NCBI RefSeq assembly: GCF_963676685.1 | Contig: NC_092350.1 | Span: 57,040,001-57,104,000, forward strand | From: Mytilus edulis | Lineage: Eukaryota | Reading direction: 5' to 3' | Length of the DNA stretch: 64,000 bases | Shown here: positions 1 through 64,000 of the stretch, piece by piece | How the letters are laid out: the number at the start of each line of letters is the position of its first letter | How positions within the stretch are numbered: position 1 is the stretch's first letter | The notes under the pieces: generated by a model | What the model was told of the DNA's origin: nothing | Databases searched by the model: none | The model's input: the letters and a program-made list of their open reading frames with translations, nothing else | Made by a program: the position numbers and the translations under genes

Positions 1-475
1 CAATTTAGTTGTATTAGACACTATTCTATATTTGTTTAAAATGGAACGGTCATTTGAAAGCAAAGACTGTACTAATAAGCAAACACACGAAACCTAACTC
101 ACTCACAGAAAATAGTATTGAATGATTCAAAAAGTAAGACAGAAATTAAAACTCAGGAATAAAACTGAAATGAAGGACTACCGTTAGAAAAGCTCACGGA
201 CAAGTGTCAACGGTTTGTAAATTTGAGATTAATTTTTTTATTATAATTTAAAACTGCGAACAAATTTCAAATCTATAACATCGCACGCACAAGATATGTA
301 TTTCGAAGAACAAGATAAGAATATCAAACATCTGAAATACTGATTATATATTAGACAAATGAAACACATAGGAATATAAAACAAATGAAAACGGCACATT
401 TTGCAAAAGACATCATGTTGTTTAAGCGTTTAAGTCTCCATGAAGGTTACGAGCTATTTATCCGAATTTTGGTAC

Positions 476-1858
476 AATAAAATTGAGAATGGAAATGGGG
501 AATGTGTCAAAGAGACAACAACCCGACCAAATAAAAAACAACAGCAGAAGGTCACCAACAGGTCTTCAATGTAGCGAGAAATTCCCGCACCCGGAGGCGT
601 CCTTCAGCTGGCCCCTAAACAAATATATACTAGTTCAGTGATAATGAACGCCATACTAATTTCCAAATTGTACACAAGAAACTAATATAAAAATAATACA
701 AGACTAACAAAGGCCAGCGGCTCCTGACTTGGGACAGGCGCAAAAATGCGGCGGGGTTAAACATGTTTGTGAGATCTCAACCCTCCCCCTATACCTCTAA
801 CCAATGTAGAAAAATAAACGCATAACAATACGCACATTAAAATTCAGTTCAAGAGAAGTCCTAGTCTGATGTCAGAAGATGTAACCAAAGAAAATAAACA
901 AAATGACAATAATACATAAATAACAACAGACTACTAGCAGTTAACTGACATGCCAGCTCCAGACTTCAATTAAACTGACTGAAAGATTATGATTTCATCA
1001 TATGAACATCAGGCACAATCCTTCCCGTTAGGGGTTTAGTATCATACCATCATAACATATATGAGAAGAACATAACCCGTGTCATGCCAACAACTGTTTT
1101 TAGAATAAATGTCTTTAGATCCGACGCAAAGACCTTATCAGTGACTCAATATTAACGCCAAAATATACAATCTTTAATGACTTGACAACAGTATCGTAAT
1201 TATATCCCTTCTTAATCAGTCTATTTAAAGGTTTTGTAAGTTTCTGAGGTGAATACTGACACCTTTGTGCTTTATAAAGAATATTTCCATAAAAAATTGG
1301 ATGTGAAATACCTGAACGTATAAAAAGTCTGCATGTTGAGCTATATTTACGAATGATGTCTTTATACCGATGATAAAATTTAATGAAAGTTTTGACTAGT
1401 TTGTGATATCGAAAACCCTGGTGTAATAATTTTTCAGTAATACATAAATTTCTCTCGTTAAAATCTAAAACATTGTTACAAACACGAGCGAATCGTACAA
1501 GTTGAGATATATAAACACCGTAAGATGGTGACAAGGGAACGTCACCATCTAAAAACGGATAATTAACGATAGGAAATGAAAAATCATCCCTTTTATCATA
1601 AATTTTAGTATTCAGCTTTCCGTTAGTGATATAGATATCAAGATCGAGGAAAGGGCAGTGGTCATTATTAGTATTAGCTTTATTTAAAGTAAGTTCAGCA
1701 GGATAAATTTCAGTAATATACATACTGAAGTCGTCATTATTGAGAGCCAAAATATCATCCAAATATCTAAAAGTATTATTAAATTTGTTTATCAGATGTT
1801 GTTTTGATGGGTCTTTGCTTATTTTTGTCATAAATTGTAACTCATAACAATACAAAAA
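476..1858 (-). mobile_element. 5'-truncated Penelope-like retroelement (Naiad-type), RT C-terminal half plus ~640-bp 3' region
   Basis: ORF 1115-1855(-) has the RT motif FRYLDDIL, then CPFLDLDI, KIYDKRDDFSFPIVNYPFL and SYGVYISQLVRFARVC. It ends after the thumb with no C-terminal GIY-YIG domain, which fits N-terminal-EN PLEs. A near-identical inverted copy lies at 46979-47977. Confidence 0.8.
1115..1855 (-). pseudogene. Reverse transcriptase fragment (YLDD) of the Penelope-like element
   Basis: 246-aa open frame containing YLDD; 5'-truncated with no authentic start. Confidence 0.85.
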
Positions 1859-3792
1859 GCATAGTATACATCTGTATTATACGTATAAGAACACTTGTGA
1901 GTACCTAAACTTCCCTTAGATGTCTATTCATTATTGAAGTTATTGAGCAAAAAAGATAAATGAGAAATTGTCTACCTTTTCTTGATACATTAATAAAAGC
2001 AAAAATTTGCTTTCAGTCAACAAGGCAAATGAAGAAATTATGAAAGTCAATGGACAGATTCAAAGGTACGTATAACGTAAAATTAAAGCACCTTGTTCCT
2101 TTACCGATTAATCTTTATTCCAGTTAAAATCTAAAAAAAAATATGCTTTTGATTGAAAGCGTCTGTTTTACAGGTTATTTTACATATAGTTTTGTCAGAA
2201 AGTTAGTAATTATAGCATACATGTATATCAAAATCAAAACATTCAACGCTCTTTGCACATGTTGAACACATACACACAATTTGTTTGTTTTAAGTTCTCT
2301 CATGCATAGGTACTTTAATCGTGTAACAGGTAAATATATAGTACTAGAAGTTAAAATAAGCGAGACCCTCTATTCCTATATTCAGACCCATACGCAAATG
2401 CAGTTAAAATTTAAAAAAAAAACGCAATGCTGAACAAAGTTCATTTAAATGATTTTTAAAAAAACTGTAGAATGAAAATATTATAGAATTTAGCTTACAA
2501 ATAGTAATCAACACAAATATGTCAATGATGAATATGCCAAATGGTAATCATAAGACGTTCTGTGTTCAATATGCACATATTGTGTTGCTACTTTTGAGTA
2601 GAAACATTGTACTAAGTCACATTTACATTTTATAACCGTCCAAGTCATCCATGTTTTGTCAAGGATCTTAAATTCCCCCTCCTAGTCATCGACATTTGAT
2701 GATGTTACACACATACATGATACACACTGCTGAATCTTATAAATATCAAACACGTTATGAAGTCGTTAGATAGTGCAAGATATTTGTGTGAGTTTGACAG
2801 TGGATAAATTCAGGACAGTATATTTGTTGGTTACAAATGATACTAAAGGCTTTATAGGCGAGTGATATGAGAGCCAAATTTACATTTTTAATACACCTAC
2901 CTAACACATGGCTAAATTATATATCACTGGAAAGCTAAGAATGTGTACTTTCTAAATATCCCGGTCGTCAAAAGAAATTATGGTGCATTTTTTTTTAATC
3001 GAGGTCAAAGGTCATAGGTGCAATTTCAATTCACGGATACTTCCAGTAGATAAATCGATTCAAAACAAATGCAAAAACGAAACAATTTTATAAGAATGCT
3101 GTATTACAATTGGGAAAATATATTTCTATCATACTATTAATCAATTTTGGTTGATTTTAACGGTAACGCATGTTGCGTAACGTTTTCTCTCAGAGTCTTT
3201 GAAAATCAACCTTTAAGTCACAAAAATGTTTCTGTGATCGCGTTTGCATGATCTAAATCTTATAATACCTCCATATCATTTGATTACACGTATTTACATA
3301 CATGTATCTGCAAATTTGATATAAATAATCCGAAACAAAATATTTGAAGCAAGGGGAAAATATAACATATGACGTATTTTCAATTGTTTAGAAAAAGTCC
3401 CACGATGAGCTGTACATTAAAATTGAGGAAGTGTATGGTCTCCTGTTAGTTTGAAAGCCTGCCAACCGCTTCAAGATTAGACAACCATAGGGCAGATTTT
3501 TTTTTATTATTGTAGTGCAATATGTTGAGTCTGGATCATTCCGCGTTTTCATTTACATCACTAAATCAGATATGATAAGAGTACTATAACTAACATTACT
3601 AAAATGAGTAAAGCACTACTAGTATATTTATATCAACAAATTGACCATTTTGATTTAAAACATCACAAGAAAATATGATCACTCATTGTACGTCAAACTG
3701 TGTTTGAATTTACTTTAGTCGGCCGCCGTGTATCTTGAGATATCTAATTATTCAAATAACACTTGACAAAGAAGCTTTTTTTTTTAATTAAT

Positions 3793-3960
3793 TAAATTGA
3801 GAATGGAAATGGGGAAGGTATCAAAGAGACAACAACCCGACCATAGAAAAAACAACAACAGTAGGTCACCAACAGGTCTTCAATGTAACGAGAAATTCCC
3901 GCACCCGGAGGCGTCCTTCAGCTGGACCCTAAACAAATATACACTAGTTCAGTGATAATG
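3793..3960 (-). repeat. Short 3'-terminal fragment of the same Penelope-like family
   Basis: Matches 479-646 (aattgagaatggaaatgggg...gcacccggaggcgtccttcagctgg...ctagttcagtgataatg). Confidence 0.8.
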
Positions 3961-4299
3961 AGGACAAGGTTATCATTTAATATAAATATTGAACCTTTTA
4001 TTTGGCTTTCTTATGTTAAAATCCCGTTAGCGTATAACCTAAATGATCGAAACGTTGGACCAATGGGATGTTGGACCATTTAGATATCGGAATATTGCGA
4101 TATCGGAATATTATAGCTTCATTTTAACTTGTAATCTCATTCTTCTTATCGGTCAACATATCCATACATGCAAAGACAACTGCCTTGGCATGGGCATATA
4201 TCATTATCAGTACAGCAGAGGTTTTGCTCAAAGCGGAACAAGATCTAGATCTGCTATTTACAGATTGAATTACAAATTGGGAGTGGACATGATGGATTT

Positions 4300-4602
4300 G
4301 TCAAAGGGACACCAACCCGTTCAAAAAGCAGGTAACGGCCGAAGACCACCAATGGGTCATCAATGCAAGAAACTCCCAAACCCGGAGGCGTTCTTCAGCT
4401 GGCCCCTAAACAAAATTTGTACTAGTTTGAAATGATAATTGACGTCATACTAAGCTTCGAAATATACTCAAGAAATTAAGATAAAAAATCATACAAAACT
4501 AAGAAAGGCCAGAGGCTTCTGACTTGGGACAGGGGCAAAATTGCAGCGGGGTTAAACATATTTTTTTGGAAATCTCAACCCTCCCCCTTTACCTATACCA
4601 AT
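4300..4602 (-). repeat. Older diverged 3' fragment of the same Penelope-like family
   Basis: Diverged match to ~505-805 (cccggaggcgttcttcagctggcccctaaac; ctgacttgggacagg; tctcaaccctcccc). Confidence 0.7.
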
Positions 4603-6569
4603 GCATGAACAGATCAAATCTTGTAGAAAGTTGCATGAAATCATACCAGACCGATGTTGCCTTTTAGCCAACCAAAGTCATACCGAAGAACTTTTATTGT
4701 TTCTGTAGATCTACATTGTCTTGGATAAAGTATTGACCACCAGGAGAAAAAGAATGCCATGTAGAATTTAGGCCCCATTTTCAATTTTTCCTGAGCAGTC
4801 AAACTTGTTAATAGTATAGCAAAGGTGTGTCCATAAATACGGTGCATTTGTAATAATAAACCTAAATGAAAAAGAGTAAAAAAAAATATTTAAAGATAAT
4901 ATACATTCTACTTAAGCCATAGCTACATTTAAGCTTTATTAACTGCCACAGATGCGCCATCATCCAAAAGACAATACAGAAATGTTCTGAAAGCAGGTGG
5001 CATAATTTCAAAGTTTTTATGACACATTTCTCGGTTACAACAATTAATCTTTTCTCATATAACCAATGAAATGTTAAAGATTCTATTGGAAATAAATAAA
5101 TTGTTTTTAAAGTTTGCACTTTATTTAATGAAATAGATATACAGTCATATTAAAAGACCACAAAAGAATATCATCCAAGATATAGAGATTTTATTCGTAA
5201 AGGGGGAGTAACCCCTGAAAACCGAGAAAGTGTCGCCCGTTTTATTCAAAATATTTAAAATCTTAACACAACTGAACACGATCTTACAGCAACTTAGCAG
5301 GTGTTTTACCTTTGGTCTTATTTGATCTGAACGTGATCTAATCAAGTCTTATTTGAATGCTAGATGAATCTGTCTTGTTTATCTTGACACGACTGATCTG
5401 ACTGAACACGGTATATCTTAAAAGAGTATGAGTGTCTAAACTGGTCTTAACGTTTTTCTCTAGCGGTAAATTAAGTCGAATAAGACTTGATCAGACCAAA
5501 ATGACCGTTTCAGACCAAAATCTGGCTACTAGTGTTTGTGACTAAGTGTCCTTTTTTGTTGAGATTGGAGGGACCCGCCCCCCCCCCAAAAAAAAAAAAT
5601 AATAATTAAAAAAACATTTAAAATAAATTAAAAACATATAAATCAATAGCAGTTTTAACGACATATATATCAAAGATGCATTAAAAAAGATTGGTTCCTT
5701 ATATTTATTATGGAATACTATCGAATAAATATGGAAATAAATGAAGAAATTAAACTGTCTTAAAAGACATTTTATCTCTTTATCCGTTTTAATTCAATAT
5801 ATAAATATATATTTTTCGAAGTTGCCTTACACTTGTATTAACATTAATCAGAATATATGAAAAATGGGTTATGTTATTATACCTTTCTTGACACCTTTGA
5901 TTTGTTTATGAAGTGACCAAATTTCATTTCTCTGTGACTTTCAAAATTCAATCTTTATTATTTGTCCTCAAATAAGTATAGGAAAAGATTAGTCTACTTT
6001 GTTTGAACTATAAGAACTAGCTAAGGCCATATGCACTGCTAATATATTAGTCTGTGTGGCCCATAAATCCACGCAAAATATATCTATAATTCAGTGATCT
6101 GCTGTTCTCACGCAGATAAAGAGTTGTTTTTGTAAAGTCCAGCGTGCTTGGGTGTAAAGTCTAGCGCTGTAGATCTAACGTCGTACGCGAGGAATGATTG
6201 TCCTTAACCAAGTCAGGAAAATGTCAGTAGTTATCTTATAGTTCGTTTCTGTGTGTGTTCCATTGTCGTTTTTTTTTTTTTTTTGCACTTAAGTGTTTCT
6301 GTTGTTTCGGTTGTTTTTTCTGATAGTTGATGCGTTTACCTCAGATTTAGTGTTTTACCCGGATTTGTTTTTTCTCAATCGATGTATGACGTTCGAACAA
6401 CGGTATACTACTGTTGCCTATTTTTTTACAGTCCTCTACAAAGAACTATGAAATCGCCCTTGTTAGTAAGCAGTATTGTTACAAAATAAATGATAACGTA
6501 AAATATCTTTGATTTTTTTTGGTAGCAACTGTTCTCTGAGTCTATTGCGTCAGGTTTGTTAGGTAAGTC

Positions 6570-9500
6570 TCAATGTGCATGGCAGCGTCCACTTACGCAC
6601 GTGTAACCAAGACAGCAAGGACAGAGTCTTCTACCGCATTTCGGACTTCTCTTTACTAACCTAAACAGAAAAACTTGAAAATGACTACCCAATTTACATA
6701 GTTTTGTGACAGTCATATACATCGTTCATTGTATATAGATCGATGTATATCTGAATGTACACATAATAACAATTTCTTCATGTAGGTATATACATTGCGT
6801 CAGTAGTTATAGCAATTCATCATGTTTATAAACTCAAGTACTAACAGCCATGTCTTATAACTATAAATGTTCAAGAGATAATTTTTTCTTCACATAAAGA
6901 TAAAGGAAGATGTGGTATGAGTGCCAATGAGACAGCTCTCCATCCAAATAACAATTCATAAAAGTAACCAATTGTATTTGCTAATTGAAAATTAAGCTGA
7001 ATAAAATAATTTAAGACATCATAGAAGATAATTCTGTTTTAATTGGTTATTACTAAGACTTGGATAAAGAGTGAGCTATTTGTACTGTACAGTTATGATG
7101 TCTCTAGTCTAGTCAAAGGGTCAGAGTGTCCTAATTGATTAAACGATAAAATGTTGAAGTTAGATAACATGTTTTCACGTGCAGAGAAAGTTCACTTATG
7201 ACCAATGCATGATTGGATTTCATCTTTCTCATTGGTCAATGATATTGCGGGTCAGCACGAGTTCACGTGTAAGTGCGTTGTGGTCACTTCCTTTAATCAT
7301 CAGCATTTGATGTGTTAACTTGTGATTCTTGTCCAACAATTTGTTAAAAATTCGCACCCACATACCTCCCTTAAAAGTATCTTTGAAGTAGATATGTATA
7401 AATATTTATTTATGGGGCAGATTTTTCTCCCTAACTTTGCTATTCTTTGTCATTTATTTTATTGATATGATATCAGTTGATGTAATTCGTATTAATTATG
7501 TATTGTTATTTCATATTAAATATGAATTTTTATGTCAAATGTTTTATTTGCAAAATATAAAAAAGAAAATGTGGTATGATTGCCAATGAGACAACTATCC
7601 ACAGAAGACCAACATGACACAGACATTAACAACTATAGGTCACCATACGGCCTTCAACAATGAACAAAGCCCATATTGCATAGTCAGCTATAACAGGCCC
7701 CGATAAGACAATATAAAACAAGTCAAACGAGAAACTAACGGCCTTATTTAATGTAAAAAAATGTATTTTTTGCATTTTATGATTTTGAATAAATGACATT
7801 TTTTCGTCAGTTTAGTTTTTATATCTAGTTTTTATATCATATAGGAAATCAAGCTCAGACTCTGGCTTTTGTATACATAGTATGTTTATGGTATCTAGCT
7901 GTCTGTCTTAAAAATATTATAGGTCAATGTACGGCCTTCAAAACAGAGTCTTGGCTCACACCGAACAACAAGCTATAAAGGGCCCCAAAATTACTAGTGT
8001 AAAACCATTCAAACGGGAAAACCAACGGTCTAATCTAAATAAAAAAACGAGAAACACGTATAAATTACATAAACAAACGACAGCTACTGTACATCAGATT
8101 CCTGACTTAGGACAGGTGCAAACATTTGCAGCGGGATTAAACGTTTTAATGGTACCAAACCTTCTCCCTTTTTCTGAAACAATAGTATAACACCACAACA
8201 TAGAAAAACACTTGATAAAATATTAATTGGAAGGCTTAACTCAATCAAAAAACGTAAATTAACACACTATGAACGAATAAATTTGATCCGCGATACCTGA
8301 ATGCTAATACATAGTTAATAAAATCATTAGGGACAAAAATTCAAGGCCAAAAGCAAACAAACAAGTTCAAACAAAGCCATGGCAAGACACCACTGAAAAA
8401 TATTTAACAACCCTTAGAAAATCATCACTTTTGAAAAAAGACGGTTTCATAATATATACAGGTAAATGAAAAATAACTTTGTCGTTTTAGGTATACTACT
8501 TCTGTGTAAATAAAATCTTTCCAATAAGGAATACCAAGAAAGTTCTGTAATATAAATAAATCTAATTTAACACTTGATACATATGGGGTGGATATCAACA
8601 ATAAAACTATACAATTAGAGGTATATATTTTGATTAACACTACTAACAATTTAGCAACTTATTTAACTGTGTATACTTTATTTCGGACTCAAATTCGAAC
8701 GATAGAATATGACAAAAAAACGTCAGACCGCGCAACATTAAATTCAAACAATCAAAAGAATTTCTGTTTTTTTACCAGCCGAAAACTATTGTGCATCCCG
8801 AGAAAAGTGTTTCATAGGAATAGTTGTAAGATAAAATATTTGGTTAAAAAATCTACTTTTCAAGAACATGTAATTAGTTTTTAGTGGTCTATATGGCATA
8901 CTATTTAAATCAACATACTTCTGACGAAGTCCATTGTCTTTCAGCATTTTCTCATTTGCCATGTTGACTGGAAATTAATGAGAAAAACATGTAAGAAGTG
9001 ATGGTAACCAAACGACAAACCTACCACTAATATTTAGTCAATTGATAATATGTACAGACTGCTTTAATGTAGTATCTTAAACATGTAATATATTTTTCGA
9101 AATCTTTATTCAAGACATTGCAAAATAATACAACAATCCACTTTATTTATCAGATAAATTCAGTGTTATGTAAAGATATATTTTTGGAAAGAACTATAAA
9201 CACTGTGCATCAAATTATTAATCTTATGGCCGTCCCTCTTTCATTACTTTGAAGTATTTCATAATTGTCTATGATCGATTTTTCAATATGTTTTTCCTCA
9301 TATTCGAAAGAAGTAAACAGTTTTGTAACGATAACAGCGAGTGATAATCCATACACAATTCGACAACGATAACTTTTCTTAATTTTAGTGTTTAATGTCA
9401 ACATCATCCCCCCACATATTGCGGGCAATTATTCTTATACTATGATGCACTCATCAGCCTTCAAAATAGATAAATTACTACTAAATGTGAAATGAAAATA

Positions 9501-9919
9501 TTTAAAGATCTATGTTTTTCTATATCTATTTGAGATATTTATTTTGTAAGTGAAACATATGCATGCAACCCACATCTTTTTTCTCAAAATTATAAACAGT
9601 CTTGATATTTGAAATTAAAAAAATCAAAATCCTAATTTTTTCTTTTTTTCTTTTTTGGAACGTTGAATATATCCATGGATGCGGAAATTCCCTTAACATT
9701 TTGTAGGGATGATTATGCCATTACAAATAAACATATTCAATTCATAAGGACAACGTTATTTTCGTCAAAGGAATTGAATAAATTTTATAAATCATGCATA
9801 TGCATCAACTACGTATACATGCGAATTAAAACATCAATTTGTTAACACATCTTATAGGTTTATTTACCTCCAACAAACATCAACAAAAGAGAAACAATTA
9901 AAAAAAAGGAAACCTTCAT
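6570..9919 (-). CDS. Secreted cysteine-rich peptide precursor, CRP-I-like (C-C-CC-C-C), single module, 63 aa
   Basis: Exons 9919-9868, 8967-8919 and 6660-6570, all GT-AG, phases 1 and 2. Translation: MKVSFFLIVSLLLMFVGVNMANEKMLKDNGLRQKLVKR|SPKCGRRLCPCCLGYTCVSGRCHAH*. Signal peptide + pro region + KR site + 6-Cys array, as in Mytilus CRP-I peptides. Confidence 0.88.
6905..8355 (+). repeat. Dispersed repeat copy split by a ~945-bp insertion (6971-7915)
   Basis: 6905-6970 joined to 7916-8355 reproduces the uninterrupted copy at 40128-40638 (ggaagatgtggtatga-tgccaatgagaca...attataggtcaatgta...caaggccaaaag). Confidence 0.7.
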
Positions 9920-10058
9920 TGTCTGTTTTACTTCTTACTTGAGGCTACACAAAAAGTTCATTATATTTTATGTTTCCGGAAAACGCACATTAGTAGGTAA
10001 AGAATATTTTTATGGTATAAGAGGGACGATCGTAAATCGCTGCAAATACCAACATTAA

Positions 10059-10772
10059 GGTAGCACAATACAAAGATTTTTCATCCTCAATCAGACATCT
10101 TTAAACTAATGTTATTCCACTCATTTTTCTTTAAATGTTATAAATGAGGTACCAAAAGAAAGAAGAAGGATTAATCTTTCAAATTGTGATAATTTCATTA
10201 TGACATAATTATTACATAATTAATTATCATGTAATTAGTTGCCATTCTGTGATGTCCATACTTGAATGAATTTAGCTTCTTTGTTCTTCATAGCATCCAA
10301 ATAATTTTTATAGATTCTTACACAATACAGTTTGACCTCCAAAACTGTGTCTCAGATTTTTTCTATTGTATTTTATTCTCTTATAAATCTTCAATGAAGT
10401 TTGCAACATCAATTCATTAGAGACCACTAAATTCAATTGGGTATAAAATTTGTTCTATTGATGTTTTTGGAAATCTGAGACACTGTTTTGGAGGTCAAGC
10501 TGTGTTGTACAAGAATCTATAAAATATTTTGGGATGCTATGAAGAACAAAGAAGCTAAATTCATTCAAGTGTGGACATCACAATAAAGCAACTAATAACA
10601 TAATAATTAATTACGTAATAATTATGTCATAATGAAATTATCACAATTTGAAAGATCAATCTTTCTTCTTTCTTTTGGTACCTCATTTATAAAATATAAA
10701 GAAGGATGAATTGAATTACATCAGTTTAAAGTTGTCTGATTTGGAGTGGAAAAATCTTTGTATTGTGCTACC
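10059..10772. mobile_element. Palindromic non-autonomous DNA transposon (MITE), TTAA target, Kolobok-like
   Basis: TTAA|GGTAGCACAATACAAAGATTTT ... AAAATCTTTGTATTGTGCTACC|TTAA; inverted arms ~300 bp each. Confidence 0.85.
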
Positions 10773-13139
10773 TTAACATCGTCATTTAAAATAAATATTG
10801 AATAAATCTCCTTTTTATACAAAGAAAGACGCACATGAATGTCAACGATGCTTTTCTTCAACATATTCTAAGATAGAAATGTGCACAATGTCAACAGGAC
10901 TATTCTGTGTGAATCGGTTTCATTTATTTTTTTAAACATAGAAAATTTAGGTTTAAAGCATTTTCTTGTAAAAAGTAAAATCACAAAAATAATGAACTTC
11001 GAGTAAATGAGTGAACTTTTCGACATAGTTAGAACAAATTGAACAACCTCAGAAAGCTATGTTATAACTGAAAATGGGAGGTACAAATATACATCACTGG
11101 CATTGTCATCAGCAGGGTATATCATATTATGTAGTTATAATCATACATCTGTGTTTTAAAAAAAAGATAGCAATACCTTGATATGCATAAACTCATCATA
11201 GTTTACAGCATAACATTTTGTATAAATATGGCCTTATAGTTTCGGTAGTATCATATTTGTCAAGTTCACTGGGAAATGTGTATGGCAACAACAGCGGTAT
11301 TTCTATAAAAATGGCTATAGTTTGAAAAAAAGGTGACCAAATATAACCATGTTGAAATCTGATCAATCGTTATGACAATTGGTATAATGTTACTTCAAAC
11401 TAACTATTGAAATAACAATAAATGCATGTTATGTAGCACATTTTAAGTAAAGCATGTTAAATTCGAAATCGTTTATTTTTTTTAAAGAAAAACAACGTTA
11501 ATTGCTACTTCAGTGTGTAAGATTCCATATAGTTGCGATGCATTATTAACGTATTTATATTGTACTTACATATTAAGTATTATACTATCTCGAGATGATA
11601 ACTGATTGAAACAGTAATACATGTTTTCAGCTTTTATACGCAAACGTTTTACAAATACAATATGTTAAAAACATAACATTTTATGTAATTTCTTGTCTTG
11701 CGGTTGTGCCACCTTTCACGGATGGTCTTTTATCACATTAGTTACTAATATTGAGCATTTATTTTTAAATTCGAATTTGAACAAACATCATATATGTTTT
11801 TTGCAACCTGGTTAGTTTAGTGCAAAGCAATATTTACAATGATAGATAATCTGTTTACAACATGTAAGTATACTATTTATAGCAACAAAGGACTGGTAAA
11901 AGGTAGAACCATTTAGTACGTAATATTTGTTGTGTTACTACAGTGATGCATAACTGAAAGAAATTACAAATCTACGAAAATTAAAGCAGTAAGTAACACA
12001 TTCAAGTAAGAACGTGTAAATAAACAACGATAATAATACAATGATAATAAAAATTGTATATTCTTTAAAAGCAGTGTTACAAAACGTTAGTGAAACCAAA
12101 TGAATGTTATACATATTTCATATCCCAATAATTATAGTGGCTAAGTCTGGTTATATTTGGCCTGCTAGTTTGATTTATTAAGAGACGATGTACGACGACA
12201 AACGACGGACGATGGACGTCAAGTGATGAGAAATTGTGACTTTTAGGTCAGGTGAGCTAAAATAGGTTTGTTTACATGTAAAACACATGTACTGAGGTAA
12301 GTAAACCTTATTAAAGTGCATCTTGTATGTCATGTCTTTGATCTAGACAAAAAGTCATTTAATTACAATGTTCGATAGGAACAAAATAAAACAAAAACAT
12401 AAATAGCAGCCACAGAAAGCCGAAACTGAAGAAAAATCAAGACATGCAAACGAATGTGGGCAGTAGCAACGTTGTAAAAGTATATACCAACAACTTATTA
12501 AAGGGAGGATATATTTGATATGTTAAATCGTATTTGCGAATTTAGTTGCAAAATATTTTGCATTGACGAACTTATTCTAAATATGTGTATGTGAGATTAG
12601 GAAAAGAAATTAGCATAGTGTTTTATGTGTACATGTACATAAACAAGACGAAGTAAAGAAAAGACGTCATCATGGTGTACATATAATTTTGGTTGCTTTT
12701 TACTAGCTTTTTATTATTGCAGGACATCAAATTGATAGAACCCTGGAACTCTGTTTACAGGAAGACAAAAGTCTATGTCTGATTAAAACTAGGTTAGCGC
12801 AAACCAGAACTTGCGAAGAATATTTTTTTAGACTTTTATTTGATTTGCAGCTATATTATAAAACTAGAAATCCCTCATGTCCGAAACGGTTGACACAAAC
12901 ATAACGTTGGTACTCTGAATTTAATAAAAAAAAAAGCAAAGATAAGCTCGAATAACTGTTTAGTTAACATCTTGTATCCAGATTTTTATTGTGTTAAAAC
13001 TGTAAATATTTAAATTGTTCGATACATTTTAATACTATTTTTATACGTATCTATATATTAATCTATTTATGCATTGTTTCCCTTTTATTTTATTTCTTTA
13101 TTCCCTTTAGATTTATGAAGTCCTTTATATCACGGACTG

Positions 13140-13455
13140 ACCTTATTTTTAGAGTCACTGACCGGTAACGTTTGCGTTATGGTTTGGTTATCGTAAGGAT
13201 TCTGCTGTAGAACTGCCGGATATTATAACCTGACTCCATTTCTGAGTCACTGACCAGTATCTCTTGCTGTGTGGGTTTGTTGTTTAGTAGGCAGAATCTG
13301 CAATAGTACGGCCAACTATGGCCTGCCTCCATGTTTTAGTCACTGACTGTTTACTGATGCAGTGTAGTTTGGTCTACTTCGTTGTTCATGAAGTTATTGT
13401 CTTTTGCACTGACTGGTACGGACGGCCTAATTCCATTTTGGAGTCATTACTGTTG
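13140..13455. repeat. Diverged tandem repeat, about four units of ~95-100 bp
   Basis: Recurrent core (cc)attt..gagtcactgac near 13145, 13236, 13329 and 13433. Confidence 0.5.
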
Positions 13456-15240
13456 TTACTAAAAGAAATTATGAATGATTCAATATTTAGTTTGAGAAAT
13501 TTAAAATGTCATTGAATGGTTATGTATCAATATGTGTTTTACAACTTGTTAATTGTTTTTGTATGATTTTTTTATTACCTTTCTTCGTGATAATAAAGCA
13601 GGTAATTGTTGCTGTTGATGCCCTTTTTGCATTGTTTAATATATTTTAGACCTGAAGAAGGCATGGTATGAAAATAAGCTTCAGATTTTAATGATTTGCT
13701 TTCTTTTGACTGTAAGTTGTTCAAGCAATAGTGTGCCTAAATACTTGCAAAAAGTAACTTTGGAAAATATAAAAAAAAAATTGTTTAATTTCCAAGGGAA
13801 TATATAAGTAAATTATTAAATACAATATTTTTTGTATAATGCTAGTTAAAAAATTTCAAACTATTCAAAACTGTTAGCAATTTTAATTTATGAAATAGTT
13901 TGTTTCAATAGCAACCATTTTAAAATTATATCATTAACAAGAATGAATCAAATATGTATTGCTGTTTATCTCTCTCGATTAGAGAATATCTCAATATGTC
14001 ACGTACAATTTTGTAAGAAAACATTACACATTTATTAAGTTGAAAGAAAACTGTATGGTTTTTTTTTCTATTTTCTATTCATTTTTCTTTTTGACATAAT
14101 CTATGTAATTGTGCATTTCTGACTTGAATGTAAATATGTTATTTTGAAGATGTGGTACAAAATTGAAACTGTCTAATCCTTATATGCTGCAGTTTTTCAC
14201 AAGTATACAAATTGCGGTATTGAATTAAACATTTTGAGATTGAATTGGATTGTTAAAACGAGCAGAAGCGCTGATTAACATGGTACTTTTAATTTGTTTA
14301 AATAATACGATTTAACAATCAAGCAATAACAAATATCAAAATCCACCTAATATCATTTAAGTACAATTTAATTATTTATAGAAAAGCAATAACTTTTTTT
14401 CGTTTTTGGGGGTCTGTATCGTTCTTTTTTATTCAGTTTTGTTTTATACTTTCGTTCTACCTCTCATTAAAAGTAGTGACAAAATAAAAAAGGATAATGA
14501 TGTGTACCTTCCACTACATCAACGGTGTGTTACATATTACAGAAAAGTAATTTATTGTCTACATTAAATAAAGTACACAAATAAGTGATGAGATACAACA
14601 ACATATCTGTCTTCTTGATTTTTCATTCAAAATAATCGTTCTTTTACATTCAACTATAAACACACGTAATTATGGTAATGAATTAATGACTTGTACATCA
14701 CACTAATGACGATGCAACACCGATAATAGTTGCATATGGTTAAAAAGATTTATGTATCCGATTGTAAAAGTATAGCATACACAAGTGCAGATTAGTCATC
14801 TTGAAAAGTTAGTCAAATTAATTGGATTATCAATTATCATAGTTTCCCGATTATCGTATTGCCTCAACATTGTAACAACAGATGACAAGGAGATGTAGAC
14901 ATGATAGATAGGGTTGTCATTCATTAATCTAACATATATGACATTAACGTTGCATTATTTTACTATAATTGTACACAATGAAGCTGACGTTGCCCTTTGA
15001 TGACTCTTACAGAATTAAGATTGTGTTGGTACAAATGGCGGAATAACCTGAAAAAAATAAATATTTGTATTTTCCCGCGGTTCGTATAGTGAAGCGGGAA
15101 ACTATTGTATTGTCGTTACGTTTTCATAAATATTCATAAGGCATGACAAAATTGACCAATCAGAAGTCGAATGTTGTCTTACGATATAGTTGTGTTTTTC
15201 AAGCGCTTCACTTTCTAGCCAGTTCAACATAGTCAGCTGC

Positions 15241-15930
15241 ATGGACGCTGATATTCAACACACTATACGTGCTGAAGTGCATAATGCGGTACAAAACACC
15301 CAAGAACAGTTATTGGACAATATGACAACTTTACTAGAGTCTCGTTTAGACGGTTTCCAAAGAAGAATCCAGGAAAACCAGAAATCCTTGTCTGACACAC
15401 AGATAGCCAAGATAGATGAAAGTATGCCCGACACATATAAGTTCCGCAAAAGAGGTAATGAAGAGCAGTACAAACATAACCACAAAGTATTCGTGAAGAT
15501 GAGGGAGGCCACAACCGAGATGGAAGCAGACAAATATTAACAACGCGAAACGGAAGATAACTGAAGGTATGGACATTATGAAGAACAGACAAAAGTTAAT
15601 CAAATTAGCTGATTCGTCAGACGCAGGGTGGCGGGTAGTAGCTGAGTATATTGCTAATCCTTTGGCTGAGAATTCCGAGAACGAAAGGAAAATGTACAAG
15701 GCACAGTCACGGGCAGATACCAAGATGAAAAAAGAAAAACTAAAAAAAACGTACAGACCAAAGGACAACACCATACAACAAAACAACGACATCAAATTCT
15801 ACGGGAAGTCAGTCGATACCTGTTAATGTCAGCAGTGGATTTGGAAGACCTGGGAGATGCTTTTATTGTCATTAGAGTGGGCATTGGATAAGACAGTGTC
15901 CAAAGTCACAACAGAACAAAAGAATAAGAT
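15241..15930 (+). pseudogene. DIRS gag-like ORF, frameshifted, with disrupted CCHC knuckle
   Basis: Motifs YKFRKRGNEEQYKHN and RQKLIKLADSSDAGWRVVAEY..PLAENSENERKM; CFYCH*SGHWIRQC at ~15858-15900. Confidence 0.8.
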
Positions 15931-16049
15931 AAGTATAAATAGTACTTACAATTTTAGTCGCATAGAATCGAGCGCACCTCTGTTGTGTAAACAAATATCA
16001 GCTGCTTTTAAATCAATGAAAAGTACACACACTAATGTATGTCAAGGTA

Positions 16050-17970
16050 ACGGTACAGGTGTAGGGTATTTAAAAGAAAAGGTAGATTCTTGGAAAGAGA
16101 TGGGTGCTACAAATTTTGTTGTTGATATAATAGAAAACGGGTATAAAATACCATTTAGCACAGTACCTCTAGAAACAGAATTAGAAAACAATAAAACTGC
16201 ACGCGACAACTCTTATTTTGTCGCCGATGAGATAGAAAAACTTTTAGAAAAAGGTTGTATACGTCGAGTGAAAAGTAAACCTCACGTTGTCAATCCATTA
16301 ACCGTAGCAAATAATAAAGGCTCAAATTTAAGATTGGTTTTAGATGCGAGGCATTTAAACCCACATATTGTAAAATTCAAACACAAGTATGAAGACGCAA
16401 CAACTGCCAGACAGTTGTTTGAGAAGGGAAACTATGTATTTTCCTACGATTTAAAAAGTGAATATCACCACATAAAATATGTCAAGCAGATACAACATTT
16501 TTAGGTTTCAAATGGGCAAATGAATACTATGAGTATAATGTTTTGCCATTTGGGTTATCCTCTAGTGGGTATATATTTAGCAAAGTAATGAGAGAGATCG
16601 TTAAACATTGGCGAGGTAGAGGCATGAAAATTGTTATGTATTTGGACGATGGCCTAGGTGGAGGTAACGGTTTTGAGTGTGCTTTAGAATCAAGTAAAAC
16701 AATCAAATCCGATTTAGAAAGGTTTGGATTTGTTTTGGCACATGAGAAATGCAACTGGTTGCCAGTTCAAACGTTAGAATGGTAAGGTTTTTTATGGGAC
16801 ATGTCGGAAGGGGTTTTAAGACTCACAGAGAAACGCATAACTAAATTGAAAGGCACTTTGGTTATTTTCATTTACCAGTTTAGAAGTGGTATTAGGCTAT
16901 TCAGAGTAAAATGTGTGGCCAGTATTGTAGGCCAAATCATATCTATGCAGGCAGTATTAGGTGATCAGGCACGATTAAGAACTAGATATTTATATGAATC
17001 TATATTGTATAGAGCAAGTTGGAATGCTAAAGTACTAGTTAGTACAGAAGCACTTAAAGAGTGCACATTTTGGTTACAAAATATAAGTAGTTTAAACGAG
17101 ACAGGATCTCAATTGTGTCAGTTGACATTTAATGAAGATCAAGATTATCACTTGTTCTGTGATGCATCTGGCAAGGGTTTTGGTGGTCATTTGACCGCAG
17201 GTTCAAAGGACGAATCATTGGAAATGTTTGGAAGTTGGTCAGTAAATGAACAAAACAAAAGCTCAACTTGGCGAGAGCTAGTAGCAGTAAAGAGAGTAGT
17301 ACACAATTTTACAAATGTAATGAAGGATTAGATTATCCGGGTATACACAGATAACAAAAACGTAACGCACATACTCAGGGTCGGAGGCCGAAAAGCATCA
17401 CTACATGAAAACGTGATGCAAATATATGAAATTTGTAAGAATCAATCAATTAAATAAAGTTCTATTTGGATTCCACGCGAACAAAACACACACGCTGACA
17501 TTTTAAGTAGACGGTCAGATTGTGATGATTGGGAGGTACAGGCCGAAATATTTACATATCTTGATCACTTGTGGGGTTCTCATAACGCCGATAGGTTTGC
17601 ACATGACAACAACACCAAGTGTAAGCATTTCAATTCAAAATATTAGTGTCCAGGAACATCAGGTATTGACGCTTTCACAGTTGACTGGAAAGGTAAAAAT
17701 AATTGGCTTGTACCACCACCAAATTTGATTCCTAAAGTGTTAAACAAATTAAAACAAGAAAAGTGCAATGCTACTTTAGTTATACCAGAGTGAACCTCTG
17801 CACCATACTGGCCTATGCTAATAGATGAGAAAGGGAACATGAAAGCTTTCATAGTTGCACACATTTTCTTTCAGGGAGAAAACTTGACCAAGGAAAGCCG
17901 CGGTCAGAGCGGTATATTTGGACAACAATTTTTGAAATTTAGATTGATTGGTTTAAGAATACAATTTTAG
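16050..17970 (+). pseudogene. DIRS pol: reverse transcriptase, RNase H and adenine-methyltransferase-like domain, disrupted
   Basis: Motifs LRLVLDARHLN, DLKSEYHH, LPFGLSSS, MYLDDG, FCDASGKGFGG, SSTWREL, YTDNKNV, WIPREQN, DRFA, NNWLVPPP and PEW.SAPYWP; several stops and frameshifts. Confidence 0.88.
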
Positions 17971-18091
17971 ATCAAAATATTTATGATAATTCTCTTTTTT
18001 AATAGGGACCAAATTAGATCGTACAGTAAAGGAGGCCATTAGAAATAGCGGCATCGAAGGTGACAGTTATCTTTATGAGCTTTATCCAAAA

Positions 18092-19016
18092 ATGTGCGAA
18101 CTTTTAATAAACAGCAGAAGTGACAACACAGTCAAATCTTATTTTAATGCTTTTAAAAGATGGGAACGTTTCATATCCCTCCATGGACATGCTGCTTTAC
18201 CAGCTCAACCAGTGCACGTCGCACTATACCTTACAGACTTAGTTAACAACTGTTCCACTTATCATGCGGTATATCATGCAATATATGGTATAAAATGGGC
18301 ACACGAAATCAACAGTTTAAAAGATCCTACCACGAACACTTATGTTAATTCAATACTAGAAGCGTCTAAAAGAGTTGCGCCAAAGAAGACTAACAAGAAA
18401 GATCCAATTACTACAGACGTTTTGATAGAACTTTGTGATAATTTCAAAAATTGGTCTTACCTACTTGTGTTAAGAGATTTGACTATGATGCTACTTTGTT
18501 TTGCAGGTTTCCTTAGATACGATGAACTTAGTTCTTTGCGTTTCCTTGACATTGATATACAAGATTCTTTTCTGATTTTACATATAACTAAGAGCAAAAC
18601 TGACCAATACAGGCAAAGCAATGAGGTTATAATAGCAAACGGTTCTACAATCGCATGTCCCTTTAATATGTTAGTTAAATACACACGTTTGGCTGGTTTT
18701 AGTAGTCACGAGAATACATTTTTATTTCGTCCTATCTACAGGTCAGGAGAGTTATGTAAATTGATAATAAGGATAAGAAACTCAGTTACACGGCGGCTAG
18801 GGAGTGTCTTCTTAAGAGAATTAGAATTATTCGTCATGTCTGTAACATAGGTCTTCACTCGTTCAGATCAGGTGGTGCCACAGTGGCTGCTAACGCAGAC
18901 GTTAGCGACAGGTGTTTGAAAAAACACGGCAGATGGAAATCTGACTCGAGTAAAGATGGTTATATCGTAGACTCCATAGAAAAACGTTTGAAAATTTCTC
19001 AAGTTTTAGGTTTATA
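18092..19016 (+). pseudogene. DIRS tyrosine recombinase, frameshifted
   Basis: FAGFLRYDEL and KSKTDQYR, then in a shifted frame GLHSFRSGGAT...KKHGRWKSDSSKDGY (R-K-H-R-H-Y catalytic set). Confidence 0.9.
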
Positions 19017-19865
19017 GTTTCATATTTGGGATCGTGTACCCTTTCTTTGTATATTTCTATCACGTTCGACGGGCTGTCGGCAAATTCATATTTGTGTTTT
19101 AGTTATATTTAGTTATGGAGTAGAGGCAATACTTGTATTTTCTCGCGGTTCGTATAGTAAAGCGGGGAAATATTGTATTGTTGTTACGTTTTCATAAATA
19201 TTCATAAGGCATGACAAAATTGACCATTCAGAAGACGAATTTTGTGTTACGATATATTGGTGTTTTTCAAGCGCTTCACTTTCTAGCCGTCGTTCAACAT
19301 AGTAAGCTCCGATTGCAATTAAAGTTGTTTTTTCTGATTTACTATTCGTATATGTATTTGCTAATTAAAAGTGTGGTCCGCCACTTTTATCCGGAGATAG
19401 GCTCGAGCATTGGCACGGATACAGGTTTCCATTCATATTCATATATCATGTGAACGATTGTTGGTTTTTCCTGGACGGCCTTGACTATCTATGAAGGGTA
19501 AACATTCAGAAATTTAAGCGAATACACTGTGGGCACATTGATATTTGAAATATTGTATATATATATATGTTTTAATAATTGTTAAAATGTGTACTGTTGG
19601 AAATTATTTGAGATACAAATTAAATACGGCGTCTATCACGTTCGACGGGCTGTCGGCAAATTTATATTTGTGTTTTAGTTATATTTAGTCATGGAGTAGA
19701 GGTAATACTATCTTTTTCATGTTTTTGTATGCATTATTTTTCACGCTATCGCTGTTTTCTTCTTTTTTTTCAGTACAAAAAAATGTTAGCATCTTTTAAT
19801 TTGTATTTTCCTAAACGTCTAAACGTCAGAAGAATAATAAATAATTATGGTATTATAATATAAAC

Positions 19866-22235
19866 GGTATTAGGCTATTCAGAGTAAAATTTGTGGCCAG
19901 TATTGTAGGCCAAATCATATCTATGCAGGCAGTATTAGGTGATCAGGCACGATTAACAACTAGATATTTATATGAATCTATATTGTATAGAGCAAGTTGG
20001 AATGCTAAAGTACTAGTTAGTACAGAAGCACTTAAAGAGTGCACATTTTGGCTACAAAATATAAGAAGTTTAAACGAGACAGGATCTCAATTGTGTCAGT
20101 TGACATTTAATGAAGATCAAGATTATCACTTGTTCTGTGATGCATCTGGCAAGGGTTTTGGTGGTCATTTGACCTCAGGTTCAAAGGACGAATCATTGGA
20201 AATGTTTGGAAGTTGGTCAGTAAATGAACAAAACAAAACCTCAACTTGGCGAGAGCTAGTAGCAGTAAAGAGAGTATTACACAATTTTACAACTGTAATG
20301 AAGGATAAGATTATCCAGGTTTACACAGATAACAAAAACGTAACGCACATACTCAGAGTCGGAGGCCGAAAAGCATCACTACATGAAAACGTGATGCAAA
20401 TACATGAAATTTGTAAGAATCAATCAATTAAATTGAGTTCTGTTTGGATTCCACGTGAACAAAACCCACACGCTGACATGTTAAGTAGACGGTCAGATTG
20501 TGATGATTGGGAGGTACAGGACGAAATATTTACATATCTAGATCACTTGTTGGGTCCTCATAACGCCGATAGGTTTGCACATGACTACAACACCAAGTGT
20601 AAGCATTTCAATTAAAAATATTGGTGTCCAGGAACATCAGGTATTGACACTTTCACAGTTGACTGGAAACGTAAAAATAATTGGCTTGTACCACCACCAA
20701 ATTTGATTCCTAAAGTGTTAAACAAATTAAAACAAGAAAAGTGCAATGCTACTTTAGTTATACCAGAGTGGACCTCTGCACCATACTGGCCTATGCTAAT
20801 AGATGAGAAAGGGAACATGAAAGCTTTCATAGTTGCACACATTTTCGTTCAGGGAGAAAACTTGACCAAGGAAGGCCGCGGTCAAAGTGGTATATTTGGA
20901 CAACAATTTTTGAAATTTAGATTGATTTGTTTAAGAATACAATTTTAGATCAAAATATTTATGATAATTCTCTTTTTTAATAGGGACCAAATTAGATCGT
21001 ACAGTAAAGGAGGCCATTAGAAATAGCGGCATCGATGGTGACAGTTATCTTTATGGGCTTTATCCAAAAATGTGCGAACTTTTAATAAACAGCAGAAGTG
21101 ACAACACAGTCAAATCTTATTTTAATGCTTTTGAAAGATGGGAACGTTTCATATCCCTCCATGGACATGTTGCTTTACCAGCTCAACCAGTGCACGTCGC
21201 ACTATACCTTACAGACTTAGTTAACAACGGTTCCACTTATCATGCGGTATATCATGCAATATATGGTATAAAATTGGCACACGAAATCAACAGTTTAAAA
21301 GATCCTACCACGAACACTTATGTTAATTCAATACTAGAAGCGTCTAAAAGAGTTGCGCCAAAGAAGACTAACAAGAAAGATCCAATTACTACAAACGTTT
21401 TGATAGAATTTTGTGAAAATTTCAAAAATTGTTCTTACCTACTTGTGTTAAGATATTTGACTATGATGCTACCTTGTTTTGCAGGTTTCCTTAGATACGA
21501 TGAACTTAGTTCTTTGCGTTTCCTTGACATTGATATACAAGATTCTTTTCTGATTTTACATATAACTAAGAGCAAAACTGACCAATACAGGCAAAGCAAT
21601 GAGGTTATAATAGCAAACGGTTCTACAATCGCATGTCCCTATAATATGTTAGTAAAATACACACGTTTGGCTGGTTTTAGTAGTCATGAGAATACATTTT
21701 TATTTCGTCCTATCTACAGGTCAGGAGAGTTGTGTAAATTGATAATAAGGATAAGAAACTCAGTTACACGGCGGCTAGGGAGTGTCTTCTTAAGAGAATT
21801 AGAATTATTCGTCCTGGTTGTAACATAGGTCTTCACTCGTTCAGATCAGGTGGTGCCACAATGGCTGCTAACGCAGACGTTATTGACAGGTGTTTGAAAA
21901 AACACGGCAGATGGAAATCTGACTCGAGTAAAGATGGTTATATCGTAGACTCCATAGAAAAACGTTTGAAAATTTCTCAAGTTTTAGGTTTATAGTTTCA
22001 TATTTGGGATCGTGTACCCTTTCTTTGTATATTTCTATCAAGTTCGACGGGCTGTCGGCAAATTTATATTTGTGTTTTAGTTATATTTAGTCATGGAGTA
22101 GAGGTAATACTATCTTTTTCATGTTTTTGTATGCATTATTTTTCACGCTATCGCTGTTTTCTTTTTTTTTTCAACACAAAAAAAATGTTAGCATCTTTTA
22201 ATTTGTATTTTCCTAAACGTCTAAACGTCAGAAGA
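19866..22235 (+). mobile_element. Tandem partial duplicate of the DIRS 3' half (RNase H/MT/YR) plus downstream flank
   Basis: Starts at the sequence matching 16888 (ggtattaggctattcagag). ORFs 19893-20615, 20703-20948 and 21070-21828 are near-identical to copy 1. It has a single B repeat (22035-22111), followed by flank matching 19710-19835. Confidence 0.9.
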
Positions 22236-23430
22236 GAAAAATCTAAATAATAAATAATGTCCAATTTTTATTTAAATTCACGTTATTAACACATCAAACA
22301 CTAAAATGATGGTTACAATATCATCACAAACCTAACATACACGCCACAGGTAATCTCTTTTTCACTGCAAATTACATGTGTTAGTGGGATCCCAATTATC
22401 CCGTAACATGGGACAGTATTCTGACAGTGATGCATCAGTACACCAAAAGTAGGAACCAAACAAATCAGTTAACAAAAAGGTTCAACAATGGTTTTTACGG
22501 TTTACTTTAACAAATCGTGACTTGGATAGAGAGTTGTCTCATTGGCACACATACCACATCTTCTTATATCTATAAACTCATCAGATGGCTTCAAATAGAA
22601 ATACCTATAACTAAAAAACATAGAGTGGAATTGGCCAGGTATTTGTGGATCCCAAAAGCAAAAATACACTTAGCCCACCAATCGGTAAGGGAGTTTTTCG
22701 GTGTGTTGGAGAATTATTGAAGGCCTTTTGTTGGTGTTCTTTGAACTTGTTGATCACTCTCTGACGCACTCCCTGTTTTCATGCTATTTTTAATCAATAC
22801 AACCTTCAATCGGGAGTTCACCTTTGCATGCGATTGGTACAGGTGAAAAACTGCGATTCGTATCTTGATCAGACGCATTTTTTAAAGCACCGAAACATGT
22901 ATCGAAACCACTGTGAATAGAGTGCTCAATATTGAAATTATGGGTTTAATTCAAATATGTACCCGTTTGCCAAACTAATCAGATACATTTATACCAGTGA
23001 TGTGAACAACTCTGAACTCTTGATTACCCGCAAAAAGTAGTTATCATATCTATGCTCTTGTGTATTACAAAAAAATAAAGTAACAAAAATATCAAAATTT
23101 CAAAGACAATTTAAAACACAAACTTTCTATCCAAAGGGCAAAACGATGTGCCCAAGCACATCAAACGAGTGCATGGAAAACTAAAAACATACAAATGTCT
23201 TGGTAATGTAGAAAATGGTGGTTTAAATCGGGTTTATAGCTAAAAATGGCCTTGTATTAAAAAACTTTAGTTCGAAAGAAATGAAAATATTGGCATTCAC
23301 ATCACAAAAAATAAATTTCATTTTTTATTATTTGAAATCATGTTTAACAAATACTACTTTTTACGATTCAACATCTCTTGGATCTGTCTCATCAAGGTTG
23401 ATAGTACTTGTAAATGGTGGATAGACATAC

Positions 23431-24081
23431 TCATTTTCCGTATGATGCACGGATGCATTCTCCGTACTGGCAATCATAACCATTACAACAAGGATTATAG
23501 TCGCAAGATACTGTACTACAGCCTGATATACTTCTTTTTCCACGACTAAAACATAAAAAATGTAATAATGTATATTTGATGCATACCACATTGGCTTTCC
23601 TTAATCATTTTATTGGTGGGATTGTTGTTTATTCAGTGAAAACGAATAATATGTTGTACGATGAGATATTTCACAATTTATATGTAATGTTCTTAATTAC
23701 AAGTAGAAATTATTCATATAAAATTAACGATTTTTTAAAGCAGGTAAAAGCGTAATATATATATATACATATATACAACTCGTCTAAACATCAACCCAAC
23801 AATGTTAGATCTGTAAATTTGCTTTCGCAAATTTTTGGTTCTTCCCTCGCCGGGATTCGAACCCATGCTACTGTGATATCGTGACACCAAATCGCCTGCA
23901 CTGCAGCCGTCCCGCTAGACCACACGACCACCTGGGCTCTCAAAAAAGAGCTTTCGGTGGCCATATGTTACCTTTCCACGTCAGTTTTAATCTAGCGGCG
24001 TACTACAGTACATGATATATAAGGCATATATATATATATATCAGCGCCCTCGTGGGGAAAATCGTTGACTACTATACAGAC

Positions 24082-24122
<41 letters not shown>

Positions 24123-26895
24123 AAACCCCTGTGAATATAGCGCTCAATTGTGAAATTATGGGTTTAATTCAAAAATACCTAGCCGTTTACAAAACATCCT
24201 ATCAAGTGATGTGAACTTTTAATTAACTGCAAAAAGTAATTACCATATCTATGTTGTCGTATACACATGATATAATAAAAAAAGGAAAATCACAAAAAAA
24301 TCTAAATTCTAAAGAAAATTTAAAAATGGAAATTTCATATTCAATTTTAATAATGATGAGCTCAAACTAATCAAAGGAATGCATGAAAAACAAATATCAT
24401 GAACATGACTTAGTACATGCATTTATTAATGTAGAAAAATAGTGGTTTGAATCTGGCTTAAACATGCACCTTCATACTTTAGTTACAACAAGTTGAAAAC
24501 TATTGGCATTTACGATGAAAAAATAATTTCAATTCGTTTTTATTAGAAATCATGTTGAACAAATACTATTCAAATATTCAACATCTCCCAGATCAGTATC
24601 CTCAAGGTTGATAGTAAAAGTGCACTTGTAAATGGCTGATTTAAAAACTCACTTTCCGTATGATGCACGGATACATTCTCCGTACTGACAATCATAACCA
24701 TTACAGCAAGAATTATATTCGCAAGATACTGTACTACAGCCTGATATACTTCTTTTAACCATACTACAACATAAAGATTATAAACAAATACATTCTTTAA
24801 ACAACCTTCTTGAGGTTTTTTTATAATTGTTATTGTTGAGATCGCTTTTTATTGACCCATTTAGTGATCGTGGTTATTATGACGTACGATGATATATTTC
24901 ACTACTTCACCATCTCCAACTTTGTACTTTATTTGGACTGTAACATTTTGTTTTATTCGAGCGTCATTGATGAGTCTTTTGTAGACGAAATGCACGTCTG
25001 ACAGAAATATAAATTGTAATCCCGGTATCTATGATGACTTTATGTAATATTCTTAGTACCAAGAAGTAATTGCAATTTTTACTGTCTACCTTGTGCACCA
25101 ATACAATTGTAAGGGCGATATTATGTTAGATCAGTTCCCAAAGAAAGTGGTTTGGAACACTAATCTGAGAATCAGATAACTGATAATTTTAACCATTCAT
25201 ATCACATTTTCTTATATCTTTATACTTGTTTAGACTTTAAATTACGTAACACTTGTTTTACAAAACCTGGTTATTCAGTCGAATTAAGGTGGTACCTAAC
25301 ACTACAGGGAGATAACTCTGTAAAATCAGCTAAACGTTTTAATTACGTTGTGTTGATAAGGGAATATTAAGCTTCTCGATGATCAAAATTAGTGTTTGTC
25401 AAACTGCTATATAACCAGTGTAATTTTCCCGATAAAACGGTTGGTTCAAATTTTTAAAATTTTATATATTTTTGTCAAAGAGTCAAAGTAAATACTCTGT
25501 CAAAATTTTATGATAATTAAACGATCCAAATTAATTTTAGTGAAGGTGTTGGGTACCACCTTAAGTATTTTTTGTAGAGATATATTCATGTAAATTCACA
25601 TGTATGATGTGAAATGTCATCAAATTTGGTTTGTAGAATGATAATGACCGAACTCACCCGTAGTTATTGTCTCGAATACAGGTTTCATAAGAGCAAGTAT
25701 AACCATTACAGCACTGACGATAGACACAACTATCTCCATCATAACCACAGAGGTCAGGTGCTGCTCTTTTTACAAGACTAAATGAGACGTAATTAAATTT
25801 ATAGTAAATTAATTAATATAATACTATATTTGTCTTAATTGTTTTGATCAACAAATATTTGAGATTCGATGACCTTGTTGCAAAAGATATTTAAAAAACA
25901 TTACAAGTTTTATTTATAAAACCATTAATCCTGTTGACTGTTTTGTCATTCTAACATTCACAAATTGTCTAAACTTATATGCTGGGGTAGTATTCGTTTG
26001 AATGGAATCACAACATAATAAGAGGCAGTGTTGTATCAAATAATCTTGAAAGCTTATTGTGTTTTTTTGTAATATAACATGTTCACCCCTTATAAAAACA
26101 AAATGATAAATTATACTTTATAACAGTATATAAGACGTCAAAGACTTGAACAAATGGAAACTTGTATTCGATATTTCATATTTATAAATACAGTTATGAT
26201 TATCAAACCGAACAATCTAAACAATATTAAATAGTTATTTAAGACTCATAGTTAATAAACTTGAACTATTAAAAATAAAATGCAAATATACAACAATCAA
26301 CTTACTTTTTTATAAATCCATTGTATCCCAACGCTTCTCCATTAGACATACTAACTGTATGAAAAGAAAGTAAGCAATTCAACTGAGTATTTCAAAACCT
26401 AACTGATTGCATATGTTTGAAGAGCTGTATGATTAAAAAAATTACTAAAAAAATAATAAATCCATCTTAATAGGTATTTTTTTCTTGGGGTGAAAGTACA
26501 TTTTTTGTTTTATACATGTGATAAGAATTAACAAATATATTTTTAAAAATTAAATAGCAAAATCATGATATAAAAAAATTTAGTACCGACAAATTACAAC
26601 TGAGCTGATCATTTCCCAGTAACATCCGATTGACCATTTGCGCATGTTGCAATATGAATTAAGTGCTAAAAACCAAACAAAAACAATGTCATATTTTTTC
26701 ACCGACAGCGATGCTTAATTATTTAAGCAGCTAGTGATGAATGTGTATGTTTTTTGTAACTTAATGTGCAAATCATGACAAAAAATACAACACAAAATTA
26801 AGAGACAAAGTAAACGTAAATTGTGATCCTTATAAATTCTTACCTCCAACAAACACCAAAAACAGAGAACACACAACGCAAAGAGAAACCTGCAT
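23431..26895 (-). CDS. Multi-module CRP-I-like cysteine-rich peptide precursor (three C-C-CC-C-C modules, 148 aa; possible two-module 111-aa isoform)
   Basis: Exons 26895-26844, 26354-26306, 25777-25658, 24763-24653 and 23545-23431, all GT-AG and in frame. Translation: MQVSLCVVCSLFLVFVGVSMSNGEALGYNGFIKNLVKR|AAPDLCGYDGDSCVYRQCCNGYTCSYETCIRDNNYGMVKR|SISGCSTVSCEYNSCCNGYDCQYGECIRASYGNRGKR|SISGCSTVSCDYNPCCNGYDCQYGECIRASYGK*. Confidence 0.88.
23775..23940 (-). mobile_element. tRNA-derived SINE-like repeat embedded in (TA)n
   Basis: Minus strand shows box A-like TGGTCGTGTGG and box B GGTTCGAATCC, followed by a non-tRNA tail; three copies in the window. Confidence 0.75.
24086..24120. repeat. (TA)n microsatellite
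   Basis: Uninterrupted TA run of ~35 bp. Confidence 0.95.
25288..25560. mobile_element. MITE with TTAA TSD, Kolobok-like
   Basis: TTAA|GGTGGTACCTAACAC ... GTGTTGGGTACCACC|TTAA. Confidence 0.85.
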
Positions 26896-29309
26896 TTTGC
26901 CTTCAATTCTGTGCCAAAAAAAAATAGTTTGCTAGATACTACAATAATCTTCTATTGTTTGTATATTTTTCTTATGTAGTTATGTTATAGATAATGCATA
27001 TTTAAGGTTTTTCTTGTCGTAGAAAACATCGAGGGGTGTAAGGATTGATCAAATGAAAGACCGACCGTAGGGAGTTTAATAGCAGTACATTTTTTAAACA
27101 GATAATCGGGATAAAATTATATACCTTTCCCCATCCGACGCCATTGTGAGGTACGTAAATGTTATTCAGTAGAATATAAGAATATTTTATTAGTTGATCA
27201 TTTGAAAGAGGAGAAGCTATAAATAAATGTAAAAAAGTTAAGAACTGACATGCACGAAGGGGGCACGAAATCGTGATGCATGTACATGTTATACGAACAC
27301 GAATATCAATACATGATGGTTACAGTATGATATTATATTCAGAGTGTGTCGTCCTGAGCATGAATGACATATTTGCCACTGGACTTTAGGCAACATCGAT
27401 CATTCAACATATATAGTGTGAATCAATAAGATTTTCAAAATCTTACACACGAATATGTTAAATCTTGCTTTATTTAAAGTGTTTACATTAAAGTTCATCT
27501 AATATATATGAAAATGTCTCTGTATTGTAGCGATAAGTTAATAAAACTTCACATTATTTGTTTCTAAAATTAAAATGCGGGCAATGACGATTTGTTTACA
27601 CCTAACATAGATTGAACTTTAAAAAAAAATCCCAAATCGGCAACAAAAAAAATTTTGAAGTAAATTATAGTTTGCTTTTTTATCAAGGAAAATAATGACC
27701 TCACACGTCATTATTTTATGCCTTGGAGCAAATTTGATTAAAACATGCTATCGTCCGGGGTGATTCTTTAAAAGAATGACCTATCGTTCTGGTGAAAATA
27801 TCTCCATAAAGGTATATAAACTGATAGAAACACATCGATTTTATTTAATATATACCGATTGCATTAATATTATACTTTGATTAGTACGTTTAAAACTTAA
27901 TTAAACGCAACTGTTTAAGTGTTAGCTATTATTCGTGTGTTTCTCTGTCCTATATGTTTTCCCATTTATTTGTATTGTAGTCCAGTCATGTAATGTTATC
28001 ATGTTAATGTTATATTTAACACTGACATTAAAGCGGAAGGTTTGGCATGCCACAAAACCAGGTTCAACATTGTTCAACCCACTATTTTTTTCTAAAAATG
28101 TGCTGTACCAAGTCAGGAAAATGGCCAGTGTTATATTATAGTTCGTTTCTGTGTGTGCTACATTTTAATGTTGTTTTTCTATTGTGTCGTTTTTCTCCCC
28201 TTAAATTTGATGCGTTTCCCTCAGTTAAACACAGATTTGTTTTTTTTTCTCAATCGATTTATGAATTTTGAACAGCGGTATACCAATGTTGCCTTTATTA
28301 AACGGATTGTTAACGATATGCACACGCATTTGTATTTTGTGACTTTTGACACAGTATCATGACTGTTACCTGTTCTTTTTCTTTTACCGTTACGTCTAAA
28401 TATCCTTGCCTCAGATTCCGTAAGTCCATTATTATTTTTAATTCAAGCACATTAAAACAACTGCGTTCCCACGAGACTTTTTTTTTTAATTCGATCATCT
28501 AGTTTGGTTTCTTATCAAACAAAACCAATATTTGCAATGTATAATCCTATCACTAAAATGTCCTACTTAACTGAACCTTTGTCCTAAACATGTTAAACAT
28601 AAAAAAAAAAGGAACACGTCTATGAAAATATCATGAAATGCATGTTGATTTTTGAAAGTATATCACCATTTTTTTTATTTCATTGGCATATATTATAATG
28701 TTTAATAGCGATACCCCTGGTAGATAAGCTGCCAATGGTATTATGATCAAATAAACAGTAATGGGAATGATATATAATGATTGAAAGTAGTTTTGCTAAT
28801 AAAAATGAAATTAATTTAAAACATTTGAATTATTTTCTAAGACCATTTATGAATTATAACGTTTTAAAAACTATATCAAACTAAATTATTTGTAACAGAT
28901 GTCGCAAAATATGTACTACGCTACACAAATGTTCATCAAAGGTCTATATAAGAGATTTTTATAACATTTTACAATGACCTGTTAAAAAGTTAGTTAATAA
29001 ATATCTTTTGGAATCACAAACCATAAGTAAAACCTGAGAACATTAATACTACGATATTTACTTTACATTAATCATTATTATTCTATTTAGAAACATCTTT
29101 GTATTCATAGGCAGTTTTAATTGACCGAATAATTCAATAACAACAGATGCTTTACAAAGAGACACTGTCTGTAGCTTAAATCTTTAATGCGTTTTCTTTT
29201 TATCGTTCTTAAATTTAATAAATGTCCATTATACCAATGAGTTGTTTCACTGGAAATCATATTGTATTTTGTTTACTGTTTTAATTAATTAAGAATAACT
29301 TAAATATAC

Positions 29310-29380
29310 CTACATAAGTAAATGTAGCTGAAACTGAATGATAACTTTGGCTAAAGCTTCTGCTGTTTTAAGCTTTTATA
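29310..29380 (-). promoter_or_regulatory. Candidate TATA box and short non-coding first exon of the multi-module peptide gene
   Basis: Minus strand TATAAAA (29380-29374), Inr-like TCATTC/TCAGTT ~40 nt downstream, then AG|GTATAT. The signal exon is preceded by a splice acceptor (~26909), so an upstream exon is expected. TATA-Inr spacing is slightly long. Confidence 0.35.
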
Positions 29381-32099
29381 CAAGATTACAACGCAATTGA
29401 CATTTAACATATGGGCACATTAATTTATTCGTTTAGATGATCAGGCTTTGCGGTCAAACGACCTTCGTACGTTTTTTTTGTTGTTGACAAACTAGAAAAA
29501 TAAAAATAAAGAAGAATCCCCTATTTTTTTGGGTTAGTTGTCAAAATATTATTTGAATACATTTTTATGTTACATGTCAAAAAACCTGTCTTACTTCTTA
29601 TAACTAATAAAAAAAACACAGAAATAATAAAAAGTTTCATTATTTTTTTACTTTAAAAAAAAAAATGATTATTTACTGTTACACATTTGCTTAAAAAAAT
29701 CAATCTTTTATATGTTTTAGTTTAACTTCATCGATAAGTGTCAATCAAATAAAAAAATATCACGAAATGCACTGAAATGTGAGATTTCAAAATATTAGTA
29801 GTATACATACCTTTTGAATTTTAAAAAGTTGCAAGATATATCTTTTTTTTAGAAAGAAATTCATTATTTGTTTTCTTTATATAAAACATGTTTAAATACT
29901 GATACACGTCGGCCAGTCTTGGTGCAACAGTTCTTCAATCTGAATAAATATATTGTCAGTGAAAAGCTCAGCAGTTAGATGATATCATATATCTCCAATG
30001 TATCTTATTCGGTGTTAAATCGGTTTAGTTCTTCATTAACACATCTTTGTCACCCACCCCCCTTTTCGAAAAAAAATCAACATAAAGCTCATAATTTAGT
30101 GTGGAAAGAATGGTAGCAAAATTTTGTAATTCGAATATTTAAGCTTTGAACAGGTATCAAGTTATAAGGACTATTGAACATTTTTAGATATCAAGTACAT
30201 GGCTGGGATATTTCAATAGTTCGGATTTGCGTCTATGGCAGAATTGTTTTAATATATTTTTTTTAAATATCCTTCTTTGTGAAATGAACAATACAATTGT
30301 ACAATAAACAGCTTTCTAACAATAAAAAAACCAATACAAAGATCTTTTGAGGCAAATACAAAATGAAGAGGAACCTGCTTTTTATAACCAAATCAAAAAG
30401 AACAACTTCCTACTATGGCCGTAAAATGAAACTGGAAACGTCTTTGTCAAAAACAAAGGTAGACAACCTTACAAGTGTTTGCGATATCTTTTTAGACGTT
30501 TCATTTCTTGTCACAGTAGACAGTTTGACTTGGAATACATCTTTATCCATATAAACCAAACTGCTCCTCCGTCTTTGTCTCATTGTGTCACTTTAAACAG
30601 TAGTATTAAATCGCGGCCAATGGGTATACTGGAAACATTCTGCGATTTGCTGATCCAAATTCTGACGCATAATCGTTGGTTGGGCAGCAATGGTCAATTC
30701 CTGGCCACCAAGTTGGGCAGACATATTTGATTATTATTCAAATCATGTCATACATAAAAGCTCATAATTTAGTGTGGAAAGAATGGTAGCAAAATTTTGT
30801 AATTCGAATATTTAAGCTTTGAACAGGTATCAAGTTATAAGGACTATTGAAAATTTGTAGATATCAAGTATAAAGGCTGGGATATTTCAATAGTTCGGAT
30901 TTGCGTCTATGGCAGAATTTTTTTTATATATTTTTTTAAAATATCCTTCTTTGTGAAATGAACAATACAATTGTACAATAAACAGCTTTCTAACAATAAA
31001 AAACTCTAACTTGTAAAACATATTTGTATACACCGCAAGTATAGGGACACATTATACAATAGAATAAAGCATGCACAGAGTGGGAAGTATGTTTTTCTGG
31101 ATTTCGATTTTATAGTCCACGGCCATGGGTTGCAAAATTATTCAGTAGAAAGTAAGTCATATTTTGGATTCAACAAACGAGACCGATGATCGTATTTAAC
31201 TTCTTTAACTCTTGGAAATTATACAGTCCCAAGGGCTAACTTTACATCGTAATGCTTAGTAATTCTAGGAAGAATGTACGAGTTCATGGAAAAGTACGGA
31301 TACAAAATGCTATAATATAGTGCAATATTTAGAGTAAAATAATTCTTAATAGGGGTTCGCCCACGTCACTTAAAACAACTTGAATTAAGTATCTTTATTT
31401 TTTCATGGGTTGACCAACTTTTTGTTCCTACAAATATAATCAATTTAAAAAAAAGGAATAAAATACAACTGTCATATTCATCAGCTAGAACAGGCATTTA
31501 TAAGGAAGATGTAAGGGATTTTTTTTTATAACGACCTTAACCTTTATTTGTATGACATTTGTTCATAAAAATATTTATAAAACTATGTCCGCAATCCAAA
31601 TAGACACAATTGTCGTACGTGACCATAATCTCGATCCAGAAATCAAAGTTGTGTAGTTTGTACTTTGTAAATACAACTGTTACACAAAACACGCCTCCTT
31701 TTGGAGATATATGCTAATTATAATTTTTATAGTTTTCTTAACCTTCCGGTTCCAAGATATGATATCTATCTGTTCTCCTTGAACAAAATATTGGAATTCC
31801 ACCAGTGTGAACACACATGGATAGTGACCACATCTACATTTTATAAAGACCCAAAGTGAAAGCAATGAAAGAACAGAATTTTAGTTTAAGTTTTAACTCA
31901 AATAAATTAGAGAGATATACATTTTGAAAATATATTCCGCAATGTCCTATGTTTTAACTTTTTTTTAAATATAACTGCATATCAATTGTTCCGTCTATGG
32001 TATACACTTGAACGAAACTAAATAGTAAAGGTGGCACTGTTTGAGTCGAAAGAGGAGTTCCTTCTAGAGTTGTTCAAGTATGTGTAACATCTTTGATGC

Positions 32100-33560
32100 C
32101 ACTGTTTAAAAACACGCCATCATTTGCAAAAATCAGGTATTCGATGGATAAGGCGAAAAAATTTGATTATTCCCGGCGAAACATCAATTGTAACTGCAGA
32201 TGAGCAACTTTTTGGTAATGGCTAAGCAGACTCAGTGGGAATGGCCTGCTTTGTGTGAAGAAAATAAGTTTATCTTAATGTTTGGTGGATTGCACATTGT
32301 AATGACTTGTTATAAAATTCTGGGTGATATATTGCGTGATAGTGGATAGACAATGTGCTCTTACTGAAGCCGATATTGCAACATCTAGAACGGCAGACTC
32401 TTTTTATGTATGGTCAAATGTACAAAGGAATAGAAACGCGCATCAGATAACTGCATGTGTTTTGCTTGAATTGTTATTGTCGGCTTATGAAAGCTAAACG
32501 CAAAAAAATATAATTATGTCATGACTCTGTGACGTTCAATGATTTGATAGACTGGTGTAAGGAAAAAGAGTCACCTCGACTACAGTTTGATTCCTGGCGT
32601 TCAATTATCAATAAAGTTAGTATGCTCATTTCATGAGTCAGACTTTGTACTTTACAAACAGTCCATATAACTCATGATACGGTATTTTTTTTAGTTCGTG
32701 ATCGTGTAATTTATGCTTGATCGTTGCCGACCTATCTCAAGAGATATGGCATCCCTTCCAAACATTACCCAAAGGTTGCAATGGAATTTGAAAATGATAA
32801 TTTCACTGTACAAACGACCAGCAAATTTGTTTTCTTATAGCACAATTGATCAGGCACAAAAACAGAATAATGCAATTGTGAAGGGCGATGTTGGTGTCAT
32901 AGGTTTGACCAAAGATCCCTTTTAGACATTTGGATGGTAGCTGGACCAGGAGTCAGTAGACTAGAAGATGAATTTGAAAGATCTAGTGGTTTCTACAACA
33001 GATGAACGACATAATGAAGACTACGAAAATACGAACAGATATCTTTACAAATGCTTTGTAAAGTGGTGAACGAGTTTGGAAATCCATTTCTAGAAGAGTC
33101 GTCAGATTTGTTAAACAAGTTCCCCTATTAATGAAATTTTGGATTTGGGAGCCGGTAAGATATGTATATAAAATCCAAGATATTGGTCCGAACAATACAA
33201 AGATCTTTTGAAGCAAATACAAAATGAAGAAGAACCTGCTTTTTATAACCAAATCAAAAAGAACAACTTCCTACTATGACCGTAAAATGAAACTGGAAAC
33301 GTCTTTGTCAAAAACACAGGTAGACAACCTTACAAGTGTTTGCGATATTTTTTTAGACGTTTCATTTCTTGTCACAGTAGACAGTTTGACTTGGAATACA
33401 TCTTTATCCATATAAACCAAACTGCTCCTCCGTCTTTGTCTCATGGTGTCACTTTAAACAGTGGTATTCAATCGCTGCCAATGGGTATACTGGAAACATT
33501 CTGCGATTTGCTGATCCAAATTCTGACGCATAATCGTTGGTTGGGCAGCAATGGTCAATT
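32100..33560 (+). pseudogene. Academ-type transposase remnant (unit 1)
   Basis: Broken frames give PGETSIVTADEQLF, AKQTQWEWP..ENKFILMFGGLHIVM..KILGDILRDSG, TEADIATS.TADSF, RNAHQITACVL and IDQAQKQNNAIVKGDVGVIGLT, which I recognise as Academ(X) transposase motifs. Confidence 0.7.
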
Positions 33561-34974
33561 TCTGGCCACCAAGTTGGGCAGACATATTTGATTATTATTC
33601 AAATCATGTCATACATAAAAGCTCATAATTTAGTGTGGAAAGAATGGTAGCAAAATTTTGTAATTCGAATATTCAAGCTTTGAACAGGTATCAAGTTATA
33701 AGGACTATTGAAAATTTGTAGATATCAAGTATAAAGGCTGGGATATTTCAATAGTTCGGATTTGCGTCTATGGCAGAATTTTTTTTATATATTTTTTTAA
33801 AATATCCTTCTTTGTGAAATGAACAATACAATTGTACAATAAACAGCTTTCTAACAATAAAAAACTCTAACTTGTAAAACATATTTGTATACACCGCAAG
33901 TATAGGGACACATTATACAATAGAATAAAGCACGCACAGAGTGGGAAGTATGTTTTTCTGGATTTCGATTTTATAGTCCACGGCCATGGTTTGCAAAATT
34001 ATTCAGTAGAAAGTAAGTCATATTTTGGATTTAACAAACGAGACCGATGATCGTATTTAACTTCTTTAACTCTTGGAAATTATACAGTCCCAAGGGCTAA
34101 CTTTACATCGTAATGCTTAGTAATTCTAGGAAGAATGTACGAGTTCATGGAAAAGTACGGGTACAAAATGCTATAATATAGTGCAATATTTAGAGTAAAA
34201 TAATCATTAATAGGAGTTCGCCCACGTCACTTAAAACAACTTGAATTAAGTATCTTTATTTTTTCATGGGTTGTATCCCATCGAAATAACCAACTTTTTG
34301 TTCCTACAAATATAATCAATTTAAAAAGAAAGGAATAAAATACAACTGTCATATTCATCAGCTAGAACAGGCATTTATAAGGAAGATGTAAGGGATTTTT
34401 TTTATAACGACCTTAACCTTTATTTGTATGACATTTGTTCATAAAAATATTTATAAAACTATGTCCGCAATCCAAATAGACACAATTGTCGTACGTGACC
34501 ATAATCTCGATCCAGAAATCAAAGTTGTGTAATTTGTACTTTGTAAATACAACTGTTACACAAAACACGCCTCCTTTTGGAGATATATGCTAATTATGAT
34601 TTTTATAGTTTTCTTAACCTTCCGGTTCCAAGATATGATATCTATCTTTTCTCCTTGAACAAAATATTGGAATTCCACCAGTGTGAACACACATGGATAG
34701 TGACCACATCTACATTTTATAAAGACCCAAAGTGAAAGCAATGAAAGAACAGAATTTTAGTTTAAGTTTTAACTCAAATAAATTAGAGAGATATACATTT
34801 TGAAAATATATTCCGCAATGTCCTATGTTTTAACTTTTTTTTAAATATAACTGCATATCAATTGTTCCGTCTATGGTATACTATTGGACGAAACTAAATA
34901 GTAAAGGTGACACTGTTTGAGTCGAAAGAGGAGTTCCTTCTAGAGTTGTTCAAGTAAGTGTAACATCTTTGATG

Positions 34975-36435
34975 CCACTGTTTAAAAACACGCCATCATT
35001 TGCAAAAATCAGGTATTCGATGGATAAGGCGAAAAAATTTGATTATTCCCGGCGAAACATCAATTGTAACTGCAGATGAGCAACTTTTTGGTAATGGCTA
35101 AGCAGACTCAGTGGGAATGGCCTGCTTTGTGTGAAGAAAATAAGTTTATCTTAATGTTTGGTGGATTGCACATTGTAATGACTTGTTATAAAATTCTGGG
35201 TGATATATTGCGTGATAGTGGATAGACAATGTGCTCTCACTGAAGCCGATATTGCAATATCTAGAACGGCAGACTCTTTTTATGTATGGTCAAATGTACA
35301 AAGGACTAGAAACGCGCATCAGATAACTGCATGTGTTTTGCTTGAATTGTTATTGTCGGCTAATGAAAGCTAAACGCAAAAAATATAATTATGTCATGAC
35401 TCTGTGACGTTCAATGATTTGATAGACTGGTGTAAGGAAAAAGAGTCACCTCGACTACAGTTTGATTCCTGGCGTTCAATTATCAATAAAGTTAGTATGC
35501 TCATTTCATGAGTCCGACTTTGTACTTTACAAACAGTCCATATAACTCATGATACGGTATTTTTTTTAGTTCGTGATCGTGTAATTTATGCTTGATCGTT
35601 GCCGACCTATCTCAAGAGATATGGCATCCCTTCCAAACATTACCCAAAGGTGGCAATGGAATTTGAAAATGATAATTTCACTGTACAAACGACCAGCAAA
35701 TTTGTTTTCTTATAGCACAATTGATCAGGCACAAAAACAGAATAATGCAATTGTGAAGGGCGATGTTGGTGTCATAGGTTTGACCAAAGATCCCTTTTAG
35801 ACATTTGGATGGTAGCTGGACCAGGAGTCAGTAGACTAGAAGATGAATTTGAAAGATCTAGTGGTTTCTACAACAGATGAACGACATAATGAAGACTACG
35901 AAAATACGAACAGATATCTTTACAAATGCTTTGTAAAGTGGTGAACGAGTTTGGAAATCCATTTCTAGAAGAGTCGTCAGATTTGTTAAACAAGTTCCCC
36001 TATTAATGAAATTTTGGATTTGGGAGCCGGTAAGATATGTATATAAAATCCAAGATATTGGTCCGAACAATACAAAGATCTTTTGAAGCAAATACAAAAT
36101 GAAGAAGAACCTGCTTTTTATAACCAAATCAAAAAGAACAACTTCCTACTATGACCGTAAAATGAAACTGGAAACGTCTTTGTCAAAAACAAAGGTAGAC
36201 AACCTTACAAGTGTTTGCGATATTTTTTTAGACGTTTCATTTCTTGTCACAGTAGACAGTTTGACTTGGAATACATCTTTATCCATATAAACCAAACTGC
36301 TCCTCCGTCTTTGTCTCATGGTGTCACTTTAAACAGTGGTATTAAATCGCTGCCAATGGGTATACTGGAAACATTCTGCGATTTGCTGATCCAAATTCTG
36401 ACGCATAATCGTTGGTTGGGCAGCAATGGTCAATT
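34975..36435 (+). pseudogene. Academ-type transposase remnant (unit 2)
   Basis: Near-identical to unit 1, with the same disabling lesions. Confidence 0.7.
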
Positions 36436-36785
36436 CCTGGCCACCAAGTTGGGCAGACATATTTGATTATTATTCAAATCATGTCATATATAAAAGCTCA
36501 TAATTTAGTGTGGAAAGAATGGTAGCAAAATTTTGTAATTCGAATATCTAAGCTTTGAACAGGTATCAAGTTATAAGGACTATTGATTTTTTTTAGATAT
36601 CAAGTATAAAGGCTGGGATATTTCAATAGTTCCTGTTCTGATATGTCGCGCATCAAGGATCTAACGAAATTCGATAGACAGGTCAAATCTGGTGACCTAA
36701 GTTCACAAACTTTATATTTGAATAACATTAATTTTTCATCCAATCAGAATCCATCTCTTAAACGAGTTTCGGAACATCATTCAAA

Positions 36786-39556
36786 ATGGCGAACAAAAGT
36801 GACATAGACGTAGCGATTGACAAAGTTTTAACTGATTTCAAAATTTACACCCTCTAAGCTGAACAAAGGTCAATTTTGGACTGTTTGATAGAGAAGAAAG
36901 ACTGTATGGCCATACTCCCGACCGGATTTGGAAAATTGCTTCCCTACCAAATGCTTGTTTCAGTCCGCAGGGAACTTGAAAAAGAAACTTCCTCAGACGA
37001 TGTTGGAAAAGTGATCGTTTGTTCACCTCTAGTAGCACTAATGGCAGACCAAGTGAACAGAATTAATGCAGTACCAAATGTGACTGCGGCTCATAGGGGT
37101 AAGTTACGAAAATGAACCGTTTGAAATTTAAATTAAGAATGTCAAATTTGAACAGGGGGAAGGGGGGTGATCTTGGAGAACGCATTTTGGAAACAAAAAT
37201 ATAGTCAAGACTTTCTGTTGAACTCCCTTTCATATACGTATATATTTATCCTGTCATCAGAGGGGATCAAAGGGTGATTTGTTTTAAAAAAAAATACCAG
37301 ATGAATAATTCAGAGTAAACTGACTTCAAGAAAGACATGAAAGATGAAAATTATCACTTCATAAGATTATTAATATACCAGCAACCCATTCCCTTCAAAC
37401 TTAAATGGTTGTTTAATTAGAAAATGATATTGTTAATTTTTTTTCATATTTTTATTTAATAATAAATATAACACCACAATTACTTTGTATACAAGTATTT
37501 TAGAAAGTTAAACTGCATAATTTTCACGTATTTGTATGGTCCAAATACTTTATGGAATAGAACACATCTATTATGTACAAAATGTACAACACATCAATTT
37601 TATTAATGTCTTAGAATGCTCATGTATACATTTATAATATAAGAATTTTATTTCAAATGTCAAGCACTGTATGACGAGTTATAAGCATAGAAATATCAAA
37701 TGTGTACATCATGATCGAAATGTTATCAGGATTATCTGCTTTCATATCTTATTTTGCAAAAGATTATTTAATACATACATGTGTAAAAGTAATTAATTTT
37801 TAATAACCTTTAAGCTTTATTTATCAATTTGTAGGTGCCTGCAGTAATGGAGATGATGATATTTTGAAAGGCAAATTTGATTATTTGTTTGCCTCACCAG
37901 AAACACTAATCAGTGACAAAAAATGGAGAATGACATTACAGCAGATGAATGTGTCTTTGATTGTAGAAGACGAGTTTCACACCATATGCACATAGTAAGG
38001 GTAGCTTAAGACAATAGTAATGCAAAGAATGTGCTTTCAGACTATTGCTGATCAATATCAATAACTTCCTGTTACTGGAATGATGATATATATTTAAGTG
38101 AAGCCAAGTGGTCGTGTGGTTTAGCGCGTTGCATACAGTGCAGGCGATTTTATGTCACGATATCTCAATATCTCTCCAGGCGAGGAAAGAACAAAAAAAT
38201 TGGGAAAGCAAATTTACAGATCTAACATTGTTGGGTTGATGTTTAGACGAGTTATATATAAATATATATATATAAATTTATGTGTGTAATTATCTTCCCA
38301 GGTTGGACTTAACCATGATAATGTTTCAGAAAAAAAAATAAAGAGAAGGGTATACATATGGTATACATGGTATAGGGTATAGTTGAATAGTGCAACATAG
38401 TGAAATTTAAAAAAAAAATCAGAAGATTCTAAGACTTGAAGATAAAAAATTGTCATCAAAATTAAAAATTATAAGATGAAATACAAAGCAAAGGCTTATT
38501 TAAAAGTAACAAATAAAACAAACAGGAAAAATAAAGATTGATTGTGGTTAGTTTTATGTCCAGTGGCAAATATTTCATGAATATGAAGCAAGTGACAGTT
38601 GTCATTTTTTATATGAGAAGATAAAACCATGAATGTTTTGTGTTCAATTTATTATTATCATATAATGCTGTTCCATAACAGCTTTTTCAGTATTGGTTAT
38701 AAAGTCTTATACATTTGCGTTTTCTTTTTACAGGGGTGGTGTTGGTTAACAGGAGGAAGAGACTGCATTCAGAAAGTGGTTTCGACACATTGGAGAACTG
38801 CGTTCTATGTTTACAACAGCAAATCTGTTAGCACTAAGTGCTACATGTACCACTACAATGCGAAAAAGGGTTATGAGAGAGCTGCACATGCACAAAGATT
38901 TAACAACTATTATTTCAAAGTCACCAAATAAACCGAACATAAAATTTTGCGTACAAAAAATTGACAACACAATAGATATGTCAATGGTGTGGTTGGTAGG
39001 TGCACTTGAAAAATTAAAGATTGATTTTCCGAGAACTATAATTTATTCCAATACAATAAAACAATTGTCAGAGTTGTATTCATACTTGTGTACCGAAAAT
39101 CCAGATGCTGTACATTTAATTGATATGTTTCATTCAGAAACACCAGAAGAGAAGAAAAAAAACTATTATAAGCAAACTTAAAGATGGTAACAGCGAATTG
39201 CGGATCATTTTGGCAACATCCGCATTGGGATTGGGAATTTTAACTGTATTTTGTATGCTGCACCTTCTTCTGTGGTTGACTTGATCCAAGAGGTCGGTAG
39301 AATTGGAAGAAATGGGGATGAAGCTGTAGCGCTGCTGTTGTTTAATAAATATCATTTACAGCAAATGGAATCAAGGGTAAAAAGAATTTATAAGGCAAAA
39401 ATGTGTGTCCGCTTAAGCATAATGGAAGACTTCCTTACCAAAACAGAACTTGCAATGGTTCATAGTGGAACACATACGTGTTGTGACATTTGTGAAAAGG
39501 AATGTACATGTGGCGAGTGTAACAAAGTGATGATTGAGCAGTTTTTTATGGAATAG
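36786..39556 (+). pseudogene. RecQ-like SF2 helicase of the AcademH-like element, spliced, disrupted
   Basis: Exons ~36786-37098, ~37835-37993 and ~38734-39556. Motifs LPTGFGK (I), SPLVALMADQV (Ia), ASPE, DEFH (II), AFR, LALSAT (III), ATSALGLG (V), QEVGRIGRNG (VI) and C..CCDIC zinc module. Early TAA (~36855) and frameshifts. Confidence 0.88.
38102..38255 (+). mobile_element. Diverged copy of the tRNA-derived SINE in a helicase intron
   Basis: agccaagtggtcgtgtggtttagcg...aaatttacagatctaacattgttgggttgatgtttagacgagtt + (TA)n; box B deleted. Confidence 0.7.
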
Positions 39557-40127
39557 AAGACAATGAAGAAACTAGCAGTTCAAGTAGTGATACAGAGTTA
39601 TATTACTATGGTGATGACAGTTAAGTTCCTGCTGAAATATTTGATGAATATTAATAAAAAAAAATTAAAATGTCTAATTGTTATTCTAAACTTACCTAGC
39701 TAGAACAGTTTTAACCCACATTAGTAAACTCTGAAATTTCAAATGTGACCAAAAACATTGGTTGAACCACCACTTTCAGACATTCAGAGAAATAAAGAAT
39801 TCAGAGATTTACACTTGTAAATTATTCATTTCTATTTACATGTACATTGTTATAAAACAAGATACATGTATTGTTTGAGTGCCAATGAGACAACTATCCA
39901 CAATATTAAGTAGATTTTAGCAACTATAGGTCACTGTTCACACTTCAACAATGAGCAATATCCATACTGTACAGCAAACTACAACAGCTGGTGTGTAGAA
40001 AACCTCTCATTCTGTTTGTCAAAACAAATGACTGCCATGATAAATTGACTGTCAGTGTCAAAAAGAGGGCATTCAAAAACTTTCTCACCTAAATAACACT
40101 TATGTTAAAAAATAGTTATTTTGATAT

Positions 40128-40638
40128 AGGAAGATGTGGTATGAATGCCAATGAGACAACTCTCCATCCAAATAACAATTTATAAAAGTAAACCATTATA
40201 GGTCAATGTATGGCCTTCAACACCGAACCTTGGTTCACACCAAACAATAAGCTATAAACATGATAAAGGGCTCCAAAATACTAGTTGAACTTTAAAACCA
40301 TTCAAACAGGAAACTAACGGTCTAATCTATATAAAAGAACGAGAAACACATATAAATTACATAAACAAACCACAACTACTGTACATTAGATTCCTCACTT
40401 AGGACAGGAGCAAACATTTGAAGCGGGATGAAACGTTTTAATGGTACCAAACGTTCTCCCTTTTTCTGAAACAATAATACAATGTATAACATCTCACCAT
40501 AGAAAAACATCAATTGGAAGGCTTAACTCCTCAAAAACCGTTAATTAACACACTATGAACGAATAATTTTGATCTGCGATACCTGAATGCAATAACATAG
40601 TTAATAAAATTATTAGGGACAATCATTCAAGGCCAAAA
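40128..40638 (+). repeat. Dispersed repeat (same family as 6905-8355)
   Basis: Direct alignment by eye to 6905-6970 + 7916-8355. Confidence 0.75.
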
Positions 40639-42676
40639 GTGTATTGTCCAACCTGGATGATGATCATGAACACAATTTCATATACCAAATATTGTTTACC
40701 TACTGTACATGTATGGGTCTATGAAACAGCACAAACCCTGAAAATTATGTCAACGTTACATGACTGCCAGCTAGACATGTACACCTTACAATCATTCTAT
40801 ACACAAAATATAGTTTACCAATATAAGCAATCAATAAACCATGAAACTGGAATCAAGGACAACCAACATGTGAAGTGTAAAATAAAACTTTGATATTATA
40901 AGTTATCATATCATATCAATTGAGTGCTAACAGCTTTATACCAAGGACTGATGCCAATCATTACAATGTCTGCAGAAAGTTTAAGCAAGAAAGCAAAATA
41001 AAAGTTAACACTAACATTCGTATAAAAAAGTTGTTGTAAGTGTACAATGGTGCATCACAGGTGTGGATCACGCAGACGTATAAATGGAACATGTGGCCTG
41101 TGGCGGTAAATCATGGATGACAATCCTTCAAAACAATTGTCATATGGATTTCTGTCGACAACAAGTGCTTTGCATTTAAATGTGCGTCCTGGTTTATTTT
41201 CCAGCACATTTAGTTCTTGCAAGTCTTTCATTACCTTCAATACATCTTCTTTGTATGATGGCAGTGATGACACCCTTTCCTTTGATGGATTTCAGTAATT
41301 GCATCAAAGTGCTTAGTAATGTCTATAACGATTGGATATTCTTTGGAATGTGCAATAATACTCTACACTGTTTGGTGTCCAGAGCAAGCTACCTTACTAT
41401 CCCTATTGAGCATTTCAACAAATTCATCCAATGCAATATTGTTATTTTTCCCTCCTTGCAAGTTTATAAACCTATTATTAATCAAACTTTCTTCCTGATC
41501 TGGTGGCAGTAATCCTGAGGTTAGAGCAGTCAGGTGTATTGAACCAATAGAGTATTTCGTTTTATTTGTTTTGTTGTAAACTGGGAGTTCATATTTTGCA
41601 GATCGGACTGACCTTCCTCCATTGCCCATGTCAACAGCTGAGTCCAAATTTTTGGGCAGTAACACAAGTTTAAACAACAAAGCAATGTAGTCTTGAACTC
41701 TATCTTTGTCTTTCGGTTTAACTGTCTTACTTTTCCTTTCAGCTGGAAGGTTATGAACTTTGCTTTCATGTGACTTAAGAGATCCAAGGTATGCATCAGA
41801 TTTCGGACAGAAGTGACATTTAATGCGTCCATTTTCTAGGTTAGCTAGCCAATAGTTCACTGGGTGATCCCTATCAAAAACTACTTCACGTAAATTCTGA
41901 CATATATCAGTTGTGTCCTCAAAAAAAACATTGTTGGATTAATATGCTACAAATGTCATTAATCCATGCTTTTTTTTCATCTTTTGTTTTATGCTGGAAG
42001 TTTTCTGGAAGAACTTTCTCCGTTTCTGTCATTTTTAAATGGTCCAAAAAAAGAAGTAGGCAGATTGCATCTAAAATGGTATAGTACAGCAGTTTGAAAG
42101 GACGGGATGCATTCTTTACTTTTCCTTTAACATTTCTCATATTATTTAAAAGATTTCTGTAGTAGTGCATTGTGCCCTTGTCACTTGCACTTTCGGTGTT
42201 ATATGTCAGTTTGTATATAGCCTGAAAATACAAATAACAAGATGTTGAAATGTTGACAACAAACTCTCAATACATTTGAAAACAACTGCTGACATTTGAC
42301 ATTTGTGGGTTTTTTATATTGCGTTTTTTTAATACTGTATTATATTTTCTAAATAAAAAGTTCCTTTTAAAACATGTAATCTGTGGTCTAAATTCACAGT
42401 TGAGACATTGTGAAAAACATGTGGATCTAATGTCAAAACAGCCCTATGAGGATCACTCAGTGGCCAAGAGGTCTAGCCTATCAACACTAAGTTTGTTCTT
42501 GGCACACTCATAGGTTATTCAACAATAACATCTGGTTGTCATTAAAAACAAATAGTGTGAACAAAATCAATCAATTTATTAAAACAGATTTTACTGACTG
42601 CATTTAAGCAATGTGTGGACATATGGTGGAAACTTGTCTCGGTTGTAATCATACCACATCTCCGTTAAATAGTTAT

Positions 42677-42826
42677 ATCAACCCAACAATGTTAGATCTG
42701 TAAATTTGCTTTGGCAAATTTTTGGTTCTTCCCTCGCCGGGATTCGAACCCATGCTACTGTGATATCGTGACACCAAATCGCCTGCACTGCAGCCGTACC
42801 GCTAGACCACACGACCACCTTGGCTC
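42677..42826 (-). mobile_element. tRNA-derived SINE copy in a transposase intron
   Basis: Near-identical to 23790-23940, with box B GGTTCGAATCC on the minus strand. Confidence 0.78.
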
Positions 42827-45800
42827 ATATATATATGGGAATCATGTAACAAAAGACAATTTCTATTACCTCTAAAAAGATCATCAACCTATGAAAATCT
42901 TCAATCTTTGATATGAAACCTTTTAACTTTTCCTTTGGACTGTCTGCATTACTCATTGCAGTCTGTGCACTCTAAACTCTTTCATCAGTCAACCTGTCAC
43001 CTATACAATTCATTTAATTTAAACTGTGTTAATTACAAAACAAAAGGATGATGAGTAAATACCTCTACAAACTTGAAATATCTGTGTTAAGTCATAAAGA
43101 TTAAAATGTAGATTGAATTTGATATCATGTTCAATTATATTTTTTTAAGTCACAAAAGTGTTTGCCCATGAATTTAACATTTGTAACAGTAGCTCTGAAA
43201 TCAATACAAGGATTAAGACATACAGGAATGACATGGGTAATACTGAATGCCCCCTCCCCTATGCTACAGGGGGGGGCATAATAACAGGTTGAATATTTTA
43301 ATGATTTCTTTATGGAATCACCACCTAAAAATACTGGTTCAAAAATCTCTCCATTTCTGAGTGGCACATATTTCTCTGTCAACTGTTTTAACAGTCTTAT
43401 TAGCTCCTGTGTCTTATTTCATTGCATTTGAACAATCCCAATGGATACTGAAATATAATACAGGATGAAATAGTAAATGTTATAATACAATGTGGATACT
43501 AAATATTAAGAAGAGAACTTTTGGAAGTATGATCAGCTTTTATTTCCTCATTTTTTACAAATCTTTATTTAAATGAATTAAGAGCAGTGAATAAACTTTG
43601 ACAACTGAAACATGTTTTGTTTTTAAATTAAGAAGTTGAATGCAGAATTTAATTTTATATCTTCATGCTTGATAAATAAATATTAATCTTTTAAATAAAA
43701 AAATAAGAAATGATGTTCAAAATGTAATCTTTAATCTATGGCATTGGCTACTGAAATTTGTGAGGTAATGTATGCCAAGTAAAAAGTAATTGCAGGATAA
43801 CAAAAAGGTTCCTTACAACCTGACCACCCCTTTTTCAATGAACCCTTTCAAGATTACAAACCTATTCGAAACTTCATAACCTATAGTTGTTAATGTCTGT
43901 GTAATTTTGGTCTCTTGGGGACAGTTGTCTTATTGGTAATCAAACCACATCTTCTTTTTTATAGTTAAAAAATATTAATACCTGAATCGTTTTGATGCCA
44001 GAAAAAAAACTGTATTTATGCTCAAAATGTTTTGGATAAATACTCTTCAATGACTGTTCCAATCGTGGTATGTTTGATATCACTGAGGTTGCAAAAATAA
44101 AGGTCAATTCTGTCATTAACTGTTCTTGTTCTGATATTGATGGCAAATAAGTTGATATATCGATTTCAGAAATATCTAAGACTGTTATATTCTGAGCAGG
44201 GTTTGGGGTGATTCGGTCTACAACTGCAATAAGGTTGAAAAGATGAAGTGACAAAGTTTTCTGCAGTGATGTACGAAAAGATGGTAGAATGTTCTTGTCC
44301 CAATTATCTCCGATAAGTTGATACTTTTTTAATCCTCCTTCAGACCAGGCGTTCCTCAAAGAAATAATTTCAGCATCAAGATTGCCCTGCCAACTTTGTA
44401 ACCTATTATGTATGGTCTTTGGATGTACACTGAGGACTATAGAAGCTAATATCTCAATATCCTAAAACAAAAATCACTCAGTAGAGTTATAACCACCTAA
44501 CTTTTCTTTTAGCAACTTTGTATTAAAGGGAGATCCAAAGAAACTGTGGCAGTAGCATAACAACTTCAGATAATAATTACATGCAACAGGATATCAATAT
44601 ATATATATTCGCGTAAAATTGCCAATATCCAATTCACTTGGACTTGGTGGATAGCTGTCTCATTGGTAATCATACCACTTCTCATAAATATGAAATGCAT
44701 GAAAGATTTATTATTAGTATTTCCTCACTCTAGCATGTCTAGATCTCATTATCTCAAATTCAATAGTTTAAAATAATAATCAGTTATCTCTGAACAGAAA
44801 AGGACGGACTAATAACCCTTAAATTGAGCTTTGCGCATTCATGACATTACAAAATAGTTTGTGAAGCAAATATTTCCATTCCAGACTGGTTTTTTTTGGT
44901 TAGATTTCATAAACATCCAATGACATTCTTTCGATTTTGAAAGATAATAAATTTATCGTCCTGAATATTCATGTAATACTTGCAACTGGAAGTTAGGCAA
45001 CCATCAATCAATTCATTTTTCTTTATACAATTGATTACAGATTTCTCAACATATTTAAAAAAAATTAACATATATATACCCTTAAAGTGCAGTCACCATG
45101 TGTCAAAATGAAGCCCATCATATACTGTACTAATGACATTTCCTGACTGCGTCCATGCAGTCCAATTGCAGCAGAAAGCAAAATATGATGAAAAGCCTTG
45201 CTACCAGTTTGTGGTGGACTATCTGCTACTACAGACGAAATGATGGTCAATAATCCTGGACACGACTGACTTAGCTCATCATACAATTTTTTTCAATTGA
45301 ATGAAAAAATATTTGAGTATCCTTTTTTCTGTAAAATTATTCCAGACCCTCTCTTGCATATTTTGCCACTTTCCTCTTTCACTATTTTTGCAGCTGCATT
45401 CATCACCATCATTGGACTTGATTCTGCAATAATATTTAACACTCCCTTTTCTACATTAACTCCTTGAAGGATGGTTTTGCAAATTTTTTTGTGCATTTCC
45501 TGATACACATAAGTGTTTTTTGTTCCACTCGGATAGTGCACTGTCAACTGCAAAAAGATAAAGTAAATTTTATAGTCATTGTTTTATGTAAAACAAATGT
45601 GGTATCATTGCTATATGATTCAGATACATGTACATGTGTAAGCCACTAGTATAGGTAACTATATGGCTTTCAATAATGAGCAAAACCCACAAATTACATG
45701 TATGTTATTTCAGTGTGTAGATGTAAGTAAATTGGCATTTATTATAAAAAAAAAAAGATGTGGTACGATAGATAAGGCAACTCTACACAAGAGACCAAAA

Positions 45801-46978
45801 AGACATAGAAACCAACAACGACGGGTCAGCTTATGGCCTTCAATAGTGTGCAAGATGTGTATGTATTCCTAAAGTAATCAAAATAAAATATTTTAATTTA
45901 ACATGTACATGTCTACAAATATATATAAAGACTCTGTCATTATCATGATTACATTTTTCATCATGTTTAAATGAAATGTTCACAGCATACAAAAATAACA
46001 TAAGCAAATGAAATTTACAGGTACTGAAACCCTTAGATATGCTAAAAATGTATACATCTATCTGTCTATATATTTCAATTTCAAATAAGGAAAATATAAA
46101 GCTTGAAAACTGTTTTACCTATATAAACATAATACCAGTACAGAGCTTAGTCAGTATAAATATCCACCAGGGTTGACCACAAATTTAATTTAAATGACTC
46201 TATAAATGAATCTATTCCTGAAAGAAAGAAAAAATCATGCAAACAAATGCAAATTTTCAACAATAAAAATAACATTAAAAAGGTCATTATCAATTGCACT
46301 GTAATAAGTACAGTTTATCATTTGTATCTAAAAAAGATACAATAAGTAAACACAAAATTAGTACATGTGAATGTACTTTAGTAAGATGAAATATATTCAT
46401 TTAACAATTGATTTTTACACTTAACCTAGGCTACATGAACACTTATTTGCTGAATAAAATGATAATGACCTCTTTCAAAAACATGCAAAAAAGAATGAAA
46501 AAAAGAATATGAGATAGATCCAGTATATATTCATGATATTTAAAAAAATGTCTTTTTACAAATTTGAAAATTCAAAACTTTTTTTCTGAAAAATTGTTCC
46601 AAATTGAGGACCTAGATACATGTACGATTACATGCCTCAATACACACCACTACAACTGGATCCATCTTTGTAGTTCTTACTTCTATTTTATTTTTGGTTA
46701 ATGAAAATATTTCTTAACTAAATATCTTCAAATAAACAAAATCTAAACTATATCAATTTTAATCAACATGTAATTGAAACAACTTGTTTGTGAATCCACC
46801 TTTACTTCTCCTTCATATGGCAAATTTTGCTCATTTTCTTTCCCACTAAATCCGAGAGACCTTCTAGCTGTCTTTTCTGCCCCATGTGACACAGTAGATA
46901 TCTTCACATGTGTATGTTCTCCAATGACTGTCATACAAGTAGATATATTCAGTAAATGCTTACATATCCATGTTTTAT

Positions 46979-47977
46979 ATGTTTTAGATTTTAACGAGAG
47001 AAATTTATGTATTACTGAAAAATTATTACACCAGGGTTTTCGATATCACAAACTAGTCAAAACATTTACTAAATTTTATCATCGGTATAAAGACATTATT
47101 CGTAAATATAGCTCAACTTGCAGACTTTTTATACATTCGGGTATTTCACATCCAATTTTTTATGGAAATATTCTTTATAAAGCTCAAAGGTGTCAGTATT
47201 CACCTCAGAAACTTACAAAACCTTTGAATAGACTTATTAAGAAGGGATATAATTACGATACTGTTGTCAAGTCATTAAAGATTGCATATTTTGGCGTTAA
47301 TATTGAGTCACTGATAAGGTCTTTGCGTCGGAACTAAACACATTTATTCTAAAAACAGTTGTTGGCATGACACGGGTTATGTTCTTCTCATATATGTTAT
47401 GATGGTATGATACTAAACCCCTAACGGGAAGGATTGTGCCTGATGTTCATATGATGAAATCATAATCTTTCAGTCAGTTTAATTGAAGTCTGGAGCTGGC
47501 ATGTCAGTTAACTGCTAGTAGTCTGTTGTTATTTATGTATTATTGTCATTTTGTTTATTTTCTTTGGTTACATCTTCTGACATCAGACTCGGACTTCTCT
47601 TGAACTGAATTTTAATGTGCGTATTGTTATGCGTTTACTTTTCTACATTGGTTAGAGGTATAGGGGGAGGATTGAGATCTCACAAACATGTTTAACCCCG
47701 CCGTATTTTTGCGCCTGTCCCAAGTCAGGAGCCTCTGGCCTTTGTTAGTCTTGTACTATTTTAATTTTAGTTTCTTGTGTACAATTTGGAAATTAGTATG
47801 GCGTTCATTATCACTGAACTAGTATATATTTGTTTAGGGGCCAGCTGAAGGACGCCTCCTGGTGCGGGAATTTATCGCTACATTGAAGACCTGTTGGTGA
47901 CCTTCTGCTGTTGTTTTTTTATTTGGTCGGGTTGTTGTCTCTTTGACACATTCCCCATTTCCATTCTCAATTTTATT
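46979..47977 (+). mobile_element. 5'-truncated Naiad-type Penelope-like copy inserted in the transposase gene
   Basis: Reverse complement of ~476-1474; encodes VLDFNERNLCITEKLL...SLIRSLRRN*. Confidence 0.88.
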
Positions 47978-49087
47978 TATATACATGTATATCATTGTAC
48001 AGGATGATAAAGATAGTATGTCAAAAAGTAAGTTAACATATATACCATGTATACATGTACAGTTCGAGTTGTATGTACTTTTAAATGTCATTATGACATT
48101 CTTTCATCTGGGACTGCTTCGGTAAAGTCAGAAATGTTTTCGTAATTTAAGTCCCAGGGTTAAATGAAATCAATAACATATATGATAAAAGTTCTCATAA
48201 TGCATGTACCAAATATACTGGTATTGTACATGTACATGTTGTACACATCATGCACATGTACAAACAGGAATGTATTTATGTTTTAAAGCAAACAATTTTC
48301 TTATGAAGGCTATATTTGAGGGGTTGGACATGGGGTTCCCCGATTACAAATATAGCATATTTTTTTAGCACAGGTTTAAAGAACTTATGTACCTGGCATG
48401 TACTTCTCCTTCCAGTTCCCTCATTTCCATGTTCACTTCACATGTTTACACCTAGTCCAAATAATTATGACTTCTGGAAAGACTATTTTTGCTTTGACGA
48501 CTTCATGCGACGATGTAAGGCGTAAAAAAAAATATAATAGCTTTTCAAGATGTCATAATTATTTGGACTAGTTTACACCCACACATATCTTATATTTATC
48601 TTTGAACCTACCAGAGGAAAGACTTGTATCATATTCTGTTGGTCTGGGCACAATAGCTACAAACTGCTTGACTATAGTAGCTGGTTCATGTGGTTGAGTA
48701 ACACCTGCACCCATCAATGGCATCGTACACATAGCGCTAAATGAAAGGAATTTTAACTGCATGTTTCACAATTACTTGAGATGGAAATGTTTTCTGCTGT
48801 TTCTGTTTGACAGATGAGAATGGGGACCTGAGAAGTCTTTTCTCTACCGTTTTTAATCTCTTTGGACAGGTCTGATGGGTTCGAATTAAAGATGATTTTT
48901 ATTTTCTACTTCTTCTTCTTGCCGAAAAACCTTCTCCACGATTTTGTAACATTTTGTGCAAAATCCATTATTTTTATCCTCGTCTGTAACATCGAAAGAC
49001 GGTATTATATGGAAAGCCTCAGCTGTCATATATTAGAGATTTACAAAACTTTATGCTGAAGCTTAAAATGTAAAGTTAAGACAGCGT

Positions 49088-50530
49088 GATGTTGAATTAA
49101 GTCATCAAAATGCTAACTCTGAATTACAATATGCTAAGTTGAATCTGCGCAATGTTGACTTGCAATGACAAGTGCTGTAGTCGTGATAGTATAATGATAA
49201 ATCACGATGTTGTGATGATATGCCGAACACACGTTACGTTGAGTTTAAAGTAAATGATGTGAAGTTGACGTTGCATGATGTTAGCTTGCAGATTGATAAT
49301 GCTCAGTAATCCACTTCGATTGCTATGATAACAAATAAATTGAACAGCTACAATGTATGGTGCTGACTTGATATTAATAAATGTTTAGCTGAAATAGTAC
49401 GATGTTATCTCATTGTGATATTGCGATAGGTCTATCATGCAATCTGTTGATTTAAAACACCATGATGTACAGTTGAAAGTACATGATGTTAGGTTAAGAT
49501 AACACGATGCTACACAACAATATTGAAACGAAAGGCCCACCATACAATGTGTTGACTTAAAACAACACGATGCAGCGTTGAAAGTACATGATGTTAAGCT
49601 AAGATGACATGTTGGTTTATCAGTATAATGTCGCGATGGGCTTACCATACAATATGCTCACTCGAAACTACAAGACGTACAGTTGAAATTTTGTAATGTT
49701 ACGCTATGATAGCATGATGTTATATCAATTTAATGTGACGATGGGCTTACCATCACTATGCTCACTCGAAACTACAAGACGTACAGTTGAAATTTTGTAA
49801 TGTTAAGCTAAGATTGCATGCTATTAAATCAATATAATGTCACGCTAGGCTTATTACACGATATGCTCATTTAAAACTACACAACGTACAGTTGAAAGTA
49901 TGTGATGATAAGCTATGATAGAATGTTGTTATGTCATTTGAATGTCACGATAGGCTTACCATACACTATGCTCATTTAAAACTACACAACGTACAGTTAA
50001 AAGTATGTGCTATTGAGCTATGATAGCACGATGTTATATCATAATAATACCACGATAGGCTTGCCATACGATATGCTCATTTAAAACTTCATGACGTACA
50101 GTTGAAAGTATGTGATGTTGAGCTATGATAGCACGATGTTATATCATAATAATACCACGATAGGCTTGCCATACAATATGCTCATTCAAAACTTCATGAC
50201 GTACAGTTGAAAGTATGTGATGTTGAGCTATGATAGCACGATGTTATATCATAATAATGTCACGATAGGCTGGCCATACAATATGCCCATTCAAAACTAC
50301 ACGACGCACAGTTGAAAGTACGTGTTGTTGAGCTACGATAGCACGATGTTATATCATAATAATATCACGAAAGGCAAGCCATACAATATTACCATTCAAA
50401 ACTACACGACGTACAGTTGAAAGTACGTGTTGTTGAGCTAAGATAGAACGATGTTATATCATTATGACGTCACGAGAGGATTATCATACAATGTGTTGAC
50501 TTGAAACTACACGATGTAAATTTGAAGTAG
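49088..50530 (+). repeat. 21-bp-periodic array with 105-bp higher-order units (left arm)
   Basis: NATGYT core every 21 bp from 49088; tt/ggccatac recurs at 50061, 50166 and 50271 (105-bp period). Confidence 0.85.
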
Positions 50531-51841
50531 TTTGGTCTTGACTTGAAACAGTAAAATGTTAAGTTATAAAAACAGAACGTTAAGTCAAAATAAAACAATG
50601 ATAGGATGATATATACCTGTGCAGAATTGAAGTTATTTGGTGTTGTCTTCGAATAAAGTGCAAATGTTAGATCGTTTTGATGTTAAATTTAAAGACAATA
50701 ATGATGCTTAAAACATTACAGAATTACATGTATGTGAATTGAAACTGCAATTCTATGGAAAAGAATGAGGAAAAAATCCGCAGGATTTTTCTTCTTCATT
50801 TGCAAGTTGATGAATATTGATAACATTTTACTCAAGAGGCAAAAGGATATTCAAAAAAAGTTTTTCCATGTTTTCTTAGTCGGATTTATTTTTTATGATT
50901 CAAACCCAGTTTTTTTTTACGAACAATATTTTAGAAAATATTTAATTATCTATGTTGAGTGTTGATATATGCAACATAGTGTTGTCGCTTTATACGACTT
51001 ATGACTGTAAGGATCAAATTTCTACTCATATAAAATCACATCTATTAAAAGTTATCAGATAATTTGTATCTACCACTCCCCTTTTCCGCGAAATAAAACG
51101 TAGGACTTGGAGGATCAGATCTATATGAGAATGTGACCCCCGGGCCTTGATAGAGGTATCTGAAAATTTGAATGTTCTTTTCCCCGAAATAAAACAATAG
51201 AATCTGGACTTTATCAAAACCGATGCGAATACGATTTCCATAGAATGTCAGAGACGGTTTGTCGACTAGTTTGTTTAAAATTCGGCTGGTCAAGCAAAGT
51301 ATGACTTGTAACAAAGCAGTTTTTTTTTCATATTCATATCACATGTTCTCGTCCTGATATGCATGTAATATTTGCCACTGTACGTAAAGCGCACTCTTTT
51401 CCCCTAAATAAAACCATAAAAGAATGATTAATCAAAACCGATGCTATTTGAATGTCCATAGATTGTCATAGACGGTTTGTCAACTAGTTTGTTAAAAATT
51501 CGGCTAAGCAAGCAAAATATGTCTTGTACAGAGCCAATTAAGATTTATTCATATTCGTATCACACTTACACACTCTCGTCCTTATATGCATGTTATATTT
51601 GTCACTGTACACAAAACACAAATACATTATTATCATTTTTTTTTGTGTGTAAATGAGCCACATCTACCTATACCTATTTTGAGCACGTTTATAGATTGAA
51701 CACCCTGTAATTCATGTTTATTGGAGTTCCTCGAAAATTAAACACATTTCTTCTTTATTTGCAAAATCGCCAAGTGACGGGTGCCAACTACGAAACAGGA
51801 TCTGCTAACCCTTCTGGAGAATCTGAGGTAGACCTTTTTTA

Positions 51842-52125
51842 GGGAGCTACCATTTGATTATTATAGGGGGGGCTAGGATGAAATTTGAAAAAAATAGGCA
51901 GGACAGGAGTTTTGAGTAAAAAAAAAAAGGCAGGATGAGACACTTGCAAAAAAAAAAAGTCAGGATGACAATTATTGTAAAAAAAGTCAGGATAAACTAA
52001 AAAAAAAAAAACAGGACCGGATAGAGTGAAAAATAAAAAGGCAGGACAGAGATTACAACTAAAAAAAAATGCAGGACAAAATTTTTCATCCTAGCCCCCC
52101 CCATAAAAATCAAATGGTAGCTCCC
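51842..52125. mobile_element. PIF/Harbinger-like MITE
   Basis: TTA|GGGAGCTACCATTTGATT ... AATCAAATGGTAGCTCCC|TTA; internal repeats of (A)n-G(G/T)CAGGA. Confidence 0.8.
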
Positions 52126-52434
52126 TTAGTGTTCCGTGTTGCTCAGTCTTTGGTTTTTTATGTCGCGCTTAATATACTGTTGTTTGGCTTTTGATCTTCT
52201 TTCTAAGGTTTATTTCGGCTGATGAGTTTTTGTCATAACATTGTCAGTTTGGTTAAGAGTTTTATTATTCCTTTTGTATCTTTCGACTTCTTTGTCCAAT
52301 GATTTGTGTGTATTTCTATTCGTTTCTTTTCGATTCTCCCCTCCCCTGAACAGTATAATAGATAGATAATTGAAAACGGAAACCCTTTTCAGAAAAGGAG
52401 ATATACAAGTCACTCGACGTGACTGTTTTTTTTT

Positions 52435-52647
52435 NNNNNNNNNNNNNNNNNNNNNNNNNNNNNNNNNNNNNNNNNNNNNNNNNNNNNNNNNNNNNNNNNN
52501 NNNNNNNNNNNNNNNNNNNNNNNNNNNNNNNNNNNNNNNNNNNNNNNNNNNNNNNNNNNNNNNNNNNNNNNNNNNNNNNNNNNNNNNNNNNNNNNNNNNN
52601 NNNNNNNNNNNNNNNNNNNNNNNNNNNNNNNNNNNNNNNNNNNNNNN
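52435..52647. other. Assembly gap (N run)
   Basis: 213 consecutive N. Confidence 0.99.
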
Positions 52648-53071
52648 CTACAATCTAATCAAAGCAATACCAAAATAATTTTTGCAGTTTATCAAATTTT
52701 ACAGATTTTTTGATTTTTTCTTTTCATTGAAAACACATATAAATAGAGAGAAGCTGTAAAGAACCAAGAAACTTACTATGTACAAGAACATGTGTGACGG
52801 AAATCATTTATTTGCTTCTTATTATAAGTTGTAGGGAGGCATTGTCCATTAATGGATTTACAAATAAAAAATAAATAATTCCCCGAGTGGATATATTGAT
52901 AAACCTGGGCACTACATCTTATTTGGTGCTGGAATAATGGTTGAAACTGCTGTCAATGATGGGTTTTTTTTTAGAAAGTTGACGATTTAGACTGGAGGCT
53001 CTATGTCAAATTTCATTAGGTTTCATAGACTTCATGTAGGAGTGAAAAGTAAACAACAGAATCTAACATAA

Positions 53072-53370
53072 TTTGTGTGTTTTTGGTTGGCCCCATACAG
53101 TAGGATACTTCCACCTATCGATTCATCCGTATAGATACATTCAAATTTTCTAGATTATTATTCAATTAAAAAATTTCATTATATTGTTTGGTGTTGGGTT
53201 TTTTTTTTAGGGGTGTTTTATTTGTGTGTTTGGGTTGGCCCCATACAGTAGGATACTTCCACCTATCGATTCATCCGTATAGATACATTCGAATTTTCTA
53301 GATTATTATTCAATTAAAAAAAATCTTTATATTGTTTGGTGTTGGGTTTTTTTTTTGGAGGGGTGTTTTA
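53072..53370. repeat. Two-copy tandem duplication of ~149 bp
   Basis: ggttggccccatacagtaggatacttccacctatcgattcatccgtatagatacattc occurs twice in tandem. Confidence 0.9.
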
Positions 53371-53986
53371 CAGTTCTACTCTTTAGCGCATCATTTATCA
53401 GATCTGTTGGGTTTTATTTTTAGATTAAGTCCATATTATTTTCTTTTATTTTTGAGTAAGGGGGTTGTATTAACTAAAATTATCTGATAACTCTGACACA
53501 GATGTGGAGCTATAAGCTTAAACTTTGGTAGATCCTTTCCCACTGAGAGCATTTGAATTTTGTACGAGGAGATAACACAGATTAAGGCATAAGACTTTGT
53601 ATTTCCTGTCAATTAAACATATTTTTTTCATCGTGTAAAATGAATTTATACGAGCGAAAAAATAAATAATCACATGAGTATTATTATAAAAAGCCGTTTA
53701 ATCTTTACAAAAATTAAGAGTTAAAAAGCTCATTATGTATATTCTGTATGAATAAACGGGAATATGGGTTATGCGTAACTGAGACAGCAATTCAACGTCG
53801 ATTTTTTTTTTATCAAAATGCATAGTGAGGGTGACACACTTAACAGAATTCATCAAAGAATTGTCATTAAATTCGAATTCTTAAAAATTGACGAAAAACA
53901 TAAGTTATCGCCTTCGGCTCAGGGGATATAAACTCTAAGCCGGGAATGTCACAGTATATACCCTGTCTGAGACCTGAATAACACAT

Positions 53987-54430
53987 ATATTACGGATTAC
54001 CCCTGACTTAATGTTATTTTCCAGTGCAAGTATTTGTTGACAACACATATATGTTGAAAAACCCAACCTGATATGTTCGGCATACGTTCAGGATTTTCTG
54101 ATTTGCTGTGAACATAATTTTATAGTGTATGTAATAATTTATAATAACACTTTTAGCATTAAATTTAAGTATTAAAAAAGTGTAAATTGCGTGATTTTGT
54201 ATTAAAAATGTATTTTTGACTAACGCACGTCATTATTTTCCCTCTGTGAGCCTCTGACAGACCCATAGCTTTTGACTACGTCACATAGTAACCAGTGTTA
54301 TGATGACGTTTTTGAGGTTCCAATTGGGGATAAAAACGTCGTATATACCCCGGCAGTTTCCCGAATATATACTGACATCTCTGTGTTGTTATCCAATCAC
54401 AAACCTCGACACATTTGTAATCCGTAATAT
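53987..54430. mobile_element. Possible small non-autonomous element with short TIRs in a TA context
   Basis: ATATTACGGATTAC ... GTAATCCGTAATAT perfect 14-bp inverted repeat. Confidence 0.45.
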
Positions 54431-54939
54431 ATATATATATTAACACAAAACATAGATAAATATTTTCTTAAATATTGTTCATAAAAAAAAGTCTGGGTTT
54501 TAATCATAAAAAAAATTCCAAACTAAACATGTAAAAAATCCGGCAAAACTGTACTTAAGTGTGTCTATATAGCGATCAATATTTGTTTTGCTTTATGGAT
54601 TTATGGAGAACTTTCTTTGTATATCCTTTTGCTTTTTGAGTTAAATTTCATTAATATTCATCTACTTTCAAATAAAGAAGAAAAAATCCTGGGGATTTGT
54701 CCCTCATTCTTTTCCATAGAATTGCAGTTTCAATTCACACAATTCTTTAATGTTTTAAGCATCATTATTGTCTTTCAATTTAACATAAAAACGATCTAAC
54801 ATTTGCACTATATTCGAAGACAACACCAAATAACTTCAATTCTGCACAGGTATATATCATCCTATCATTGTTTTATTTTGACTTAACGTTCTGTTTTTAT
54901 AACTTAACATTTTACTGTTTCAAGTCAAGACCAAACTAC

Positions 54940-56272
54940 TTCAAATTTACATCGTGTCGTTTCAAGTCAACACATTGTATGATAATCCTCTCGTGACGTC
55001 ATAATGATATATCATCGTGCTATCTTAGCTCAGCAACACATACTTTCAACTGTACGTCGTGTAGTTTTGAATGCGCATATTGTATGGCCAGCCTATCGTG
55101 ACATTATTATGATTTTACATCGTGCTATCATAGCTCAACATCACATACTTTCAACTAAACGTAATGAAGTTTTGAATGAGCATATTGTATGGCAAGCCTA
55201 TCATGGTATTATTATGATATAACATCGTGCTATCATAGCTCAACATTACATTCTTTTAACTGTACGTTGTGTAGTTTTAAATGAGCATATATATATATAT
55301 AGTGTATGGTAAGCCTATCGTGACATTCAAATGACATAACAACATTCTATCATAGCTTATCATCACATACTTTCAACTGTACGTTGTGTAGTTTTAAATG
55401 AGCATTGTGTATGGTAAGCCTATCGTGACATTCAAATGACATAACAACATTCTATCATAGATTATCATCACATACTTTCAGCTGAACGTTGTGTAGTTTT
55501 AAATGAGCATATCGTGAGGTAAGCCTAGCGTGACATTAAATTGATATAATAGCATGCAATCTTAGCTTAACATTGCAACATTTCAACTGTACGTCTTGTA
55601 GTTTCGAGTGAGCATATTGTATGGTAAGTCCATCGTCACATTAAATTGATATAACATCATGCTATCATAGCTTAACATTACAAAATTTCAACTGTACGTC
55701 TTGTAGTTTCGAGTGAGCATATTGTATGGTAAGCCCATCGTGACATTATACTGATAAACCATTATGATCATGTACTTTCAACGTTGCAACGTGTTGTTTT
55801 AAGTCAACACATTGTATGGTGGGCCTTTTGTTTCAATATAGTTGTGTAGCATCGTGTTATCTTAACCTAACATCATGTACTTTCAACTGTACATCATGGT
55901 GTTTTAAATCAACAGATTGCATGATAGACCTATCGCAATATCACAATAAGATAACATCGTACTATTTCAGCTAAACATTTATTAATAACAAGTCAGCACC
56001 ATACATTGTAGCTGTTCAATTTATTTGTTATCATAGCAATCGAAGTGGATTACTGAGCATTATACATCTGCAAGCCAACATCATGCAACGTCAACTTCAC
56101 ATCATTTACTTTAAACTCAACGTAACGTTTGTTCGGCATATCATCACAACATCATGACTTATCATTATACTATCACGACTACAGCACTTGTCATTGCAAG
56201 TCAACATTGTGCAGATTCAACTTAGCATATTGTAATTCAGAGTTAGCATTTTGATGACTCAATTCAACATCA
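54940..56272 (-). repeat. Inverted copy of the 21/105-bp array (right arm)
   Basis: Reverse complement of the left array, with unit-number differences and a (TA)n expansion near 55288-55301. Confidence 0.85.
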
Positions 56273-56807
56273 CGCTGTCTTTACTTTACATTTTAAGATT
56301 CAGCATAGAGTTTTGTAAATCTCTAATATATGACAGCTGAGGCTTTCCATAGTATTATTTTTTTCACATTGTTCACTCTTACATCTGTCAAGCGAAGTTT
56401 ATGTTTGAAAAGTTTTACCTCATGTTTTTCACCGGTAGATGATATTTCAGTGTGAACAAACGAAAATGCACACAACAAACACACATTTTGACCATCTTAA
56501 ACACGTCGAGGTGTTAAAACACTTTCAGTTGCCATCATTACAGTTCATTTATAAATCGATGCGTGTTTTCACTGGGCGCAGCCATTTTCCAATATTTTTA
56601 TTTATTTCCATTCGAGTATGCTTGGATTAGAACTATTAATTACAACCGGAAAAATCGAAAGGACTAAAAATGCCAAAGAGAGACGATTTCTGATTGGTTG
56701 GCTCGATAGGTCACCAGATTTGACCTGTCTATCGAGTTTCGTTAGATCCTTGATGCGCGACATATCAGAACAGGAGCAATTAAAGGATTTAATTTTAATT
56801 AGATTGT

Positions 56808-56948
56808 AAAAAACTCGAACTTGTAAAACATATTTGTATACACCGCAAGTATAGGGACACATTATACAATAGAATAAAGCACGCACAGTAGTGGGAAGTA
56901 TGTTTTTCTGGATTTCGATTTTATAGTCAACGGCCATGGGGTCCGTGT
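56808..56948 (+). repeat. Continuation of the AcademX-derived unit to the right of the AcademH-like element
   Basis: aaaaactc.aacttgtaaaacatatttgtatacaccgcaag...cggccatggg matches 30999-31129 and 33860-33990. Confidence 0.9.
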
Positions 56949-57453
56949 AACACTTATCAATTCAAAGTTTTAAAAAGTTTTGAAATTTTAGATTTTTAGA
57001 ATTTTGATCAAAGTTTTAAAATATCAAAATTTCAAATCGTGTTAAAGTTTTGAAATTTTGAAATTTTAACCAAATTATTAAAATATTAAAATTCTAAATA
57101 TCGTTGATAAATTTGATAGTTTAGGAATTTAACCAAACTTTTAAAATACTTTTTCCTGAGGTAGAAAAGTCTTAGTATTTCAACAATTCAAAGTGATTGT
57201 TCAACACCACAAGTTTGTATATACTGGTTGTCATTTGATGTCCTCTTTTTAATAGTTCGTTTTTTTACCATGCATTAAGCTTTAACATTTCTTATTAGAA
57301 ATACTAATAGTTCGTCTTGCCGTATTCTATATAGCGTTATACATAGTTACATTGTTGACAGTCAGTTGTAAGATCATCCCCGTCCTCCGATTGATAAATA
57401 ATACATTTATCTTTTATCTATACAATAATAATGAGAGTTATGTCGATTGTATA

Positions 57454-57670
57454 CCGTATAGCGGGTTATTTTCGCGGGGTGTACATTTTCGCTTATTTTC
57501 GCGGATAGAACAAAATCGCCAAAATAAATTCCGCCAATTTCAAAGTGTACATGCAAAGGTATTGATAAAAGTTTCGAAACCGCCAAAATATTAACCGCTA
57601 AAATATTTCGTATACCTTATTCAATGAAAATCGCGAAAATTTACACCCGCGAAAATAACCCGCTATACGG
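57454..57670. mobile_element. Tc1/mariner-like MITE
   Basis: TA|CCGTATAGCGGGTTATTTTCGCGGG ... CCCGCGAAAATAACCCGCTATACGG|TA. Confidence 0.85.
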
Positions 57671-58365
57671 TATCTGATTGCATATATACCAGATTACATG
57701 CAGGGTATCCTAAATTTCAATATTTTGATAGATTTTTTTTCGATTAATTTGATTATCTATGATATAATGATGAATGATTTTTAAATCTCTAGCGGCACAT
57801 TGAAAGCAGATGCACGACAAGGACAAGATAAGAGTACATGCATATTAGCCGTATTAAATACTAAACCTACTCATTTAAACTGAATGTAAACATGATATGT
57901 TGCAATGCAATGTCAAGATATCTGGACACATCATTCCGACTCTGAGCCGATAATTGTTTCTATCTACTTCTTTATTTGGCGTTCTTAAACAAATAAGCAA
58001 AAAAAAACGGATTTTAAAGTCTTTGGTTTTAACAAACGACCGCTCGCATTCGATGCGAACACGCTACCGTTGCAGCCCTTATTATGTTTAAGATTTCTCA
58101 AATACGCATATTGTGTTTTTCCTTACAGAGTCCAGTGAAACTCAATGTGCGTTAAACAAGAAAAGTAACAAGTTATATTTCTTTATTAATTGACTTATTG
58201 TTTTTAACTTGTCATACATATCAAGTAAAAAAAGTTCTTCAGCTTGTCGCCTGCAATTTGATTAAATGGCTCTGTAACAGTTGGCCCTTAAGTTGATCAT
58301 TGTGAAGTTGACCCTGGTGAATCTAGTTCTGGTCAAACAGGCACTGGTACAGTTGGCCCTACAGT

Positions 58366-59516
58366 TTACCATTGTGAAGTTGGTCCTGTGGTAACTAGTT
58401 CTGAGACAAAACCCACTGGTGTTGGCCCTGCAGTTTGCCCTGCAGTTGGCCCTGGTGGAGTTGTCTCTGGTGAAGTTAGTTCTGGGTAATAACCCACTGG
58501 TGTTGGCCCTGCAGTTGGCCATGATGGTGTTCGGGCTGATGTAACTAGTGCTGAGACAAAACCCACTGTAAAATACAGGTACATAAATATTACAATAACT
58601 TTAAGGTAACAAAATAGTACTGAATATTAAAAGTAGATTTCAAGTACTGCAGATTTTTGGTACAGAAATAGTACCTATGCAAAAGGAGCTGTGTTTCAAC
58701 CAACGCGGACAGTTCGATACTGTTCACACAATTCGCTTGCGTTCAACTATGATCCTCTGATTTATTCAATTAATGTTCAGAATGTATTTTTTTTAATTTT
58801 CACTTGTACACATCAACGACATACTGAACTCTTTTAAAAGGTACCGAAAATAAAGAATTGAATGCAAGATAATTGCCCGAACAGTACTGACTTGATATAA
58901 TGTTGAATCGGTGTTTTTCATTTCGAATTCTTCTCAATCCACGAAAATTGGTATCCACGAAAACAAATGAATCCACAGTATTCGTTCTTCCTAGGTATTG
59001 CTCACTGAAAAGTCACGTAATGCAAGTAATAACAAGTACAATGAATTCTACATTTTGTAACATTTTTTTGGCAGCCTGATTAAGATATGCTAACATTTAA
59101 AGACAGCAGTCATTTATTTGTGATTATTACTTTTTTAGAAAATAAAACTGCTTAAATTTTAAAAGAAATCTTGTCATATTTATATGTCTTCGTCGAAGCA
59201 TGTGATGGATATCTCAATCCTAAAATGGAATAAACGCGTGTCGAAGGTTTTACTAAAACCTACGGGTCGAGAAAAAAAACGTGTATATGTCCATGCAATT
59301 TATGCATTATATAATACTCATACCGAAATATATAAAGAAACGTAATGTGGTCCATGTAATACTGATGTAAAATCACCATAAGTAATACAAATGTAACCGA
59401 AATAAGAATCAACAAAAAAAGGTAAATATTGAAGATATTTAGCAGGGTTATGATGTTTTCTTACCTTCAACGAACAGTAATACTAGGCATACACATAAAC
59501 AAACATAAATCTTCAT
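58366..59516 (-). CDS. Secreted Pro/Thr/Gly-rich repetitive peptide (83 aa) with CRP-I-like signal exon; may be a pseudogene
   Basis: Exons 59516-59465 (MKIYVCLCVCLVLLFVE, G|GTAAG) and 58565-58366 (VGFVSALVTSARTPSWPTAGPTPVGYYPELTSPETTPPGPTAGQTAGPTPVGFVSELVTTGPTSQW*). Repeats continue past the stop with further stops; AATAAA near 58187. Confidence 0.6.
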
Positions 59517-59641
59517 TCTTCTCTTATTCTCTGGTACTGACTACAAACATATATTTTTTTTTTTATATATCTGTATTGTTATTAAGCTTTTTTTTTTTAG
59601 ATTAACGACGTCTTGTGTAGACAATTGCAAACCTTAATTAA

Positions 59642-60211
59642 AGTCATAAGAAACCTCAAATCAAAAAAAATAATGCATATGTTTTTTATAACTCAATGGA
59701 TAGTTTTCATTATAAAACTTATGTACATATACTTTTTTCTGAAGAAAATTCTTTAATTTATTCATATTTAGAAGAAGTTTACTTTACTTTAATTGCTTGC
59801 TTCCAGCAACCAATTCCCCCGACATATTTTCCGTATGCAAAGTGACCTCAGTGTGACCCATCTAGTAAAAATCCGGTGATTACAATACGCATGGATGTCC
59901 TTAAAATAAACTATTATCTGAATTTACATGTTAAACACGTGCTCTCTTTCCATGCTTTTTTGTTTATTTTTTGTCGATTGTTGACTAACAGGTGACCATC
60001 GTTAAACTTCGGCTTCAAAACACGAACTTTAATTACCTGCCATATTTTCACAACAACACTGACCGATTGAAAAAAAATTGACGATTATACGAAATTTACA
60101 AGAAAAAAATGATAAATTCGTGCACAGAAGACTACGTTTATGATGTTTGTATGCATTGGTGCAAGAATTGGAAGAACATAATTTTTCACCGGTCACTCGT
60201 TTCTTATGACT
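59642..60211. mobile_element. MITE with TTAA TSD, Kolobok-like
   Basis: TTAA|AGTCATAAGAAAC ... GTTTCTTATGACT|TTAA. Confidence 0.75.
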
Positions 60212-60885
60212 TTAACATAAATGTGTTTTTAATCAGCACATGGTGTTCGATTTGGTGTTGACATAACATGTCTATTATTAAGAGTTGAGCTGTTTCACAC
60301 AGTCATAAATTCTATTATACAATACCATTTTTTGGTTTTGAATAAAGGCAACAGTAGTATACCGCTGTTCAAAACTCATAAATCCATGGACAAAAAACAA
60401 AATCGGGGTAACAAACTAAAACCGAGGGAAACGCATTAAATATAAGAAGAGAACAATTAAAACAGTTTTGCGCTAAATTTGAAATATTGTCAGAAAATTA
60501 AATATAGTTGTTAAAGAAATGCTCTGTTCTGTTAACCAAGACTGATTCGACTTTTTGTCTATATCTAGACTCAACTTCCAGAATCCCCGAACAATCTTAA
60601 ACAATGATCAAAACCAAAACCGCAAAACTAGTTATAAACATCTCTAACATAAAGAAATGTAAACCAATCAAAACAAACCAAACAACATCGTGTACAACAA
60701 CAATAACACAAACAACATAAGAACACAACACGAAAAACAGCAAAAAAAACACTGAATTCATGTCCCCAAGCTCAGGACCAGTACATACACAATCTAGGGG
60801 GTGTAAATATGTTGAGAGATGACAAACCCTCTTCTAACCTGAATACATTGAAGAAGGACACAAAAACAAGACAATACACGAGGAA

Positions 60886-61115
60886 CGGTCCGTGTATATC
60901 TGCGTCCATTCGTTTTTCGTTTTGAAATATCAAAAACAAAAAAACAAAACACGAAAGTGTTTTCATTTTTCGTTTTTGATTTCTTAAATACCAAAATGAA
61001 AAACAAAAGTGTTTTCGTTTTTCGTTTTTGATTTCACAAAATAAAAAACGAAAAACAAAAGTAATTTCATTTTTCATTTTTGATTTCACAAAAACAAAAA
61101 AACGAAAAATGAAAG
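60886..61115. repeat. Array of TTTTCGTTTT/AAAACGAAAA motifs, probably one end of a DNA transposon
   Basis: Direct and inverted short motifs follow a GC-richer start (cggtccgtgtatatctgcgtcc); no partner end seen. Confidence 0.4.
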
Positions 61116-64000
61116 TGTATTCAATTTATCTATCCCACACTGTTTAATTGTCATTCAAAATATGACAATGTTTTCATTTGTCAGCTTCAGAATAGAGAAT
61201 GAAATTATAACAATGTTGTCGATTTTGTTACATACTCAAACAAAAAGGGTTAACATAGAGTTTTGAATATAATTTTAATTATTTCTCGGTTTATAATGTA
61301 AAATGTTTCCTTAATTGTTGTACAGTCATTGATAGTAAATATTGCCAATTTGTAAACACCCCGGTGTTCTTTCAACATAATGTAGACAAAATAGACCGCA
61401 TGACTTCTGAATTGAACTACGCTTTGAATTAATCAAAGACTTTCAAATTACCTTGTTTATATCTTTGATAAAGAATAAATTATTATAATTAAATATTAAA
61501 CGAATCACATATTTAAATTGTACAATAAAATATTAATTAAAGATGGAATAAGTAAATAAATTGATGACAATATCACACTAACAAGGGAGGTATAACTGCT
61601 GTAAAAACTGACACGAAAACTAGCGAAAAGTAATCAGTGTTTTACTCATGCAATTCATGGTTCTCTTTTTCTTTTGTTTACTCTGTATGCATGTGCACGT
61701 TTTTAATTTTTTTTAAATACACCGCGCGGGTATCATTTGTAACCGTAAGTTCAAACAGAATTAAGGAATGAAAAGAGGGCATGCAATGCAAAACCGCATT
61801 TTTTATATCATGTGTGTGTGTTGGGTTTTTTTTACCGGGGGGGGGGGGGGGAAGGGGGGGGGGGGGTAATTTAAATTTTCAATTTAGTCTTATTTTAAAG
61901 ATGTAGGGCATACCCTAATATTTTTTCGATAAAAGGAACAAAATTGACAAGTTTTAAGACCTTCCGAGAGGTTGATTTCTTTCATAAAAAAGGGGGGTGG
62001 ACATGGACCTCCATTTTGTTGAAAAAATAAGTTGATTGTTTATGGAATCACTGTTACGGCAATCAGAAGTCCCCACTGCTACACCCCATGAAATTCGAGA
62101 ATTTTATATAAGATCATATAAGGTATTTATGATACCTTACTCGTATCAAATTATTTTTTTTATATTTCCTTATGTATTCAACGAGATATATTGCGATTTC
62201 GAAAATATTTCTAAGTACGTTAAGATGTTGAGGATATACTTATTGTAATAATTTGTTTTAGTAAAGATTGTAGGACTTTTGAAAAAAAGCCCTAGTTTGT
62301 ATATGGATTCCTGGGAAAAAATTCTACCTTTCCCCCTTTTTTTGTTGTTGTAAAAACCATTAGCAAATGTAAGAAAGAGGTCTGGAGAGGAAGATGTCAG
62401 CGCATAATAAGCTGAAATATTAGTAAACATTTTATTGAAAAAAGTGTTTTGTAAAATGATTTGTTTTTAAAATGATTTGCTTACAATGCTACCTTAGTCT
62501 TGTGCTACGTATACTCCATTGGTCATGTTTTGTTAGATTTTAAAACATATTGTACTGTATCCAGAAAATATTACACCCATTACAAGATGATTAAAGATTA
62601 AGTATAGGAAAGTCTTGGATAACCGAAATATTTGTCGTCCATCAACCCTAAAAAGCGTTGTCTTACATGCGCCAATCGTTCATCATGACAATGTATACTA
62701 TGGTTATACGTTCTATTGAACTGTTTATACATACCAATATCAATTTAGCCCCAGCTCTTTACAAAAAAAAAAGCATGCAATGATCAATAAATTTAAATAA
62801 TCATAACAAACTTTTACACGGATGAGTACATGTGATGAACTAGTATATATCATACGGTAATTAGAGAAAGGTTCCGATTTAAGTATGAAGAGTTAAGTAA
62901 GTTTATGCATACCGCTTAAGAATTTTACTTACTAGTAACTAGAGAAATTCTTAGTGAAATCAAAGTTTATGGAATACTTAAGTTAAGATGTTTTATGCAT
63001 ACGGCCCCTGCAGGTACCACTCTACCCCATCACTACATAACAATTAAAAAAAAACAAATTTCTACGGCAATACTTTTGTCGAAAAATGTGTAAAGGGAAG
63101 CTGGGTAGCTGATGTACGCTGGAGAAAAAAATCAAGGTTGCTGTTTGGCTTTTATTTATTTTTTAAATAGGTCCAAAATTGGGGTCGAACACCCAATCCC
63201 ACCCTTACCAAAAATGTAATAAATATTGTCCCCACTAGGTGCAAAGTGAAGCTGGGTATATGAGGTCTACAAGAAAAATCCTGGGTGTTGTTCTTCTTAG
63301 TTTTTTTAATATTTTTAATTACACTAGGTGAGAACGTAAGCTAGAGATCAAGGTCCTACTTGATCAAAAATGCAAGTTAATTCATAGCACAGATTACTAG
63401 TAATCGTTTTTAAGCTAATACACAATTTCTTGACCACCATACTTTGAATACAAAAAATAAACCTTTTGTCCAATCATATTCAAGCGAAATCCACTAGTTC
63501 AGAGGTAGAATGGTTTGTAAAAACAGTTTTGTGTGGCAAAAAAAGGTTAAAAGTTTCTTTAAATTAACGCAGAATTATTATTCCTTTTCATGAGAACTAT
63601 TTGACAGGATGCCGATAACAAGGAAAGCTATTTCGCACAATAGTGCAATTTAAAAAAATCATAATCATTTACGATCCTATAAACACTCAAACGTGTTGAC
63701 TATTTGAAATGTAAAGCGGGCAGTAGGCTGTGTAGTAAATCGAAAACGATTGAGTTTGCCTGTATATAGCTAATGAACCAGAAATGAAATATTAAAATTC
63801 ATTGAATAGCGTCTTTGACTGATTAATTATATATTAAAAGCTGATGATATATTGGTTAAATATTAATAAATAACATTTGAAGTACGTTTTCAGTCTTTTG
63901 CAACATTTATAAATATTTGAAAACTGGCTGCTACCGACTGGCTGATTGAGCCTGGTCTCACAAACTCCACATTTTCATTACAGCCGATTACATTGAGTGT

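What the first reader, a model, noticed from the sequence alone, without database searches (positions are those of the whole stretch)
23431..26895. Hidden three-module knottin-like polyprotein releasing anionic, possibly amidated peptides
Seen: one exon per module, all phase 2, each opening with a KR site. Cys spacing is C-x6-C-x4-CC-x4-C-x4-C (module 1) and C-x4-C-x4-CC-x4-C-x4-C (modules 2 and 3). Modules are net acidic and Tyr-rich, and modules 2 and 3 end in GKR / GK*, the usual amidation signals. Established: C-C-CC-C-C is the inhibitor-cystine-knot framework, and Mytilus CRP-I is a hypervariable family of unknown function with multi-module members. The gene is invisible in the ORF track. 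Anionic charge argues against a classic cationic antimicrobial role (inference).
Basis: partly seen in the sequence, partly recalled or inferred. Interest (0 to 1): 0.7.

Follow-up and report, generated by a model that had tools for sequence, protein, structure and literature searches.

The report
Mussel knottin gene chains duplicated exons
A mussel gene catalogued as making one small acidic cysteine-rich peptide has two extra peptide exons behind it, the first of which is spliced on in a transcript, so it likely makes a chain of two or three peptides that are cut apart, an arrangement this family was reported not to use.

Summary
Five minus-strand coding exons join in frame to 148 aa with three KR-led C-C-CC-C-C modules. 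The gene is Mytilus CRP-I group Q: signal, pro-region and module 1 match the published single-module precursor sCRP-I Q1 at 70 of 74 residues, and its acidity, predicted knottin fold and possible amidation are in print (PMC10138031). It is not a standard multi-module CRP-I, whose modules share one exon, lie 2-4 residues apart and lack KR. The module 1-to-2 splice is shown by one transcript contig and by a 111-aa M. trossulus RefSeq model. The module 2-to-3 splice is not shown; it is inferred from a strong donor, conservation of module 3 and its new R-G-K-R start. Single-module paralogues end in TGA-G and two carry a latent GTGAG donor over the stop, which likely explains how added last exons became chained. 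Only this gene among 24 module exons in 464 kb is built so. Function is untested. New variant of a known family; interest 0.38.

The parts
26844..26895 (-). Signal-peptide exon (17 codons plus 1 nt, phase 1 donor); an AG acceptor 13 nt before the ATG points to an untranslated upstream exon that was not located
   Evidence: matches exon 2 of the CRP-I gene model in PMC4558851 section 17
26306..26354 (-). Pro-region exon, 49 nt, phase 1 to phase 2; only one acidic residue
   Evidence: agrees with Q1 and P0001
25658..25777 (-). Module 1 exon: KR site plus the Q1 mature peptide (C-6-C-4-CC-4-C-4-C); its donor GTGAGT overlaps an in-frame TGA at 25656-25654
   Evidence: spliced to module 2 in contig X4
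24653..24763 (-). Module 2 exon: KR site plus acidic module (C-4-C-4-CC-4-C-4-C); donor GTGAGT overlaps an in-frame TGA at 24651-24649
   Evidence: identical in protein to residues 75-111 of RefSeq P0001
24539..24544 (-). AATAAA 109 nt behind module 2, in register with the one behind module 3; candidate poly(A) signal for a two-module transcript
23431..23545 (-). Module 3 exon: begins R-G-K-R, ends Gly-Lys-TGA with no donor at the place where modules 1 and 2 have one; predicted last coding exon
   Evidence: splicing into it not shown
23324..23329 (-). AATAAA 102 nt behind the stop, candidate poly(A) signal
22897..24902 (-). Tandem duplication: 24115-24902 (module 2 with flanks) and 22897-23674 (module 3 with flanks), 71% identical over 826 columns
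25284..25564 (.). High-copy repeat inserted in the intron between modules 1 and 2 (further repeats near 24955-25016 and 23782-23940)
   Evidence: depth and loose ends

Best explanation
This is the Mytilus CRP-I group Q gene, whose module 1 exon is spliced to a second KR-led module exon and likely to a third, giving a secreted precursor predicted to be cut into up to three acidic knottin peptides. Shown: the exons and frame; identity with Q1; the module 1-2 splice; the module 2/3 tandem duplication; the TGA-G ending of single-module paralogues. Inferred origin: a CRP-I last exon starts in phase 2, carries its own KR site and ends Gly-(Lys)-TGA-G; where a G precedes the TGA this reads GTGAG, a phase-2 donor, so a second last exon placed downstream is joined in frame without further change. 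Inferred processing: signal removal, convertase cuts after the three KR sites, carboxypeptidase trimming and amidation of modules 2 and 3 but not of module 1, whose spliced tail has no terminal Gly. Inferred role (weakest step, about 0.4 alone): a co-released set of defence peptides that bind a protein target of a eukaryotic parasite or predator and do not lyse membranes.
For: Q1 identity 70 of 74 (compared by eye). Contig X4 (175 nt, depth 5) carries 58 nt of module 1 joined to the whole module 2 exon with 0 differences; its 30-letter loose end matches window 25659-25688 at 29 of 30, and it stops matching at 24653, the module 2 donor, with 5 letters left over. RefSeq XP_063399392.1 is the same two-module form, 7 differences in 111 aa, none in module 2. 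Module 3 is conserved: 5 changed codons of 34 from KR on (3 synonymous, 2 replacement) against 111 of 405 differing sites in the far 3' flank, Fisher p = 2e-7. Its exon start is R-G-K-R where the other module exons printed read L or M before V, E or I; this is a furin-type site and an amidation signal for the module before it (own knowledge of the motifs). No AATAAA in 700 nt behind module 1. 4 of 6 single-module paralogues with a visible stop end TGA-G, 2 of them GTGAG. 19 of 21 other module exons have their own signal exon; only Q has three behind one. Module 3 model pLDDT 78.9 with a C-terminal hairpin; 7 of 8 VIA rows are knottins, Z 2.0-2.7, rmsd 1.1-2.4 over 26-30 residues.
Against: No read or contig crosses the module 2-3 junction; the 5 leftover letters were not printed and could also be a read-through allele without the donor. 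The three raw RNA runs laid gave 0 reads on the module 2 exon. The RNA label of X4 is a guess, and it is one contig in 1 of 7 different runs laid. The only database protein ends after module 2. Module 2 keeps its own AATAAA. The donors are inherited from the stop context, so their presence is not independent evidence of use. Gene conversion could also keep modules 2 and 3 alike. No Foldseek match reached E 0.001. No cleavage, amidation or activity was tested; the one family member with a toxic effect (H1) is cationic and unlike Q.
Confidence: 0.62

Rival explanations
1. Alternative last exons. Module 1 is joined either to module 2 read through to its stop (111 aa) or straight to module 3 (111 aa), with some module 1 read-through (74 aa, Q1). 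No three-module chain is made, or only a minor one.
For: All these forms are open and end in an amidation signal; modules 2 and 3 each have AATAAA about 105 nt behind the stop; RefSeq ends at module 2; Q1 was catalogued as a complete single-module precursor.
Against: Contig X4 leaves the genome exactly at the module 2 donor (weak); AAA/GTGAGT is the same intronic hexamer as the used module 1 donor; module 1 has no near poly(A) signal; the Q1 model follows the family's four-exon template and its 2015 entry was incomplete.
Confidence: 0.22
2. Module 3 is a silent duplicate kept similar by gene conversion; the gene makes only the two-module precursor.
For: No spliced RNA for module 3 was seen; the one RNA-labelled contig on it (X2, 23437-23625) runs unspliced into the intron; synonymous differences are few as well (3).
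Against: Identity is highest in the mature coding part and falls on both sides (65% upstream, 80% then 73% downstream); acceptor, KR, six Cys, Gly-Lys-stop and AATAAA are all intact; the five changes at the exon start give R-G-K-R and not noise.
Confidence: 0.08
3. The chain is not cut and acts as a bivalent or trivalent knottin, like the spider double-knot peptide.
For: Top Foldseek rows for the two-module model are double-knot structures, at E 0.28-0.42 only; mCRP-I were modelled as uncut necklaces.
Against: Each 15-residue linker holds the same KR that the family uses for maturation, one in R-X-K-R form; linker pLDDT under 50.
Confidence: 0.08

Closest known systems
sCRP-I Q1 (formerly MgCRP-I 38), PMC10138031 Tables S1, S3, S4
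   Same: Same gene: 70 of 74 residues, 1 change in the mature peptide; acidic (pI under 4 in the paper); present in 13 of 23 genomes there.
   Different: Catalogued as one module ending at the TGA inside the module 1 donor; modules 2 and 3 are absent from the supplement text (0 hits for the module 2/3 start motif).
RefSeq XP_063399392.1, LOC134684029, M. trossulus, uncharacterized protein (P0001)
   Same: Same four coding exons and module 1-2 junction; 104 of 111 residues.
   Different: Ends after module 2; no family name; whether that genome has module 3 was not testable.
mCRP-I (multi-MgCRP-I), PMC4558851 and PMC10138031
   Same: Same signal/pro region and repeated C-C-CC-C-C modules; same gene cluster (14 multi-module exons in the survey).
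   Different: All modules in one exon, 2-4 residues apart, no KR between modules in Table S3 (read by eye), slightly cationic; the authors call exon duplication not plausible for them. Here one exon per module, 15-residue KR linkers, acidic.
Nasonin-6 of Nasonia (PMC2853521 section 22) and lepidopteran X-tox (as described in PMC4558851 section 17)
   Same: Repeated cysteine-rich defence modules, one exon each, made by exon duplication.
   Different: Defensin-like modules; nasonins lack processing signals; no stop-overlapping donor is described in the passages read.
Knottin (ICK) peptides such as purotoxin-1, conotoxin GS, asteropsin G
   Same: Cys framework and predicted fold.
   Different: No sequence family match (Pfam 0 of 3 queries); CRP-I is a separate family; a shared fold shows no function.

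Membership tests
Mytilus CRP-I | Conserved signal and pro region | tested here: met
   35 of 38 residues equal to Q1
Mytilus CRP-I | KR or RR before the mature peptide | tested here: met
   KR at 37-38
Mytilus CRP-I | C(X3-6)C(X1-7)CC(X3-4)C(X3-5)C array | tested here: met
   all three modules fit
Mytilus CRP-I | 17-codon signal exon, phase 1 then phase 2 introns | tested here: met
   the pro exon is 49 nt, shorter than the roughly 100 nt stated in 2015
Mytilus CRP-I | Lies in a CRP-I gene cluster | tested here: met
   24 module exons and 23 signal exons in G000:C7:56.84-57.30 Mb
sCRP-I subfamily | One module, in the final exon | tested here: not met
   module 1 is spliced to module 2; a read-through isoform is not excluded
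mCRP-I subfamily | All modules in a single exon | tested here: not met
   three exons, introns of 894 and 1107 nt
mCRP-I subfamily | Modules 2-4 residues apart without a dibasic site | tested here: not met
   15-residue linkers with KR
mCRP-I subfamily | Cationic mature region (pI 7.2-8.8) | tested here: not met
   pI 4.05-4.14
Knottin (ICK) fold | C-C-CC-C-C with C-terminal beta hairpin | tested here: inconclusive
   model has the hairpin; VIA Z only 2.0-2.7; Foldseek E above 1
Knottin (ICK) fold | Disulfides 1-4, 2-5, 3-6 | not testable with these tools
   predicted for the family in PMC10138031 section 23; synthetic peptides of 2015 folded otherwise
Convertase-processed, amidated polyprotein | Released single modules with C-terminal amide | not testable with these tools
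   signals present in sequence; needs peptidomics

The most novel reading that the evidence does not exclude
A third CRP-I architecture: last exons whose stop codon sits inside a latent phase-2 splice donor are pre-built for chaining, so adding one downstream turns a single-peptide gene into a convertase-cut polyprotein at once, and the choice between splicing and read-through lets one gene release one, two or three acidic knottins, with module number differing between species or haplotypes.
Probability: 0.5. Interest if true: 0.5.

Novelty: new variant of a known kind. Interest (0 to 1): 0.38.

Why it matters
It corrects the catalogue of a fast-evolving mussel defence family: Q1 is likely a truncated model, two acidic peptides are missing, and the rule that the mature region is always in one final exon has an exception. 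It also gives a simple, testable route from a single-peptide gene to a polyprotein through a splice donor lying over the stop codon. It does not solve what CRP-I peptides do, and exon duplication in defence peptides is known elsewhere, so the reach is modest.

Tried and rejected
First read-laying over 21900-28200 (runs X1, X2, X4, X9) was swamped by intronic repeats; no splice joint was among the 15 of 79 joints shown. Raw RNA runs X21, X23, X24 gave no exon reads and are no test. The signal-pro and pro-module 1 junctions were not tested with reads; they rest on Q1 and P0001. Three protein searches returned only P0001 (1 of 1 candidate each), weak evidence of absence given the word index. Pfam: 0 families for 3 queries. 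Foldseek: 0 matches at E 0.001 for either model. A fourth module was looked for and not found: the own-genome searches gave only modules 2 and 3 at high identity. Origin of module 2/3 from module 1 could not be shown: flanks give no signal (z near 0), while group S is slightly closer (coding z about 9, 3' flank z 3.5 for module 3 only, uncorrected over 10 comparisons per row), so capture of an S- or A-like last exon remains open. The group A-like orphan exon at C7:56840114 was checked as a second chained case and rejected: it lies in a duplicated block of several kb and its end is out of frame. Literature searches found no description of this arrangement; the library lacks most subscription papers, and the figures of PMC10138031 (Fig. 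6, S1-S8) could not be seen, so the extra exons may be drawn there as unassigned pseudogenes. Earlier scan notes: 8 shown of 35, none on CRP-I; 0 by sequence.

Full report
Observation. The minus strand holds five coding exons: signal 26895-26844, pro 26354-26306, and module exons 25777-25658, 24763-24653 and 23545-23431. Splice sites are canonical. None of the exons reaches 100 codons, so the ORF list misses them. One thing was overlooked: a phase-2 donor GTGAG always reads as an in-frame TGA, so modules 1 and 2 can also be last exons, giving 74- and 111-aa products.

Identity. The supplement of Gualandi et al. 2023 (PMC10138031; I read the abstract, sections 17 and 20-24, figure legends and all six parts of the supplement text, not the figures) lists sCRP-I Q1, a 74-aa precursor equal to signal, pro and module 1 at 70 of 74 residues. 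It is the former MgCRP-I 38, the only member of group Q, the most acidic group, marked in 13 of 23 genomes. The family's knottin fold and possible amidation are discussed there. The window lies in a CRP-I cluster: 24 module exons and 23 signal exons were found in G000:C7:56.84-57.30 Mb.

What is different. Gerdol et al. 2015 (PMC4558851; abstract, sections 16-17 and passages read) and the 2023 paper state that all modules of multi-module CRP-I lie in the final exon, 2-4 residues apart, and that exon duplication is not a plausible cause. The mCRP-I rows of Table S3 agree by eye, and modules 2/3 are not in the supplement text. In my survey 19 of the 21 other module exons have their own signal exon 0.9-4 kb upstream; the 2 without are a degenerate group A-like copy and one near the survey's edge. 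Only Q has three module exons, about 1.0 and 1.2 kb apart, behind one signal exon.

Splicing evidence. RefSeq holds a 111-aa M. trossulus model with the module 1-2 junction, 7 differences from the window and none in module 2. One contig of run X4 (175 nt, depth 5, RNA label a guess) joins 58 nt of module 1 to the whole module 2 exon at the predicted sites (loose end compared, 29 of 30). It stops matching at the module 2 donor with 5 unprinted letters left, which fits a splice but also a read-through allele. Of 7 different runs laid, this was the only informative piece; three raw RNA runs gave no exon reads. The module 2-3 splice is thus inferred. In favour: modules 2 and 3 form a tandem duplication whose flanks are 65-80% identical while the coding part from KR on differs in 5 of 34 codons, 2 of them replacements (Fisher p = 2e-7 with 5 of 99 sites entered against 111 of 405); module 3 alone lacks the donor and has AATAAA 102 nt behind its stop; and its first codons read R-G-K-R, a furin-type site that also supplies a Gly-Lys-Arg amidation signal to the module in front (motif meanings from own knowledge). 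Against: module 2 keeps its own AATAAA, RefSeq ends there, and gene conversion could mimic constraint. I put the three-module transcript at about 0.65-0.7.

How it arose (inferred). Of 6 single-module paralogues with a visible stop, 4 end in TGA-G, and groups A and S read AAG TGA G, a GTGAG donor with nothing to splice to. A CRP-I last exon begins in phase 2 and carries its own KR. A second such exon placed downstream is therefore joined in frame, with its cleavage site, through the donor that overlaps the old stop. Whether module 2 is a copy of module 1 or a captured S- or A-like exon is open; module 3 is a later copy of the module 2 unit or the reverse.

How it works (inferred). The precursor is secreted and cut after each KR. 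Module 1 would keep a short unamidated tail; module 2 would end two residues past its Tyr-Gly in an amidated Arg; module 3 would end in amidated Tyr. The single-sequence model of module 3 (pLDDT 78.9) has the C-terminal hairpin, and 7 of 8 VIA rows are knottins at low Z; Foldseek gave nothing significant and Pfam nothing. The pro region has one acidic residue where most cationic paralogues in Table S3 have two to six (by eye), in line with the charge-balance idea of 2015. The family showed no antibacterial or protease-inhibiting activity, and cationic H1 was toxic to moth larvae and a cell line. For these acidic, Tyr-rich peptides the most likely role is binding a protein target in defence against eukaryotes; this is the weakest step and untested.

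Precedent. One exon per module is known for nasonin-6, without processing signals (PMC2853521 section 22 and passages), and X-tox (only as cited). Five searches (listings only for the other papers) found no account of this locus as a polyprotein; the library is incomplete and Fig. 6 of the 2023 paper was not visible.

Verdict. Real, a member of CRP-I, not of either subfamily as defined: a new variant of a known kind. Best explanation 0.62; interest 0.38.

Noticed in passing
window 6573-9919, minus strand: A second CRP-I gene: signal exon at 9919 and a module exon (KR at 6653) whose mature peptide equals sCRP-I B2 of Table S3; pro exon not located.
   Followed up: partly
window 58230-59516, minus strand: A CRP-I-type signal exon at 59516 followed by a Pro/Thr-rich repeated exon without Cys and with in-frame stops; recalls the cysteine-less lambda group but is longer; likely a pseudogene.
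   Followed up: partly
L001:4976-5051 (G000:C7 near 56858500): The group A gene has its stop region repeated twice more in the 3' flank, each copy with a GTGA donor-like site.
   Followed up: no
L044 (G000:C7:56840114): Degenerate group A-like last exon 18.5 kb behind the A gene, in a block about 80% identical to it, with no signal exon detected.
   Followed up: yes
G000:C7:57140796-57169948: Four tandem omicron-type mCRP-I genes; two have the same stop in the signal exon.
   Followed up: no
window 15190-21828: Two copies of reverse-transcriptase/RNase H-like and tyrosine-recombinase ORF fragments, DIRS-like by my reading of the translations; not searched.
   Followed up: no
window 49394-50526 and 54940-55756: Two arrays of a 105-bp tandem repeat in opposite orientation around the N stretch at 52435-52647.
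   Followed up: no
window 30425-36466: Three near-identical 101-codon frames about 2.87 kb apart, pointing to a local triplication.
   Followed up: no

What the first reader, a model, noticed from the sequence alone, without database searches (positions are those of the whole stretch)
24649..24657. Stop codon doubling as a splice donor: a one-base switch between two- and three-module peptide precursors
Seen: the duplicated terminal exons end GGA AAG TGA GT (module 2) and GGA AAA TGA GT (module 3). In module 2 the G creates a consensus phase-2 donor AA|GTGAGT overlapping the stop, which splices in frame to the module-3 exon (..SYG-N-RGKR-SISGC..). If the donor is skipped, translation ends SYGK* and a duplicated 3'UTR with its own AATAAA (~24538-24544) follows. 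Inference: terminal-exon duplication plus a single A/G difference turned a last exon into an optional internal one. This would be a direct mechanism for adding modules to multi-domain CRP-I precursors, and could give 111-aa and 148-aa isoforms (or module 1 spliced straight to module 3).
Basis: partly seen in the sequence, partly recalled or inferred. Interest (0 to 1): 0.85.

Follow-up and report, generated by a model that had tools for sequence, protein, structure and literature searches.

The report
Duplicated knottin exons with stop-overlapping donors
A mussel defence-peptide gene (CRP-I group Q) carries three tandem copies of its last exon, and each stop codon but the last overlaps a good splice donor; chained splicing could therefore give one-, two- or three-peptide precursors, but only the two-peptide form has outside support and no RNA reads could be examined.

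Summary
On the minus strand, module 2 ends GGA AAG TGA GT (24657-24647) and module 3 ends GGA AAA TGA GT. AA|GTGAGT is a phase-2 donor that joins in frame to the module-3 exon (23545). A 1218-nt tandem duplication carries exon, 3'UTR and AATAAA.

- For: It uses the sister donor GG|GTGAGT that overlaps module 1's stop.
- For: module 3 is under purifying selection (dN/dS 0.11), so it is probably translated.
- Missing: nothing shows that the 24653 donor is used.
- Against: the proposed direction of change is wrong. The G is ancestral in four outgroup exon ends, and module 3's A is derived.
- Against: an in-frame stop is automatic for any phase-2 GTRAGT donor; exon 3's donor reads AAG TAA GT.
- Against: the mechanism does not explain known multi-array CRP-I genes, whose arrays sit in one exon 2-4 residues apart.

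The gene is the published sCRP-I Q1, catalogued as a 74-aa single-array precursor. The multi-exon reading is a new variant of a known kind.

The parts
26844..26895 (-). Exon 2: ATG plus 17 signal-peptide codons (MQVSLCVVCSLFLVFVG), then a phase-1 donor GAG|GTAAGA
   Evidence: It matches the published CRP-I gene plan (PMC4558851) and residues 1-17 of P0001.
26306..26354 (-). Exon 3: pro-region (VSMSNGEALGYNGFIK), with a phase-2 donor AAA|GTAAGT whose read-through is AAG TAA
25658..25777 (-). Module 1 exon (LVKR + AAPDLC...NNY-G), equal to the published sCRP-I Q1 mature peptide. Donor GG|GTGAGT at 25657-25652; in-frame TGA at 25656-25654 if unspliced.
25284..25564 (.). 281-bp MITE-like insertion with 19-nt terminal inverted repeats, 90 nt after the module-1 stop. 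No AATAAA or ATTAAA lies in the 90 nt between that stop and the insertion.
24653..24763 (-). Module 2 exon (MVKR + SISGCSTVSCEYNSCC...SYG). It has a phase-2 acceptor and a phase-2 donor.
   Evidence: It is 37/37 identical to residues 75-111 of P0001.
24647..24657 (-). The site of the finding: GGA AAG TGA GT. Donor GTGAGT is at 24652-24647 and overlaps stop TGA at 24651-24649.
24539..24544 (-). AATAAA 105 nt after the module-2 stop (duplicated 3'UTR)
23546..24652 (-). Putative 1107-nt intron between module 2 and module 3. It holds the module-2 3'UTR, an old dispersed repeat (24271-24461), (AT)n runs and a very young repeat (23820-23995).
23431..23545 (-). Module 3 exon (RGKR + SISGCSTVSCDYNPCC...SYGK + TGA at 23433-23431). 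It ends AAA TGA GTA, so there is no donor.
23324..23329 (-). AATAAA 102 nt after the module-3 stop, followed by a GU-rich stretch (TTTTTTGTGATGTG)
22897..24794 (-). Two tandem copies of the exon-4 unit in register, period 1218 nt (upstream edges are less clear)

Best explanation
This is the mussel sCRP-I group Q gene. Its CRP-I terminal exon has been tandemly duplicated twice: once long ago (module 1 versus modules 2/3) and once more recently (module 2 versus module 3, dS about 0.24). Each exon copy carries a phase-2 acceptor, a KR cleavage site, a six-cysteine knottin array, a Gly or Gly-Lys amidation signal and a TGA stop.

In this subfamily the exon ends ...G TGA G. That string is by itself a near-consensus phase-2 5' splice site (NN|GTGAGT). 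The donor-like G is older than the duplications. Any downstream copy of the exon can therefore be spliced on in frame at once.

Module 1 now behaves as an internal exon. It has a consensus donor, no nearby poly(A) signal, and a RefSeq model in M. trossulus that joins it to module 2. Module 2 is a composite internal/terminal exon. Transcripts either end at its own poly(A) site, giving the 111-aa two-knottin precursor, or use AA|GTGAGT to reach module 3, giving the 148-aa three-knottin precursor. Cleavage at KR would release separate anionic peptides that may be amidated.

Shown here: the sequence anatomy, the duplication, the ancestral G, purifying selection on modules 2 and 3, and the existence of the 111-aa model.
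Inferred: use of the 24653 donor, poly(A) choice, peptide processing and amidation.
For: - Gene anatomy and frames.
- Identity with published sCRP-I Q1 (70 of 74 residues, compared exon by exon).
- 111-aa M. trossulus RefSeq protein equal to exon 2 + exon 3 + module 1 + module 2, with module 2 37/37 identical to the window.
- Module 2 versus module 3 mature part: dN 0.026, dS 0.237, ratio 0.11, Fisher P = 0.014. dS equals the flank divergence (0.26), so the exon's similarity is not gene conversion.
- No poly(A) hexamer for 310 nt after module 1, but AATAAA 105 and 102 nt after modules 2 and 3.
- Module 2's donor AAA|GTGAGT differs from the obligatory exon-3 donor AAA|GTAAGT only at +3, and both bases fit the consensus R.
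- G before the stop in module 1, module 2, L003, L012 and L040 (S1).
- General knowledge: a strong U1-binding 5' splice site about 100 nt upstream of a poly(A) signal tends to suppress that site.
Against: - There is no RNA evidence for the 24653>23545 junction.
- The only database relative is the 111-aa form. No 148-aa or 74-aa protein was found among 5.8 billion clusters. Nothing holds module 3.
- The authors of the family catalogue list this gene as a 74-aa single-array precursor ending NNYG.
- If M. trossulus has module 3, its annotation did not join it.
- Retention of the donor and of AATAAA in module 2 is within neutral expectation (about 0.4 each at about 13% divergence per lineage).
- The evidence behind the RefSeq model could not be inspected.
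Confidence: 0.55

Rival explanations
1. Modules 2 and 3, and possibly module 1, are alternative last exons. An upstream phase-2 donor (module 1 at 25658, or exon 3 at 26306) splices to either acceptor. The products are module 1 + 2, module 1 + 3, or single-module precursors. The 24653 donor is not used, and the stop/donor overlap there is an inherited by-product.
For: - All acceptors and all three upstream donors are phase 2, so every combination is in frame.
- Module 2 keeps a complete terminal-exon outfit of stop and AATAAA.
- The M. trossulus model ends in module 2.
- The GTGAG string is ancestral also in single-exon-4 genes that have nothing downstream to splice to (L003, L040). Its presence therefore does not imply use.
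Against: - Module 2's donor is as good as exon 3's obligatory donor.
- Skipping an exon that has a good acceptor and a good donor would need active repression.
- There is no RNA evidence either way.
Confidence: 0.27
2. The gene is the single-array sCRP-I Q1 as published (74 aa, stop at 25656-25654). Modules 2 and 3 are untranscribed orphan copies of exon 4.
For: - The published catalogue lists Q1 as 74 aa ending NNYG and lacks the SISGC peptide.
- CRP-I clusters are rich in pseudogene fragments (PMC10138031).
- No database protein holds module 3.
Against: - The RefSeq 111-aa model includes module 2.
- Module 2 is 37/37 identical between the window and M. trossulus, while the rest of the precursor differs at 7 of 74 positions.
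- dN/dS is 0.11 with dS equal to flank divergence. If one copy were neutral, about 9 replacement changes would be expected where 2 are seen.
- All six cysteines, the KR sites and the open frames are intact in both modules.
- There is no poly(A) signal near the module-1 stop.
Confidence: 0.13
3. The duplication is an assembly artefact.
For: None beyond the general risk in repeat-rich mussel assemblies. A very young repeat and (AT)n runs lie between the copies.
Against: - The copies differ at about 26% of flank positions and at 11 of 111 exon positions. Assembly errors duplicate near-identical sequence.
- No second copy of the locus exists elsewhere in the assembly.
Confidence: 0.02

Closest known systems
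sCRP-I Q1 (formerly MgCRP-I 38) of Mytilus galloprovincialis (PMC10138031 supplementary tables; PMC4558851 table 2)
   Same: Signal exon, pro-region exon and module 1 match in 70 of 74 residues, compared exon by exon. The 17-aa signal exon with a phase-1 intron, the phase-2 intron before the KR site and the anionic mature peptide (pI about 4) are all shared.
   Different: Q1 is published as a 74-aa single-array precursor whose cysteine-rich exon is the last one. Here that exon ends in a consensus donor and is followed by two further in-frame knottin exons that are absent from the published catalogue.
XP_063399392.1, uncharacterized protein LOC134684029 of Mytilus trossulus (RefSeq model, P0001)
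   Same: It is exactly the two-module product (111 aa, ending SYGK). Module 2 is identical to the window's.
   Different: It differs at 7 positions in the pre-pro region and module 1. It has no third module.
mCRP-I (multi-MgCRP-I) precursors
   Same: Several knottin arrays follow one CRP-I pre-pro leader. They lie in the same chromosomal cluster (C7, 57.13-57.29 Mb in this assembly).
   Different: mCRP-I arrays all lie in one final exon, 2-4 residues apart, without dibasic linkers (papers). Here each array has its own exon, 17 residues separate Cys6 from the next Cys1, and each module starts with KR. This is a polyprotein rather than a pearl necklace.
Composite internal/terminal exons with competition between a 5' splice site and a poly(A) site (immunoglobulin mu secreted/membrane switch; intronic polyadenylation). 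From general knowledge.
   Same: A 5' splice site sits upstream of a functional-looking poly(A) signal in the same exon, so splicing or polyadenylation decides the C-terminus.
   Different: Here the downstream exon is a duplicate of the composite exon itself, and the donor overlaps the stop codon. Actual competition has not been shown.
Lepidopteran X-Tox and other multi-peptide AMP precursors (cited in PMC4558851)
   Same: Repeated cysteine-rich motifs are encoded by separate, duplicated exons.
   Different: The fold and the lineage are unrelated. The CRP-I authors used X-Tox explicitly as a contrast to CRP-I.

Membership tests
CRP-I family (sCRP-I group Q) | [quoted passage not shown] | tested here: met
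   26895-26844 holds ATG + 17 codons + 1 base, with donor GAG|GTAAGA
CRP-I family (sCRP-I group Q) | A pro-region exon followed by a phase-2 intron; the next exon starts with the last bases of the pro-region and a dibasic site | tested here: met
   Exon 3 is 26354-26306, which is 49 nt and shorter than the roughly 100 nt quoted. Its donor AAA|GTAAGT is phase 2, and module 1 starts (N)LVKR.
CRP-I family (sCRP-I group Q) | A C-C-CC-C-C array in the mature peptide | tested here: met
   All three modules have it
CRP-I family (sCRP-I group Q) | Sequence identity to the published Q1 precursor | tested here: met
   15/17, 16/17 and 39/40 identical for exon 2, exon 3 and module 1 against the Q1 entry in the supplementary table. 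The comparison was made exon by exon.
CRP-I family (sCRP-I group Q) | The cysteine-rich exon is the fourth and final exon | tested here: inconclusive
   A stop follows each module if it is unspliced. Modules 1 and 2 end in consensus donors, and a RefSeq model splices module 1 to module 2. No reads were available.
mCRP-I (multiple cysteine arrays) | All arrays lie within one final exon | tested here: not met
   The arrays are separated by 894 and 1107 nt of non-coding DNA with stops in frame
mCRP-I (multiple cysteine arrays) | Cys6 of one array lies 2-4 residues from Cys1 of the next | tested here: not met
   In the chained reading, 17 residues including a KR site separate the arrays. Neighbouring true mCRP-I genes show 2-3 residues.
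Composite internal/terminal exon (splice versus poly(A) choice) | A 5' splice site and a downstream poly(A) signal in the same exon unit, followed by a usable acceptor | tested here: met
   Donor at 24652-24647, AATAAA at 24544-24539, acceptor tttttatgttttag at 23546
Composite internal/terminal exon (splice versus poly(A) choice) | Both RNA outcomes are observed | not testable with these tools
Knottin fold | Cys1-4, 2-5, 3-6 cystine knot | not tested
   Predicted for CRP-I peptides in PMC10138031. It was not modelled here because it does not bear on the splicing question.

The most novel reading that the evidence does not exclude
The group Q locus is a true exon-chained polyprotein gene. Duplicated terminal exons have Lys/Gly-stop ends (..G TGA GT) that are ready-made phase-2 donors. 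A regulated choice between polyadenylation and splicing strings them into one-, two- or three-knottin precursors, and the released peptides include a knottin (SISGC...) that no CRP-I catalogue holds. This would show that exon duplication does add modules in the CRP-I family, a route that the field has called implausible. It would also show that an amidation-type C-terminus (Gly-Lys-stop encoded AAG TGA G) predisposes a last exon to become internal.
Probability: 0.45. Interest if true: 0.6.

Novelty: new variant of a known kind. Interest (0 to 1): 0.45.

Why it matters
[quoted passage not shown] They conclude that exon duplication cannot explain multi-module precursors. This locus is a concrete counter-example candidate.
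- A catalogued single-array gene (Q1) appears to be the head of a multi-exon precursor.
- At least one further knottin peptide, conserved and uncatalogued, follows it, and one independent annotation already joins the two.
- It also shows simply how a terminal exon becomes internal without any new mutation, because the stop context was already a donor and the acceptor phase matches.

The scope is narrow: one gene in a mussel-specific peptide family. The general phenomena involved (exon duplication, composite exons, in-frame stops in phase-2 donors) are well known.

Tried and rejected
The M. trossulus locus, where one would check for module 3 and the G/A state, could not be fetched.
- Two scans of metagenome contigs with degenerate patterns for module 1 and for modules 2/3 found nothing.
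- Protein databases: the profile-free search of 1.84 billion representatives gave only P0001 and P0002. P0002 is a 1617-aa WD40-like repeat protein and a spurious match. A search with P0001 over lengths 61-194 aa found only P0001 itself. A search with the module-3 open frame over 31-100 aa found nothing. A first try with 37 aa was below the size limit.
All comparisons were made exon by exon, so no search with the 148-aa model was made.
- Gene conversion as the cause of exon similarity is rejected, because dS equals flank divergence.
- Independent genes for modules 2 and 3 are rejected, because no signal or pro-region exon lies between the modules.
- A relic 3'UTR behind module 1 was sought. 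With the MITE removed, identity to the module 2/3 UTRs is only 46-49%, which is uninformative.
- No tRNA gene was found in the tRNA-like repeat.

Full report
**1. What is in the sequence**

The gene lies on the minus strand; the window is G000:C7:57040001-57104000. The exons were read directly.
- Exon 2 is 26895-26844. It holds ATG plus 17 codons (MQVSLCVVCSLFLVFVG) and a phase-1 donor GAG|GTAAGA.
- Exon 3 is 26354-26306, 49 nt (VSMSNGEALGYNGFIK), with a phase-2 donor AAA|GTAAGT.
- Module 1 is 25777-25658. It encodes (N)LVKR-AAPDLCGYDGDSCVYRQCCNGYTCSYETCIRDNNY-G and ends GG|GTGAGT.
- Module 2 is 24763-24653. It encodes MVKR-SISGCSTVSCEYNSCCNGYDCQYGECIRASYG and ends AA|GTGAGT.
- Module 3 is 23545-23431. 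It encodes RGKR-SISGCSTVSCDYNPCCNGYDCQYGECIRASYGK and ends AAA TGA GTA.

Read without splicing, module 1 ends NNYG-TGA and module 2 ends SYGK-TGA. Read with splicing, GG+T gives Gly and AA+T gives Asn, and the frame continues.

I did not build or search the joined models. All comparisons below are exon by exon.

**2. The duplication**

Modules 2 and 3 sit in two tandem units in register, with a period of 1218 nt.
- The exon differs at 11 of 111 positions and the flanks at about 26%.
- Both units keep AATAAA, 105 and 102 nt after the stop.
- They also share an old dispersed repeat further downstream.
- Module 1 is a much older copy. With the MITE removed, its downstream sequence is only 46-49% identical to the others.
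- No signal or pro-region exon lies between the modules. Modules 2 and 3 are therefore not separate genes.
- The divergence of the copies rules out an assembly artefact.

**3. What the gene is**

The supplementary table of PMC10138031 lists sCRP-I Q1, formerly MgCRP-I 38 (genome and transcript evidence in PMC4558851). It is given as a 74-aa precursor that ends NNYG.

The window matches Q1 in 15/17, 16/17 and 39/40 residues for exon 2, exon 3 and module 1. Group Q is the only anionic sCRP-I group, with pI below 4. Here all three modules have pI about 4.1.

The SISGC... peptide of modules 2 and 3 does not occur in that catalogue.

**4. Outside support for chaining**

A search of 1.84 billion representative proteins with module 2 found one real relative, P0001. 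This is XP_063399392.1, an uncharacterized protein of Mytilus trossulus, 111 aa.
- It equals exon 2 + exon 3 + module 1 + module 2, joined exactly at GG|GT, and it ends SYGK.
- Module 2 is 37/37 identical to the window, while the other 74 residues differ at 7 positions.
- From general knowledge, RefSeq keeps Gnomon models only when they have at least partial evidence. The intron is therefore probably backed by RNA-seq, but I could not inspect this.
- Also, no AATAAA or ATTAAA lies within 310 nt after the module-1 stop. A 281-bp MITE sits 90 nt after it.

I therefore take the module 1 to module 2 splice as likely real (about 0.85). The published 74-aa model is then probably incomplete.

**5. 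Is module 3 used?**

For the mature part of modules 2 and 3:

| Measure | Value |
|---|---|
| dN | 0.026 |
| dS | 0.237 |
| dN/dS | 0.11 |
| Fisher P | 0.014 |

- dS equals the flank divergence, so the excess similarity of the exon is confined to replacement sites and is not gene conversion. The exon shows 6 differences in 99 nt, with P = 3.5e-7 against the flank rate.
- If one copy were drifting, about nine replacement changes would be expected; two are seen.
- All cysteines and the KR site are intact.

Module 3 is therefore probably translated, and so it must be spliced to an upstream donor. Three phase-2 donors could serve: 24653, 25658 or 26306.

On sequence alone, the module-2 donor (AAA|GTGAGT) differs from the obligatory exon-3 donor (AAA|GTAAGT) only at +3, and both bases fit the consensus. 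The module-3 acceptor has the best pyrimidine tract of the three.

Against this, no 148-aa protein, and no protein with module 3 at all, is in the databases. The M. trossulus annotation stops at module 2. I put use of the 24653 donor at about one in two.

**6.

(a) Direction of the change.
- The base before the stop is G in module 1 (GGG TGA GT), module 2 (AAG TGA GT), L003 (AAG TGA GA), L012 (AAG TAA GC) and L040 (AAG TGA GC).
- L040 is the S1 gene, 13 kb before the window.
- Only module 3 has A. The G, and with it the donor-like string, is ancestral. The last copy lost it through a synonymous G-to-A change.
- No mutation was needed to make the exon internal; the duplication itself was enough.

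(b) The stop/donor overlap is not special.
- Any phase-2 donor of the form GTRAGT has TRA in frame. All three phase-2 donors of this gene do, including exon 3's AAG TAA GT.
- Frame compatibility is also automatic, because every copy inherits the family's phase-2 acceptor.

(c) Generality.
- Published mCRP-I genes, and at least fourteen neighbouring loci in this assembly, carry two to four arrays in a single open exon.
- Their spacers are 2-3 residues long, with no KR linkers, relic stops or relic UTRs.
- Their stops are TAA/TAG/TGA in unrelated contexts.
- The second CRP-I gene in the window ends CAT TGA GAC.
- The mechanism thus applies to this locus only, not to the known multi-array genes.

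**7. Most likely mechanism**

- The terminal exon was duplicated in tandem.
- Its stop context already served as a 5' splice site.
- Module 1 became obligatorily internal once it had no poly(A) site nearby.
- Module 2 is a composite exon, where a strong donor 105 nt upstream of AATAAA competes with polyadenylation.
- KR cleavage would then release two or three anionic knottins with Gly or Gly-Lys/Arg amidation signals.

Processing and amidation are inferred from the motifs only.

**8. Limits**

- Two metagenome scans were empty.
- The scan's own notes added only first-reader notes for this window and for the neighbouring cluster.

**Verdict**

It is a new variant of a known kind, of moderate interest. 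One RNA-seq mapping would decide it.

Noticed in passing
window 23820-23995: A tRNA-like element with box-A/box-B-like motifs, though ARAGORN calls no tRNA. It sits in the module 2-3 intron and is 99-100% identical to many copies genome-wide (at least 789 candidates). Some copies stand in tandem arrays with a period of about 440 nt. It is therefore a very recent insertion and possibly polymorphic. (AT)n runs flank it.
   Followed up: partly
window 25284-25564: A 281-bp MITE-like element with 19-nt terminal inverted repeats (TTAAGGTGGTACC...). It lies 90 nt after the module-1 stop, about where modules 2 and 3 have their poly(A) signal.
   Followed up: partly
window 24271-24461 (and the matching part of the module-3 unit): An old dispersed repeat, 72-75% identical to more than 300 places on all chromosomes. 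It lies inside the duplicated unit, so it was present before the module 2/3 duplication.
   Followed up: no
L003 (G000:C7:56857036-56860137), minus strand, just after the exon-4 stop: The paralogue ending RSSYGK-TGA carries three tandem copies of a roughly 29-nt unit (CGTTCCAGTTACGGGAAGTGAG...). The codons for the C-terminus plus the stop are repeated twice more in the 3'UTR.
   Followed up: no
G000:C7:57027181-57027297 (L040), 13 kb before the window: An exon 4 identical in its mature peptide to the published sCRP-I S1 (SVGCIGRSC...TYGYGK). It ends AAG TGA GC. The Q gene is thus flanked by S-type and multi-array CRP-I genes in one large cluster (C7, 56.84-57.29 Mb).
   Followed up: partly
window 9919-6582, minus strand: A second CRP-I gene: signal exon MKVSFFLIVSLLLMFVG and exon 4 LVKRSPKCGRRLCPCCLGYTCVSGRCHAH-TGA. 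It has a compressed C-x-CC spacing, and its stop context is TGA GAC with no donor.
   Followed up: partly
window 52435-52647: A run of 213 N (gap or masked). It was left untouched.
   Followed up: no
module 2 versus module 3 poly(A) regions, window 24500-24544 and 23285-23329: The GU-rich stretch after the module-3 AATAAA (TTTTTTGTGATGTG) reads TTTTTTCATCGTAA after module 2. The poly(A) site of module 2 may therefore be the weaker one.
   Followed up: no

What the first reader, a model, noticed from the sequence alone, without database searches (positions are those of the whole stretch)
36627..56779. Helicase-carrying AcademH-like transposon with convergent, intron-rich genes and near-perfect TIRs 20 kb apart
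Seen: 69-bp TIRs with one mismatch enclose a RecQ-like helicase (+) and a transposase-like gene (-) arranged tail to tail. Established: the AcademH lineage pairs an Academ transposase with a RecQ-related SF2 helicase and is little studied; the helicase's role is unknown. This copy can be reconstructed end to end once the nested insertions are removed. The TIRs look better preserved than the ORFs.
Basis: partly seen in the sequence, partly recalled or inferred. Interest (0 to 1): 0.7.

Follow-up and report, generated by a model that had tools for sequence, protein, structure and literature searches.

The report
Helicase transposon leaves long excision scars
This is a broken copy of a helicase-carrying jumping gene in a mussel-like genome, and short leftovers of it and four relatives mostly stop at or before one fixed point inside their ends, which likely means these elements cut themselves out with 46-63-base overhangs that their helicase would unwind.

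Summary
The convergent helicase/transposase pair is real and fits AcademH, but the ends were misread. The right end is at 56806 (5'-CAATCT..., TIR 100 bp). The left TIR has lost its outer 31 bp with about 110 bp of flank, so this copy has no TSD pair. Both genes are broken. The TIRs are no better preserved than the ORFs.

Four related families in the genome share the layout; three have open frames; 6 of 7 two-ended full-length copies of A-C have 9-bp TSDs.

The useful result lies outside the window. 113 short two-ended remnants of five families (102 with 9/10-bp TSDs) have 96 different junctions. Their arms stop just before an inner ATCT motif that echoes the terminus: positions 63, 57, 46, 59, 56. 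Three caps were predicted beforehand. 214 of 226 arms do not need to pass cap+1. They look like excision scars of a P-element-like staggered cut three to four times longer than P's 17 nt, which would give the helicase a job. The cut is inferred; the helicase role is untested. The scan noted the same idea before in another mussel genome (e1-9876373, unreviewed). The AcademH paper was not available to check.

The parts
36631..36699 (+). Left TIR remnant (TIR positions 32-100); outer 31 bp deleted with about 110 bp of flank
36658..36659 (+). Inferred inner nick site of the left end (CAAGG|ATCTAAC, TIR 59|60)
   Evidence: arm cap of family remnants; fold-back joints at 36658 in runs X1 and X11
36786..37098 (+). 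Helicase exon 1 (Walker A region); premature stop at codon 24
37835..37994 (+). Helicase exon 2 (DEFH motif); Trp codon split by the intron has become a stop
38734..39657 (+). Helicase exon 3 (FRKWF loop, second RecA domain, QxxGRxGR, Cys-rich Zn domain, acidic tail); 2 stops, 3 frameshifts; end approximate
41055..42221 (-). Transposase exon 7 (C2H2 finger, LDEFVE motif, stop); 2 frameshifts, 1 stop
42870..43000 (-). Transposase exon 6 (D-RLTDER, EDFH motif); 1 stop
43322..43447 (-). Transposase exon 5; 1 frameshift
43982..44461 (-). Transposase exon 4 (GDNWD motif), open
45080..45547 (-). Transposase exon 3; 1 stop
46800..46927 (-). Transposase exon 2 (predicted; in frame, ARRSLG motif also in relatives)
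48612..49007 (-). Transposase exon 1, 3' part (CxxC, KRLLRSP); 2 frameshifts
56358..56535 (-). Transposase exon 1, 5' part (start, TPRRV, CxxC); 1 stop
49008..56351 (.). Nested 7.3-kb fold-back element with TA..TA ends, 6-bp TSD GTATTA, 105-bp tandem repeats in both arms; splits transposase exon 1; contains the N run 52435-52647
46979..47977 (+). Retroelement 3' fragment in transposase intron 1, 97.6% identical to 476-1473 (inverted)
38088..38240 (+). Short SINE-like repeat in helicase intron 2 (label inferred)
42677..42836 (-). Short SINE-like repeat in transposase intron 6, 98% identical to 23790-23939
56707..56806 (-). Complete right TIR, 100 bp, terminus 5'-CAATCTAATT; inferred inner nick at 56748|56747
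56807..56815 (+). Surviving copy of the likely 9-bp target duplication (TAAAAAACT)
   Evidence: empty sites in tandem units
33740..33866 (+). Empty site in the neighbouring 2.87-kb tandem unit (second empty site at about 30879-31005)

Best explanation
This is a dead copy of an AcademH-type cut-and-paste transposon whose family likely excises with a long staggered cut, 59 nt here and 46-63 nt in relatives, and whose RecQ-like helicase would unwind the duplex between the two nicks. Step 1 (inferred from DDE chemistry and the fold): the transposase nicks the transferred strand at the terminus, CAATCT(A/C)AT. Step 2 (inferred from the scars): it nicks the other strand just before an inner copy of the same word, ATCT(G)AAC. 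Step 3 (untested): the 3'-5' helicase separates the 46-63 bp between the nicks, which are too long to melt alone. Step 4 (shown as a pattern): the donor keeps two identical 3' tails that are joined tip to tip, trimmed to microhomology, or patched with filler, leaving a palindromic scar between the original 9/10-bp TSDs. Step 5 (inferred): at the new site repair synthesis fills tail gap plus TSD. This copy later decayed at about 1% per site, took a 7.3-kb insertion in transposase exon 1 and lost its left tip.
For: 113 remnants under 300 bp in five families, 96 distinct junctions, 102 with a 9/10-bp TSD (85 exact, 17 one mismatch), 32 with fillers of 10 nt or more. Arm ends: 34 of 226 exactly at the cap, 147 in cap-8..cap, 13 in cap+1..cap+8 (binomial P 7e-27; one row per junction 121 vs 13, P 9e-21). 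The cap moves with the motif between families: A 63, B 57, C 46, D 59, E 56. Caps for A and B were written down and for E, each before its search; in E, 6 of 28 arms end at 56, 1 passes it, and one remnant is a perfect 56+56 palindrome. Simple junctions with an arm at the cap lack microhomology in 16 of 17; those without have it in 33 of 38. Two A remnants with the same junction carry different parental TIR variants on both arms (L161, L246), so they formed separately. L148 holds a copy of its own TSD at the centre, so it was repaired in place. The best fold match of a homologous transposase is P element transposase (Z 9.0, rmsd 6.2, 364 aligned), which cuts 17 nt inside its TIR (passages of PMC7776569). 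A homologous helicase matches WRN/RecQ cores (E 5e-26). Computed Tm of the inter-nick duplex is 75-84 C against 54-62 C for the first 17 bp (a rough relative figure).
Against: No cut or unwinding was observed; all is read from genome scars. 12 of 226 arms must extend past cap+1 (to 49-68, or to 122-200), which needs gap repair from an intact template or another route. The cap for C was fitted after seeing the data and its motif differs (ATCTGAAC); 5 of its arms read 47. Only 2 of 36 B arms and 3 of 32 A arms end exactly at the cap. The microhomology contrast is partly built in, because a cap end with chance homology reads as cap+1 or more. A few complex junctions recur at unrelated loci (L158/L163, L007/L008, L292/L296), so some remnants may have moved. 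No helicase-less Academ control was run. The P-element match is only about 1.3 Z above the next rows, and Foldseek ranked Hermes first at E 0.004. Both folds are of homologues (P0003, P0099), not of the window's broken proteins. An earlier scan note describes a fungal AcademH with 18-bp TIRs (unchecked), where a 50-nt stagger inside the TIR cannot apply.
Confidence: 0.6

Rival explanations
1. The long staggered cut is real, but the transposase or a host helicase separates the strands; the element's helicase acts elsewhere, for example at the target, in opening the 9-10-bp duplication or removing the transpososome.
For: All scar data concern the cut, not who unwinds. A passage of PMC10045372 links TSD length to the helicase. 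P transposase releases its 17-nt stagger with no element-encoded helicase.
Against: 46-63 bp is much more stable than 17 bp. A 9-bp target gap needs no helicase in hAT, P or MULE (established knowledge). All five families with capped scars keep the helicase gene.
Confidence: 0.17
2. The element is cut out near-blunt, and the remnants come from abortive gap repair off the sister chromatid that stalls where transposase sits on the inner motif.
For: Some arms run far inside (122, 127, 200 nt) and join at microhomology, which is what gap repair gives. A binding site would also move with the motif between families.
Against: A stall at a bound protein should be fuzzy and fall short of the motif, yet 19 of 78 D arms and 6 of 28 E arms end on one base. 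Annealing at the palindromic GATC one base further on would be favoured but occurs in only 1 of 113 (L196). Both ends would have to stall at the same base.
Confidence: 0.13
3. The remnants are ordinary MITEs: one perfect palindromic master per family was copied around and then decayed at its centre through hairpin instability.
For: Perfect palindromes exist (59+59 twice in D, 56+56 in E), arms differ from the reference by only 0.3-1.2%, and some junctions recur.
Against: 96 junctions in 113 copies; same junction on different parental TIR variants; captured foreign filler between intact arms; no perfect master seen for A or C. Five masters would each have had to form at the motif, which itself calls for a defined end there.
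Confidence: 0.08

Closest known systems
AcademH lineage of the Academ superfamily (Kojima 2020, Mob DNA 11:15, PMC7165386; not held; known from passages of PMC10045372 and PMC10799480 and from recall)
   Same: Helicase (DEAD + Helicase_C, RecQ fold) plus DDE transposase inside TIRs; 9/10-bp TSDs; animal host. Academ is already reported as expanded in bivalves, with 100 curated consensus elements (passages of PMC10294476).
   Different: Probably an uncatalogued family (could not check Repbase). I found no account of its cutting chemistry or of capped palindromic scars in the searches; the 2020 paper itself and its supplements were not seen.
Drosophila P element transposase (PDB 6p5a; review PMC7776569, passages seen)
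   Same: Best fold match; DxxH-like motif (EDFH); second-strand nick well inside the TIR giving long 3' tails.
   Different: P: 17 nt, 8-bp TSD, THAP domain, GTP cofactor, no helicase gene. Here: 46-63 nt inferred, 9/10-bp TSD, no THAP hit, own helicase.
KolobokH and Kolobok-1_CCri (passages of PMC9587614)
   Same: DDE transposon carrying a RecQ helicase, in one case on the opposite strand.
   Different: Kolobok makes TTAA 4-bp TSDs; here 9/10 bp with no fixed target word.
IS3EU/GingerRoot (passage of PMC10045372), for the nested element only
   Same: TA..TA termini and 6-bp TSD (exact in 4 of 6 pairs).
   Different: No transposase found inside this copy, so the assignment rests on ends alone.

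Membership tests
AcademH | RecQ-related SF2 helicase gene inside the TIRs | tested here: met
   Pfam DEAD 5e-08 on window exon 1, Helicase_C 3e-17 on a sister exon; homologue folds like WRN/RecQ
AcademH | 9- or 10-bp TSD | tested here: met
   Own family: 29 exact and 4 one-mismatch of 39 remnants; 6 of 7 two-ended full-length copies of A-C; family E full-length copy shows 8. Not readable on the window copy, whose left TSD is deleted.
AcademH | DDE (RNase H-like) transposase | tested here: met
   Homologue model pLDDT 87 aligns to P, Hermes, integrase cores; conserved GDNWD, GGD, EDFH, LDEYLE, all present in the window. Which residues are catalytic is inferred.
AcademH | Transposase groups with Repbase Academ proteins in a tree | not testable with these tools
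   No Repbase or Dfam sequences; defining papers not held. Equating DUF6589 with AcademH transposase is inference (search gave one listing, not read).
AcademH | No XPG nuclease (the AcademX marker) | tested here: met
   No XPG family on window exons or on a 983-aa homologue
AcademH sublineage with PHD finger (recalled) | PHD finger in the transposase | tested here: not met
   None in Pfam scans; only a weak zf-AD hit (E 0.012) on a sister's exon 1
P element superfamily | THAP domain and 8-bp TSD | tested here: not met
   resemblance is one of working only
P element superfamily | GTP-binding insertion | not tested
Kolobok (KolobokH) | TTAA 4-bp TSD | tested here: not met
MITE family (for the short remnants) | Uniform length from one amplified master | tested here: not met
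   96 junctions in 113 copies, 60-272 bp

The most novel reading that the evidence does not exclude
Mollusc AcademH transposons use the longest staggered excision known for a DDE transposase (46-63 nt against 17 for P). The inner nick is set by a second copy of the terminal word, and the encoded RecQ helicase is the dedicated release factor. This would be a helicase-dependent form of cut-and-paste, and many short palindromic 'MITEs' in these genomes would be excision scars that count past jumps.
Probability: 0.55. Interest if true: 0.85.

Novelty: new variant of a known kind. Interest (0 to 1): 0.72.

Why it matters
The copy itself is an ordinary dead element of a known lineage. Families with open frames exist in the same genome, so cut sites can be mapped directly. 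If true, it adds a new way to handle the second strand in DDE transposition, and it warns that some repeat-library 'MITEs' are footprints.

Tried and rejected
TIR-better-than-ORF: rejected. Second full-length copy of the window's family: none found; only two helicase fragments at 86-89%. A target motif at a fixed distance (lead from note e1-9884696): none in 35 sites; best non-simple 6-mer in 6 sites against 5-7 in control flanks. Whether other mussels carry this insertion: unresolved. No listed contig crosses the left junction in 4 runs (47 pieces not shown). One 56-base contig of X2 crosses the right junction with 26 and 30 bases, under the tool's 31-base rule. Rfam: one sub-threshold SECIS hit in the retroelement fragment, ignored. 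Pfam gave no name to the flank's decayed coding pieces. TIRs for a helicase-less control element near C11:5.757 Mb were not found, so that control was not run. No complex prediction was sent, since binding is not claimed. Ends left out of the 226-arm count (single-ended, over 300 bp, or full-length): 60, of which 34 end at or before cap+1, 2 at cap+2..20, 24 longer. Not every match was fetched: loci came from 71 (D), 36 (A), 35 (B), 62 (C), 30 (E) exact end matches; all of E and most, not all, of the others were read.
Full report
Observation. The 69-bp inverted repeat with one mismatch is real (36631-36699 and 56707-56775), but it is the inner part of a 100-bp TIR. Matches elsewhere in the genome begin CAATCTAATT and are flanked by 9-bp duplications. 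In four public runs the depth drops sharply after 56806, with many different sequences behind it. The element lies in the third copy of a 2.87-kb tandem unit; the other two copies show the empty site. They show that 36627-36630 is flank, and that 100 bp of flank, the left TSD and TIR positions 1-31 are deleted. The closest named proteins are from Mytilus, so the host is likely a mussel.

Genes. The helicase has 3 exons and the transposase 7 predicted exons, with most intron positions shared with relatives. Pfam gives DEAD, Helicase_C and DUF6589. A 7.3-kb fold-back element with a 6-bp TSD splits transposase exon 1; leaving it out restores the frame across the site. After splicing, 4 stops and 3 frameshifts remain in the helicase, and 4 stops and 5 frameshifts in the transposase. 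Sister proteins at 93-98% identity (P0031, P0090) put the decay at about 0.9-1.2% per site by my count. One change in 169 bp of TIR is what that rate predicts. A model of a homologous transposase (pLDDT 87) has an RNase H-like core with a large helical insertion. The best match is P transposase (Z 9.0), followed by integrases, Hermes and ISCth4 at Z 7-8; Foldseek ranks Hermes first without reaching E 0.001. A homologous helicase matches WRN and RecQ. In the alignment it ends after the zinc domain in an acidic tail.

Relatives. Four other families (A, B, C, E) have the same convergent layout, TIRs of about 89-106 bp and the terminus CAATCT(A/C)ATT. Six of seven two-ended full-length copies of A-C have 9-bp TSDs. 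One copy each of A, B and C has open frames for both genes. The window's family (D) has no second full-length copy in these searches, but 71 exact matches to its 36-bp end.

The remnants. Those matches are not a uniform MITE. Most are 69-191-bp near-palindromes, each with its own centre. At I noted that D arms stop at 59, just before ATCTAAC, and predicted 63 for A and 57 for B. At I predicted 56 for E. The strict count covers 113 two-ended remnants under 300 bp: A 16, B 18, C 26, D 39, E 14. Of 226 arms, 169 end below the cap, 45 reach it and 12 must pass cap+1. 34 end exactly on it; 147 lie in the nine positions up to it and 13 in the eight beyond. The cap for C (46) was fitted afterwards. 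102 of 113 keep a 9/10-bp TSD, 32 hold filler of 10 nt or more, and there are 96 distinct junctions. Joints with an arm at the cap are blunt in 16 of 17; others use microhomology in 33 of 38, a contrast that is partly built into the way arms are read. The 60 ends left out of the count follow the same cap or belong to long elements. The inner word matches the terminal one: CA|ATCTAAT outside, GG|ATCTAAC or AG|ATCTAAC inside.

Mechanism. DDE chemistry requires the 3' end at the terminus (established knowledge). A nick on the other strand at the inner word would leave the donor with two identical 3' tails of exactly the cap length. Joining them gives the observed scars: perfect palindromes, trimmed ones, microhomology joins and captured filler, with the TSD intact. 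P transposase does this with 17 nt (PMC7776569 and PMC10983969, passages seen). A duplex of 46-63 bp is far more stable, which supplies a task for a 3'-5' RecQ-type helicase. Shown: the scar pattern and its register with the motif. Inferred: the nick. Untested: the helicase step. My odds are about 0.75 for the long stagger and 0.6 for stagger plus helicase release. The rivals are a helicase acting elsewhere (0.17), stalled gap repair (0.13) and decayed MITE masters (0.08).

Against. Twelve arms pass the cap; a few complex junctions recur at unrelated loci; no helicase-less control was run; both folds are of homologues; an unchecked scan note reports a fungal AcademH with 18-bp TIRs.

What is known. 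AcademH makes 9/10-bp TSDs and its helicase has been linked loosely to TSD length (passage of PMC10045372). Academ is expanded in bivalves (passages of PMC10294476). I also saw passages of PMC10799480, PMC9587614 and PMC5751038. The defining paper and Yuan and Wessler 2011 are not held, so their text and supplements, which may bear on novelty, were not seen. Searches gave no listing that describes Academ cutting chemistry; most listings were not read. The scan has an unreviewed note with the same footprint reading in another mussel genome (e1-9876373). I saw it after writing the idea down; it is not independent proof.

Verdict. The window copy is a decayed, one-ended new member of AcademH, and ordinary as such. 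The family's scars point to a new variant of cut-and-paste and make the helicase question testable at single-base resolution. Interest 0.72.

Noticed in passing
window 30332-36632 and 56807-56940: The element sits in the third copy of a 2.87-kb tandem unit (copies differ by 1.1-2.3%). The unit holds decayed coding pieces whose motifs (FGGLH, ADIAT.GTADSF, IDQAQKQNNA) resemble AcademX transposases from recall; Pfam gave no name.
   Followed up: partly
window 30080-30335: An extra 250-bp piece of the unit ends within the 9-bp target of the insertion and continues with CAAT, as the lost left junction would. It may be a relic of the break that removed the left tip, or chance in an A-rich stretch.
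   Followed up: partly
window 49008-56351: Multi-copy fold-back family with 1.4-1.7-kb arms built from 105-bp repeats, TA..TA ends and 6-bp TSD; 41 end matches in the genome, pairs mostly 1.7-21 kb apart. IS3EU/GingerRoot-like by ends; no autonomous partner sought.
   Followed up: partly
G000:C4:86005870-86019219, C7:67093027-67106616, C1644:72713-86443: Full-length relatives (families A, B, C) whose spliced helicase (467-495 aa) and transposase (988-1047 aa; A's small exon 2 uncertain) frames are open; other A copies are 99% identical.
   Followed up: yes
window 36855 in runs X1, X2, X3, X11: The premature stop in helicase exon 1 is shared by contigs of four runs from four studies; three of them lack a later window change at 37056, and a second variant without the stop also occurs in three. 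The dead lineage is therefore older than this individual.
   Followed up: partly
G000:C6:22894636-22929860: A distant helicase-plus-DUF6589-like element (about 30% identity) with 76-bp TIRs beginning (AC)CATCTTCGC and a long tandem array inside; its scars were not examined.
   Followed up: no
L158/L163, L007/L008, L292/L296: The complex junctions that recur at unrelated loci each keep or re-create one (A/G)GATCT word, which is nearly palindromic and might serve as the inner site for both ends, making such remnants mobile. Speculation.
   Followed up: no
window 15190-22251: Two 97% identical pieces with RT-RNase H and weak tyrosine-recombinase hits, probably a DIRS-like retroelement.
   Followed up: no
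G000:C11:44962460-44984886: Family E full-length copy (22 kb, with insertions) has an 8-bp TSD, while its short remnants have 9 or 10.
   Followed up: partly

What the first reader, a model, noticed from the sequence alone, without database searches (positions are those of the whole stretch)
49088..50530. Helically phased 21-bp array with conserved core and variable spacers, crystallising into a 105-bp higher-order repeat
Seen: from 49088 units such as gatgttgaattaagtcatcaa / aatgctaactctgaattacaa / tatgctaagttgaatctgcgc / aatgttgacttgcaatgacaa keep exact 21-bp spacing and a NATGYT core, while the other 15 bases differ freely. Further in, five subunits (21+21+21+24+18) form a 105-bp unit. 21 bp is two helical turns and 105 bp is ten. 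Inference: length and phase rather than sequence are conserved, which suggests a same-face array of transposase-binding sites or a DNA-wrapping scaffold. A relic heptad-repeat ORF is the alternative, but frames contain many stops.
Basis: partly seen in the sequence, partly recalled or inferred. Interest (0 to 1): 0.7.

Follow-up and report, generated by a model that had tools for sequence, protein, structure and literature searches.

The report
Phased repeats in mussel transposon arms
The repeat is part of the two mirror-image arms of a gene-less jumping element in a mussel genome; related elements keep the same 21-base spacing (two DNA turns) while the repeat's letters change, so the units are likely docking sites for a transposase borrowed from a relative.

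Summary
The 21-bp period and the 105-bp higher-order repeat are real. The array fills most of the left 1.96-kb terminal inverted repeat of a 7.3-kb non-autonomous DNA transposon (49008-56351). It has TATGG...CCATA ends, a 6-bp target duplication, an inverted twin array and an empty allele in other individuals: IS3EU-type. The 105-mer is 5x21, not 21+21+21+24+18. Fourteen of 16 transposase-bearing IS3EU families with a mapped end have subterminal periods near 21, 42 or 63 bp. All seven in the clade with the most similar ends have 21, while their unit sequences match mostly near chance. Two subfamilies differ at 102 of 470 sites with no indel. A relic ORF is rejected. Best reading: phased transposase-binding sites (untested); that clade's transposase has a predicted SAM domain plus tandem HTHs. 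No cognate transposase copy was found. The scan reported phased IS3EU arrays before, in other genomes (e1-9856915, e1-9184004). My literature searches found none.

The parts
49002..49007 (+). Left target-site duplication (GTATTA)
   Evidence: Identical to 56352-56357; empty alleles carry one copy
49008..56351 (.). Non-autonomous IS3EU-type DNA transposon, 7,344 bp, subfamily S1
   Evidence: Inverted arms; 47 exact termini in G000, control 0; no transposase remnant by tblastn at E<1e-3
49008..50970 (+). Left terminal inverted repeat (about 1.96 kb)
   Evidence: Aligns to 54435-56351 at 1732 of 1829 columns
49008..49027 (+). Terminal motif, TATGG type; 17 of 20 bases equal to the end of autonomous family L140, 18 of 20 to non-autonomous family L163
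   Evidence: counts made by eye on the printed 20-mers
49067..49393 (+). Outer array of diverged 21-bp units (about 46% pairwise identity), with one -2 slip at about 49319-49358
49394..50526 (+). 105-bp higher-order repeat = 5 x 21, 10.8 copies
50527..50660 (+). Inner decayed 21-bp units in the same register
   Evidence: Profile peaks to 50639; lag 21 z=3.3 in 50530-50870
50971..54434 (.). Non-coding interior shared with other S1 copies; holds the N stretch 52435-52647
51842..52125 (.). Nested small MITE with short inverted ends and a TTA duplication, absent from copy L021
   Evidence: Sequence; alignment of L021 jumps 51842 to 52128
54435..56351 (-). Right terminal inverted repeat, with the twin 21/105-bp array at about 54800-56292
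56352..56357 (+). Right target-site duplication (GTATTA)

Best explanation
The array lies inside the long inverted arms of a gene-less IS3EU-type DNA transposon, and its 21-bp units are likely head-to-tail, helically phased docking sites for a transposase supplied by a related element. Shown: the element, its ends, the 6-bp duplication, the empty allele, the period, and the same period at the ends of related transposase-bearing families. Inferred: each unit binds one transposase through its tandem HTH domains; spacing at two helical turns puts successive protomers on one face, so they load cooperatively and pair the two ends; selection during transposition removes indels but tolerates substitutions outside an about 11-bp core; occasional duplication of five diverged units, then unequal exchange, made the 105-bp repeat. 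Many weak sites may let a non-autonomous element compete for a transposase it does not encode.
For: Element; TSD 6/6 in 14 of 22 paired copies, 5/6 in 3. Left flank joined directly to right flank in contigs of 3 of 4 DNA runs laid (loose ends of 112, 31 and 23 letters). TA..TA/TAYGG ends and 6-bp TSDs define IS3EU (PMC10045372, PMC12730594, passages). Period: 14 of 16 transposase-bearing families with a mapped end have best lag in 20-22/41-44/62-65 (13 with z>=4), against 16 of 43 background array clusters (Fisher p=0.003) or 5 of 32 after removing clusters recognised as IS3EU ends (p=2e-6). Seven families with period 21 form one transposase clade (100/98). Higher-order periods of 42, 63 and 105 recur in non-autonomous relatives. 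102 substitutions and 0 indels between subfamilies: P=0.002 at the indel rate of all 52 arms. The clade transposase has DDE (PF24764 E 3.6e-72) and HTH matches, and its model matches IstA, TnsB and MuA. IstA binds direct repeats 23 bp apart with tandem HTHs and needs two (PMC10122671, passages). TnsB site spacing shows about 10-bp periodicity (PMC10201428, passages). Galileo's THAP domain binds tandem repeats in long TIRs (PMC3688188, passages).
Against: No binding data. No autonomous element with this family's own arms was found (one search scored only 150 of 421 candidates). The unit is only weakly similar to clade units: p=0.012-0.57 for seven autonomous families, and two out-of-clade families score as well (L135 0.009, L112 0.011). 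With only the 34 cleanest arms the no-indel result is not significant (P=0.13). A -2 slip is fixed in both subfamilies. Periods of 19, 20, 22 and 24 also occur, and L119 has no such array. The lag set was fixed, families are related, and 12 of 28 transposase loci had no mapped end and were left out. Copy L043 is 256 bp, has a perfect TSD and keeps only a few units, so a long array may be dispensable; it could also be a later deletion.
Confidence: 0.65

Rival explanations
1. The array is a neutral minisatellite inherited from an ancestral 21-mer; whole-unit slippage and unequal exchange keep the length without selection, and only the terminal 30 bp matter.
For: Copy number of the 105-mer varies widely between arms (0-12 anchors in the first 4.5 kb). 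A 256-bp copy with few units has a perfect TSD. The no-indel test is not significant on the filtered set.
Against: Outer units are only 46% alike, so they are not being homogenised, yet 17 of 19 keep 21 bp (expected 11.0 or 5.3; P=0.003 or 3e-8 under a simple star model). Periods of 20-22 occur on both sides of a transposase split of about 25% identity.
Confidence: 0.17
2. The phased units shape or wrap DNA, or bind a host protein (nucleosomes, an architectural or transcription factor), rather than the transposase.
For: 105 bp is ten turns. Unit sequence differs between sister families with similar transposases (L137 against L151: 11 of 21), which a structural role would allow.
Against: No 10-11-bp autocorrelation in the outer array (z -0.2) and only lag 11 z=3.5 in the 105-bp part. 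AA/TT/TA power is 21.1 at 20.9 bp against 6.0 at 10.5. The arrays start 30-100 bp from each tip and point inward, as transposase sites do.
Confidence: 0.13
3. The array is the relic of a heptad-repeat (beta-solenoid-like) protein gene captured in the arms.
For: One frame reads like an alternating hydrophobic heptad, and the two subfamilies have their stops at different places; S2 frame 0 has 1.28 stops per 35 codons against 2.41 shuffled.
Against: Subfamily differences by codon position 26/31/29 (p=0.80); pN/pS 0.62 in that frame, 0.58-0.94 in the other five. S1 frame 0 has 2.76 stops against 2.53 shuffled, and an S2 reverse frame is as open (1.21). A -2 frameshift predates the subfamily split. 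All 150 listed of 159 genome matches have open frames of at most 172 aa. One borderline hit (E 7.9e-4) among 1.84 billion representatives. Any 21-bp repeat yields heptads, e.g. L139.
Confidence: 0.03

Closest known systems
IS3EU/GingerRoot DNA transposons (PMC10045372, PMC12730594, PMC6839031, PMC11934779; passages read)
   Same: TA..TA and TAYGG..CCRTA ends, 6-bp TSD, integrase-type DDE transposase in relatives
   Different: Arms are about 2 kb (GingerRoot: 100-150 bp) and filled with a phased 21/105-bp array; no coding capacity; the passages seen mention no subterminal array
Foldback-like elements: Galileo (PMC3688188), Tm1 (PMC3169594), passages read; Drosophila FB (recalled: 31-bp units in a 155-bp higher-order repeat; one search found no paper)
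   Same: Long, internally repetitive arms with variable unit number; in Galileo the repeats hold transposase sites
   Different: Other transposase superfamilies (P, Mutator), other TSD lengths; no clade-wide fixed two-turn period reported in the passages seen
Tandem end sites of IS21 IstA (PMC10122671), Tn7-like TnsB (PMC10201428) and phage Mu (22-bp sites recalled)
   Same: Direct repeats about two turns apart read by tandem HTH domains of an integrase-fold DDE transposase; activity depends on helical spacing; the clade transposase model matches these folds
   Different: Two to four sites per end there, about 75 units per arm here; eukaryotic; the transposase clade carries an N-terminal SAM-like domain; binding untested here

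Membership tests
IS3EU/GingerRoot | TA..TA termini, TAYGG..CCRTA | tested here: met
   TATGG at 49008, CCATA at 56351; definition
IS3EU/GingerRoot | 6-bp target-site duplication | tested here: met
   14 of 22 paired copies 6/6, 3 more 5/6; single copy in empty alleles
IS3EU/GingerRoot (autonomous) | Encodes an integrase-type DDE transposase | tested here: not met
   No tblastn hit in the window or 40 family loci; the element is non-autonomous
IS3EU/GingerRoot (non-autonomous) | Ends shared with transposase-bearing relatives | tested here: met
   Pattern TAYGGAANGCCNNARCTGYC: 1,116 ends, control 0; includes intact PF24764 elements with 6-bp TSDs
IS3EU/GingerRoot (non-autonomous) | Mobilised by an identified cognate transposase | tested here: inconclusive
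   No autonomous element with these arms found; one search scored 150 of 421 candidates
Foldback-like architecture | Long internally repetitive TIRs with variable unit number | tested here: met
Galileo (P) or Tm1 (Mutator) families | P or MULE transposase and 7- to 9-bp TSD (9 bp for Tm1; 7 bp for Galileo recalled) | tested here: not met
   TSD is 6 bp
Polinton/Maverick | Protein-primed polymerase, integrase and capsid genes inside 6-bp-TSD elements (recalled) | tested here: not met
   No such ORFs in the window element or copies; long ORFs read by eye as nested retroelements
Tandem transposase-binding sites (IS21, Tn7, Mu type) | Direct repeats near both ends, pointing inward, about two turns apart | tested here: met
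Tandem transposase-binding sites (IS21, Tn7, Mu type) | Sequence-specific binding and spacing-dependent activity | not testable with these tools
   Needs footprinting and excision assays
Coding heptad repeat | Open frame with codon-position bias and protein homologues | tested here: not met
Satellite DNA | Long tandem blocks independent of a mobile element | tested here: inconclusive
   Matches inspected lie in or beside this family's arms; searches give lower bounds; one block of about 2.2 kb inside a copy

The most novel reading that the evidence does not exclude
One IS3EU clade builds a transposase filament on its ends: an N-terminal SAM domain (predicted fold Z 9.2 to tankyrase SAM; found in six of the seven strict-21 families, weakly in the seventh, and in no other family tested) polymerises protomers head-to-tail along sites fixed at two helical turns. 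Non-autonomous parasites then lengthen the track into 42-, 63- and 105-bp higher-order repeats to out-compete their donors, seeding satellite-like DNA whose unit length is set by a protein footprint.
Probability: 0.2. Interest if true: 0.78.

Novelty: new variant of a known kind. Interest (0 to 1): 0.5.

Why it matters
IS3EU transposons are widespread, but their structure and function are called 'largely unexplored' (PMC11934779, passage). The comparison here gives a concrete, testable model of how they recognise their ends, with intact donor transposases and a natural series of arrays from 96% to 50% internal identity in one genome. It also offers a mechanistic origin for higher-order satellite-like repeats whose length is quantised in 21-bp steps. 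The general idea (repeated transposase sites in long arms) is known from Galileo, IS21 and Tn7, which caps the surprise.

Tried and rejected
Relic ORF: rejected; I first favoured it because stops differ between subfamilies. 24+18 split: rejected; 2 of the 42 units in the profile used were still in that wrong register. Assembly artefact around the N stretch: rejected, since arms differ by 5% and junction and empty-site contigs exist in other runs. A hand count of 15 of 21 between this unit and L151's was not confirmed: computed 11 of 21 and 13 of 21. Shared motif with families L103 and L112: weak (z about 2). Rfam: 0 matches in 48500-57000. ESM Atlas gave no result. SAM self-association was not predicted. 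The L050 zinc-finger-like ORF lies in a nested insertion, not in the family. Literature searches without a relevant hit. Supplements and Repbase entries were not seen and may describe such arrays.

Full report
Observation. The quoted units are at the stated place. Autocorrelation against 300 dinucleotide shuffles peaks at 21 and its multiples in the outer part (lag 21 z=5.9) and at 105 in the inner part (z=34.8); lags 10 and 11 are flat in the outer part. A profile walk finds units from 49067 to about 50660. The core spans about positions 1-11 of the unit; NATGYT itself is in 6 of 13 outer units. The 105-mer is five 21-mers, not 21+21+21+24+18. The register slips by 2 at about 49319-49358 in both subfamilies and by 1 near 49754 in this arm only.

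Context. The array has an inverted twin. Arms 49008-50970 and 54435-56351 match at 1732 of 1829 columns, begin TATGG, and are flanked by GTATTA on both sides. The genome (1.37 Gb; the closest named transposase homologues are Mytilus) holds 47 exact copies of the 22-bp end, control 0. Of 22 paired elements, 14 have a perfect 6-bp duplication, 3 have 5 of 6, and 5 have 4 or fewer. Contigs from 3 of 4 DNA runs join the left flank to the right flank (loose ends of 112, 31 and 23 letters), and run X5 bridges both filled junctions, so the insertion is polymorphic. These ends and TSD define IS3EU/GingerRoot (PMC10045372 and PMC12730594, passages). Neither the window nor 40 family loci hold a transposase remnant; long ORFs in copies read by eye as nested retroelements. 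The element is non-autonomous.

Within the family. Two subfamilies exist. Their majority sequences differ at 102 of the first 470 sites with no indel. Private decay gives 46 indels under 50 bp per 901 substitutions over all 52 arms, and 58 per 481 in an interior control of 12 copies, so P(0) is 0.002 or 5e-7. Using only the 34 cleanest arms it is 0.13. Private indels are of random length. Of 214 spacings between 105-bp anchors, 175 are 105 and 6 are 210; the first anchor lies 84 bp (4 x 21) apart between subfamilies. Outer units are 46% alike, yet 17 of 19 keep 21 bp (expected 11.0 or 5.3 under a simple star model).

Coding test. One frame looks like a heptad protein and stops differ between subfamilies. 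But differences are even across codon positions (26/31/29, p=0.80), pN/pS is like that of the other frames, stop density is near shuffled in S1, and a stop-free 69-aa stretch finds one borderline hit among 1.84 billion representatives. Homogeneous 21-bp arrays of relatives give heptad ORFs too.

Across IS3EU families. PF24764 gave 151 matches from 150 of 421 candidates scored. I mapped an end for 16 transposase-bearing families; 12 of the 28 loci in the tree had no mapped end and were left out. Best lag in bases 30-400 falls in 20-22, 41-44 or 62-65 for 14 of 16 (13 with z>=4); L119 (25, z 3.1) and L162 (24) are exceptions. In 1.10 Mb of fetched DNA, 16 of 43 array clusters away from mapped ends fall in that set; 11 of them I recognised as further IS3EU-type ends, leaving 5 of 32 (Fisher p=0.003 strict, 2e-6 cleaned). 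Of 600 random windows, 76 were periodic and 30 of these were in the set, many overlapping such ends. The set was chosen after and families are related, so the p-values are generous. Seven families with period 21 form one transposase clade (100/98). Six share the end pattern that also fits this element; the pattern has 1,116 matches, control 0. Non-autonomous relatives show diverged 21-mers and 42- and 63-bp higher-order repeats. Unit sequences match each other at 9-15 of 21, mostly near chance; similarity of our profile to clade units is modest and not exclusive. Period is kept; sequence largely is not.

The likely binder. Clade transposases have DDE and HTH matches. Models (pLDDT 84.6 and 87.3) match retroviral integrases, IstA, TnsB and MuA. 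Residues 1-63 of the full-length protein fold as a SAM domain (Z 9.2, rmsd 2.6, 61 aligned to tankyrase SAM; E 2.4e-4). A profile of it finds six of the seven strict-21 families strongly, L147 weakly, and no other family among 31 loci; it was built from this clade, so remote SAMs could be missed. Arrays of 20-22 bp also occur in families without it. Earlier scan notes tie this SAM to a SAM-bearing ligase partner; I did not test that.

Mechanism. Shown: element, ends, duplication, empty allele, period, clade-wide period, domain content of relatives. Inferred: units are transposase sites at two-turn spacing, as with IstA repeats 23 bp apart (PMC10122671, passages) and spacing-sensitive TnsB sites (PMC10201428, passages); long arms multiply them as in Galileo (PMC3688188, passages). 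I put this at 0.65, neutral inheritance at 0.17, a wrapping or host-factor role at 0.13 and a relic ORF at 0.03. Against it: no binding data, no cognate donor found, a fixed -2 slip, and a 256-bp copy with few units and a perfect TSD.

Novelty. Repeated transposase sites in long arms are a known kind. A fixed 21-bp period across IS3EU families, with higher-order repeats in steps of 21, did not appear in my searches or in passages of PMC6839031, PMC11934779, PMC10853768 and PMC3169594. I saw passages only, no supplements and no Repbase entries. The scan noted phased IS3EU arrays before in other genomes; I consulted those notes after reaching my reading. Verdict: new variant of a known kind, interest 0.5.

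Noticed in passing
L103-L105, L106-L108, L109-L111 (G000 C7:42.31 Mb, C10:17.51 Mb, C14:19.45 Mb); also L112-L115: IS3EU elements of about 20 kb with inverted arms over 5 kb (99.6-99.96% alike), each arm holding the transposase ORF (1308 of 1308 bases identical in one element), flanked by 6-bp TSDs; six such inverted pairs of one family, plus a 27-kb case of another family. Composite-like architecture.
   Followed up: partly
L119:3773-4480: F-box plus leucine-rich-repeat ORF upstream of an IS3EU transposase, present in two copies examined.
   Followed up: partly
L137, L140, L145, L146, L151, L154 N-terminal exons: SAM-like domain at the start of one IS3EU transposase clade.
   Followed up: partly
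L179:248-2235: Non-autonomous IS3EU relative with a 63-bp (3 x 21) higher-order repeat in both arms.
   Followed up: partly
L144:about 7955-9250; L131:about 3070; L155:about 9670: Further TATGG-ended MITEs with their own 21-bp arrays; L144 has a 6-bp TSD. Transposase-bearing copies L127 and L131 sit directly beside the AGATATCT-type array, perhaps a target preference.
   Followed up: partly
G000 C12:48924898-48927060 (in L031/L032): About 2.2 kb of the 105-bp repeat inside one family copy, a satellite-like expansion.
   Followed up: no
L043:194-449: 256-bp miniature of the family with both ends and a perfect TSD.
   Followed up: partly
window 15827-22251: Broken, partly duplicated element with RT-RNase H, Dam-like and tyrosine-recombinase matches (DIRS-like by recall); 16888-19133 repeats at 19866-22111, 97%.
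   Followed up: no
window 30332-36632: Tandem duplication with a period of about 2.86 kb, 98%.
   Followed up: no
window 476-1473 and 46979-47977: Inverted copies of a 1-kb repeat (97.6%) overlapping ORFs of 253 and 187 aa with no clear Pfam match.
   Followed up: no
window 58262-58600 (- strand): Open frame of 112 aa over 72/81-bp tandem repeats, probably a Pro/Thr-rich host exon.
   Followed up: no
window 10055-10776; 41363-41938: A 720-bp palindromic element and a DUF6589 fragment (E 7e-13).
   Followed up: no
window 48525-48571: Very high-copy short palindromic repeat, also seen in RNA reads.
   Followed up: no

Follow-up and report, generated by a model that had tools for sequence, protein, structure and literature searches.

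The CRP-I peptides are knottin pre-pro-peptides whose described features are a signal peptide, a pro region, a dibasic site and a C-C-CC-C-C cysteine array (Gerdol 2015, PMC4558851; Gualandi 2023, PMC10138031), and in the text of the earlier of these papers a sequence is called CRP-I-like when one main feature is missing and significant similarity is kept, with E below 1e-5 (Gerdol 2015, PMC4558851). One described group, mCRP-I lambda (MgCRP-I 23), has a tail free of Cys and rich in Pro and Thr behind a CRP-I signal peptide; as it is reported, the pro region and the KR site are retained, and the 32-residue tail is without tandem units. Mytilus also has the myticalins, which are described as Cys-free and encoded by three exons with a phase-1 second intron, and as cationic peptides bearing a dibasic site and an anionic tail (PMC12294457). 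Among other animals, the notothenioid antifreeze glycoprotein, which has its origin in a trypsinogen-like protease gene, is presented as a case in which a gene for a secreted protein was duplicated and the duplicate recruited non-coding sequence to code for repeats (PMC5850335), and an 'export exon' hypothesis has been put forward for frog skin peptides (PMC13128954).

With these systems we compare a locus in a stretch of 64,000 nucleotides of Mytilus edulis DNA (the window). The locus holds a real, transcribed gene of chimeric make-up, in which a splice junction made by a transposon can be seen; its parts, in window coordinates unless otherwise given, are as follows:

Beyond the window, minus strand: exon 1 with a CRP-I-type promoter, donor after G000:C7:57108275, 8.7 kb upstream and separated from exon 2 by an intron of 8,734 bp.
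60326..60386, minus strand: alternative upstream exon, seen in RNA run X17 and, by repeat depth, mostly inside a high-copy repeat.
59465..59540, minus strand: exon 2, a 24-nt 5' UTR and the 52-nt coding part of a CRP-I signal peptide, with its ATG at 59516 and a phase-1 GT donor.
58566..59464, minus strand: intron 2, 899 bp, GT..AG, without a CRP-I pro exon (nhmmer).
58565..58694, minus strand: truncated MITE, the left 130 bp of a 400-446-bp TA-flanked element, giving the pyrimidine tract and the AG acceptor.
58366..58565, minus strand: coding part of exon 3, three units (69, 81 and 69 bp), with the stop TAA at 58368-58366 inside the third.
58179..58365, minus strand: 3' UTR of exon 3, the remaining repeat array, with three in-frame stops and AATAAA at 58187-58182.

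The gene is like those of the CRP-I peptides in its promoter, its exon 1, its 17-codon phase-1 signal exon and its position and orientation within the cluster, and unlike them in having three exons rather than four, an acidic rather than a cationic product and an acceptor supplied by the MITE. As to the features that define CRP-I, the conserved signal peptide, encoded by a phase-1 exon of 17 codons, is present, whereas a pro region on its own exon is missing (the RNA goes straight to the repeat exon), as are a KR/RR dibasic convertase site (the exon-3 product has one isolated Arg) and the C-C-CC-C-C array, there being neither a Cys after the signal peptide nor a remnant of a Cys exon. It shares with lambda a CRP-I signal peptide running into a Cys-free, Pro/Thr-rich tail, but the pro region and KR that precede a lambda-type tail are lacking. 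From the myticalins, as they are described, it is set apart by an acidic product (net charge -2 and pI 4.25 for the predicted mature part), by the lack of a dibasic site and of an anionic tail on a cationic peptide, and by a 5' half homologous to CRP-I. Unlike the antifreeze glycoprotein, with its proven function and many copies, this gene is single-copy, has a predicted function, takes its acceptor from a transposon and shows no sequence relation to it; the route resembles that of the 'export exon' hypothesis, except that here the breakpoint and the donor of the acceptor are visible and the cassette has not moved. We found no description of the gene in the literature, where Figure 6 of PMC10138031 or the 2015 supplements may mark the locus as an unassigned pseudogene, and three motifs of the gene are absent from the whole CRP-I supplement (PMC10138031).

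The window is part of a large CRP-I cluster. In the 464 kb around it (C7:56.94-57.40 Mb) together with two smaller regions there are 23 CRP-I-type signal exons besides the one at 59516-59465. The chimeric gene has a Q-like gene on one side and the first multi-domain gene on the other, all three on one strand, and a lambda gene lies in the same cluster about 105 kb away. The two other signal exons of the window, at 26895 and 9919, are also on the minus strand; the gene at 9919 matches the published sCRP-I B2 in all three parts (signal, pro and mature), and that at 26895 resembles group Q (both against Table S3, PMC10138031), group labels other than B2 being assigned by eye. The published three-gene cluster on chromosome 7 was considered as the identity of the locus and ruled out, as the genes here are of B2, Q-like and multi-domain types.

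Several other features of the cluster were seen. In the Q-like gene (window 26895-23520, minus strand) a single signal exon and a single pro exon precede three exons with Cys arrays (25749, 24738 and 23520), two of them almost identical, so that its last exons are duplicated and may be alternative ends. There is an orphan CRP-I pro exon on the opposite strand (window 2006-2071, plus strand, E 5.7e-8), and one two-domain CRP-I gene is present in four near-identical tandem copies (L027 and L038-L040, G000:C7:57140-57170 kb). A foldback-like element at 49008-56351, with inverted 1.4-kb arms of 92% identity and 105-bp tandem arrays inside, produces a spurious Cys pattern at 49564. Recent direct duplications lie at 16888-22111 and 30332-36632 (2.2 kb, 97%; 3.4 kb, 98%), a 1-kb inverted copy (98%) relates 476-1473 to 46979-47977, and a 0.7-kb palindrome (10055-10776) is immediately upstream of the B2 signal exon.

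The first-pass annotation had seen a third 52-bp phase-1 signal exon on the same strand as the two at 26895 and 9919, preceded by an acceptor, and had assigned it to CRP-I. The exon is indeed there at 59516-59465, as 17 codons followed by a phase-1 intron, with an AG acceptor before exon 2 at 59540. Against a position profile of the 23 CRP-I signal exons exon 2 scores 32.4 bits, within the leave-one-out range of the family (24.6-65.1), and none of 20,000 codon shuffles of it attained that score; these shuffles keep the hydrophobic composition and serve in place of a set of unrelated signal peptides. Run over the 462 other ATG..GT candidates with an open frame, the same profile gave 41-53 for three more CRP-I-like exons and -10.7 for the next candidate. 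A genome-wide search with exon 2 returned at least four matches (a lower bound, the first pass having given four candidates), namely itself and, at E 7.6e-8 to 1.7e-6, three signal exons, which belong to H-type and J-type CRP-I genes and to a degenerate five-Cys copy. The signal-exon tree leaves the parent group unresolved, with 12 of 21 inner branches open. Judged by its profile score, exon 2 is a true CRP-I signal exon. One CRP-I-like gene, in which the last exon has five Cys and no pro exon was matched (L021, G000:C7:45810161-45811752) has a signal exon and donor flank among the closest to those of the chimeric gene.

The similarity extends further upstream. RNA run X20 has a loose end whose place on the genome is 8.7 kb away, at a GT donor, which locates exon 1, and the promoter together with exon 1 matches a profile of 13 CRP-I upstream regions, built with the chimeric gene left out, at E 3.6e-12. 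In exon 1 (L024 4275-4345, minus strand) there is a start-stop uORF, and the TATA box opens with A, not T. A second 5' end is seen in one of the four RNA runs (X17), where the exon at 60386-60326 is joined by 60326>59540; it ends with an ATG in frame with the ORF and would lengthen the product by nine residues. With E-values for exon 2 and promoter below the published limit, the gene is CRP-I-like by the 2015 definition in the form quoted above, notwithstanding the failure of three of the four defining CRP-I features.

Since the homology to CRP-I takes in promoter, exon 1 and exon 2, and all three are in place within the cluster and co-oriented, the 5' half is not a transplanted exon; on these matches it is that of a CRP-I paralogue inherited in place, of which the 3' half has been replaced. 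The idea of exon shuffling, with the secretion cassette reused as a moved exon, consequently has to be given up in the form in which it was first proposed, as it is the 3' half that changed, by way of the MITE acceptor. Long-range shuffling in the wider sense, with either the signal exon or the repeat exon copied in from another gene, is very improbable: no relation between the repeat exon and those of CRP-I could be detected, as this would predict, but the 5' half and promoter lie in place inside the cluster, and neither the genome, searched as DNA and as protein, nor some 550 kb of the cluster, in which the top score was no better than shuffled units give, yielded a donor of the repeat, although such searches use word filters that old copies can escape.

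The junction 59465>58565, predicted earlier from the sequence, is present in three of the four RNA runs examined (out of six containing the locus), from three studies (P10, P11 and P13), and the locus is thus transcribed; in the remaining case (X15) exon 3 is covered up to the acceptor and the joint is not listed. The contig of X17 extends to 58179, just beyond the AATAAA at 58187. These RNA data are contigs of plankton and water metatranscriptomes, from which level, strand and tissue are unreadable; all six runs are of this type, with word shares of 0.08-0.13, and runs without library records may hide tissue data. They give only a hint of larval expression. None of the three outcomes named beforehand as fatal to the original proposal was found, these being a splice to a different Cys-rich exon, a poor CRP-I score (with the shuffles as stand-in for unrelated peptides) and an untranscribed locus.

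Exon 3 is in frame after the phase-1 intron. As had been noted from the sequence, this next in-frame exon has no Cys, no KR and no pro exon before it, and encodes PTAGPTPVG repeats, followed after the first TAA by three more in-frame stops. The stops are at 58335, 58299 and 58290, and the encoded repeats are Thr/Pro/Gly-rich and without any dibasic site. The units of the array, of 69, 81, 69 and about 72 bases, are 63-78% identical over 65 aligned columns, and TRF reports periods of 72 and 81 with scores of 185 and 219. The GC content by codon position in the frame used is 0.60/0.69/0.19, a coding-like periodicity, and the repeat, though T-poor, has 4-5 stops per 100 codons in two of its three frames.

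Searches for homologues of the repeat returned little but the locus. Among proteins of near length one of three candidates matched, this being the sequence itself; among longer proteins none of 279 did; a search of 1.84 billion representatives gave only itself; and in its own genome the DNA search found one match (the locus) and the protein search one extra match at E 2.8. Pfam gave no hit for any of seven queries (six frames and P0001), and Rfam none. In these searches the repeat is single-copy. Aligned with the last exons of lambda and of 18 other CRP-I genes, exon 3 gave nothing significant, the lowest of the 19 P values being about 0.03-0.04.

The phase-2 frame of the array, which is the phase used by CRP-I last exons, is open for 101 codons with nine Cys (window 58564-58263, minus strand). 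A frameshifted multi-domain CRP-I exon was considered on this account and rejected for now, as such an open frame arises by chance with a probability of 0.034 in a given frame and of 0.10 in at least one of three, and it is opposed also by the 19 alignments, by the lack of a homologue and by RNA that shows the phase-1 splice only. An antisense Leu/Val-rich frame, LRR-like by eye, was rejected since Pfam is blank for it; its appearance arises because codons on the other strand end in A/T.

The acceptor of exon 3 lies in sequence of another kind. The 130 bp upstream of the repeat belong to a dispersed element with 1,530 candidate copies, the best other copy being 96% identical. At 10 of 14 loci full copies are 400-446 bp long with inverted ends, nine of these ten having TA on both sides. 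Short length, terminal inverted repeats, TA flanks and high copy number are the marks of a MITE, of which the window holds the left 130 bp only, and from this match the acceptor is MITE-derived. The MITE also holds an ATG in frame with exon 3 (window 58584-58566, minus strand), so that gene callers predict a signal-less ORF of 72 aa (P0001, P0002).

The MITE match ends at CAGT, a motif that also opens each repeat unit, giving a 4-bp microhomology. The junction between MITE and repeat is bridged by contigs in the four DNA runs examined, out of 14 high-share ones (by 33 letters and by 70 in organisms B and C, and by 29 in each of the remaining two runs), and is therefore not an assembly error. 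A microhomology-mediated deletion is the simplest, and a likely, reading of this fusion. As no undeleted allele was seen in the runs examined, the order of insertion and deletion is inferred. Profiles found no credible remnant of a pro exon, a Cys exon or a CRP-I 3' UTR in the 61 kb from the Q-like gene to the next multi-domain gene, where the best matches are at E 0.94 and E 1.3, while over all fetched DNA the same profiles match 35 pro exons, 68 Cys exons and 18 3' UTRs.

These observations suggest a course of events in which a MITE would have inserted into intron 2 of a CRP-I gene then still under selection, and a deletion would have fused it at the common CAGT to a downstream triplet-patterned repeat, removing the pro and cysteine exons; the phase-1 frame would have happened to be open after the fusion. 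A less probable alternative is that the repeat was already the coding last exon of a lambda-like gene, behind a pro exon and KR, and that the deletion took the pro exon and the first units and kept the frame. Both halves of the gene look older than the MITE (units 63-78% identical and a signal-exon pS of 0.60, against a divergence of 4-5% for the MITE), the array begins flush at the junction, its periodicity is coding-like, and lambda, as published, shows that CRP-I can turn Cys-free and Pro/Thr-rich. Such an ancestry is opposed by the 19 last-exon alignments already described, by the absence of homology to a CRP-I 3' UTR and by the absence of a purifying pattern among the units. The suggestion that the gene gives a new peptide type, of predicted translation and O-glycosylation, is weakened, as Cys-free, Pro/Thr-rich members, in the form of the lambda group, are already on record.

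The ORF has 83 codons, ends in the last exon and encodes an acidic product. By the (-3,-1) rule for signal peptidase cleavage, the only basis for the site, a cut is predicted after residue 23 (V-S-A), which would release a mature part of 60 residues and about 6.1 kDa, composed of 22% Thr, 20% Pro and 12% Gly, with a single Arg and no Lys. The first unit alone has Ala at a position where the other three have Glu, and this change makes it the first (-3,-1)-compatible site. The expectation that the product would be Cys-free and S/T/P-rich was borne out, as half of the predicted mature part (30/60 residues) is S, T or P, with 18 Ser/Thr and 12 Pro. GalNAc-transferases prefer S/T with Pro at -1, +1 or +3, and 12 of the 18 S/T have Pro at one of these positions; the antifreeze glycoprotein is O-glycosylated at Thr. 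AlphaFold, run on the single sequence and hence weak evidence, found no fold (pLDDT 60.7, pTM 0.14), so that by sequence and predicted fold there is an S/T/P-rich, low-complexity, unfolded region behind the signal peptide, as in mucin-like proteins. The product is predicted to be a secreted, disordered and likely O-glycosylated peptide which, without convertase site or disulfides, would not act as a knottin. Its most likely role would be that of a small mucin-like glycopeptide in surface mucus, and its expression would be driven by the inherited CRP-I promoter, possibly in larvae.

Whether this product is maintained bears on a further, possible though doubtful, explanation, in which the locus is a transcribed CRP-I relic whose promoter and signal exon outlive the MITE-linked deletion, with the first usable acceptor spliced and the 83-codon ORF incidental. 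The allele changes look neutral: outside the deletion zone exon 3 shows 6 non-synonymous changes in 136.7 sites and 2 synonymous ones in 58.3, which gives, from very small counts, a ratio of about 1.3 and thus no purifying signal (two further changes inside the zone, where the alignment is ambiguous, were excluded). Between units, codon positions 1 and 2 vary more than position 3 (24/43 versus 6/22 columns, p 0.037), contrary to what a conserved protein would show. Pseudogenes are common in the cluster, and the locus trips three published pseudogene flags, namely missing exons, missing cysteines and no dibasic site (PMC10138031, as set out there). No homologue was found, and the MITE copy, at 4-5% from its relatives, would allow a relic to be young.

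Against a relic, no frameshift, nonsense or splice-site change is listed in eight runs or in the allele P0002 (organisms A, B and C), there is one precise splice and a polyadenylation signal, the plausible cleavage site is confined to the first unit, and a frame is kept in a T-poor repeat of which two frames are nonetheless broken by stops. The first stop shows no differences in the four RNA and four DNA runs, P0002 ends at the same residue as the reference ORF, and the stops that follow fall within transcribed 3' UTR, ahead of the AATAAA at 58187; the stops are thus not evidence of a dying gene, as they had been taken to be. The single length polymorphism, a net 18-bp deletion in three of the four RNA runs, keeps the frame, although in-frame indels are expected regardless in a triplet-patterned array. 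Of two neighbouring T/U-like CRP-I copies (L063 and L065, G000:C7:56967073 and 56949269), each has stops in the pro or signal exon, and for L063 no Cys exon was found within 10 kb downstream.

The signal exon differs from the family majority at 15 positions, at the top of the family range (5-15), and is still intact. In 50,000 trials of neutral simulation an equally acceptable signal exon was kept in 3.7% and an equally hydrophobic one in 0.08%. Its pN/pS is 0.51, compared with 0.42-0.88 within the CRP-I family. This constraint may predate the deletion, because pS to the paralogues is 0.60 whereas the MITE has diverged by only 4-5%.

The reading that we favour, tentatively and at somewhat short of an even chance, is that a CRP-I paralogue kept its promoter, exon 1 and signal exon and came to be spliced through a MITE acceptor onto a Thr/Pro-rich repeat, likely by a microhomology deletion, and that the mRNA yields a predicted secreted and likely O-glycosylated peptide. 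It is supported by the splice, the signal-exon score, the promoter match, the intact signal exon, the stops in the T/U-like neighbours, the cleavage-site Ala and the frame-keeping indel; counted against it are the allele ratio, the codon-position pattern of the units, the TATA change, the uORF and the possibly greater age of the signal-exon constraint. The fuller account built upon it is a more doubtful one: a gene birth with a visible breakpoint, in which MITE insertion and a 4-bp microhomology deletion may have turned a knottin gene into one for a secreted mucin-like glycopeptide by capture of a non-coding repeat, common to several mussel lineages and expressed in planktonic larvae.

In superfamilies of secreted peptides one conserved signal exon is often combined with unrelated mature regions, and the step at which these are swapped can seldom be observed. 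In this gene we can name the source of the splice site, the microhomology and the exons that were lost, so that a comparison of Mytilus alleles can date and order the events. The published criteria, as set out in the sources cited, would call this locus a pseudogene, yet its spliced mRNA is present in polyA libraries of three studies; in these clusters, then, annotation based on cysteines overlooks live transcripts. If true, the birth of this gene would be an invertebrate parallel to the antifreeze-glycoprotein route and would give the 'export exon' idea a concrete mechanism.
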